Shown: piece after piece, positions 1 to 32,000 of the stretch | Numbering within the stretch: position 1 is the stretch's first letter | Layout of the letters: each line of letters starts with the position of its first letter | NCBI RefSeq assembly: GCF_000412635.1 | Contig: NZ_ASTG01000006.1 | Span: 3,254-35,253 of the forward strand | Reading direction: 5' to 3' | Source: Sphingobium bisphenolivorans | GTDB lineage: Bacteria > Pseudomonadota > Alphaproteobacteria > Sphingomonadales > Sphingomonadaceae | Length of the DNA stretch: 32,000 bases | Translations under genes and position numbers: made by a program | Notes under the pieces: model-generated | What the model was told of the DNA's origin: nothing | The model's database searches: none | What the model saw: only the letters and a program-made list of their open reading frames with translations

Positions 1-333
1 CGCCCTTGCCGATAGAGCCACCGCGAAACTCGCCGAATAGCTGTAGGTGGTGACGCTCGGCCGACCCTTGCCGCCCCCGCTCTTGCTCTTCGTCTCCTTG
101 AGGTCGGTCGCCCAGATCACCGATCCCGCGACCCGCATCGTTCCGAACAGCTTGGGCAACTGCGCGCCGTAGGTCGACGTCTGCACCTGAACGTCGGCCA
201 GCCGCCGGCCCTGCACTCCCTTGGGCTTGAACAGCACCGCATGGTCGAAGGCGTTGCCGATCAGCCCGCCAATCGCCGCGCCGAGCGGCCCGCCGACGGC
301 AGTCCCCAGCGCGGTCAAAACGATCGTAGCCAT
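1..333 (-). CDS. GTA g15-like tail/host-specificity protein, first 111 codons only (continues past window start)
   Basis: ATG at 333 preceded by the GGGGGA SD. My translation is MATIVLTALGTAVGGPLGAAIGGLIGNAFDHAVLFKPKGVQGRRLADVQVQTSTYGAQLPKLFGTMRVAGS, a Gly-rich N-terminus typical of g15-family proteins. It lies directly after the g14-like peptidase. Confidence 0.75.
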   Translation of the reverse strand, partial: MATIVLTALGTAVGGPLGAAIGGLIGNAFDHAVLFKPKGVQGRRLADVQVQTSTYGAQLPKLFGTMRVAGSVIWATDLKETKSKSGGGKGRPSVTTYSYSASFAVALSARA

Positions 334-346
334 GTTCCCCCTTTCG

Positions 347-745
347 TTACGCTCGCCAGTGGCCAATCACCGGCCAGGGCGACTGGCCGGGCATCTCCAC
401 CACGCGCCTCAGTCCCGCATGAGCATGGACGTGACCGCCCGGCACCTTGATCATCAGGTGCAGTTGCAGCGGACCTGCGCGAACCAGGGCCACGTCGCCG
501 GCCATGGCCCTCGACACCTCCTTCAGACCGGCGGCGTTCAGCCAGTCCCGCGCGCGCGCTTCATTCCCCGAACGCAGGCCATATTCGTCAGGCACCACGC
601 CTCGATGTCCCGCCCCTGCATAGGCCAGCGTCGTCAAGCCGACGCAATCCAGACCTCGCGCGTCGCGCCCATGCAGGCGAAAGGGCACGCCGACCAGTGC
701 CCGCGCCGCTGCGACGATCCTCGCCGCCCGATCCGGATCGCTCAC
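347..745 (-). CDS. GTA g14-like NlpC/P60 cell-wall peptidase
   Basis: Track ORF 347..853. Motif GVPFRLHGRD..GLDCVGL (catalytic Cys context) and a later His-rich HVHAH segment. The likely start is the GTG at 745, forming a GTGA overlap with the g13 stop (742-744). Confidence 0.75.
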   Translation of the reverse strand: MSDPDRAARIVAAARALVGVPFRLHGRDARGLDCVGLTTLAYAGAGHRGVVPDEYGLRSGNEARARDWLNAAGLKEVSRAMAGDVALVRAGPLQLHLMIKVPGGHVHAHAGLRRVVEMPGQSPWPVIGHWRA

Positions 746-1557
746 GCGCCGGGATAGCGGGTCAGCAGGTCGGTGCCCGGCAGGTAGGGCTCCCCCCGGA
801 AGTTCACCGCATTGCCGAAGCGCGCGACGCAACTGTCCAGCCGCCGGTCGCATCCTTCGGTCAGCAGCGCCAGCGCCTCCGCCTCGACCGGGGAGGGCGG
901 CGGGTCCGCCAGCATCACCGCGCTGGCATCATTGTCGATCACACCCTGAACGATGCCGCAGTTGCGCCCGTTCAGCCAGCGCAGCGAGCCAAAGGCATAA
1001 TGCCCCACCTCCAACTCGCCCACATGCGCCACGGTGCCGGCAACCTCGCTCACCCGCACCAGCCGCCGCCGTCCCGCCATATCGACGCGGCACTCCCGAT
1101 CGCCCAGCGCCGCGCGGCAGTCCGGCGAGGTCGAGGGCGCAACCGGACCCTTGAGCGCCGCCATCGCGCCCACCAACTCAGCCGTGAACGCGCCGCCCTT
1201 GCGCGCCACCGCGCCGATCTCTCCCCTCGCCAGCAGCAGCCACATCGCGCCCGGCTCCTCCCATTCGGTGAGGCGCAACTCCAGCGCAGCGCCATCCCAT
1301 CGGCCCGCCATCAGGTCCGCCTCGCTGATCGCATCGGCGACCAAAGCGCCCACGATATCGGCGTCACCCCCTTCCACACCGATCCCGCTGCGCACGGCGG
1401 ACGGCGTCATCCCCGGCGCCGCGCGGTAGCGGACATACCCCACCAGCAGATCCCGGTCATGGCTCGTCAGGCCGATCGCCACACCGTCGCGCCGCTCCAG
1501 CCGCCAGCAGAAGGCCAGCGTCGCAAGCGGCTTGTCCAAAGCCTCCAGCCCGATCAT
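742..1557 (-). CDS. GTA g13-like tail hub protein (DUF2163 / BR0599-type)
   Basis: Track ORF 742..1737. The conserved part starts at MIGLEALDKPLATLAFCWRLERRDGVAIGLTSHDRDL. ATG at 1557 forms an ATGA overlap with the upstream stop (1554-1556). Confidence 0.8.
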   Translation of the reverse strand: MIGLEALDKPLATLAFCWRLERRDGVAIGLTSHDRDLLVGYVRYRAAPGMTPSAVRSGIGVEGGDADIVGALVADAISEADLMAGRWDGAALELRLTEWEEPGAMWLLLARGEIGAVARKGGAFTAELVGAMAALKGPVAPSTSPDCRAALGDRECRVDMAGRRRLVRVSEVAGTVAHVGELEVGHYAFGSLRWLNGRNCGIVQGVIDNDASAVMLADPPPSPVEAEALALLTEGCDRRLDSCVARFGNAVNFRGEPYLPGTDLLTRYPGA

Positions 1558-3884
1558 TCGCGTATCTCCACCAGCGGTACGGAGGGCGCCTCGCCCGCCG
1601 CGAAGGTCGCCCTGTTGATGTCCAGCCGATCCTCGGCAAAGCGCACCGGTACGTCGAAGCGGAAGCCGGCCGTCAGCACCGCGCCCTCCGCCGGCGCCGT
1701 ATCGAAGGCGATCACGCCCAACCCCACATGGCTCCACCCGCTGGTCAGCTCGACGCCGTCGGCCGCGACCCTGATCGTGCCAGCCACAGGCCGCGTCACC
1801 CGCCGCACCTGGGCGTCCTCGCCAGCCCCGTAGAAGCGCTGCAACCGAAACTCCGCCCGCACCCCGTCACCCACGCCCAGCCGCTGGTCGAGCGCGCCCG
1901 GCGCCTCGCCCACGGCGCAGCTGCGATCATCATAGGGGTCGGTGAAGCGGAAGCCGCGCGCAGCCCCGCGCCGCGCCCGGAAGAAAGCAATCAGCGCCGC
2001 GATGTCTGCTTCCGACCGCACCCCCGGCCCTGCATCGAAGGACAGGCGCGCATCCGCCCAGTCGCTGCTCCTGCGCTCATGGCCGGAGGGGCTCTCCACC
2101 ACCTGCGTTGAAAAGCTCGGGGCCACGCTCGCCTCCCGCCCGATAGGCAGAGGAAAACTCACATCGTCAAAGGCTTGCACATCATTCTCCCCATCCAGCC
2201 TGAAGCAGGTGAAGCCATCGCGCGCCACCTGCGGCAGCGCCCATATAAATGTCGCCGCCGTGCCCCGCTTGACCGCCGCCTCCGCCGCCGCGGCGATCTC
2301 GCGCCACTGCCCTGCCTCCTCCGGACGCAGGACGAACCCCGAAAAATAATGCTGCTCCTCGACCGGGTAGCCGAGCCGTTCGGTCGCCACCTCGACGCCG
2401 CGCGCCGTCAGCCGCTCGCGCCCCTGCGTCACCCAGTCATAATCCTCCAGCTGGAGCACATCGAAGGCCGGGGACGCCCACCCGACCGGCATGTTCGCCC
2501 GCTTCGCCTCGGGCGCGAGCGGATCGAGCACCGTCGGCAGATAGGCGAGCAGATGCGTCACGGCGCCCGGCGCCAGCCCCTTCACCCAACTGCAAAGCGC
2601 CGCCGTCGAAGCGGCCAACACCGCCCCCGCCTGATCCAGCAGCGCCTTCTGCGCCGCGCTCAAAGCACTCCGCACATCGGGAATGGAAACCGGCGCTCCG
2701 CCAAAGGCCGCTCGCGCCGCATCGTCATACAGGCAGATGCGCCCATCGGCGGGCATGACCCACCACCAGGGTTCACCAACCTGGAACCGTATCGGAATTT
2801 CGGCTGCCAACCCTATGTAAACAAAGGCGCCCGCAACCAGCCGCAAATAGCTCATGGCGCCCTCATGGGCAGGCGACAGCAAAGTCGATGGCGGTGTCCA
2901 CCCGGTCAGTGCCGGCTCGCCATTCTCCGCTCTTTGCTTCCAGTCGTTCCAGCAATGCGCGTCGAACAGTTCGTAGGACAGCGACCAAATGATCCCCAGC
3001 CCCAGCGCCTTCGCGCGTCGTGCGAAGTCCGCGTGCCAGGCGGCGCAGGGCGCATTCAGAACGCCGCCCGCCAGGCTGACATAGTGGCCGCCGCCCAGCG
3101 GTTCGAGCCGGAAATAATGGCTCATCCCGACATAATGGTTGATGTCGCCGCGATAGCCGAGCGCATGGATCATCGCCACGATCCGCTCCGGCGTCTGGTT
3201 GAAACAGTCGTCATAGCCCGTCGCCATTGACAGGCCATGTTCGGGCAGCACGACATCGCCGATGTGCAGCACCGATCCGGCACCATCGCACTGGATATCA
3301 GTCAGTTCTGCCCAACCTTCGACACCCGCTGGGAACGGCGTGCTTCCCGCATCATATCCAGGGGGCGCGAGCGAGATGAACATCCGATCGACATCGCCTG
3401 CCCAAACCGGGTCAGCTTCGCCCGGCAACAAAAATCCGCCTGCAAGATCAGAGAAGTTCAACTCGATTTCAGCATCTTCCGCGGTACCGCTCGCATAGTT
3501 CCACAGCCGCACATACCAGCTTCGCGGCTCGCCCGCCGCATCGCGCCCCTCGATCGCCAACGTCGGGCCATGCGTTTCATCCAGCCGCCGCAACCCGTCG
3601 CTCCGCCAGCGAAAGCGCAGCACGCACTGGCGAAAATCCCGCGCCGTCTCATAGGCCAGCAGCGGATGACTCCATCTGTCCTCCGCTTCCCAGATCAGCC
3701 CCGCCAGATCGCCCGATCCGTAAAAGACCGCATCCACGCGCAGCGCATCAGGCGCCGTGGTCACGACCGCCGCCATCATCGGGCGCGGGAAATTGACCGT
3801 CCAATGCGTCGGCGCAAACCGCTTGATGAAGCGGCTGTCCTGCCCCCGCCTCCGGTCGGCGAGCCAATAGTCCAGGCCACTCAT
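1554..3884 (-). CDS. 776-aa fusion: unassigned 568-aa N-terminal module + complete GTA g12/Dit-like (DUF2460/TIGR02217-type) C-terminal domain
   Basis: Single uninterrupted ORF with ATGA overlap to the TMP stop at 3881-3884. The last ~208 aa (QAFDDVSFPLPIGREASVAPSFSTQVVESPSGHERRSSDWADARLSFDAG...FRFTDPYD) look like a full-length g12. The N-terminal 568 aa have no family I can name. Confidence 0.8.
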   Translation of the reverse strand: MSGLDYWLADRRRGQDSRFIKRFAPTHWTVNFPRPMMAAVVTTAPDALRVDAVFYGSGDLAGLIWEAEDRWSHPLLAYETARDFRQCVLRFRWRSDGLRRLDETHGPTLAIEGRDAAGEPRSWYVRLWNYASGTAEDAEIELNFSDLAGGFLLPGEADPVWAGDVDRMFISLAPPGYDAGSTPFPAGVEGWAELTDIQCDGAGSVLHIGDVVLPEHGLSMATGYDDCFNQTPERIVAMIHALGYRGDINHYVGMSHYFRLEPLGGGHYVSLAGGVLNAPCAAWHADFARRAKALGLGIIWSLSYELFDAHCWNDWKQRAENGEPALTGWTPPSTLLSPAHEGAMSYLRLVAGAFVYIGLAAEIPIRFQVGEPWWWVMPADGRICLYDDAARAAFGGAPVSIPDVRSALSAAQKALLDQAGAVLAASTAALCSWVKGLAPGAVTHLLAYLPTVLDPLAPEAKRANMPVGWASPAFDVLQLEDYDWVTQGRERLTARGVEVATERLGYPVEEQHYFSGFVLRPEEAGQWREIAAAAEAAVKRGTAATFIWALPQVARDGFTCFRLDGENDVQAFDDVSFPLPIGREASVAPSFSTQVVESPSGHERRSSDWADARLSFDAGPGVRSEADIAALIAFFRARRGAARGFRFTDPYDDRSCAVGEAPGALDQRLGVGDGVRAEFRLQRFYGAGEDAQVRRVTRPVAGTIRVAADGVELTSGWSHVGLGVIAFDTAPAEGAVLTAGFRFDVPVRFAEDRLDINRATFAAGEAPSVPLVEIRE

Positions 3885-4480
3885 CCGTTCAGCGCTCCCC
3901 TCACCGCCCGCGCCACCTGCCGCGCACTGCGCGCCAGCAGCCGTGCACCGTCCTGCCCTTCGCCGCGGCCTTGCACCGCGATGCTCACCCGCACGTCGCG
4001 CGCGCCCGGCGGGCCGTGCGCGACCACCTGCCCGCTTGCCGTCGGCACGAACAGTTCGGGACCCCGCTCCCCCACCATATAGGCGCGCCCCGGCGATACC
4101 GGCCCGCCGGTCGCCCGCCCCGGAGCGCCCAGCGCCACCGCAGCAAGCTTCAGCAACCCGCCGCCGTCGCTCACACTCGCCACGCCGGACCGCAACGCAT
4201 TGGCGGCGATGTCGTCGAGCGTGCGCAGGGCGATCCGCTTCAGATCCTCAAAGCCGAACTGCCCCGTCCGCACCGCGCGCAGCAGCCCCTGTTCGATGCG
4301 CCGGCCCGCCCGCTCCGCACCCGACGCCAATGGTCCCTCCAGCTCCCCGCGCATCGCCTCGACGTCACGTCCAAAAGCCTGCCTATCCGCCCGCACCCGC
4401 ACGACCAGATCATCGATGTCCTCGTCCAAGCCCCACCTCCCAAATGCAAGAAGCCCTCCCTTCAGGTTCAGCAGGGCCAC
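3881..4480 (-). CDS. GTA g11-like short tail tape measure protein
   Basis: 199-aa ORF with the TMP-type motif YMVGERGPELFVPTASGQVV, positioned between the chaperones and Dit. The start is uncertain: GTG at 4480 lacks an SD, while an in-frame TTG at about 4429 follows GGGAGG. Confidence 0.7.
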   Translation of the reverse strand: MALLNLKGGLLAFGRWGLDEDIDDLVVRVRADRQAFGRDVEAMRGELEGPLASGAERAGRRIEQGLLRAVRTGQFGFEDLKRIALRTLDDIAANALRSGVASVSDGGGLLKLAAVALGAPGRATGGPVSPGRAYMVGERGPELFVPTASGQVVAHGPPGARDVRVSIAVQGRGEGQDGARLLARSARQVARAVRGALNG

Positions 4481-4581
4481 ATGACTCTGCTGAAGGCTGG
4501 GGAAGGACCTTTCGCGCTCACCTCCCGGCGCCCCGCTTCCTCAACTCCGCCGTTTCGAGCGAAGTCGAGAAACAGCCCGCC

Positions 4582-4776
4582 TCAATCCGGCATCATTCGC
4601 CGCAAACGCTCCAGTTCGCCCGCATCGACGCCAAGTCCCGTCTCCTCCTCTCCCCGCGCCGCGCGCAGCACCGCCTCCAGCTCGTCCGGCGTCGATCGCC
4701 AGAACTCGTCCGGCCGCCACCCCAGCAGCCATCCCGCGACCCCGGCCAACCGGGCCGCCGCCTTGAAGAAGCTCAT
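4582..4776 (-). CDS. GTA g10.1-like tail assembly chaperone (rcc01693-type small protein)
   Basis: 64 aa, MSFFKAAARLAGVAGWLLGWRPDEFWRSTPDELEAVL. ATGA overlap with the upstream gene at 4773-4776. Confidence 0.7.
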   Translation of the reverse strand: MSFFKAAARLAGVAGWLLGWRPDEFWRSTPDELEAVLRAARGEEETGLGVDAGELERLRRMMPD

Positions 4777-5084
4777 CGTCCCGCCAGTATCTGCTTCAGG
4801 ATGATCCGCAGCACCGGCGACAGCCTCGCCAGTCCGGCGCCGACGATCGCCTCGCCCAACGCTTCGCGCGTCAGGCCGCTCGGCGGATCAACCAGACAGT
4901 GCCAGAACAGCGCCGCCATATCGGCCAGTGACAGCTTTCCGTCCGCCGCGCGCTCCACCAGGTCGAACAGCGGCCCCAATTCCTCCTCCGCCGCCACCAG
5001 CGCCGCGAAGCTCGGCCGCAGCGTCAGCGTCTCGCCGCCAAGGTCCAGCGCGGCCTCGCCCCGCGCCCCATTCGCCCCGCTCAC
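4773..5084 (-). CDS. GTA g10-like tail assembly chaperone
   Basis: 103 aa, located directly after the major tail gene. GTGA overlap at 5081-5084. Confidence 0.7.
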   Translation of the reverse strand: MSGANGARGEAALDLGGETLTLRPSFAALVAAEEELGPLFDLVERAADGKLSLADMAALFWHCLVDPPSGLTREALGEAIVGAGLARLSPVLRIILKQILAGR

Positions 5085-5488
5085 AGCGACACCACTGCGC
5101 CAGAGCTTTCCAGGCTCAGCGCATAATTGCGCTCGCCATTATAATCGCCCGCATAGTCAAGCCGGGTGACCAGGAAGCGGCCGCGCATCCGCTCGCCGCT
5201 TTCGAAGCTCAGCTCGTAATCCTCGATCGTCCCGGCCAGCGCATGGTTGCGCAGCCGCACTTCCGCCGCCGATCCGGTGAAAATCCCGGCCGCCGACACG
5301 CTGACCGATCGCACGCCGGCGCCCGAAAGCAACTCGCGCCAGCCGCCGCTGTCCTTGGTCGTGACGTTGACTGCCTCGCCATTCACCGACAGCTGCGTCG
5401 TCCGCATGCCGGCGACGGTCGCATAGGCTGCGGGGCTACCGCCATCGCCTATTCTCAACAGAAACGCGCTTCCTTTTTCCACAGCCAT
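5081..5488 (-). CDS. GTA g9-like major tail protein (TP901-1-type)
   Basis: 135 aa, MAVEKGSAFLLRIGDGGSPAAYATVAGMRTTQLSVNGEAVNVTTKDSGGWRELL. AAGGAG SD upstream. Confidence 0.85.
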   Translation of the reverse strand: MAVEKGSAFLLRIGDGGSPAAYATVAGMRTTQLSVNGEAVNVTTKDSGGWRELLSGAGVRSVSVSAAGIFTGSAAEVRLRNHALAGTIEDYELSFESGERMRGRFLVTRLDYAGDYNGERNYALSLESSGAVVSL

Positions 5489-5543
5489 GGAGCATTCTCC
5501 TTTAAGACAAGTCGTGCATGAATCGGGATTTGGAGAGGTTTAG

Positions 5544-5873
5544 ATGCTCGTTGCCGCACCCCTCATTTTGATGCTGGCCGCTGCTCCGCAGGGTGCCGAC
5601 GCGGTCGGCGCGGGCCGCAAGGCCTATTCGGAATGCTTGTCGAAGCAGATTCAGCCTGCGCTCGACAAGAAGCTGACGCTCGCCGACTTCCAGTCCGCAC
5701 TGAAGGAAAAGTGCGGCGCGCAGGAAACAGCCTTCCGCACCGCCATCGTCAACGACGACAAGTCCAGCAAGATGTCCGATGCGGACGCACAATCGGACGC
5801 GGACGAACAGGTTTCGGAATATAAGGACAAGATCGTCGGCGAGTTCGAGGATTATTCCAAGCCCGGCGGCTGA
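5544..5873 (+). CDS. small secreted protein (signal peptide, 2 Cys, Lys/Asp-rich), opposite strand inside the GTA cluster
   Basis: GGAGAGG SD 5 nt before the ATG. Signal peptide MLVAAPLILMLAAAPQGADA. High GC3 in this frame. The overlapping minus ORF 5502..5894 looks like a shadow. Confidence 0.65.
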   Translation: MLVAAPLILMLAAAPQGADAVGAGRKAYSECLSKQIQPALDKKLTLADFQSALKEKCGAQETAFRTAIVNDDKSSKMSDADAQSDADEQVSEYKDKIVGEFEDYSKPGG

Positions 5874-6063
5874 CCGCGCGCTCCGCATCCCCACTCAGCG
5901 TCATGCTGAACTTGTTTCACCATCCATCCATCGCCCCGAGCGATAGCCTGTGGAGGCGCGGTGGATGCTGAAGCGAATTCCTCGCAACATTATGCGTCGT
6001 GCCTCAGTCTGAACTGACCTGCAGCGTGCAGAAAAGGTTCGGCCGCGGTTGAGACAGATCGCG

Positions 6064-6459
6064 TCAGCCCCGCACCACCCGCAGCCGATAATCCGCCACG
6101 CCCTGCCAGCCATCCCGCGTTCCGGTCCGCGCCACACGCGAGCGCACCAGCCGCGCGCTGATGACCCGCCACTCGGCCCCCGCGCCGACATCGCGAACCA
6201 CCAGATCGATCAGCGCCAGCAGCGCTCCCAGCCGCTCCGGCCGCTCCCCGACATCGTACAGCTGGATCGCCAGCGTCAGTTCGCGCCCATCAACATCCTT
6301 CGCACCCCAGTCGTTGCCCAGGCAGTCGCCCACCACCGCATAGGGCTCGCTCGCCCGCCCCGGCCTGCCATCGAACAGGCCATTGAGGCCGCTCATCAGC
6401 GCGCTGTCCGCCCGCAAAGCCTCGATCAGGGCCGCTCGCACCGCCACCTCAGCGCTCAT
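6064..6459 (-). CDS. GTA g8-like tail terminator protein (DUF3168-type)
   Basis: 131 aa, MSAEVAVRAALIEALRADSALMSGLNGLFDG. ATGA overlap at 6456-6459. Confidence 0.8.
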   Translation of the reverse strand: MSAEVAVRAALIEALRADSALMSGLNGLFDGRPGRASEPYAVVGDCLGNDWGAKDVDGRELTLAIQLYDVGERPERLGALLALIDLVVRDVGAGAEWRVISARLVRSRVARTGTRDGWQGVADYRLRVVRG

Positions 6460-6662
6460 CCCCGTCCCCTTCCCGCCTCACGCAGCGCCAAATCGCTGAG
6501 CCACCGCCGCCTCAGCCCCGGCCCGCGCAGCCGCACCAGTTCACCTTCGATGCCGACATCCTCGACGCCGGCCGCGCGCACCGCCGCCGCGATTTCACGG
6601 CGCCGCTTCTCCGCCCCGGATTCCATCAGCGCCTCCACCAGCGCCTGCAGCCGCGCCCTCAT
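6456..6662 (-). CDS. 68-aa hypothetical protein at the g7 (head-closure) position
   Basis: Tail of track ORF 6456..7049. ATG at 6662 forms an ATGA overlap with the g6 stop (6659) and an ATGA overlap with the g8 start. Sequence MRARLQALVEALMESGAEKRRREIAAAV...; no recognisable family. Confidence 0.5.
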   Translation of the reverse strand: MRARLQALVEALMESGAEKRRREIAAAVRAAGVEDVGIEGELVRLRGPGLRRRWLSDLALREAGRGRG

Positions 6663-7138
6663 GTCAGCCGCATCCGCCGCCAGGGCCGCCACAGCGCGCT
6701 CACGACAGCAGGCGGCGTCGCCACCTGCCCGTCCCGTGCTCCGAAATGCTCCGCCGCCAGCCGCACTATGCCCTGCCGGATGGCATCGGGCAGCCCTTCG
6801 GCATCCTGCGCCATGCCTGCATGATAGCGCACGGTGGCCATGCCCACATCTGGACGTACCCGTACCCAGCCGTCCCCCGCCGCATCGATGTCGATCGCAT
6901 AGGCATCCGCCGCCAGCGCGCTCCCCTGCGCCTCCACGCCCAGGATAGCCACGACGGGCCGCCCCGACAGCCTCTGCCATGTTCCGTCCGCACCCGCCGT
7001 CTCGCTGGCCTCGCGCACGATCAGCCATTGTCCGATGAACTGTTCGCAAAGCCCCGTGGCGCTCGCCAGCAGCCGCTCCAGCACGCCATCCTCATCATCC
7101 GACCCGATCCGCAACCAGGCCTTAAGCTCCACCAGCAC
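6659..7138 (-). CDS. GTA g6-like head-tail connector/adaptor (phage gp6-like)
   Basis: 159 aa, MLVELKAWLRIGSDDEDGVLERLLASATGLCEQFIG, a typical gp6-like N-terminus. GTG start after the GGGGAGGG SD. Confidence 0.8.
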   Translation of the reverse strand: MLVELKAWLRIGSDDEDGVLERLLASATGLCEQFIGQWLIVREASETAGADGTWQRLSGRPVVAILGVEAQGSALAADAYAIDIDAAGDGWVRVRPDVGMATVRYHAGMAQDAEGLPDAIRQGIVRLAAEHFGARDGQVATPPAVVSALWRPWRRMRLT

Positions 7139-7262
7139 GCGCCGCCCTCCCCTTGAAAAAGGGGGACGCCCTACGGACGCCCCCAGCTTCCTTCTCCCTC
7201 CCGGAGAAGGATACGCAGCCTTGCCAGCTCTGCTGGCTAGGCGAAGTTGGATGAGGCCGACG

Positions 7263-8375
7263 TCAGGACGCTGCGAACTTCATCAGCTTGATCGCCTCCG
7301 AATTGGCGACCGCGCCGCCGATCCGCTTGACCGCATAGAAATGCACGAACGGCTTGTTGCTGAACGGATCGCGGAGGATGCTCGTCTCGCTGCGCTCTGA
7401 GACGACATAGCCCGCCTTGAAGTTACCAAAGGCGATCGAGAGCGACCCCGCCGCCAGATCGGGCATGTCCTCGGCCTCGATCACCGGATAGCCGAGCAGC
7501 GTCGCCGGCTGCTCTGCGGCCAGCGAAGGCTGCCAGATGAATGCGCCGTCGGTCGTCTTCATCTTGCGGATGACCGCCAGCGTCGCCGAATTCATCACGA
7601 AGCACGCCCCCTGCCGGTAGGGGGCCCGCAGGCTCTGCACCAGGTCGATCAGCTTGTCCGGACCCGCCGCCGTGAACGCACCCGAAGCCCCCGACGCCAC
7701 ATATTGCAGCGACCCGAATGCGCGCACGCTGTCCGCCTCGTTGGTCGTCGTATAGGTCAGGAAGCCCTTGGGCTTGTTCGTTCCATTGCCGTTCACGAAC
7801 GCCGCACCCTCTGCCGCCGCGAACTCGCGCGCAATCTCGCCCGCCAGCCAGCTCTCGACATCGAACTCAGCGTCGTCCAGCATCGCCTGGCTCGCCGCCG
7901 GATTGGCGTAGAGCTCGCCATAGGGCGGCACGATCTCGTTGAAGCTCGGCGTCGCCGTCTCCGTCCGTGCACCCGTCTCGCTCGCCCAGCCCGACACGAT
8001 GCCGCCCGACGTCACCAGCTTGCGATAGCCCGCCGATCCCGTGCGCACCACATTGGCGATGCTCCTGATCGGCGAGATGCTTTTCAGCGTCGCGTCGATG
8101 ATCTGGTCGATCTCGCGGGGCACCGCATAGCCGCCTGCCGTGCCGGACGCCCCCGAAAAGCTCTTCAGCTCCACCCCCGCCTCAAGCCCCTGCCGCAGAT
8201 AGCGTTCGACAAAGGCAGCGTGCCGCGGATCGGCGGCCCCGCCCTTCACCCCGTCCAGCGCCGGCCGCTGCTGCGCCAGCAGGCTCCCCTTCAGCGCGGC
8301 GACCTCACCCTCCAGCTCCGCGATGCGCTCACCCCGCACCACCGCGTCAAAGCTTGCTTCCAACTGGTCCGTCAT
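7263..8375 (-). CDS. GTA g5-like HK97-family major capsid protein
   Basis: 370 aa with an N-terminal coiled segment followed by an HK97-like body (GGYAVPREIDQII, FVMNSATLAVIRK). GGGAG SD. Confidence 0.9.
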   Translation of the reverse strand: MTDQLEASFDAVVRGERIAELEGEVAALKGSLLAQQRPALDGVKGGAADPRHAAFVERYLRQGLEAGVELKSFSGASGTAGGYAVPREIDQIIDATLKSISPIRSIANVVRTGSAGYRKLVTSGGIVSGWASETGARTETATPSFNEIVPPYGELYANPAASQAMLDDAEFDVESWLAGEIAREFAAAEGAAFVNGNGTNKPKGFLTYTTTNEADSVRAFGSLQYVASGASGAFTAAGPDKLIDLVQSLRAPYRQGACFVMNSATLAVIRKMKTTDGAFIWQPSLAAEQPATLLGYPVIEAEDMPDLAAGSLSIAFGNFKAGYVVSERSETSILRDPFSNKPFVHFYAVKRIGGAVANSEAIKLMKFAAS

Positions 8376-8389
8376 CCACTACTCCCACG

Positions 8390-8417
8390 AAAAAGGGCGG
8401 CCCGAACCGGACCGCCC
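8390..8417 (-). terminator. intrinsic-terminator-like hairpin + U5 between the protease and capsid genes
   Basis: Minus-strand RNA GGGCGGUCC-GGUUC-GGGCCGCCC (9 bp including one G-U) followed by UUUUU. It lies 29 nt after the protease stop and ends 14 nt before the capsid ATG. Confidence 0.55.
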
Positions 8418-8446
8418 GCACAGAAACCTCTTGAGCGCCCAAGCGC

Positions 8447-8842
8447 CTATTCCACCGCGATCACCCGCGCCAGGGGCTGCATCGGGTGCGTCACCACGCT
8501 CACCTCCACCACCTCCAGGTCCAGCAGTTCGCGCGGCCCATGCCCCCGCGCAGCCCGCACCCGATAGCCGAACGAGAGCCCGTCCACCGCCTTCTCCCGC
8601 AGCGCCCGCGCCGCCTCCCGCCCCGCCGCCGTTCGCGCCGACACCCGCCCGATCACCCGCAGGCCGCGCGCATCCTCCTCGATCCGCTCGACCGTGCCGA
8701 TCGCCTCCCCCGGCCGATGCTGCCACAGCAGCGGCACCCCCGCCGCCGCTCCCGCAAAGGCGCCCGCCCGCACCACGTCGCCACCGCGATCGACCCGGTC
8801 GAACACCGCCGCATAGCCGGCGAAGCGCAGATCCCCGCTCAC
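8447..8842 (-). CDS. GTA g4-like HK97-family prohead protease
   Basis: 131 aa, MSGDLRFAGYAAVFDRVDRGGDVV...LLWQH...DGLSFGY (His/Ser contexts). GTGA overlap at 8839-8842. Confidence 0.85.
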   Translation of the reverse strand: MSGDLRFAGYAAVFDRVDRGGDVVRAGAFAGAAAGVPLLWQHRPGEAIGTVERIEEDARGLRVIGRVSARTAAGREAARALREKAVDGLSFGYRVRAARGHGPRELLDLEVVEVSVVTHPMQPLARVIAVE

Positions 8843-9159
8843 GCCCGCACCAGCCCCAGCAGCCCCAGCTTCACCGCCATGCCCAGCAGCAGCAGCGCCA
8901 TCACGATCCGCACGGCCCAGGCGACGACAGCGCCCCGCGCCGCCTTCTTGGCGTCACGCCAGGCGCCCAGCAGCTCGCGCAATTCCCGCACGTCGCCTTC
9001 AGCGCTCCGGTCGGCCAGCCCCAGCCGCTCCAGCGCCCGCCCGGCGCCCAGCTCGCTCGCCTCCTCGACCAGCGCCCGGATCATCAGCATGTCGCACCCC
9101 ACCGGCTGCGCTTCCGCCTGAGCCACCAGCCGGGCCAGCATCTCCCCATCATATTTCAT
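8839..9159 (-). CDS. small C-terminally membrane-anchored protein at the g3.5 position
   Basis: Inner part of track ORF 8839..9303. ATG at 9159 forms an ATGA overlap with the portal stop (9156). MKYDGEMLARLVAQAEAQ... ends in the hydrophobic helix AVVAWAVRIVMALLLLGMAVKLGLLGLV. Confidence 0.6.
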   Translation of the reverse strand: MKYDGEMLARLVAQAEAQPVGCDMLMIRALVEEASELGAGRALERLGLADRSAEGDVRELRELLGAWRDAKKAARGAVVAWAVRIVMALLLLGMAVKLGLLGLVRA

Positions 9160-10295
9160 CGTGCCGCTCCCATCCCCAGCATCGCCCGCTTCTCTTCCCC
9201 GCTCAGGAAGTCCGCCGCCGCCACCCTGTCCCACAGCGCCCCGCGCTCCTCGGCCAGCGCCGGCACGGCATCCAGGTCGGCGCGCAGACAAAGCTCCGGC
9301 CACCAGCCTTGCAGCCCCTGCGCCAGCCCGCCGAAAATCTTGCCCAGCAGCGGCAGGATCGTCTGCCGCCAGAGCGCCCGGTTGGCCTCGCGATAATTGG
9401 CATAGGCATTGTCGCCCGGCAGCCCCATCAGCATCGGCGGCACCCCAAAGGCCAATGCGATCTCCCGCGCCGCCGCCGCCTTCAGCCCCACGAAATCCAT
9501 CTCGGCCGGCGTCAGGCTCATCGCCTTCCAGCTGAGCCCCCCTTCCAGCAGCATCGGCCGCCCTGCATTGGCCGCGCCGGAAAAGGCGACCTCCATCTCC
9601 CGCTTCACGCGCTCGAACTGTTCCGGGCTCATCACCGACCCGTCGCCCGGCTCATAGACCATCGCGCCCGAAGGCCGCGCGGCATTGTCGAGCAGCGCCT
9701 TGTTCCACACCGTCGCGGCATTGTGGATCGCCACCGCGCCCGCAGCCGCGCCGATGCATCCCAAGCCATAATGATCGTCCAGCGGATGCAGCGCCTTCAA
9801 ATGGATGATGCTCGTCCGTCCGGCGCTATCCTGGGGCGAGAGCCGCGTCACGCTATCCCCGACACGATAGAGATAGGCAGCCGGCCACCCCCGCCCGTCC
9901 GCCTCGACGCTCACCCGCTCGGGCCGCAGCGCGTATAGCTCAGCCGGTAGTCCGTCCGCCCCCAGCAGCATCTGCACATAGCCGTTGCCATGCAGCAGCA
10001 GATGGCTCGCCAGCGTCTCGACCAACGGCTGCCCCGCCGAACAATGGGTCAGCAGCGCGGCGATCTTCCTTCGCTCCCGCTCTTCCACGCCGGCGACCGT
10101 CAGGGCGGTCCCGCTCGCGCCCTCCGCCACCAGCCGCATCGCCCGCTGCGCCACCGGATTGCCCAGCACCGCCGCGCGCACCTGCGCCTCATAGGATGCG
10201 GGCCATTCGCCCAGCGCGACGCCGCCCGATCCCCAGGCGCGCGCCAGCACCGGCCGCGCGCCCCCGCGCGCCGCTTTCGTCCCGAAAAATTTCAT
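9156..10295 (-). CDS. GTA g3-like portal protein
   Basis: 379 aa with phage portal (HK97-type) character, e.g. LLLHGNGYVQML and FGVPPMLMGLPGDNAYANYREANRALWRQTILP. Confidence 0.9.
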   Translation of the reverse strand: MKFFGTKAARGGARPVLARAWGSGGVALGEWPASYEAQVRAAVLGNPVAQRAMRLVAEGASGTALTVAGVEERERRKIAALLTHCSAGQPLVETLASHLLLHGNGYVQMLLGADGLPAELYALRPERVSVEADGRGWPAAYLYRVGDSVTRLSPQDSAGRTSIIHLKALHPLDDHYGLGCIGAAAGAVAIHNAATVWNKALLDNAARPSGAMVYEPGDGSVMSPEQFERVKREMEVAFSGAANAGRPMLLEGGLSWKAMSLTPAEMDFVGLKAAAAREIALAFGVPPMLMGLPGDNAYANYREANRALWRQTILPLLGKIFGGLAQGLQGWWPELCLRADLDAVPALAEERGALWDRVAAADFLSGEEKRAMLGMGAAR

Positions 10296-10309
10296 GCAAA
10301 CCCCGCCAC

Positions 10310-10337
10310 AAAAAATCCTCCCCGCTCGGGGGAGGAT
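10310..10337 (-). terminator. canonical intrinsic terminator downstream of the glycine-zipper gene, 14 nt upstream of the portal ATG
   Basis: Minus-strand RNA AUCCUCCCC-CGAGC-GGGGAGGAU (9-bp perfect stem) followed by UUUUU. Confidence 0.65.
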
Positions 10338-10392
10338 AGTGAAGCCCGGCGACGATCAGCCGCCTAACGAAAGATGGAAAGGGGCGACGCCC

Positions 10393-10734
10393 TCAAGGAT
10401 TGCGGGCCAATACCCGGTCGCAAGCCGCGTTCGTGCCCTCGCTCTTGCCGATCACCCGGCCCGCGACCGCTCCCGCCGCACCAGCCAGCAGCGATTCACC
10501 CAGGCTCCCGCCCGCCAGCGCCCCCACGCCAGCCCCGCCGGCCGCGCCGATCACAGTGCCGCGGTCGCGCCCTTTCTTCCCCTGAAGCAGGCAATAGCGC
10601 ACCTCGTCCCTATCCCGTGGCGCCGCCCGCGCCACCCGCGCGCGCTCCTTGCCGTTGAGCGAAGCGGCGAGAGCCGGGGTTGTCGCCACAGCCATGCCAG
10701 CCAGAACCATCACAAATTTAGCGCCCATTTTCAT
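10393..10734 (-). CDS. secreted glycine-zipper protein (Gly-zipper/17-kDa-antigen-like) inserted between terL and portal
   Basis: Signal peptide MKMGAKFVMVLAGMAVATTPALA. Gly-zipper GAAGGAGVGALAGGSLG..AGAAGAVAG. AGGAGG SD. Confidence 0.75.
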   Translation of the reverse strand: MKMGAKFVMVLAGMAVATTPALAASLNGKERARVARAAPRDRDEVRYCLLQGKKGRDRGTVIGAAGGAGVGALAGGSLGESLLAGAAGAVAGRVIGKSEGTNAACDRVLARNP

Positions 10735-10764
10735 ATCTCAAGCTCCTCCTAGATCGCCTGAATA

Positions 10765-10790
10765 TACGCCAGGAGCCGCAGCGCAGTTCC
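10765..10790 (-). promoter_or_regulatory. ECF (EcfG/general-stress-type) promoter-like element GGAAC-N17-CGTA upstream of the glycine-zipper gene
   Basis: Minus strand reads GGAAC tgcgctgcggctcctgg CGTAtatt, about 30 nt upstream of the ATG at 10734. The alphaproteobacterial EcfG consensus is GGAAC-N16-17-CGTT, so there is one mismatch. Confidence 0.4.
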
Positions 10791-10900
10791 GGCACCCCGA
10801 CACTCCCCCTGTTCCTGCGATCCGAAGAAGGCCGTCGGCCAACGCAGGAACCCGGCTCGAACGGCGGGGCGGGGCTCCTGTCCGCAGGAGCACGACATCC

Positions 10901-12223
10901 CTAAATTATCCGCACCCGCGCGTCCGACCACCGCCCCAGCATCAACTCGGTCAACGCCCAGACCAGCGCATCCGCCCGGTCCGGCGACCGCCCCGGCCCG
11001 ACATAGCCGCCGCCCATCACCATGCCGCACATCTGGTCTTCCAGCTGCCAGAGGGCGCCGCGATGCGCCACGCGCCCTGCCTCGTAGAGCGCCGCCACCG
11101 GCTCCGCCCGCGCCACCTTGCCCCGGCTCGCATGGACCAGCCGCACCGGCAAAGCGGCCTCCGCCGCCCGCAGCACGCTCTCGACCATCGCGCCGCCATT
11201 ATTGGCTTCAGCGACAACCCGGTCGGCACCATGCGCGACTGCCGCCGCTGCGACCGCGCGCGCCCAGCCCTCCGGCCTCATGCCCTCGACAGTAGCGTCG
11301 GCAATGACATAGGCGCGCCCGTCACCGCCCAGGCCAGCAACGACAATCCCGCAGGCATCGCCATCGGCGGAAGCGGGCGGGTCCACCGCCACCACTACCC
11401 GCGACAGCGTGCCCCCTTGCGGCACATGCGGCACCCGGCATCGCTCCAGCAGATCGCGGCTCCACAGCGCGCCCTGCACATCCTCGATCAGTTCACCGTG
11501 CAGCTCCTGCCGCCCGAGCCGCGTGCCGCCATAGCTGCGCTCCATCGCGGCGACGAAGCCGTCCGCCAGATGCGCCGCATTGTCCGCCGTCCGCCCCCGC
11601 GTCACCACGACATCCGCGCCGTCCCGCGCCACCAGCCCGCACACCAGCGGCACCGGACGCGGCGTGGTCGTCGCCAGCACACGCGGCCGCGCGCCCAGCC
11701 GCATGCCCATCATCAGATTGTCCCAGCACATCTCGCCCGCCGGCCATTTCGCGATTTCGTCGGCCCAGCCATGGCTGAACTGGGGCCCGCGCAGGCTCTC
11801 CGGCTCCGCCGCGCCGAACAGCGACGCGACCGCGCCATTGGGCCACAGCAGCCTGCGCAGAGCGGGCGAGAAGACCGGCCGGTTCCACCAGGGTGCCACC
11901 GCCAGGATTCCCGACGGTCCCTCCACCATCACGGCGCGCGTCTCGCCCAGCGTCGCCCCAACGATAGCGATCCGCGCCGATGGGTCATTTTCCGCGATCG
12001 TCCTGACCCATTCGGCGCCCGCCCGTGTCTTGCCGAAGCCGCGCCCGGCCATCATCAGCCAGATGGTCCAGTCACCCCCCGGCGCCAGTTGTTCCGGTCG
12101 CGCCAGCCACCGCCAGTCATGCGCCAGCGCCTCGGCCGCCGCGCCGTTCAGGCCGGCCAGCACCCGCTCGCGCTCCGCTTCGGGCAAGCGCGCCAGCCGC
12201 TCGAAATCCGAAAGGCTCCCCAT
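10901..12223 (-). CDS. GTA g2-like terminase large subunit
   Basis: Track ORF 10901..12247. Walker A GRGFGKT. The preferred start is ATG at 12223 (MGSLSDFERLARL), preceded by AAGGAG; ATG at 12247 is an alternative. Confidence 0.9.
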   Translation of the reverse strand: MGSLSDFERLARLPEAERERVLAGLNGAAAEALAHDWRWLARPEQLAPGGDWTIWLMMAGRGFGKTRAGAEWVRTIAENDPSARIAIVGATLGETRAVMVEGPSGILAVAPWWNRPVFSPALRRLLWPNGAVASLFGAAEPESLRGPQFSHGWADEIAKWPAGEMCWDNLMMGMRLGARPRVLATTTPRPVPLVCGLVARDGADVVVTRGRTADNAAHLADGFVAAMERSYGGTRLGRQELHGELIEDVQGALWSRDLLERCRVPHVPQGGTLSRVVVAVDPPASADGDACGIVVAGLGGDGRAYVIADATVEGMRPEGWARAVAAAAVAHGADRVVAEANNGGAMVESVLRAAEAALPVRLVHASRGKVARAEPVAALYEAGRVAHRGALWQLEDQMCGMVMGGGYVGPGRSPDRADALVWALTELMLGRWSDARVRII

Positions 12224-12310
12224 GCACCCCTGCTCCTTTCGCCACATTCTGCCTTATTTTCGGGCTCCGGCCCTTTTCGCGGCGCATGCCCCGAACCTAT
12301 ATGCCTCGCC

Positions 12311-12751
12311 ATGTCTTCGATCCGACCCGCCCGCGCCGCCGATGGTGCCCGCCTGCTCGACATCTGGCGCAGCGCCGTCGATGCGACCCATGATTTTCTC
12401 TCGGCGCAGGACCGCTTCGCCATAGAGCAGGAAGTGTCCGCCTCGCTTCCCAATGCTCCCGCCTGGCTCGCAACCGATCCCGATGATCGCGCGGTCGGCT
12501 TCATGCTGATCGACGGCACGCATATGGATGCGCTCTTCATCGATCCCGAATGGCGCGGCCAAGGGATCGGCCGCCTCCTCGTCGAGCATGGCCTTGCCCT
12601 GCACCCAACGCTTACGACCGACGTCAACGAACAGAATGAACAGGCGATCGGCTTCTACGAACGTCTCAACTTCGCCCGCACGGGCCGTTCGGACACGGAT
12701 GGACAGGGCCGCCCCTACCCTCTCCTCCACCTACGCCACGCGCCCGCCTAG
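12311..12751 (+). CDS. GNAT-family N-acetyltransferase
   Basis: Last 146 codons of the 700-aa track ORF 10649..12751. MSSIRPARAADGARLLDIW... with the acetyl-CoA motif RGQGIGRLLVEH. Confidence 0.8.
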   Translation: MSSIRPARAADGARLLDIWRSAVDATHDFLSAQDRFAIEQEVSASLPNAPAWLATDPDDRAVGFMLIDGTHMDALFIDPEWRGQGIGRLLVEHGLALHPTLTTDVNEQNEQAIGFYERLNFARTGRSDTDGQGRPYPLLHLRHAPA

Positions 12752-12955
12752 ACCATCCGGCCTCGCGGCCATTTCGCCCGAACCATCTCCGGCGCCGAAC
12801 GCAGATTGCCTCTTCACATCTTGCCGCCTCACCCTCCCGCTCCGCTGCATCCCCGACAACCCTCCGCCGTTCCCCAAATATCGTCACCCCGGGCTCCCGC
12901 TGCCTGCCCCGTCGCGTCCAGCGCAGCGCAGGAGGCCTGACGCCGGAACATCCCG

Positions 12956-13531
12956 TCACCCCTCATCCTCACCCTTCGCCCGGACAGCCTCCAACGCCGC
13001 ACGCAGCCGCTCCACCGCGTCGTCCCCATCCGGGCGCTCCGCCTTTTCTCTCAGGCGCCCGGCTTCCCGCTCCACTTCAACGGCATGCTTCTCCAGCAGC
13101 AGCGCTGCGATTCGGTGAGGATAGCTTTTCCTGATCTTCCGGCTCTTCACCGCGCCCTCGCCATCCAGCACGATCTCCTCCTCCTCGACGCCGAACAACG
13201 ACTGCCGCAGCAACTGGGTCTGAAGTTCCGCATATCCGACATCCAGCGCCCGCGCCCATTCGCGCGCGAAGCTGCTGCTGCGCCGCTTGTGATAATAGGC
13301 GGTCGACAGATTGATCCCCGCCACCCGCGCCGCCTCGCTGACATTGCAGGTCCCCGCCAGCGTCTCCAGGAAGATCCTGTGCCGCTCGGGCGTCAGCCCG
13401 TCCTTGCGTCTTGCCCGCAGTTGCGGTCCGCTGCCGAAAGCCCCCAACTGGTTGTGCTGCAGGGTCATCGTGCGGTCCGGCGCATCGCTGGCCCTGCCGC
13501 CAAAGCGCGCCTTGTTCACCTTGTCCGTCAT
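12956..13531 (-). CDS. HTH protein resembling phage terminase small subunits (TerS-like)
   Basis: Inner part of track ORF 12956..13657. ATG at 13531 sits 6 nt after a GGGGGG run. GLTPERHRIFLETLAGTCNVSEAARVAGINLSTAYYHKRRSSSFAREWARALDVGYAEL matches the HTH-plus-helical pattern of many alphaproteobacterial phage TerS proteins. Assigned by pattern only. Confidence 0.45.
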   Translation of the reverse strand: MTDKVNKARFGGRASDAPDRTMTLQHNQLGAFGSGPQLRARRKDGLTPERHRIFLETLAGTCNVSEAARVAGINLSTAYYHKRRSSSFAREWARALDVGYAELQTQLLRQSLFGVEEEEIVLDGEGAVKSRKIRKSYPHRIAALLLEKHAVEVEREAGRLREKAERPDGDDAVERLRAALEAVRAKGEDEG

Positions 13532-13681
13532 GCCCATCCCCCCGTCACCGAAAGACGAAGGGCCAGTCCTCTCTTCAAGGACCGGCCCGCACCGCCGCAT
13601 CAGCGACTCACATTTTCCAGTGTCGCCATCTTTGCCAGAACAGCGTGACGATGTCAAGAAAAATGTTCCAGATCGGTTAGT

Positions 13682-14329
13682 TCATGATGCGGCCATACGC
13701 TGGATCATGGGCTCCTCGGCCGCCAGGGCGGAAGCGAAACTCGGCCGCTCCATGATCTGCTGCAGCCAGCGTTGCACCTTGGGCCAACGCCCGTTTGCCG
13801 GCACCTCGCTGCAATAGCCGATGTTGATCAACGGGCAGGCAACCGCGATATCTGCAAGCGTGAAGCGCCCCTCCACCAGGAAGCCGCTGTCCGCCATCAC
13901 CGTTTCAAGATAGTCCAGCGCCCGGGGCAGAGCCTCTGCTTCAGCCTGCGCGGCCGCGTCCAGATCCTGCGGAAGGCCCAGCAGCGGAGCGACCATCCGA
14001 TGAAAGAATATCGCGCCCCCCGCCGGCTGGACGATGGTGTCGCCAAACTCCTCATACCAGATCGTCCGGGCTCTTGCCCTGGCTTCCGTCGGGATCAGAT
14101 TGGGCTCGGGGTACAGCGTGTCCAGATAGGTTATGATGGCGCTACTGTCGCTGATCAGGAAGTCGCCATCCTTAAATGCGGGCATCTTCCCGAAGGGCGA
14201 CGCTTCCTGGAAAATCTGACCGCCTTGGCCGAAGCCGCCGGGTTGCAGTTCCAGCTCGACGCCCTTCTCCGCCGCGAAGACGATCACCTTGCGCACAAAG
14301 GGCGAGGGCCCCGCTCCATACAAGATCAT
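13682..14329 (-). CDS. glutathione S-transferase
   Basis: 215 aa, MILYGAGPSPFVRKV... (thioredoxin-like N-domain with SPF) plus a helical C-domain. Confidence 0.8.
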   Translation of the reverse strand: MILYGAGPSPFVRKVIVFAAEKGVELELQPGGFGQGGQIFQEASPFGKMPAFKDGDFLISDSSAIITYLDTLYPEPNLIPTEARARARTIWYEEFGDTIVQPAGGAIFFHRMVAPLLGLPQDLDAAAQAEAEALPRALDYLETVMADSGFLVEGRFTLADIAVACPLINIGYCSEVPANGRWPKVQRWLQQIMERPSFASALAAEEPMIQRMAAS

Positions 14330-14377
14330 GCATCATTCCCCTTCTCATCTTGCGGTCCGCTGCCCGTGCAGCGGAAT

Positions 14378-15187
14378 TCATCCACCGTCGCCGCTTCCTG
14401 TGCTCGCCACGCTCTGCCGGTAATCGATCCTGATGCGGACCCAGCTGCCCACCATCACCTTGCCATTGACCCGGGGCGGCAACACGAGGAATTGCCATGC
14501 CGCCAGCCGGACCGCCTTGGCAAAGCCCGATCCCAGCGGGGATTCGCCCAGCGCCTGGCAATTTTCGACATGATAATTGTCCACCGTCTTGCAGGCGACC
14601 AGCCCCCACCCCGCGCGCGGTGCGTCGCTCGGCAGGTAGCTCGCCAGTTCCGTATGGGTGGGCCGTCGATACCATTCCGCCTCGAACAGCTGGACGCCGC
14701 CCGGCCCCTCTCCCGGGCCGGAAACGGCTGCACTGTTCCCCTTCCCGGGCGTACCTTCGCTGCCACCGCTTGCCGGCGCTTTGGCGATGTTGGCTGCGGC
14801 CATCTGCTGACTATCGAGCACCAGGAACGGCAGGGGCGAAGGCAGCTGCGGCAAAGGCCGCGCCACCGGCAGCAGCGGCCTCAATTCCGGCTTAACCAGC
14901 GGCTCCGGCCGTTTTTTCTCCGGGACCTGCCGTTCGGGCTCCTTCTCGCGCTTCTTTTCCTGTTTCTCGGGCTTTTTGGCCTTGCTCTCCGCCTTCTCCT
15001 CTTTCTCCGCCTTGGGCGCAGGCGCCATTTCGAAGGTGACCGGATTGCGCAGGTCGGGCAGCTGCACGACCGGCTTGGGCGCCAGCGTCAGCAACGCCAG
15101 CAGCAATAGTCCGTTGAACAGCAGCGCGAACAGCATGCCGCCGCCGCGCTCGCGCCATTTCGGTGTCAGGGGTTGTGCAAGGGTCAA
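14378..15187 (-). CDS. TonB-family energy-transducer-like protein
   Basis: N-terminal TM helix, a Lys/Glu/Pro-rich spacer (KAEKEEKAESKAKKPEKQEKKREKEPERQVPEKKRPEP) and a TonB-C-like C-terminal domain. Confidence 0.65.
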   Translation of the reverse strand: MTLAQPLTPKWRERGGGMLFALLFNGLLLLALLTLAPKPVVQLPDLRNPVTFEMAPAPKAEKEEKAESKAKKPEKQEKKREKEPERQVPEKKRPEPLVKPELRPLLPVARPLPQLPSPLPFLVLDSQQMAAANIAKAPASGGSEGTPGKGNSAAVSGPGEGPGGVQLFEAEWYRRPTHTELASYLPSDAPRAGWGLVACKTVDNYHVENCQALGESPLGSGFAKAVRLAAWQFLVLPPRVNGKVMVGSWVRIRIDYRQSVASTGSGDGG

Positions 15188-15255
15188 TTCAGCGCGCCGC
15201 TCGATTTTCGCAAGGGCTCATGCCCAGACGCCGCAGCGCCGTGAAGGCCGTGCGC

Positions 15256-15498
15256 TCAGCACACATCCTCTTCGCGCACCACCGGGCGGCTTTCCCGCGT
15301 CGCGCGCATCCGGCTCGCCTTGTCGTCGGGGTCTGACGTCAGGATCACATGATCCTCATGCACCTCCAGCAGCACGCCCGCGAAGGGGAAGCCCTCCAGC
15401 CCGCCGGTCACCCGATAGCTCACCTGATCGCCGACCTTGAACGTCGCCGGGTCCACGTTGAAGTCGAAAGGGCAGGCGCCCTCGCCCATGCCTTGCAT
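15256..15498 (-). CDS. 80-aa hypothetical protein
   Basis: AAAAAGGAGA SD 4 nt before the ATG. High GC3. No family recognised. Confidence 0.5.
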   Translation of the reverse strand: MQGMGEGACPFDFNVDPATFKVGDQVSYRVTGGLEGFPFAGVLLEVHEDHVILTSDPDDKASRMRATRESRPVVREEDVC

Positions 15499-15627
15499 GA
15501 TGGATCTCCTTTTTTAGCGACTCTATTCTGCCGGCCACCCTCGATCAAGCGCAGCCACAAACATCCCTGCCGCGCCGTTGTCTGAAAGCGCTGGATAGCA
15601 TTCCCATTCTCGGCTAGGCCCGCCACG

Positions 15628-16266
15628 ATGCTCACCAAGCTCTATCAATGGACGCTGGCGAAAGCCGCCCACGCCCATGCCGAACGCTGGCTCTTCGCCA
15701 TCAGCTTTATGGAGTCGAGCTTCTTCCCGATCCCACCGCACCCGCTGCTCGGCCTGATGTGCCTCGCCCGGCCGGAGCGCGCGATCCGTTTCGGCTTCAT
15801 CTGCACCCTGGCGTCGGTTCTGGGCGGTCTGTTCGGCTATGCGATCGGCCATTACCTCTATGAAGCGCTAGGCCAGCAGATCCTTCAGGCGTTGGGCCTC
15901 GCCGCGAAATTCCCGGTCGCCGCCTGCTACCTGCGCGATTACGGAGCAGAGATCATCCTGATCAAGGGCGCCACGCCCATTCCGTTCAAGCTCATCACGA
16001 TAACGGCAGGCTTCATCGGCCTTTCGCTCTTCACCTTCCTTTGGGCGAGCATCCTTTCGCGCGCCTTCCAGTTCATGCTTGTCGGCTTCCTGTTCTGGAA
16101 GTTCGGCCGCCCTATCAAGGCATTCATTGAGAAATATCTGGGCCTGCTCTCCGCAGCATTTCTGCTGCTCGTTGTCGGAGGCTTTATCGCCGCCTCGACG
16201 CTCTCCGGCAACCACGGCGACAAGAGCGACAAGTGCAGTCACGCCACCATAGCCACCCTGCGCTAG
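15628..16266 (+). CDS. YqaA/DedA-family inner membrane protein
   Basis: 212 aa, multi-TM, with FMESSFFPIPPHPLL and GATPIPFKLITI motifs typical of YqaA-like DedA proteins. Confidence 0.75.
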   Translation: MLTKLYQWTLAKAAHAHAERWLFAISFMESSFFPIPPHPLLGLMCLARPERAIRFGFICTLASVLGGLFGYAIGHYLYEALGQQILQALGLAAKFPVAACYLRDYGAEIILIKGATPIPFKLITITAGFIGLSLFTFLWASILSRAFQFMLVGFLFWKFGRPIKAFIEKYLGLLSAAFLLLVVGGFIAASTLSGNHGDKSDKCSHATIATLR

Positions 16267-16277
16267 TCCGCGCCCCC

Positions 16278-17840
16278 ATGCATTACATCATCACCCGCCA
16301 TCCCAAGCTCGCTGCCCTGCTCGCCGGATTCATCGCGGCAACAGGCTTCGAGCCGCTCAAGCTCTGGCCTGTCACCCTCGCCTGCTTCGCGCTGCTCATC
16401 GCGCTGATCGAGCGCGCGCCCGACCGTCGCTCCGCCTTCCTGCGCGGCTGGTTGTTCGGCGTCGGCCATTTCACGCTCGGCCTCAACTGGATTGCCCACG
16501 CCTTCACCTTCCAGGACGCGATGCCGCACTGGTTCGGCTACGGCGCGGTCGTCCTGCTGTCTCTTTATCTCGCGGTTTATCCCGGCCTCGCCACGTTGGG
16601 CGCCTGGTGGCTACAAAGCAGCGTTTTCCTGCCGAGGCAGAAGCACGGAAATCTCACCGTGCCCCTCCTCTTCGCGGCCACCTGGCTCGCAACAGAATAT
16701 CTTCGGGCTGTCATCTTCACAGGTTTCGCCTGGAACCCGTTGGGGGCAACGCTGCTGCCGACCGGCATCGCCATCGCCTCAACCCTCATCGGCACCTACG
16801 GCCTGGGCGCCCTCACCATTCTTGCGTCCGGCGCACTTCTCCTCGTCTCGCGCCGCCAGTTCACGCCCGCCGCAGCCATCGCCGTCCCCCTCCTGGCGCT
16901 TGCTGCATGGGGCCTGTTATCGCCAGCACCGCCCGCCGGGACAGGCGCCCCCCGCATCCGCGTCGTTCAGCCCAACATCGGCCAGGACGAGAAATATTCG
17001 CCCGAACTGGAGCAAGCACATTTCCGCACCCTGGCGACGCTCTCCGGCACGCCTCGCCCGGCGCCCCGCCTGATCTTCTGGCCCGAGGCGGCGATCCCCG
17101 CCTATCTCGATATGGAGCCGGAATGGCGCACTCGTCTCGCTAGCCTGCTCGGCCCCGGCGATCTGCTGATGACCGGTGCCACCAAGGTCTATTTCAAGCA
17201 GGTCGAAAAGAACGGCTATGCTGAAAATGTGCTGGCCGGCGCGAACAACAGCCTGTTCGTCGTGACGCCCGACGCTCGGCTCGCCGCGCGCTACGACAAG
17301 TCGCATCTCGTACCCTATGGCGAATATCTGCCGATGCGATCGATCCTCCAGCCGATAGGCCTCTCCCGCCTCGTTCCCGGCGACGCCGATTTCTGGCCGG
17401 GTCCCGGGCCCCAAAGCCTCACCCTGCCCGCAACGCTCGGCCGCCCGGAACTCAAGATGGGCGTGCAGATCTGCTACGAGATCATCTTCTCGGGCCAGGT
17501 CGTCGACTCCGCGCATCGCCCCTCCTTCCTCTTCAACCCCTCGAACGATGCCTGGTTCGGCAGTTGGGGTCCCGTCCAGCACCTGGCCCAAGCCCGCCTT
17601 CGCGCGATCGAGGAAGCGCTGCCGATCATCCGCTCCACGCCGACCGGCGTCTCCGCCGTGATCGACGCCCGCGGCCATGTGCTGAGCGCACTCGGCCTCC
17701 ACCGCGCAGGCTTCCTCGACACCGGCCTTCCCTCGGCGCTGCCGCCGACCCTTTTCTCCCGCCTTGGGAATTGGGCGCCCTTCCTCTTCATGGCGCTTCT
17801 CCTCGCTCTCGCCATTGCCACCCGCAGAACGACCCGCTAA
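16278..17840 (+). CDS. lnt: apolipoprotein N-acyltransferase
   Basis: Track ORF 16233..17840; ATG at 16278 ([18 protein letters not shown]). N-terminal multi-TM region plus a CN-hydrolase domain ([27 protein letters not shown]). Confidence 0.88.
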
Positions 17841-17898
17841 TAGCCACATAAACTTTTCTTTATGTCGCTTGTCCGCACTGCGTGCTAACGGGAGTCCC

Positions 17899-19104
17899 AT
17901 GCGCAACAATTATCTCTTCACCTCGGAATCAGTGTCCGAAGGCCATCCCGACAAGGTCGCTGACCAGATCTCCGACGCCATCGTCGACCTGTTCCTTTCG
18001 AAGGATCCCGAAGCGCGCATCGCGTGCGAAACGCTGACCACGACTCAACTCGTCGTCCTCGCCGGCGAAATCCGCTGCAAGGGCGTCTATGAAAATGATG
18101 CCTGGGCTCCCGGTGCCCAGGAAGAGATCGAACGCACCGTCCGCGAAACGGTGAAGCGCATCGGCTATGAGCAGGACGGCTTCCATTGGGAAAGCTTCCG
18201 CTTCGAAAACAATCTTCACGGGCAGTCCGCGCACATCGCGCAGGGCGTCGACGCCGCTGGCAACAAGGATGAAGGCGCTGGCGACCAGGGCATCATGTTC
18301 GGCTTCGCCTGCGACGAAACCCCCGACCTCATGCCCGCCACGCTCGACTACAGCCACAAGATCCTGGCGAAGATGGCCGCCGACCGCCACTCCGGCCGCG
18401 CCCCCTTCCTTGAGCCGGACGCCAAGAGCCAGGTCACGCTGCGCTTCGAAAACGGCAAGCCTGCCGCCGCCACCGCCATTGTTGTCTCGACCCAGCACGC
18501 GCCCGGCTATGATCAGGGCGATAAGGAAGCCGAACTCAAAAACTATGTGAAGGGCGTCGTCGCCGAGGTTCTTCCCGGCGAACTGCTCTCGGCCGAGACG
18601 GTGTACCACATCAACCCGACCGGCAGCTTCGAAATCGGCGGCCCCGATGGCGATGCTGGCCTCACCGGCCGCAAGATCATCGTGGACACCTATGGCGGCG
18701 CTTCGCCCCATGGCGGTGGGGCCTTCTCGGGCAAGGACCCGACTAAGGTCGATCGCTCCGCCGCCTATATCACCCGCTACCTGGCGAAAAACATCGTCGC
18801 CGCCGGCCTCGCCCGCCGCTGCACGATTCAGCTCGCCTATGCGATTGGCGTTTCGGAACCTTTGTCGCTTTATGTCGACACCCATGGCACCGGAACAGTC
18901 GCCGATGACCGCATCGAAAATGCGATCAAGGGCATCACCGAGTTGGGAGGCCTTACCCCGCGCGGTATCCGCACGCATCTTGGCCTCAACAAGCCGATCT
19001 ACCAGCCGTCGGCGGCCTATGGCCACTTTGGTCGCAAGGCGGAAGGCGACTTCTTCCCCTGGGAGCGCACTGATCTGGTGGAAAAGCTCAAGGCCGCCCT
19101 TTAA
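17899..19104 (+). CDS. metK: S-adenosylmethionine synthetase
   Basis: Track ORF 17764..19104; ATG at 17899 after [62 protein letters not shown]. Confidence 0.95.
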
Positions 19105-19121
19105 ACTTTTTTCCGTTATCG

Positions 19122-19157
19122 AAGAAGGGCGCGAAACCTGTGTTTCGCGCCCTTCTT
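19122..19157 (+). terminator. 16-bp perfect stem-loop after metK
   Basis: AAGAAGGGCGCGAAAC-ctgt-GTTTCGCGCCCTTCTT, 18 nt after the metK stop. There is no long U-tract, only CUUCUU at the end of the stem. Confidence 0.6.
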
Positions 19158-19180
19158 AGTTGCTTGACTTCCCCTTTTTC

Positions 19181-19206
19181 GTTTCCTATGCGTTCTCCAT
19201 CCGTTC
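19181..19206 (+). promoter_or_regulatory. tandem alphaproteobacterial SOS (LexA) boxes: GTTT-N7-GTTC-N7-GTTC
   Basis: gtttcctatgcGTTCtccatccGTTC ends 17 nt before the lexA ATG. It contains a perfect GTTC-N7-GTTC at 19192-19206 and an overlapping imperfect copy at 19181-19195. Confidence 0.75.
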
Positions 19207-19222
19207 CAAGGAGGGCACGCAG

Positions 19223-19894
19223 ATGTTGACACCCAAGCAACAGGAATTGCTCAGCTTCATTCAGATCCGGTTGGAGGAAGACGGCGTGTCTCCTTCCTTC
19301 GAGGAGATGAAGGAAGCGCTCGACCTGCGTTCCAAGTCCGGCATTCATCGGCTTATCAACGCACTGGAGGAACGCGGCTTCATCCGGCGGCTCGCCAATC
19401 GCGCTCGTGCGCTGGAGGTGCTCAAGCTTCCCGAAGCCATGCATCGCGCGCCAAAGGCGGTAGCTTCGTCAAAGCCGCAACTGCCCGCCAGCCCTCCTAT
19501 GGCGGCTAATGACGTCGTTGAAATCCCGCTCCATGGACGCATCGCCGCAGGCGTGCCGATCGAAGCGCTGGAGGGGCAGAATATGCTCTCGGTGCCCGCC
19601 GCGCTGCTTGGAGCCGGCGATCATTATGCTCTCGAGGTCGCCGGAGACTCGATGATTGAAGCAGGCATATTGGACGGCGATTTTGCATTGATCCAACGCA
19701 CCGAGGTCGCGCGCGAGGGGGAGATCGTCGTGGCGCTTGTCGAGGAAAGCGAGGCGACGCTCAAATATTTCCGCCGGGAAGGGCCAAAAGTCCGGCTCGA
19801 TCCGGCCAACAGCGCCTATGAGGCGCAGATCTACGATCCGCGTCAGGTTCGCATTCAGGGCCGATTGGCTGGGCTGTTGCGGCGATATAACTGA
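19223..19894 (+). CDS. lexA: LexA SOS repressor
   Basis: Track ORF 19160..19894; ATG at 19223 after [22 protein letters not shown]..., a winged-helix N-domain, and an S24 peptidase C-domain (GDSMIEAGI, the Ser site, followed by a Lys-containing segment). Confidence 0.93.
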
Positions 19895-21975
19895 CGATCG
19901 GTCGGCCGCGCCCTACTCGGTGGCGCGGCTATCCAGGGATGCTCGTCACCGACTGTCCTGACGGTGCGGACGCCAGGATCGTCGAGATAGATGGCGAGTC
20001 CGCCAGTATGATGGAGCAGCCACTTGTCTGCCTTCAGCCAACGGGGACGACAGCTGCGCGGAAGACGGCGGTCGCTGACCACAATGTCCGCGCCGGCACA
20101 ATCATGCGCCAGCCGTTGGGCGTCGACCATCGTGCTGGAACGGGTAACCAGCAGGCTCCACATCCGGTCCGGTCCTTTGAGGTGAACGGCGCACAGATCG
20201 ACCGAGCATCTCGCCTGCGACAGCGAAGCGATGGCTTCCAGGGCACCATCATATCCAGCGCTTTCGCCCATGCTGTCACGAATATAGTCGCCGGCACCCT
20301 CGCGAAGGATCGCCATGGCGCCGCTTTCCGTGCGTATCGCCACATGCCGGCCGTCGCCCGTGACGAGGATGGCGGGAGGCGCATTCAGCCCGATCATGAC
20401 CATCCCGGTCGCCACTGGCAGCAATCCCGCCCATCTCCATGCAGTCCGCCACAGCAGACACCATAATCCACCCATGACGATCAGACCGAAGCTCGCCGCC
20501 GATTGGATCGGCGCAGCCATTACCGCCCATGGGCTCGCGGAAATCGAATGAGCGATCCACAATAGCAGGTCCAGCGCGCGCGATGTCAGCCACCAGAACG
20601 GCGCGCCCAGTCCCAAGATGTCGAATAGCAATGCCGCCGCCTCCAACGGCATGACGACAAAAGTCGTGAGCGGTATCGCGACGAGGTTCGCCAGCGAGCC
20701 GAGCATCCCTGCCTTGTGGAAATGGAACAAAGCAATGGGAGCGAGGACCAGTTCCACCGCCAGACCGGTAGCAAGCATGACAGCAAGTGATCGGCCGGCC
20801 TTGCGCCATACCGCCTCGTCCCTGCCGCCGGCGAAGGCGCGAAAGCGCGGATGCTCGCTCAGCGATACCAGCGCGATCACGGCGGCAAAGCTCATCTGAA
20901 AACTTGGTCCAACCAAGGCCTCTGGCCATAGCAGCAAGACGACTAACGCTCCTGCCGCCACCAGCCTCAGCGTAAGGGCATCCCGGCCCAATGCCAGTCC
21001 GCCCAGGACCAGCAGTGCCGCGACGCAGGACCGGACCGTAGGCACCTCCGCGCCGGTCAGAAGCGTGTAGCCTATCCCCGCCAGGGCGCCGCCTGCCGCC
21101 GCGATCAGCATCAGTGGCCAATCGAGCGCAGCGCGACGGCTGAGTGCCATGCATCGCGTCAGGATGAACACGACGGCCGCGATCAGCGCCGTGACATGCA
21201 GGCCACTGATCGACAGCAGATGCGCCAGGCCGCTGCGCCGCATCGCGTCCGCATCCTCCAGCTCAATGCCGCCCTGATCCCCGGTCGCCAGAGCAGCCGC
21301 AATCCCCGCGCCCTGCCCTCCGGCCTGCTGAAGGATATGCGCAAAGAGGCGCGAACGCAGCGGAGGTTCCATCGTTGCCGGCTCCAGAACGGCAACGGGC
21401 TTGAGCGCCCGGCCTGTCGCGCCGATGCCTGAGAAATAGGCGCGCATCGCAAAGTCATATCCGCCGGGCAGGTTCGGTGGAGCAGGCGGCATCAGGCGCG
21501 CGCGGAACCTGATTACAGCCCCTTCTCCCACACCTCCAGGCATGTCGCCGTCCGCGATATTCACGCGAACCAGCCGGGGCAGGTCCGGCCTGCTGCGCGG
21601 TCGAACGAGAATGCGACTCATCCGCTGCGCCGGCACGCTATTGACCGCCTGAACCTCGCCCACCATCTCGACAAAGGCCGGTCGAGTGAGGGCAGGCTGT
21701 CCCCAAATGATCGCCTTGGTCCAGATCAAAAGGCAGCCGAAGGCCGCCAGAAACCCGCCGAGAATGAACAACCGCCGCAGCCTGCTGCCTGCCGGCAGCA
21801 GCAACGCCGCGCAGCACAGACCCACCATCGAAATACAAAAGGTAAGCCATTCCAAGCGATTAGGCAGAACCATCCAGGCGACTACGCCAAAACCGAGCGC
21901 TACCGGAACCCAGAGCGCCAGCTGCTCCCGCTCCTGCTCCAGCCATCCCTCCAATCGCGTAAAACAGGCCTGCAT
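19855..21975 (-). CDS. comEC: ComEC/Rec2-family DNA internalisation channel protein
   Basis: C-terminal 706 codons of the 1076-aa track ORF. Start taken at [30 protein letters not shown] (alternatives at 22026 and 22047). Multi-TM competence domain ([13 protein letters not shown]). Confidence 0.8.
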
Positions 21976-22062
21976 TCTCCGCTCCACATTCCCGGAAACG
22001 GAGGTTTGTCGTGGCTCAAAAGCCATGCTAGGGGGCGCAGCGATCATGGATGGGCAGGACGA

Positions 22063-23517
22063 ATGTCGGGGAATGAAGCGGTGAGTGCGAAGGGTTCGGA
22101 CAGACAGGTAGTAACCCGTTTTGCGCCGTCGCCTACCGGTTTTCTTCATATCGGCGGCGCGCGGACTGCTCTTTTCAACTGGCTGTTCGCGCGGCACCAT
22201 GGCGGCAAGTTCCTGCTGCGCATCGAAGACACGGATCGTGCCCGTTCCACCGAAGAAGCAGTAGCTGCGATTTTCGACGGTCTGGAATGGCTCGGGCTGA
22301 TGGGTGATGAGCCAGCGATATTCCAGTTCGAGCGCACGCCCCGCCATGCCGAGGTTGCCCACCAGCTGTTGGCTGCCGGGCACGCTTATCGCTGCTACGC
22401 CACGCCTGAGGAACTCGCCGAACTGCGTGAACAGCAGCGGGCGGCCAAGCAGCCGATGCGCTATGATGGCCGCTGGCGCGACCGCGACCCCTCGGAAGCT
22501 CCGGCGGGCGCGCCCTTCGTGATCCGCCTGAAGGCGGCGCGCGAAGGTGAGACTGCCATCGAGGACGCGGTACAGGGCCGCGTGGTCGTGCAGAATGCAG
22601 AATTGGACGATATGATCCTGCTGCGTTCCGACGGCACCCCCACCTACATGCTGGCCGTGGTGGTCGATGATCACGACATGGGCATCACCCATGTGATACG
22701 TGGCGACGATCACCTCAACAACGCCTTTCGGCAGCTCGGCATCATCAAGGCGATGGGTTGGGAAGAGCCGGTCTACGCGCACATCCCGCTCATCCACGGT
22801 TCCGATGGCGCAAAGCTTTCCAAGCGCCATGGGGCGTTGGGTGTCGATGCCTATCGCGATGAAATGGGGATGCTGCCTGAAGCAGTGCTGAACTATCTCC
22901 TGCGCCTTGGCTGGGGTTATGGCGACGAGGAAATCATCGCTCGCGACAGGGCTGTCGAACTGTTCGACATCGGCGGCGTCGGCCGTTCCCCCTCGCGGTT
23001 CGACATCAAGAAGCTGGAGAACCTGAACGGCCATTATCTTCGTGAAGCCGACGATGCCCGCCTGGCGGAGCTGGTGGCCCCGCACCTAGCGGATCGCCTG
23101 GGACGGTCACTGCCGGACCACTGCTTGCCGCTCCTCGAACAGGCCATGCCGTCCCTGAAGCCCCGCGCGAAGACGCTTAATGAAATTGCGGAGGGGGCCG
23201 AATTCCTGTTCAAAAATTGCCCGCTCGATTTTGACGAAAAGGCTTCGGCTCTGCTAGACGAATCGGCGCGTGCGCTGCTGGGCAAGACAGCCGATGCTCT
23301 TGAGCCCGTTCAGTCCTGGACGGTCGAAGCAATCGAGGAAGCGATTCGCCGCGTGGCAGAGGATGCTGGATTGGGGCTGGGCAAGGTCGCACAGCCCCTG
23401 CGCGCGGCGCTGACCGGACGCACGGTTTCGCCGGGAATTTTTGACGTCCTTTTCCTGCTGGGGAAGGCGGAGAGCTTGGAACGACTGGACGCTGTAAGGC
23501 ACGCATCGGCCGGTTGA
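22063..23517 (+). CDS. gltX: glutamate--tRNA ligase
   Basis: Track ORF 22006..23517; ATG at 22063. [26 protein letters not shown] (HIGG) and KLSKRHG (KMSK-type). Confidence 0.93.
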
Positions 23518-23535
23518 CGAATCAAGGAGAACGAG

Positions 23536-24822
23536 ATGTCGGATAATAATGCTACGTTGGCCGTGGGCGGCGAAGCGAAGGACTATGCGATCCTCAGCGG
23601 TTCTGTGGGACCGCAGGTCATCGACGTCCGCAAGCTTTACGCGAACACCGGGATGTTCACCTACGATCCGGGCTTCACCTCGACGGCCAGCTGCGACTCC
23701 GGCTTGACCTATATCGATGGCGATGCCGGCGTGCTGCTGCACCGCGGCTATCCGATCGACCAGCTCGCCGAGCAGTCGAGCTTCATGGAAGTGTCCTATC
23801 TCCTCCTGAACGGCGAGTTGCCCTCGAAGAAGGAACTGGAGGACTTCACCCGCACGATCAAGCGCCACACCATGGTGCATGAGCAGCTGACCACATTCTA
23901 CCGCGGCTTCCGTCGCGACGCGCACCCCATGGCGATCATGTGCGGCGTGGTCGGCGCGCTGTCAGCCTTCTACCATGACTCGACCGACATCAACGATCCG
24001 GAACAGCGCAAGATCGCGAGCCACCGTCTGATCGCCAAGATGCCGACGATTGCGGCAATGGCCTATAAATATTCGGTGGGTCAGCCGTTCGTCTATCCCC
24101 GCAACGACCTGTCCTACACCGCGAACTTCCTGAACATGACCTTCTCCGTCCCGGCGGAGGAATATGTCATCGATCCGGTCGTCGTCGATGCGATGGACAA
24201 GATTTTCACGCTGCATGCCGACCATGAGCAGAATGCCTCGACCTCGACCGTGCGCCTTGCAGGGTCTTCGGGCGCCAACCCCTTCGCATGCATCGCGGCG
24301 GGCATTGCCTGCCTCTGGGGTCCGGCGCATGGCGGTGCGAACGAAGCCGCGCTCAACATGCTTCGCGAGATCGGCACGGTCGACCGTATCCCGGAATATA
24401 TCGCCCGCGCCAAGAACAAGGACGATCCGTTCCGCCTGATGGGCTTCGGTCACCGCGTCTACAAGAATTACGATCCGCGCGCGACCGTCATGCAGAAGAC
24501 CGCCAAGGACGTTCTGGCGAAGCTCGGCGTCGACGATCCGATCTTCGACGTCGCCAAGGAACTGGAGCAGATCGCGCTCAACGATCCTTACTTCATCGAG
24601 AAGAAGCTCTACCCGAATGTCGACTTCTATTCCGGCGTGATCCTCTCGGCGATCGGTTTCCCGACCGAGATGTTCACCGTGCTCTTCGCCTTGGCTCGCA
24701 CCGTGGGTTGGGTCGCGCAGTGGAACGAAATGATTTCGGACCCAGCACAGAAGATCGGCCGCCCGCGCCAGCTCTACACCGGCCCGTCGCAGCGCGACTA
24801 TGTTCCGGTGGACAAGCGCTAA
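23536..24822 (+). CDS. gltA: citrate synthase (type II)
   Basis: 428 aa with [35 protein letters not shown] and [15 protein letters not shown]. Confidence 0.95.
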
Positions 24823-24843
24823 GGGGCCCAGCCTCACAAAGCG

Positions 24844-24870
24844 AAACGGCGCCTATCGGGCGCCGTTTTT
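24844..24870. terminator. bidirectional intrinsic terminator between gltA and the convergent kinase-like gene
   Basis: AAA-CGGCGCC-tatcg-GGCGCCG-TTTTT. The stem is flanked by an A-run and a T-run. It lies 22 nt after the gltA stop and 5 nt from the minus-strand stop at 24875. Confidence 0.8.
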
Positions 24871-24874
24871 CGTT

Positions 24875-26254
24875 TCAGCCGAGGGCGGGCAGCGAAAGGG
24901 TGAAGCGGGCGCCCCCACCCGGAGCCTCATCGACATGGATATCGCCACCCATCGCGCGAGCCAGGCGGCGGGAGATGAACAGCCCCAGGCCGCTGCCTCC
25001 CGGATCGTTGCGGCCGAGACGCTCGAACTTCGCAAACACACGTTCGCGGCTGTCGGCCGGCACCCCCTCGCCCTGGTCCAGCACCGCGATCCAGACCCGC
25101 TCTCGCTCGCGCCCGGTTTCCACGCGCACCTGAGAACCTTCGGGAGCATAGCGGATCGCGTTGCCGATCAGGTTCATCAGGATTTGCAAGGCTCGCCGGA
25201 ACTCCCCAACCGCTGGCGCGACGATGTCGGCGGCAGGCGTGATGACGGCAATATCCCGCTGCTGTGCCTTCACGACCAGCAAACCGGCAGCGCGCCGCCC
25301 GAGATCGGCAAGGTCGATCTCTTCGGCAATCACCGTGAAGTCGGGCCTGTCGATCGCCTGAAGATCCGCCAGATCGTCGATCAGCGCCATCAGATGCCGT
25401 CCTGCCGTTGCTATGTCGCCGGCATAACCCGCATAGTCGGGCCTCAACTCGCCATGGCCCTGCGCGCCGAGGAGATCGGCATTGGCGATGATCCGGCCCA
25501 GCGGTTGCCGCAGCGACCGGTCAAGCCTTTTGCTGAACTCGGCGGGATAGAGGACCGTCGGCTTGGGCAGCACCAGCGGCGCGGTCACGGCCCGCTCCAA
25601 CGGCAAGGCCGTGCCCCTATAGCCTAGCAGCTGCCCGCTGAGGTCAAACATGGGATAACCCGACAGGCGGTAGCTTTCCCCCTGCTTTCCGACCAGGCCC
25701 GCAAGCTGATCGTGGAAGGCGCGCCGCTGCGCAAAGCCGCGCAGGATGGCCAGATCGCCCTCGGCGTCGGGGTGCAATTCGAAATAGCTGGTAAAACGGC
25801 TGCCCGGCACCGGCGGCGACGCAGGCAGGGCACCTTCGCTGCCTGCCCCTTCCATCACCATCTGGAATCGAAGCTGGGTATCGATCTGCCACAGCCAGCC
25901 ATCCGCCAGCGACGCGATATCCGCTTCCCGCCGGGCAAGATCAAGGGTCGCGGTGACCGCCGTGCGCTCATGCCAGTCGATGACAGAGAGTTGCACAAGC
26001 TCATCATCCGCCCGCGCCCTTACCCACATCTCGATATCGCCGCTATCGCACGCCGCGACCACTGGGCGGGCGACAGGAACATGCAGATGCGCAACCAGTC
26101 TCGCTATGGCGGCCAGCTGCGGGATCGCAAGCCGTTCGCCCAAGTCGCCGCCCGCCTCCCGCTGCAAGGAAAGCAGCGGTTCGTCGGCGCTGAGCAGCCG
26201 CCCATCAAGTGCGACGGTCGCCCGAACGATGGCGGGAGGCGCCAGCATGTGCAT
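24875..26254 (-). CDS. histidine-kinase-like protein with a degenerate H-box (Arg at the phospho-acceptor position) and an apparently intact HATPase_c domain
   Basis: Inner 459 codons of track ORF 24875..26524. ATG at 26254 overlaps the upstream stop (TGATG). DHp-like FSKRLDRSLRQPLGRIIANADLL versus canonical SHELRTPL. N-box LMNLIGNAIRYAP, G1 DQGEGVP, G2 GGSGLGLFISRRLARAMGG. Confidence 0.7.
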   Translation of the reverse strand: MHMLAPPAIVRATVALDGRLLSADEPLLSLQREAGGDLGERLAIPQLAAIARLVAHLHVPVARPVVAACDSGDIEMWVRARADDELVQLSVIDWHERTAVTATLDLARREADIASLADGWLWQIDTQLRFQMVMEGAGSEGALPASPPVPGSRFTSYFELHPDAEGDLAILRGFAQRRAFHDQLAGLVGKQGESYRLSGYPMFDLSGQLLGYRGTALPLERAVTAPLVLPKPTVLYPAEFSKRLDRSLRQPLGRIIANADLLGAQGHGELRPDYAGYAGDIATAGRHLMALIDDLADLQAIDRPDFTVIAEEIDLADLGRRAAGLLVVKAQQRDIAVITPAADIVAPAVGEFRRALQILMNLIGNAIRYAPEGSQVRVETGRERERVWIAVLDQGEGVPADSRERVFAKFERLGRNDPGGSGLGLFISRRLARAMGGDIHVDEAPGGGARFTLSLPALG

Positions 26255-27348
26255 CAAACCATGGTCCGTCGCAGATGCTCCAGCTTGACCCGAAGCGCCG
26301 CTGGAGCGCGCAAGTTGCTGACCATCGCGTCGGCCTGGGCCTCGCTTATCTCCTGGTAGCGCGCCGCCTCTCCCACTATCCTCCCGTCGGAGAGGGTGGT
26401 ACGTACCGGCCGCAGCGCCACCAGCAGCCGCCGGTAATCGGCGTCCGATCCGCCCAGCGCGCGGCACAGCGCCGCCACCTGCGCGACGGAGCCCATCACC
26501 AGTATGTCGGCGACCTGCATGCACTCCATCCGCAGCCGCCGGCCCGCCAGTGCCGCGAACAGCAAAAAGCGGCGCTGCGCCAGGGCAGCGCCGATCAGAT
26601 CGGGCGCATCGGCCCTCTCCCCCAGCCTCTGCACGAGGCGGTCCGCCGCCGCGATCGGGCCAGCCTGCTCGTCATGCCGCCCCAGCATGGCCCAGCCCGC
26701 TTCTTCGAAGAGGGACAGCATCGCCTGCGCCTCCGCCGGATGGTCCTGCTGAGCGACAGCTGCCAGGCAAGCAGCTGCCGTCCAGACCAGTTCCGTATAA
26801 TGGGCGGCAGGAAGGTCGGGGTGCATGGCCTGGTGCTCACCTCCAGCCATCAGCCAGCGCGCCTCCGCCAGAGCCATGGCGGCCAACGCTTCATCCAGCG
26901 CCTGATCCCCGGCGGCGAACAAGGCCTCCGCCTCCGTTTCCCCCGGATGATCTTCTGGGCGGCCGGTCTGGCGCAGCATCAGGCTCACACCCGCGCGCAT
27001 CTGCATATGGGCCAGCAGAGCAGGCGAAAGAAGGGTCGGCTGTGCACATAACGCCGGCCAGCACAGCGGCTCTGGCCGGGCTGCCAGCAAAGCCGCACCC
27101 GCGGCGCTCGCCTCCAGGGAAAGCCGCAACCCGGTTTCGATGGCGGTGACGCATCCGCCAAGATGCCGCCGAGTCTCGACCAGCAAAACATCATTCCGCT
27201 CGCGCCCTTCCTCCGGAAAGAAGAACGCGAGATCAATGGCATGATCGATCGGCACGGCGGACATGCCGGGCCTGACTCGCGCCATCGGCCAGCTGTCCGC
27301 CATGCTCGGTCCGTTCAAGGGCGAAAAGGCGCTCATTGCGGCGACCAT
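26254..27348 (-). CDS. 364-aa Ala/Leu-rich helical hypothetical protein
   Basis: Long ORF, translationally coupled to the kinase-like gene. No motif I can name with confidence. Confidence 0.6.
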   Translation of the reverse strand: MVAAMSAFSPLNGPSMADSWPMARVRPGMSAVPIDHAIDLAFFFPEEGRERNDVLLVETRRHLGGCVTAIETGLRLSLEASAAGAALLAARPEPLCWPALCAQPTLLSPALLAHMQMRAGVSLMLRQTGRPEDHPGETEAEALFAAGDQALDEALAAMALAEARWLMAGGEHQAMHPDLPAAHYTELVWTAAACLAAVAQQDHPAEAQAMLSLFEEAGWAMLGRHDEQAGPIAAADRLVQRLGERADAPDLIGAALAQRRFLLFAALAGRRLRMECMQVADILVMGSVAQVAALCRALGGSDADYRRLLVALRPVRTTLSDGRIVGEAARYQEISEAQADAMVSNLRAPAALRVKLEHLRRTMV

Positions 27349-27388
27349 AGCCGCACGTCGTTAAAATGCACTAAACCCTAAGCAGAAT

Positions 27389-28561
27389 TCACGGCTGATC
27401 GCGGCGCAGCAAGATCATCGCTCCGACCGAAGCGATGGCGCAGAAGGTCGCGACACTCGTCATGGGCGTGAGCGCGCCTGTCATGGCCGCCAGCAGCAGC
27501 AGGATCAGCGCGCTGGCTGGCGTGAAAATCATCCATGGCCTGATGCCGCCCGTCCTATGCCGCCGATCCGCCACTTGCACGATCGCGAGCAGCAGGGCGA
27601 GGTAGATTGTCCCCATCGTATCGCCCGACAAGGCGATGCCGAGCAGCGCGACAGCAGGCGTGACGAAGGCCGTCCAGCCCATGGGCGGTGAGCGGAGCGC
27701 CAGTTCGTCCAAACGATCGGCTATTTCCGCCAGCAGCAGCGCCAGCAACAACAGGCAAAATCCCGCGCCAACCCAGAGCAGTTCGATCGGCACCAGCCCG
27801 ATCGCCCCCAGCACCATGGCCGCGATCCGCATTTGCGGCGCCGGCACCTGCATGCGCATCAGCGCCGGACCGACGAGCCGGGCCAGCGGAGCCAGCAGAT
27901 AATGTTCGGCGCCGCCCCGCGACTGCTGGAGCCGGGGGCCGCTCGACAGCACCGCCTGCGCGGCGACATCAGCCTGTTCCTGCCCATCGACGAGAGCAAC
28001 CCGCCCCTCCAGCAGATCATCCTGCGGCACCGTGACGCGTCGCGCACCGGCCTGAACCGCGCTACGCACCAGAGTCAGCGACAGGTCCCAGTCGCCGATC
28101 ATATCGAGCGTGTTGAACAGCAGGTCGGGGCTGATCCGCGCCAGGCCGGCCCAGCGCTGCCCGGCGTCGATCCGTTCGAACGGCGCGCTCGCCCGGCTGT
28201 CGTCGGTTACCAGCAGCGCATTTCCTTGCCGCTCCGCCATCGCCTCGAAATGACCCTGCGCCACGATCGCGCCATCTGCGACCAGCAGCGTATCGGCGTC
28301 GCGCGGAGCATCGCGAACCATGGACACCATGTCGCGGATCAGCGCGACCGCGATACCGTCCGCCGAAAGACGATCGACGGCCTGCGACAAAGCAGGCGTA
28401 ATCACGCTGACGACGATCATGATCCGGTCCGCACCAGCCCGCGCAGCTTGGCGTGCCTGATATTCCACCAGTGTCTGACCTGCGAAGTGCAGGCTGCCAC
28501 GAAGCGGTGCAGCCGGATCACCGGACGTCCGGCTCGCGCTGAGAATGGCTGCAAATGTCAT
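27389..28561 (-). CDS. membrane protein: N-terminal nucleotidyltransferase-like fold + C-terminal CDP-alcohol-phosphatidyltransferase-like TM domain, both with degenerate motifs
   Basis: Inner 390 codons of track ORF 27389..28735 (ATG 28561, MTFAAILSASRTSG... versus canonical LAGGxGxR). The C-terminal half is multi-TM, with VPAPQMRIAAMVLG (compare PNxxT) and ADRLDELALR (compare DxxDGxxAR). Confidence 0.5.
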   Translation of the reverse strand: MTFAAILSASRTSGDPAAPLRGSLHFAGQTLVEYQARQAARAGADRIMIVVSVITPALSQAVDRLSADGIAVALIRDMVSMVRDAPRDADTLLVADGAIVAQGHFEAMAERQGNALLVTDDSRASAPFERIDAGQRWAGLARISPDLLFNTLDMIGDWDLSLTLVRSAVQAGARRVTVPQDDLLEGRVALVDGQEQADVAAQAVLSSGPRLQQSRGGAEHYLLAPLARLVGPALMRMQVPAPQMRIAAMVLGAIGLVPIELLWVGAGFCLLLLALLLAEIADRLDELALRSPPMGWTAFVTPAVALLGIALSGDTMGTIYLALLLAIVQVADRRHRTGGIRPWMIFTPASALILLLLAAMTGALTPMTSVATFCAIASVGAMILLRRDQP

Positions 28562-28604
28562 GCCGTTGAGAAACCGACCCGATCGTTGTTCGACCCACCT
28601 TTTT

Positions 28605-28633
28605 GCAAGCCGGGCGCCATCACGCAAGCCGGG
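28605..28633. repeat. perfect 10-bp direct repeat GCAAGCCGGG x2 (19-bp period) in the Hpt-like / transferase-like spacer
   Basis: gcaagccggg cgccatcac gcaagccggg read directly at 28605-28614 and 28624-28633. Confidence 0.6.
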
Positions 28634-28640
28634 TGGCGCT

Positions 28641-28943
28641 TCACCCCTCGGAAAGCTCATCCAGCATGGCGCGCAACCGGCGCAGCACGCGCGGATCACC
28701 GGGTGCCGAATCGGCTGCCTCGTCCGCCATCGCAATCAGGCTGCTCATGCCGAAACTCGCCGCCAGCCCCTTCAGCCGCCATGCGGCCAGTTCCCAGTTC
28801 GCGTCGCAGCGTGCCCGGCGTAGCAGATCGAATTGCCGCTCGGCGCTTTCCATGAAGGCGACGCGCAGGTCGGCAATCAGCGTACGGTCGTCGCCCACCG
28901 CAGCGGCTAGGGCAGCATTCAGGGCGCCTGGATCGTAGGACAT
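28641..28943 (-). CDS. Hpt-like domain protein lacking any histidine
   Basis: 100 aa. AAWRLKGLAASFGMSSL matches the Hpt signature aHxLKGsaaslG, but Trp55 occupies the His position. The whole protein contains no His. Confidence 0.55.
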   Translation of the reverse strand: MSYDPGALNAALAAAVGDDRTLIADLRVAFMESAERQFDLLRRARCDANWELAAWRLKGLAASFGMSSLIAMADEAADSAPGDPRVLRRLRAMLDELSEG

Positions 28944-29014
28944 AGGGCGAACGCTATCTGGCTTGCGTTAAGTTTTGGTAACAGGCCATTTTCGTTCGTC
29001 GAAAAGCTGCTAGG

Positions 29015-31696
29015 ATGCGCGGCATGAATGGGGGCAGCACAATCGTCGAATTTTGGCGAGACAATAAGGCAGCGGCCGATAACGCCGCGCAGGCCGAGGA
29101 TATCCTGCTTTTGGATCAGGCTGCACCTGATCTGGAGCAAGAGTCACTCGCCGCTGATGAGGCCGAAGGCTCCGTCCGCGGCGCGCAGATCGCGTTCCTA
29201 ATAGCCGGGCTGGTTTGGCTCGTCTTCGCCGCTTGGGCAACCATATCGTCGGGCCAGTGGCAGGCTGGTCCTGCCGGGTGGCCGGGACTGGTTGCGACCA
29301 TTCTCATCCCCCTGACGCTTCTTGGTGTTTGCTATCTTCTGCTCCTGCGCAACAGCCGCACCGAAGCGCGGCGCTATATCGACACGGCCCGAACGCTCCG
29401 CGCAGAGGCGGAGTTGCTTGAGCTTCGCCTTGGCCGGATCGCTCGTCAGCTCGAAACGGCGCGGCAGACGATGCACGACCAGGCCGAATTGCTCGACAGC
29501 TATGGCGCCGCCGCAAGCAGCAATATGGAGGCTTCGGCGGAGTTGATCGCCGGCCGGGCGAACAGCACAGCGGAACGCGCCGAAGCAGCGGAACAGGCCG
29601 CGCTCGCCCTTGTCCAGCGGATGGAAACGCTCATCGGCTCCATTCCAGAACTGGAGGATCGCGCGACTCGCATGGCCGCGCGGATCATCGACAATGGCCA
29701 CGCGCTGTCCGAGCGGATCGACACACTGGAAGCCCGCCTGCATGCTCTCGGCGAACTGTCCGACGACGCTCGTACGCGCACACTTTCGGCGACCAAGAGC
29801 CTGTCCAGCCAGCTTACCCAGCTTCAGGAGGCGACACGGTCTGCCACGCAGGAGGTCAATGGCCTTGCCGATTTGGCCGCCAACCGGATCGACGTCACCA
29901 CCCAGAATGCCCGCCTGGCGCTGGAGGATAGCCGTCAGGATATCGAGCAGCAGGCAAGTTCGCTCGAATGTCTGGTCGCCCGCATCCGCGACAATGTGTC
30001 CGACACCACGCGTTCGATGGCGGCGGCGCTGACGCGGGAACTGGACAATGCCGAAGCGGACGTGCGGCAGCGGCTCGAAGCGTCACTCGCCAGTGCGCGG
30101 GAAAGCATGGCTGCGACGGATGCTGACCTCTCTGCGCAGGCGGTATCGCTGCGCACGCTCATCGAAGAAGCACGTTCGGGCATCGTCGGTACCAGCCAGA
30201 CGGCACTTGCCACCCTGTCCCGCGACGCACAGGCGATCGAGGCCGAGTTGCACGATCGGATCGCCGCTGCCGTGGCGCAAGCGCGTGAAAGCCTGAGCTT
30301 CACGGAGGCCGGAATCACGCGTCAGACCGAAGCGCTCGACGCACTGATCGCACGCTCCCGCACGAGCATTGAGGCAATCGGCAATGATTCTGTCGCTCAT
30401 CTGGCGGATCATGTCGCGGAAGTTGAAAGCCGCCTGCATCAGATCAACGATCTGGTCGAGGGTCAACGGACGCTCGTTTCAGGGCTTCAGACCAACCTCA
30501 ACGAAGCGGTAGACGCCGCGCAATCGCGCTTCACGGCGATGGAAGACGCCGCCCTCGCCCGCAACGAGCGGCTGACCGAGGCATTATCTCGCCTGACGGC
30601 TGAAACCCAGCGCATCGACAGCGCGCTCGCGCAAGGCGGTATCACGGCCGAAAAGCTGATCGGCAGTGCGGAAACCCTGCTGGTCGCGCTCGATTCGAGT
30701 GTGCGCGAGCTGGACGAAACCTTCCCCGCGGCGCTGGAGCGCTTTAACGGGCGCATCGAAAGCAGCCGGACTTTGCTCGACAGTGCAGCGCCCGAGATCG
30801 AACGGCTGGAGGCCATTTCCGAGGCACTCGTCGGACGCACGCAGGAGGCGGAGGAACTGCTCCGCGGTCAGGGCCGTCGCCTCACCGAATGGTTGGAAAG
30901 CACGCAGAGCGGCGTCGATGCCAATCGCGAGCTGGTCGAAAAGCTACGCACCGCGCTCGACAATGCGCATCAGGACGCGACCCGCATTACCGAGGGCGCC
31001 GGGCCGCTGCTGGTCACCGCGCTGCTCCGCGTCAAGGATACGGCGGATCAAGCAGCCGAACGCGCCCGCCAAGCCCTGAGCCGGGCCATTCCCGATGCCG
31101 CCCAGTCGTTGGCTGACGCCAGTGAGGCCGCCATGCAGCGGGCGATCGACGAAAAGGTCACCGCGCAGATCGAGATGGTCGCGCAAGTCGCGGAGGAAGC
31201 GGTCAAGGCCGCGCACCAGGCGTCCGATCGCCTGACCCGGCAGTTGCTGACGATCGCCGACACGAGCGCCGGGTTGGAGGCGCGGATCGAGGAAGCGCAG
31301 CGGGCAGCCGAAGACCGCGACCGGGAACATTTCGCCCGCCGCTCCGCGCTTATCATCGAATCGCTCAACAGCACCGCCATCGACGTCTCCAAGATTCTGT
31401 CGAACGACGTCACCGACTCTGCCTGGTCAGCCTATCTCAAGGGTGATCGCGGGGTGTTCACCCGCCGCGCCGTCAAGCTGCTCGACGCTGGTGAATCCCG
31501 CGAGATCGCGCTTCATTACGACAGCGATCCTGAATTTCAGGAGCATGTGAACCGCTACATCCATGATTTCGAATCGATGCTGCGGATCATCCTGTCGGCG
31601 CGAGACGGCAATGCGCTGGGCGTAGCGCTGCTCTCGTCTGACATGGGCAAGCTCTATGTCGCGCTGGCACAGGCGATCGAACGGCTGAGGCAGTAG
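29015..31696 (+). CDS. 893-aa two-TM, long coiled-coil membrane protein with 62-aa tandem repeats and a globular C-terminal domain
   Basis: TM helices at about aa 57-77 and 90-111, followed by about 650 aa of Ala/Glu/Arg/Leu-rich helix. Units at aa 310-371 and 372-433 align position by position (…AxAxARES[ML]). Confidence 0.8.
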   Translation: MRGMNGGSTIVEFWRDNKAAADNAAQAEDILLLDQAAPDLEQESLAADEAEGSVRGAQIAFLIAGLVWLVFAAWATISSGQWQAGPAGWPGLVATILIPLTLLGVCYLLLLRNSRTEARRYIDTARTLRAEAELLELRLGRIARQLETARQTMHDQAELLDSYGAAASSNMEASAELIAGRANSTAERAEAAEQAALALVQRMETLIGSIPELEDRATRMAARIIDNGHALSERIDTLEARLHALGELSDDARTRTLSATKSLSSQLTQLQEATRSATQEVNGLADLAANRIDVTTQNARLALEDSRQDIEQQASSLECLVARIRDNVSDTTRSMAAALTRELDNAEADVRQRLEASLASARESMAATDADLSAQAVSLRTLIEEARSGIVGTSQTALATLSRDAQAIEAELHDRIAAAVAQARESLSFTEAGITRQTEALDALIARSRTSIEAIGNDSVAHLADHVAEVESRLHQINDLVEGQRTLVSGLQTNLNEAVDAAQSRFTAMEDAALARNERLTEALSRLTAETQRIDSALAQGGITAEKLIGSAETLLVALDSSVRELDETFPAALERFNGRIESSRTLLDSAAPEIERLEAISEALVGRTQEAEELLRGQGRRLTEWLESTQSGVDANRELVEKLRTALDNAHQDATRITEGAGPLLVTALLRVKDTADQAAERARQALSRAIPDAAQSLADASEAAMQRAIDEKVTAQIEMVAQVAEEAVKAAHQASDRLTRQLLTIADTSAGLEARIEEAQRAAEDRDREHFARRSALIIESLNSTAIDVSKILSNDVTDSAWSAYLKGDRGVFTRRAVKLLDAGESREIALHYDSDPEFQEHVNRYIHDFESMLRIILSARDGNALGVALLSSDMGKLYVALAQAIERLRQ

Positions 31697-31716
31697 CGCC
31701 AGCAGCCGCAGTAATA

Positions 31717-32000
31717 TTATCGGGCGAGCGCGTCATTGGGATCGATCGCCCGTATAGCCGTCGTCGGTGGATTGACGTCGGCCGCTATCTGGGCCGCCGT
31801 TAGCGTTGCCGGCGCTTCCGAAGCGAGCGTTACTTCCCGATCCACATAGACGTCGAAAGCCGTGCCCGCCGGCAATTTGACCTCCTTGCCCCGGACCAGA
31901 AAGGCGAGCGGCAGGAAGACGACACCGGCTCCAACCGAACCTAAGGTTCCCGATCCCCCCTTCGCGTTCCACTCGCCGCGCACGGGCACCTCCGCCTGCC
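31717..32000 (-). CDS. C-terminal part of a hypothetical protein (gene continues past the window end)
   Basis: Track ORF 31717..31989 is open to the window edge, with high GC3. ...GKEVKLPAGTAFDVYVDREVTL...; no family assigned. Confidence 0.4.
   Translation of the reverse strand, partial: QAEVPVRGEWNAKGGSGTLGSVGAGVVFLPLAFLVRGKEVKLPAGTAFDVYVDREVTLASEAPATLTAAQIAADVNPPTTAIRAIDPNDALAR

Follow-up and report, generated by a model that had tools for sequence, protein, structure and literature searches.

The left half of the window (the whole stretch of DNA analyzed, 32 kb in length; G000:C6:3254-35253 in a Sphingobium genome of 3.8 Mb) carries an RcGTA-type head-tail gene cluster on the minus strand. 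Besides the large terminase, portal and capsid genes, the cluster includes, on the same strand, a DUF6127 gene, genes for the S78 prohead protease, tail completion, tail tube and GTA-gp10, a fused tail gene with the domains NCTSP (non-contractile tail sheath) and DUF2460, and a baseplate hub gene. The terL stop codon and the portal ATG are separated by 605 bp on the minus strand, in agreement with a preliminary description of this DNA, which had noted about 600 bp of same-strand sequence between the two genes. From terL to portal, the gap contains a 7-bp hairpin, the pair GGAAC/CGTA, the sequence AGGAGG, an ORF of 113 codons (designated gz) and a 97-nt non-coding stretch, in this order. The features of the junction are as follows.

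10901-12247, minus strand: terL, GTA large terminase gene (g2-like), 5' neighbor of gz; Pfam Terminase_6N (E 6.8e-25) and Terminase_6C (E 4.5e-22)
10874..10891, minus strand: 7-bp hairpin GCTCCTG-CGGA-CAGGAGC straight after the terL stop codon, without a T-run; read from the sequence
10765..10790, minus strand: predicted EcfG-type promoter, with -35 GGAAC at 10786-10790, a 17-nt spacer and -10 CGTA at 10765-10768; sequence and footprint
10745-10750, minus strand: Shine-Dalgarno sequence AGGAGG of gz, 10 nt 5' of the ATG
10393-10734, minus strand: gz (ATG at 10734), gene for a 113-aa exported glycine-zipper protein; ORF translation and homologues
10296..10392, minus strand: portal leader of about 100 nt (97 nt) with hairpins A, B and C, a diverged repeat copy; 25-locus alignment, RNAalifold and covariance model
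9156-10295, minus strand: portal, GTA portal gene (g3-like), 3' neighbor of gz; Pfam Phage_portal (E 3.4e-70)

The hairpin following terL was absent from the terminator scan and is not called a terminator; since it also lacks a T-run, transcripts of the GTA operon can enter gz. A scan for sigma-70 promoters gave no site in 9000-13000 or in 1-14500. The Rfam scan of 9500-13000 gave nothing meaningful, the top hits being a miRNA family (E 0.24) and GA-cis (E 3) on the opposite strand.

The description of gz as a signal-peptide glycine-zipper gene of 113 aa was borne out by the ORF, the Sec signal and the zipper, with Pfam scores staying below threshold. The N-terminus consists of a K-rich n-region, a 13-residue hydrophobic core and an ALA|AS end, corresponding to a Sec signal peptide of about residues 1-24. 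This signal peptide has no lipobox Cys, the first Cys being residue 48. It is followed by a basic helical N-part, which is distinctive and conserved (ARVARAAPRDRDDVRYC), and then by the glycine zipper at residues 59-99. Among 33 diverse homologues, 26 residues are invariant, among them Cys48 and Cys105, which bracket the zipper; a disulfide between these two cysteines probably clamps the glycine-zipper hairpin. The protein was compared with the Pfam families Glycine zipper 2TM, Gly-zipper_Omp and YMGG (PF05433, PF13488 and PF13441). The gz matches to Rick_17kDa_Anti and Gly-zipper_Omp (E about 2e-3) lie under the gathering cut-offs, with 18.6 bits (cut-off 24.2) and 18.2 bits (cut-off 25), and one of the three families is matched by 9-14 of the 33 homologues, with E down to 2e-5. 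NCBIfam contained no match for the protein, and a profile search of PDB sequences returned chance-level SecE matches alone (E >= 0.15) and no relative of solved structure. The AlphaFold2 model built on the 33-sequence alignment is all-helical and poor (pLDDT 60, pTM 0.46). Because the Pfam matches are sub-threshold and the model is poor, the envelope role of gz rests on family analogy, by which the mature protein would act in the envelope through its glycine-zipper hairpin.

The predicted EcfG-type promoter of gz

The element GGAAC-N17-CGTA was found at 10765-10790 just as first described, with a single mismatch from CGTT, and the -10 CGTA ends 30 nt 5' of the start codon of gz. The pattern matches once in the 32-kb window, and at least one match appears in 38 of 100 shuffles, which is not beyond chance alone; it gains significance solely through its location and through being conserved at orthologous loci. 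For the footprint, 30 Sphingobium orthologous loci were compared, with gz 64-88% identical to that of the window. The GGAAC was invariant (30/30), with a spacer of N16 or N17, and the -10 was CGTT in 19 loci, CGTA in 9, GCTT in 1 and TGTT in 1, its end lying 20-46 nt 5' of the start codon. Across the 30 loci, no more than 0-0.7 bit per position was carried by the spacer and by the sequence on either side, which are thus unconserved. The same GGAAC-N17-CGTA was also detected upstream of a gz orthologue located outside any GTA context, in genome G053.

The regulatory system to which such a promoter would belong is encoded in this genome. PhyR was identified with 374.7 bits against NF006623 (cut-off 240), and the adjoining gene codes for an ECF sigma factor (EcfG-like) and is itself preceded by a GGAAC..CGTT site; NepR was not identified in the genome. 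When the whole genome was searched for GGAAC-N16-17-CGTT in promoter-like position (intergenic, upstream of an ORF), 23 sites were found, 11 of them with a Shine-Dalgarno sequence, versus 5-10 sites, 0-1 with a Shine-Dalgarno sequence, for six control spacings. The genes behind these sites, including DUF1328, Transgly_assoc, hemerythrin and small charged or secreted proteins, are typical general-stress genes. The CGTA variant is weakly enriched, with 6 promoter-like sites (3 with a Shine-Dalgarno sequence) versus 0-7 (0-2) for the controls. Raw counts taken without the positional filter, 52 versus about 45 for the control spacings, were uninformative. The EcfG motif determined experimentally in Sphingomonas melonis is GGAAC-N17-20-GTT, located mostly within 100 bp of the coding sequence, and the EcfG-regulated genes of that species include one with GTA at the -10 (PMC6599016).

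By these comparative criteria the gz promoter appears real, and its earlier assignment to the EcfG type is strongly backed by the footprint in all 30 loci, by the presence of PhyR and an ECF sigma factor and by the genome-wide regulon. Expression of gz is accordingly predicted, by comparison, to depend on EcfG.

Distribution of gz and the terL-portal junction

A total of 152 gz homologues were found, nearly all of them in Sphingobium, where gz is present in 53 of the 61 genomes sampled (E <= 0.001), about 45 of these giving strong matches (E <= 1e-20). Among the Sphingomonadaceae genomes sampled, gz was detected in 10 of 201 (E <= 1e-8) and portal in 91 of 121. At the terL-portal junction of 29 loci from other genera, gz was found in none. 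Orthologues with 56-60% identity occur in unrelated chromosomal neighborhoods in three genomes (G053, G088 and G253), two of which, G053 and G088, gave no match in the portal search at E <= 1e-30; in two further genomes, G156 and G084, the orthologue and the portal gene lie on different contigs. Since gz is absent from the GTA clusters of other genera and has orthologues outside GTAs, it is accessory rather than structural. The comparison across related GTA clusters that had been proposed at the outset thus places gz in core Sphingobium, and a universal structural component of GTAs it is not.

In the portal tree, the gz-bearing loci form one clade (support 100/100), with gz in 20 of the 22 rows. 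Nested inside this clade is G009, with other DNA at the junction, and at its unresolved base stands G008, in which the junction is empty and consists of terL, a spacer of about 115 nt and portal. The sister Sphingobium lineages G026, G046 and G150 have no gz at the junction. The simplest history on this tree would be one gain, in the core Sphingobium clade, followed by at least one loss. The dN/dS ratio was 0.13 for the mature part of gz, 0.44 for its signal peptide, 0.25 for portal and 0.20 for terL, indicating that gz is under strong purifying selection. The GC content of gz (0.699) is close to that of terL (0.720) and portal (0.699), and its GC3 is 0.76 versus 0.84-0.85. A recent horizontal acquisition of gz from a foreign source was considered and ruled out by this flank-like composition together with the phylogeny, which points to a single gain and vertical inheritance in a genus-level clade.

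The preliminary description had stated that terL and portal are normally adjacent. The gap measures about 20-130 bp in about half of the 29 loci from other genera, in line with that statement and with the empty junction of G008, and across the family it spans about 20 bp to over 1.5 kb. The cargo found in the larger gaps differed among the loci, as listed below.

G161: ParE toxin and PaaA2-like antitoxin
G145: TonB_C secreted protein
G111: SDH-type ClpP-like protease
G077: PEP-CTERM protein, on the opposite strand
G085: DUF559 endonuclease
G046 (Sphingobium): LuxR-type autoinducer-binding regulator

Within the gz clade, extra genes also occur on either side of gz; among them are, as judged by eye, ORFs of nitroreductase-like and of GIY-YIG-like type. 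In the GTA clusters of Sphingomonadaceae, the terL-portal junction therefore behaves like a phage moron slot, and gz is an extra gene between genes that are adjacent in relatives, as in a moron. GTAs are customarily portrayed as compact structural operons under host control. The preliminary description knew of no example of a moron in a GTA cluster, and we also found neither morons nor inserted cargo described for GTA clusters in the literature searched, the coverage of which was partial and the negative evidence correspondingly weak.

The portal leader and internal terminators of the cluster

The stop codon of gz abuts hairpin A of the portal leader. Between hairpins A and B the sequence AAGTTTCGGTA is conserved, and between B and C the sequence AACCTTCACTATCC. 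Hairpins B and C of the leader, the other terminator-like elements of the cluster and the capsid gene that these flank are as follows.

10348-10364 (approximate), minus strand: hairpin B of the leader, GGCGGC..GCCGCC, with the covariation GC/CG, UA/CG and GC/AU
10309..10337, minus strand: hairpin C, terminator-like, with a 9-bp stem (10337..10315), a 5-nt loop and T6; terminator scan
8395..8417, minus strand: second terminator-like hairpin, with T5, just upstream of the capsid gene; terminator scan
7263-8375, minus strand: capsid gene, a member of the GTA cluster
7162..7184, minus strand: third terminator-like hairpin, with a T-run, downstream of the capsid gene; terminator scan

Hairpin C ends 14 nt before the portal ATG, just outside the segment 10393-10900 containing gz and its promoter. 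Its hairpin and T-run (T5-8) are kept in all 25 aligned Sphingobium loci sharing the leader, 20 of which belong to the core clade in the portal tree. The leader stays beside portal where gz sits 200-980 nt farther upstream, and in G008, where gz is absent, it follows terL directly and precedes portal. In one lineage (L028-L030), a separate terminator is located 44 nt after gz. With a covariance model of the leader, about 15-20 further full-length matches were detected in the genome (E 8e-8 to 0.03), including seven near-identical copies of a dispersed repeat of 210-245 bp, indicating that the portal leader descends from a REP/MITE-like repeat, of which it is a diverged copy. The T-run is missing from the dispersed copies and from the leaders of G026 and G150, both outgroups. 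Genome-wide, such a hairpin with TTTT behind it is present at only two sites, portal being one of them.

The preliminary description had taken the terminator for a canonical one belonging to the cassette. The hairpin with T6 is indeed present, but the possibility that it arrived as part of an inserted gz cassette was ruled out, as it is a portal-linked repeat element that is present without gz. Thus gz does not bring the terminator of its own that a moron would have; the one that follows it belongs to the portal-linked element. The distribution of the T-run suggests that a resident hairpin gained its U-tract in the clade that also bears the stress promoter. Because this is a single clade and one evolutionary event, linking the U-tract to gz amounts to a hypothesis rather than a correlation.

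With three terminator-like hairpins present, internal terminators characterize the cluster as a whole and not the cassette. As there is no terminator between terL and gz and no room for a promoter between the terminator and portal, expression of portal requires that polymerase from upstream pass 10309-10337. A DUF6456 gene of the GafA/GafZ family was identified elsewhere in the genome (G000:C2:20499-20879, 130.9 bits), with no EcfG-type motif within 1.5 kb of it. GafA homologues are annotated as DUF6456 and have been reported in 94% of GTA-bearing Alphaproteobacteria (PMC9638019, PMC9765227), and antitermination of an internal GTA terminator by GafZ has been demonstrated in Caulobacter (PMC11150451). 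GTA production in Caulobacter has also been linked to stationary phase and starvation (PMC9632790).

Proposed mode of expression and comparison with known systems

We consider it probable, with moderate confidence, that gz is a moron-like passenger of benefit to the host, located in the terL-portal junction of an RcGTA-type cluster and provided with its own stress promoter and a resident, repeat-derived terminator. The promoter and gz would have arrived at the junction in a single event, in the ancestor of a core Sphingobium clade, directly 5' of the pre-existing repeat-derived hairpin element. Under general stress, PhyR would release the EcfG-type ECF sigma factor, and polymerase would start a few nt after CGTA. 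The resulting mRNA leader of about 20 nt, with the strong Shine-Dalgarno sequence AGGAGG, should allow efficient translation; the pre-protein would be exported by Sec and cleaved after ALA to a non-lipidated mature protein of 88 aa, which may function in the envelope of stressed or stationary-phase cells without involvement of GTA particles. EcfG-driven transcripts are expected to end at the hairpin and U6, so that portal and the downstream GTA genes would be insulated from stress transcription and stay silent in stressed, non-producing cells. Upon GTA induction, GafZ-type antitermination would carry polymerase coming from 5' of terL across gz, the terminator behind it and the two terminators on either side of the capsid gene.

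The moron label given to the cassette at first is apt as to function, gz being by prediction an independently promoted passenger in a phage-derived late operon. As to origin it misfits, since the terminator was resident and stems from a repeat, and the gene is old and has the base composition of its surroundings. The proposed coupling of a stress-regulated envelope protein to the GTA is physical; no evidence of functional coupling was found, and gz has orthologues outside GTAs.

A different view, which we regard as unlikely, is that gz is a genuine factor of the Sphingobium GTA life cycle, expressed mainly from the operon with the EcfG-type promoter adding a stress baseline, and serving for instance in envelope remodeling for particle release or in blocking re-adsorption or DNA entry. 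Phage morons frequently carry genes for envelope or exclusion proteins, and such a role would agree with the co-orientation of gz and the operon, the lack of a terminator between terL and gz, the position kept in 20 of 22 core-clade members, and purifying selection stronger than that on the flanking GTA genes. However, gz is absent from the GTA clusters of every other genus sampled, its orthologues occur in unrelated contexts, including the two genomes without a portal match, and G009 and G008 retain their GTA genes without gz; an operon member, moreover, would not need a dedicated and conserved stress promoter. Counting above all the absence from other GTA clusters and the orthologues outside GTAs, a function in the GTA is the less likely reading. 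That GGAAC-N17-CGTA is fortuitous, and that gz is expressed by GTA read-through only or never, is very improbable. The single match in 32 kb with its frequent counterpart in shuffles, and the one mismatch in the -10, would allow it, but the -35 is invariant and the -10 near-invariant at fixed spacing in all 30 diverged loci while the surrounding bases vary, and a dN/dS of 0.13 points to a gene that is expressed and selected. On this comparative evidence, a chance origin of the motif is essentially excluded.

It is also conceivable, although we give it little credence, that the EcfG-type promoter is a stress-gated internal entry to the late genes, so that a portal-to-tail transcript would begin with gz and the hairpin would serve as a leaky attenuator. 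The 14 nt between terminator and portal ATG leave no room for a promoter, and no sigma-70-like site was found in 9000-13000; the gz stop codon abuts hairpin A, so that translation could remodel the fold of the leader; and the tie of Caulobacter GTA production to stationary phase and starvation (PMC9632790) would fit. Yet the hairpin with T5-8 resembles a strong terminator and is strictly conserved, and terS and terL would lie outside such a transcript. In several relatives gz and portal are separated by additional cargo of 200-980 nt, the separate terminator 44 nt after gz stands in the way in one lineage, and the terminator element precedes portal even where gz is missing. A long shot is that promoter and leader/terminator form a stress-gated side entrance to the GTA late operon, or that gz is the first 'conversion-type' envelope gene of a GTA. 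If the side entrance were true, general stress would load EcfG-driven polymerase ahead of portal, its passage of the terminator would hinge either on gz being translated as far as its stop codon or on a GafZ-like factor, and the alphaproteobacterial general stress response would be wired directly to GTA particle production.

Taking gz as a host-benefit passenger, one genus-level clade would long ago have fixed a stress-regulated envelope gene in a GTA slot. Ordinary intrinsic terminators, in this case recruited from a dispersed repeat, appear to stand before key structural genes of the GTA, an arrangement that fits the recently discovered antitermination control by GafZ and would make the Sphingobium GTA a simple natural test bed for this control outside Caulobacter. 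The practical value is modest, namely a candidate member of the EcfG regulon and a promoter/terminator pair for reporter work in Sphingobium.

Phage morons, a concept reportedly introduced by Juhala, Hendrix and colleagues, are additional transcription units situated among the conserved late genes of lambdoid and HK97-type phages, such as lambda bor and lom. Like a moron, gz lies between genes that are adjacent in relatives, has a predicted promoter of its own and is followed by a terminator, its product is of the envelope type and has no relation to virion assembly, and the slot carries cargo that differs among related elements. Unlike morons, it resides in a domesticated, non-replicating GTA; it is ancient and vertically inherited, with a composition indistinguishable from its flanks, where that of a moron would deviate; the terminator behind it comes from a resident genomic repeat rather than being cassette-borne; and its predicted promoter is of the ECF-sigma general-stress type. 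Stress-induced glycine-zipper envelope proteins are known from the Rick_17kDa_Anti, Gly-zipper_Omp and YMGG families, and include SlyB and OsmB of E. coli. The gz product resembles these two in being short and exported, in its G/A-rich two-helix zipper and in its predicted control by a stress regulator. SlyB and OsmB are lipoproteins, whereas gz has no lipobox and is distinguished by the basic N-part ARVARAAPRDRDDVRYC and two invariant cysteines.

The gz promoter agrees with those of the EcfG/PhyR regulons of Sphingomonas melonis Fr1 (PMC6599016) and Sphingopyxis granuli TFA (PMC7083833) in its GGAAC-N16/17-CGTT-type motif and its distance of less than 100 nt from the start, and PhyR and an EcfG-like sigma factor are present here as well. 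In Sphingomonadaceae this regulon typically includes small proteins, secreted or membrane-bound, with no assigned function, a description that also suits the gz product. The window's gz differs from the consensus in its -10, CGTA, and its EcfG dependence is a prediction; a member of the EcfG regulon inside a GTA cluster was not reported in the literature searched. With respect to termination, the terGTA of the Caulobacter GTA consists of three 150-bp repeats after the first gene (PMC11150451), whereas the Sphingobium terminator is a hairpin with a U-tract before portal (and before the capsid gene), derived from a dispersed repeat of about 100 nt, and antitermination would operate here by analogy. 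The two systems are alike in having a terminator inside the head-tail cluster that has to be bypassed, in agreement with the terGTA/GafYZ system (PMC11150451), and in the presence of a DUF6456 gene in the genome.

The portal leader and hairpins of the GTA cluster

The leader of about 100 nt that precedes the portal gene (window 10296-10392, minus strand) belongs, as a diverged copy, to a family of dispersed repeats. In the source genome (G000), a covariance model of the leader gave approximately 15-20 full-length matches, including seven copies of a MITE-like unit of 210-245 bp, which are 94-97% identical. Examples of the copies detected with this model are listed below.

Contig C10, 59185-59285: copy of the portal-leader repeat
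Contig C11, 90577-90674: copy of the portal-leader repeat
Contig C1, 159910-160008: copy of the portal-leader repeat

Among the family copies in this genome, the T-run is confined to that at portal. The stop codon of gz, the glycine-zipper gene, directly adjoins hairpin A of the leader (window 10381-10395, minus strand), as does the terL stop codon in G008, a Sphingobium genome without gz. Hairpins A and C have G-rich and C-rich arms with the potential for alternative pairing, so a leader fold sensitive to translation is conceivable.

Within the GTA cluster, the capsid gene is flanked by two further strong hairpins, each with a T-run.

Window 8395-8417, minus strand: hairpin and T-run on one side of the capsid gene
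Window 7162-7184, minus strand: hairpin and T-run on the other side

One of the two ends about 14 nt upstream of the capsid ATG and so repeats the layout seen at portal. The arrangement suggests that antitermination would be needed across the whole GTA cluster, or that the capsid mRNA might be stabilised by the hairpin.

Cargo at the terL-portal junction in relatives

Repeats of the portal-leader type might explain the collection of cargo at the terL-portal junction. Two loci (L006 and L018) have a tandem duplication of the hairpin-C element in the interval from gz to portal. Two other relatives carry the following genes in this slot.

L069 (G046, Sphingobium outgroup), positions 235-984: LuxR-type regulator with Autoind_bind and GerE domains
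L040 (G161, another genus), about positions 895-1477, upstream of portal: ParE toxin (E 9e-13) and PaaA2-like antitoxin

The LuxR-type regulator is intriguing because RcGTA is subject to quorum-sensing control. In a subclade (L013, L016, L017, L028 and L030), a conserved ORF of about 210-250 aa, which by eye looks nitroreductase-like, lies between terL and gz. A separate terminator for gz was found 44 nt past its stop in L028-L030. In L028, portal was not seen within 1.5 kb, and an ORF of about 240 aa, Sel1-repeat-like by eye, lies downstream on the opposite strand.

Other loci

The phyR/ECF sigma locus (G000, contig C1, about 99.5-101.6 kb) is arranged in the order of a GGAAC..CGTT promoter, a 44-aa ORF for a predicted membrane protein, and the sigma gene; canonical NepR was not recognised at this locus. 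Two further genes were noted in the window.

Window 5544-5873, plus strand: 109-aa ORF between tail genes of the minus-strand GTA cluster
Window 19855-23085, minus strand: gene for a competence channel of the ComEC family (Competence, E 3e-55), at a distance of about 7 kb from the cluster

The 109-aa ORF, for which no Pfam match was obtained, is a further interruption of the GTA operon. In Rhodobacter, uptake of GTA DNA requires ComEC.

Follow-up and report, generated by a model that had tools for sequence, protein, structure and literature searches.

A phosphorelay-derived operon of Sphingomonadales that probably signals without His-to-Asp phosphotransfer

How might an operon signal when its products trace back to phosphorelay proteins and lipid-headgroup enzymes but no longer possess the acceptor or catalytic residues of these ancestors? 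This question is raised by four tightly packed genes of Sphingobium bisphenolivorans, which lie at 24875-28943 on the minus strand of the window (the whole 32,000-nt stretch of DNA analysed here) in the order Hpt-like, membrane protein, DUF2336 and kinase-like. The original prediction, made from the sequence alone, had these coordinates and this gene order right. It had also seen the TGATG stop/start overlap at which the kinase-like gene begins, and the ATG within it does have one base in common with the DUF2336 stop codon; the intergenic gaps, in gene order, are 79, 40 and -1 nt. Our overall best explanation, held with moderate confidence, is a phosphorelay-derived operon that signals by binding, with its ATP site kept and without His phosphotransfer.

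The kinase-like protein (24875..26254, minus strand, 459 aa) is publicly annotated as an ordinary sensor histidine kinase. An AF2 model (pLDDT 72.7) gives it a PAS-PAS-DHp-CA architecture, with PAS-like domains at residues 10-96 and 120-218, DHp helices at 237-264 and 272-301, and a CA/ATP-binding domain at 311-457. Foldseek matches include WalK, NifL, HK853, DivL and RetS, with the NifL-NifA complex (9qq6) second best, and since NifL, DivL and RetS are kinase-like proteins that signal by binding, this resemblance was counted in favour of a non-phosphotransfer reading. HATPase_c is matched at 91 bits, accompanied by a weak HATPase_c_2 match (anti-sigma-factor kinase type), and the HisKA alignment (24.5 bits) begins only at profile position 12 and therefore leaves out the H-box. 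Alignment to solved kinases places R246 (LDRSLRQPL) at the phospho-acceptor position, where it pairs with the His of SHEIRTPL in 7z8n, H260 of HK853 and the Tyr of DivL, so that the Arg predicted at the H-box is borne out by structure-anchored alignments. LDRSLR[QRK]PL is kept in all 120 Sphingobium homologues, and DHp helix 1 (LRxPLxRIIANA[ED]) is strongly conserved. Among 116 diverse relatives, the acceptor column holds Pro in 34, Arg in 22, Glu in 11, Ser in 10, Ala in 9, Thr in 8, Asp in 7 and His in 2; these alignments show that the missing His is characteristic of the family and not a matter of chance. The acidic residue at H+1 and the Thr/Asn at H+4, which make up the kinase and phosphatase motifs beside the His, are lost as well. 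However, the predicted degeneracy of every catalytic hallmark was too strong a claim. In relatives down to 34% identity, conservation reaches 97-100% (about 99%) in the N, G1, F and G2 boxes (N361/N365, D393xG395xG397, F407, G420xG422LG424). The CA domain is not degenerate and therefore retains nucleotide binding, and possibly some phosphoryl chemistry. Relatives of this protein occur in at least 592 species-level genomes.

The Hpt-like protein (28641..28943, minus strand, 100 aa) was recognized by Pfam and by its motif, and lacks the phospho-accepting His as predicted. Where Hpt proteins carry H-x-x-K-G it has A-W55-R-L-K-G, within the longer stretch AAW55RLKGLAASFG. In 68 relatives the His column contains Trp (59), Leu (4), Tyr (2), Ala (2) and His (1), and the acceptor states recorded overall are W, L, Y, A and M, with His in one relative. 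Around it R56, L57, G59, L60, S63, F64 and G65 never vary, and K58 is kept as Lys in 67 of the 68. Such freely varying acceptor columns (P/R/E/S/A/T/D in the kinase-like family, W/L/Y/A/M here) beside near-invariant neighbours have the look of an unconstrained former active site. The Hpt assignment depends on the motif and on Pfam scores that barely reach or exceed the threshold, namely 24.6 bits, exactly the cut-off, for this protein and 28.9 and 26.5 bits for relatives; the Sphingomonas parapaucimobilis orthologue is named 'Hpt domain-containing protein' by PGAP. The family profile found no Hpt structure in the PDB. The sole member with His, from locus L079, aligns over its full length and His on His with PDB 2ooc, titled 'histidine phosphotransferase', although the E-value of 0.15 is weak. 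In none of the profile or structure-anchored alignments does a His of the Hpt-like or the kinase-like protein fall on the acceptor site.

The membrane protein (27389..28561, minus strand) is 390 aa long from its true start, MTFAAILSAS; the listed ORF reaches further upstream, and the NCBI call is shorter, at 343 aa. Its AF2 model has an overall pLDDT of 60, with about 90 in the membrane part and low confidence in the N-terminal half. Foldseek against the PDB gave IPCT-DIPPS (4mnd, E 1.6e-4) as the best match, followed by AF2299 and PIPS/PgsA1. The model suggests a cytosolic nucleotidyltransferase-like domain joined to a multi-helix membrane domain of CDP-alcohol-phosphotransferase fold. IPCT-DIPPS and AF2299 of Archaeoglobus (4mnd, 4o6n) are bifunctional, combining a cytidylyltransferase with a CDP-alcohol phosphotransferase, and share the cytosolic domain followed by a six-helix membrane domain. 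However, identity to them is only 11-15%, the protein has neither the G-loop GGxGxR nor the PK lysine, and the CDP-alcohol signature motif, D(x)2DG(x)2AR...G(x)3D(x)3D, is conserved neither within Sphingobium nor family-wide. Judged by these motifs, the catalytic residues of both domains are missing, and the degeneracy foreseen for this protein was confirmed. Pfam NTP_transf_3 matched only at E=0.014, the homologues have no Pfam domain and are named 'hypothetical', and profile searches against the PDB returned no match. Its conserved residues are cytosolic: E33, Q35, R37, D96-G97, E129-R130, W137-A138-G139, D157, D159, R166 and Q170. The helical DUF2336 protein (26254..27348, minus strand, 364 aa; PF10098 at 41.1 bits against a cut-off of 34.6) is the fastest-evolving member of the operon. 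Its orthologues score 48.8 bits in Sphingomonas and 29 bits in Rhizorhapis, and similarity is no longer detectable in the positional counterparts of Novosphingobium and Sphingorhabdus.

The same arrangement of genes is found in Sphingobium, Rhizorhapis, Sphingomonas, Stakelama, Novosphingobium and Sphingorhabdus, with gltA adjoining every time, and the layout is the same in Novosphingobium, Sphingorhabdus and S. parapaucimobilis. All five genes (the operon and a divergent coiled-coil gene) are present in 58 of the 69 informative loci, and the genes are thus co-conserved in several genera, as the original prediction required. The ORFs are intact at 34-76% identity across genera, which was counted as a sign of purifying selection. 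This is a real, vertically inherited Sphingomonadales operon, paired with the divergent membrane coiled-coil gene. Some lineages (L042/L043, L068/L072 and Sphingomicrobium L084) do without the Hpt-like protein, the DUF2336 protein or both, so neither is obligatory for the kinase-like protein. Pfam, NCBIfam and PADLOC gave only generic domain matches and no curated family, and full-text literature searches found no description of the gene set, in agreement with the prediction that it was not a described system. With His-less phosphorelay relatives recurring across Sphingomonadales, the operon probably represents a signalling module that has not been described before and in which no phosphate passes from His to Asp. 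The co-evolved pseudo-phosphorelay proposed at the outset is therefore partly supported: family-wide His loss and co-conservation stand in its favour, whereas the CA domain is intact, the genes are not strictly inseparable, and action through protein-protein interaction or nucleotide binding, as in DivL, is a proposed mode. From the His-less acceptor positions, the co-conservation and the lack of a prior description, a phosphorelay-derived module without His phosphotransfer is the best-supported reading.

A fully conserved ATP site would be equally compatible with a true kinase that uses a non-canonical acceptor, and this is the rival that we take most seriously, although we consider it unlikely. 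The CA domain would then phosphorylate a residue outside DHp helix 1, either on the Hpt-like protein in trans, as in a split CheA in which the dimerisation domain is His-less and the Hpt carries the His, or on a Ser/Thr/Tyr of a partner, like the GHKL protein kinases PDK/BCKDK and SpoIIAB/RsbW. The conserved N, G1, F and G2 boxes and the HATPase_c_2 match favour such activity, as do the Tyr at the Hpt site in two lineages and the invariant S63. Locus L079, with the Hpt-motif His and a Leu at the kinase H-box, fits an ancestral CheA-like split, and CheA (P1 Hpt, P3 His-less dimerisation, P4 CA) likewise combines an Hpt unit, a His-less DHp-like bundle and an intact CA domain. However, the Hpt of CheA carries its His in the same polypeptide, whereas the Hpt His is lost here in almost all lineages; with W, L, A or M in the acceptor column nearly everywhere, trans-phosphorylation at that site cannot be the mechanism in general. 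The invariance of S63 needs no special explanation, since this residue is part of the usual Hpt motif KG(S/A)xxxxG, and no evidence points to a Ser/Thr substrate. Another acceptor that could be proposed is H287 on DHp helix 2 (Y..YA.DI..AGRHL), which is 97-100% conserved, with His found in 113 of the 116 family members and at all 80 genome loci. In the AF2 model the two sites sit at about equal height in the bundle, H287 lying 15 residues into helix 2 and position 246 having 18 residues of helix 1 still to follow. However, the HisKA consensus usually has a polar residue such as Arg at this column. HK853 also has a His at exactly the aligned helix-2 position (QSNHLENLL) and is phosphorylated on helix-1 H260 instead, and we know of no HisKA-type kinase with a helix-2 acceptor, so a moved acceptor seems very improbable.

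It could also be argued that there is no functional unit, the genes being neighbours only through order-wide synteny (birA-coaX-rnj ... gltA-gltX-comEC-lexA) and each protein acting independently. The flanking housekeeping genes are indeed syntenic too, one or two genes are missing in some lineages, and evolutionary rates are unequal, with Hpt 39-54% identical between genera and DUF2336 undetectable. We nonetheless hold this to be improbable: a single strand carries all four genes, which are spaced by -1 to 79 nt and include a stop/start overlap, their order is constant over divergence down to 34% identity, and three of the four proteins either trace back to a signalling fold or have a link to the control of phosphorelays. 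In four of the loci without the upstream genes, a mobile element may account for the gap; at locus L056, a phage-type integrase lies directly upstream. Loss of acceptor residues or catalytic motifs in three of the four proteins might alternatively mark decaying remnants of a former phosphorelay with no present function. This is effectively refuted by conservation, with full-length intact ORFs in at least 592 species genomes, CA boxes 99% conserved, RLKG...SFG invariant save one K58R, and no frameshifts seen in the 85 loci examined.

By analogy with DivL, NifL and AHP6, the products most likely form an ATP-binding signalling complex that does not transfer phosphate. The DHp of the kinase-like protein would serve as a dimerisation interface and its two PAS-like domains would sense a cytoplasmic cue, with the CA domain binding ATP or ADP as a conformational switch and not as a phosphodonor. 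Output would be stoichiometric binding to partners. Candidates are the Hpt protein without its His, the DUF2336 protein, which would be translationally coupled to the kinase-like protein through TGATG, and the membrane protein, whose cytosolic domain would anchor the complex at the membrane. A genuine phosphorelay could also be tuned by the His-less Hpt if this engaged, as an adaptor or decoy, a receiver domain or DHp from another locus.

Several known systems share features with this module. DivL of Caulobacter crescentus is an alphaproteobacterial HisKA-type DHp-CA protein with the acceptor His replaced, a pseudo-histidine kinase that controls CckA by protein-protein contact and not by phosphotransfer, and its structure (4q20) is among the structural neighbours of the kinase-like protein. 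However, the DivL Tyr that aligns with R246 is fixed, whereas the site is unconstrained here (P/R/E/S/A...), and the kinase-like protein matches DivL (72 bits) no better than it does ordinary kinases (GacS, 85 bits). DivL has an N-terminal TM segment and several PAS domains, unlike the two PAS-like domains without a membrane anchor found here; the CA boxes here are fully conserved, and the genomic partners are different. The kinase-like protein is not a DivL orthologue, and the analogy is functional only. NifL (Azotobacter/Klebsiella; PAS-PAS-H-GHKL) shares the PAS domains, DHp-like helical domain and nucleotide-binding GHKL domain. It inhibits NifA by binding, without His autophosphorylation, nucleotide binding tuning the stoichiometric interaction. 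Nevertheless, its sequence kinship is no more than that of the generic kinase fold, and the locus, in another taxon and context, has no NifA-like partner. Arabidopsis AHP6, an Hpt fold that has lost its phospho-accepting His and kept the surrounding docking motif, is reportedly a competitive inhibitor of a phosphorelay; it is eukaryotic and of independent origin, whereas the Hpt-like gene here shares an operon with a His-less kinase gene. To our knowledge, there is no bacterial pseudo-Hpt family of this kind. Weak sequence links also lead to the Caulobacter ShkA-ShpA-TacA/SpmY pathway. ShkA (6qrj) is among the sequence matches of the kinase-like protein, and 2ooc, which we take to be ShpA, is the only solved structure matched by any Hpt-like family member. 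SpmY, a modulator of this phosphorelay, is reported to be a DUF2336 protein. PMC11519897 cites SpmY as a stimulator of phosphatase activity in the TacA pathway. However, ShkA and ShpA have their His and transfer phosphate, and ShkA, as a hybrid kinase, contains receiver domains, whereas the Sphingobium locus encodes none. The Caulobacter genes are not known to form one operon.

At its upstream end, the operon is separated from the coiled-coil gene (29015..31696, plus strand, 893 aa as listed, ~900 aa) by a divergent promoter region of 71 nt (28944..29014). Read on the minus strand, this contains an element, [GT][TA]AC-N6-TTAAC, at 28967-28982, in which AC and TTAA are invariant across 58 distinct upstream regions and whose distance to the Hpt ATG is fixed at 27-29 nt. 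No Shine-Dalgarno sequence was found upstream of that ATG. The membrane-anchored coiled-coil protein, linked to the operon by co-conservation, likely starts at the second ATG, at 29024 (MNGGS...). Its gene keeps the same divergent position in 63 of the 69 informative loci, and also in Novosphingobium, Sphingorhabdus, Sphingomicrobium and S. parapaucimobilis. Pfam, NCBIfam and PADLOC returned only coiled-coil noise for the protein, which has a conserved C-terminal domain, its last ~250 aa being 39-44% identical between genera. At the other end, a GC-rich hairpin (24844..24868, minus strand) lies where the kinase-like gene and gltA converge, within the 52 nt that separate their stop codons. A simple terminator scan did not report it, and its computed fold (10-bp stem, -19.8 kcal/mol, z=-1.8) is modest evidence that it is likely a bidirectional terminator closing the operon.

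The operon at 24875-28943 on the minus strand of the Sphingobium bisphenolivorans window is a conserved one in which both phospho-acceptor histidines and the catalytic residues flanking them have been lost, as have the enzyme motifs of its membrane protein. The ATP pocket is retained, as are the two surfaces by which true relay proteins recognize their partners. The coordinates, gene order and TGATG overlap of the original prediction all proved correct. The four genes encode an Hpt-like protein (28943-28641, 100 aa), a membrane protein (28561-27389, 390 aa, with its real start at MTFAAILSAS), a helical DUF2336 protein (27348-26254, 364 aa) and a kinase-like protein (26254-24875, 459 aa), whose ATG lies within TGATG and overlaps the stop of the gene before it. 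They are separated by gaps of 79, 40 and -1 nt, and scans for sigma-70 promoters and terminators inside the operon returned nothing above shuffled expectation. The 52 nt between the kinase-like gene and the converging gltA hold a 10-bp GC-rich hairpin. Neither the operon nor its immediate flanks encode a receiver domain. Novosphingobium (locus L081, 9538-10223) and Sphingomonas parapaucimobilis (locus L085, 7777-7986) have one or two additional small genes (69-142 aa, without Pfam domain) between the kinase-like gene and gltA; the window does not have them.

The kinase-like protein, which shares 100% identity with an S. bisphenolivorans entry at NCBI, matches HATPase_c at 91 bits and HisKA at 24.5 bits in Pfam, the latter match starting only at profile position 12, so that the H-box is left out. 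In alignments to solved kinases, R246 of LDRSLRQPL falls on the phospho-acceptor itself, namely the His of SHEIRTPL in GacS (7z8n), H260 of HK853 and the Tyr of DivL, which bears out the predicted Arg at the H-box. The motif LDRSLR[QRK]PL is kept in all 120 of the closest homologues (all Sphingobium, 61-100% identical). Searched exhaustively with HMMER, 1.84 billion cluster representatives yielded another 115 or so clusters of full-length relatives, 34-60% identical. When 116 sequences were aligned, the acceptor column held P34, R22, E11, S10, A9, T8 and D7 plus others, with His in only two sequences; among the genome loci it is found at 1 of 80. The features around the acceptor are likewise absent: H+1, normally acidic, is mostly Ala in the family alignment, and H+4, where a Thr or Asn is needed for phosphatase activity, is variable. 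DHp helix 1 (LRxPLxRIIANA[ED]) is strongly conserved, as are the N, G1, F and G2 boxes (N361/N365, D393xG395xG397, F407 and G420xG422LG424; 97-100%). The alignments therefore describe a protein that has lost helix-1 chemistry and kept helix-1 shape and the nucleotide pocket. The original prediction that every catalytic hallmark is degenerate holds for the H-box His but fails for the ATP-binding boxes of the kinase. In an AlphaFold2 model (pLDDT 72.7), two PAS-like domains are followed by a DHp hairpin (237-264 and 272-301) and then a CA domain; the structural neighbors of this model include WalK, NifL, phytochromes, HK853, DivL and RetS.

With 24.6 bits, the Hpt-like protein just reaches the gathering cut-off of Pfam Hpt (PF01627); two relatives have 28.9 and 26.5 bits, and the S. 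parapaucimobilis orthologue is named "Hpt domain-containing protein" by PGAP. Its motif, A-W55-R-L-K-G-L-A-A-S-F-G, has W55 where HxxKG has its His, and corresponds position for position to the G-H64-F-L-K-G-S-S-A-A-L-G of YPD1. Among 68 relatives the His column holds W59, L4, Y2, A2 and H1, with M in Novosphingobium, in agreement with the claim of an Hpt-like gene devoid of its acceptor His. There is no variation at R56, L57, G59, L60, S63, F64 and G65, and 67 of the 68 have Lys at position 58. The family profile found no Hpt in the PDB. The sole His-bearing lineage (locus L079) aligns full-length and His-on-His, weakly (E=0.15), to 2ooc, a 113-aa histidine phosphotransferase, which we take to be Caulobacter ShpA. 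This is thus an Hpt-derived family that has lost its His in nearly all lineages and kept the docking face.

The membrane protein had been described as nucleotidyltransferase/CDP-alcohol-transferase-like with a degenerate G-loop and DxxDGxxAR. Its homologues are all "hypothetical" and without Pfam domain, and its AlphaFold2 model is confident in the membrane half only. The top Foldseek matches of the model are IPCT-DIPPS (4mnd, E 1.6e-4), AF2299 and PIPS/PgsA1 enzymes, in support of the predicted architecture. There is no Pfam match to CDP-alcohol phosphatidyltransferase (PF01066), and nothing of D(x)2DG(x)2AR...G(x)3D(x)3D in transmembrane helices 2-3 is conserved across genera; within Sphingobium, only R283 and R333 of this signature are invariant and D282 and D332 nearly so. 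The match to NTP_transf_3 has E=0.014, its 16 bits falling short of the cut-off of 27, and neither the G-loop (GGxGxR), which here reads ILSASRTSGD, nor the catalytic Lys of NTP transferases is present. A search of the PDB with a profile was empty. We reject an active CDP-alcohol phosphotransferase or cytidylyltransferase because the motifs are absent family-wide and this profile search returned nothing. The conserved residues (E33, Q35, R37, D96-G97, E129-R130...W137-A138-G139, D157, D159, R166 and Q170) are cytosolic, which favors a ligand site or a surface for binding over lipid chemistry. At 343 aa, NCBI's protein for this gene (window 27389-28735) reaches 88% of the length of its homologues, which all have 388-390 aa, and the deposited start is probably too far downstream.

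The helical protein scores 41.1 against DUF2336 (PF10098; cut-off 34.6), and its counterpart at the Sphingomonas locus L069 scores 48.8. Positional counterparts in Novosphingobium, Sphingorhabdus and S. parapaucimobilis do not reach the threshold; this is the fastest-evolving member of the operon, and the same-position genes in Novosphingobium and Sphingorhabdus are unrecognizable. A tblastn search of plasmids with this protein gave no match. In Caulobacter, SpmY (CCNA_01280) is reported to belong to DUF2336 and to reduce the phosphorylation of TacA in the ShkA-ShpA-TacA relay. A tie between SpmY and the DUF2336 protein of the operon is a lead.

Divergently from the operon, across 71 nt, lies a plus-strand gene (29015-31696) for a membrane-anchored protein of 893 aa, which is co-conserved with the operon across genera. 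It has N-terminal membrane helices, a coiled coil of about 650 aa and a conserved C-terminal domain of about 250 aa, and matches no family in the domain libraries; its architecture is reminiscent of TipN, a pole marker of Caulobacter. Comparison with the Novosphingobium protein (MNGGP...) makes the second ATG, at 29024, the likely true start. The shared intergenic region carries a promoter element, [GT][TA]AC-N6-TTAAC (GTTAC-N6-TTAAC in the window; 28967-28982, minus strand), whose AC and TTAA never vary among 58 distinct orthologous regions and whose distance from the Hpt ATG is constant at 27-29 nt. No Shine-Dalgarno sequence precedes that ATG, a hint that the leader is very short or missing. 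The element is similar to a CtrA half-site, but its spacing is one base short of TTAA-N7-TTAAC, for which reason a CtrA box was rejected by eye; EcfG and sigma-54 readings, judged in the same way, did not fit either.

Linkage among the five genes is strong without being absolute. When one genome per species was scanned with an 8-sequence alignment of the kinase-like protein, at least 592 relatives were found, from which 80 loci were kept (80% Sphingobium, the rest Rhizorhapis, Sphingomonas, Stakelama and other Sphingomonadales); further genera were reached through contigs encoding homologous proteins and one match in a plasmid collection. Gene content was classified with iterated profiles at the 69 loci with enough upstream DNA. 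The coiled-coil, Hpt, membrane and DUF2336 genes all lie upstream of the kinase-like gene at 58 of these, and the phylogenetic co-occurrence expected of a co-evolved set was to this extent confirmed, but some lineages are without Hpt, DUF2336 or both. Four loci have the coiled-coil, Hpt and membrane genes upstream, with a third gene, unrecognizable, still in place at two of them; four have DUF2336 only, two have the membrane and DUF2336 genes, and one has the coiled-coil and membrane genes. At one Sphingobium locus with DUF2336 only (L056), a phage-type tyrosine integrase (5771-6784) lies directly upstream, suggesting that an inserted element split or replaced part of the cluster. Three other loci (L057, L059 and L067) share its gene pattern. 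The five-gene layout adjoining gltA also occurs in Novosphingobium capsulatum, Sphingorhabdus lutea and S. parapaucimobilis, and Sphingomicrobium has the coiled-coil, membrane and kinase-like genes only. The membrane and kinase-like proteins look like the core of the set. All named carriers of the kinase-like family are Sphingomonadales.

How might such proteins signal? We envisage a membrane-associated complex in which a dimer of the kinase-like protein would receive input through its PAS domains and use ATP/ADP binding as a switch. The loss of the His and the conserved DHp surface suggest that it signals by binding, and the His-less Hpt may serve as an adaptor or decoy toward a receiver domain or DHp encoded elsewhere. 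There are precedents in DivL, NifL and RetS for the kinase-like protein and in plant AHP6 for the His-less Hpt. Unlike DivL, in which Tyr replaces the acceptor His, the kinase-like protein has Arg, and the residue varies across the family; orthology to DivL was rejected on this ground and because the score against DivL is no higher than against generic kinases. The main rival to signaling by binding starts from the intact CA domain, which could still phosphorylate something, either CheA-like in trans, in the rare His-bearing lineages, or on a Ser, Thr or Tyr of a partner. We consider this unlikely. Relocation of the acceptor to H287 on DHp helix 2 is highly improbable: this residue (Y..YA.DI..AGRHL) is 97-100% conserved and, in the model and alignments, stands at about the height of position 246, but the helix-2 position of HK853 that aligns with it is also a His (QSNHLENLL) and is not used as an acceptor. 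H287 thus seems to be an ordinary feature of DHp domains, and we rejected relocation as the main reading. An anti-phage defense system was also rejected, as the four operon proteins matched no PADLOC defense-system model and the 893-aa protein gave coiled-coil noise only.

A more ambitious reading, which we regard as rather a long shot, takes all five genes as an order-specific polarity or cell-cycle signaling hub. The membrane-anchored coiled-coil protein of about 900 aa, with its TipN-like architecture, would be the landmark or scaffold, and would recruit the SpmY-like DUF2336 protein, the membrane tether and the pair of His-less kinase and His-less Hpt. The recruited set would then titrate or allosterically control a genuine phosphorelay elsewhere (e.g., CckA-ChpT-CtrA or a ShkA-ShpA-TacA-like relay), with the kinase-like protein standing in for the DivL of Caulobacterales and Rhizobiales. 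A cell-cycle regulator would act at the conserved ..AC-N6-TTAAC element of the shared promoter.

The locus belongs with the pseudo-components of two-component signaling, an already known class. There are few two-component pseudo-kinases like DivL, NifL and RetS, and every one of them has been informative on how a kinase fold signals without its chemistry; to our knowledge, a pseudo-Hpt of this sort is known only from plants (AHP6). What sets the locus apart is its breadth, with the His-less kinase family in at least 592 species genomes, an ATP site that is still fully conserved, and an operon that encodes a His-less kinase together with a His-less Hpt, alongside two more degenerate proteins. 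Searches of a full-text literature library turned up no description of the gene set, and curated libraries hold only generic domain matches. Public records name the kinase-like protein "sensor histidine kinase" or "HAMP domain-containing histidine kinase", treating it as an ordinary sensor kinase, so genome-based two-component counts and wiring diagrams of sphingomonads are wrong here. Should the module modulate a real phosphorelay, it would be a tractable model for how decoys or adaptors control phosphotransfer, and it might fill the place of polarity regulators that sphingomonads appear to lack.

Elsewhere, positions 1-12300 of the window carry a minus-strand cluster of head-tail genes resembling those of gene transfer agents or prophages. 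Among them are genes for the terminase large subunit (10901-12247), portal (9156-10295), an HK97-type capsid (7263-8375) and a 776-aa protein with NCTSP_N, TIM-barrel_NCTSP and DUF2460 domains (1554-3884). Inside the terminase gene, ARAGORN calls an 87-nt tRNA-Pro(cgg) at 11759-11845 with its anticodon at position 30; given this location and the lack of any Rfam family there at gathering score, the call is probably a false positive. The cluster has raised G+C (up to 0.72) and a strongly negative GC skew relative to the rest of the window, and its layout resembles the RcGTA-type clusters of Alphaproteobacteria.
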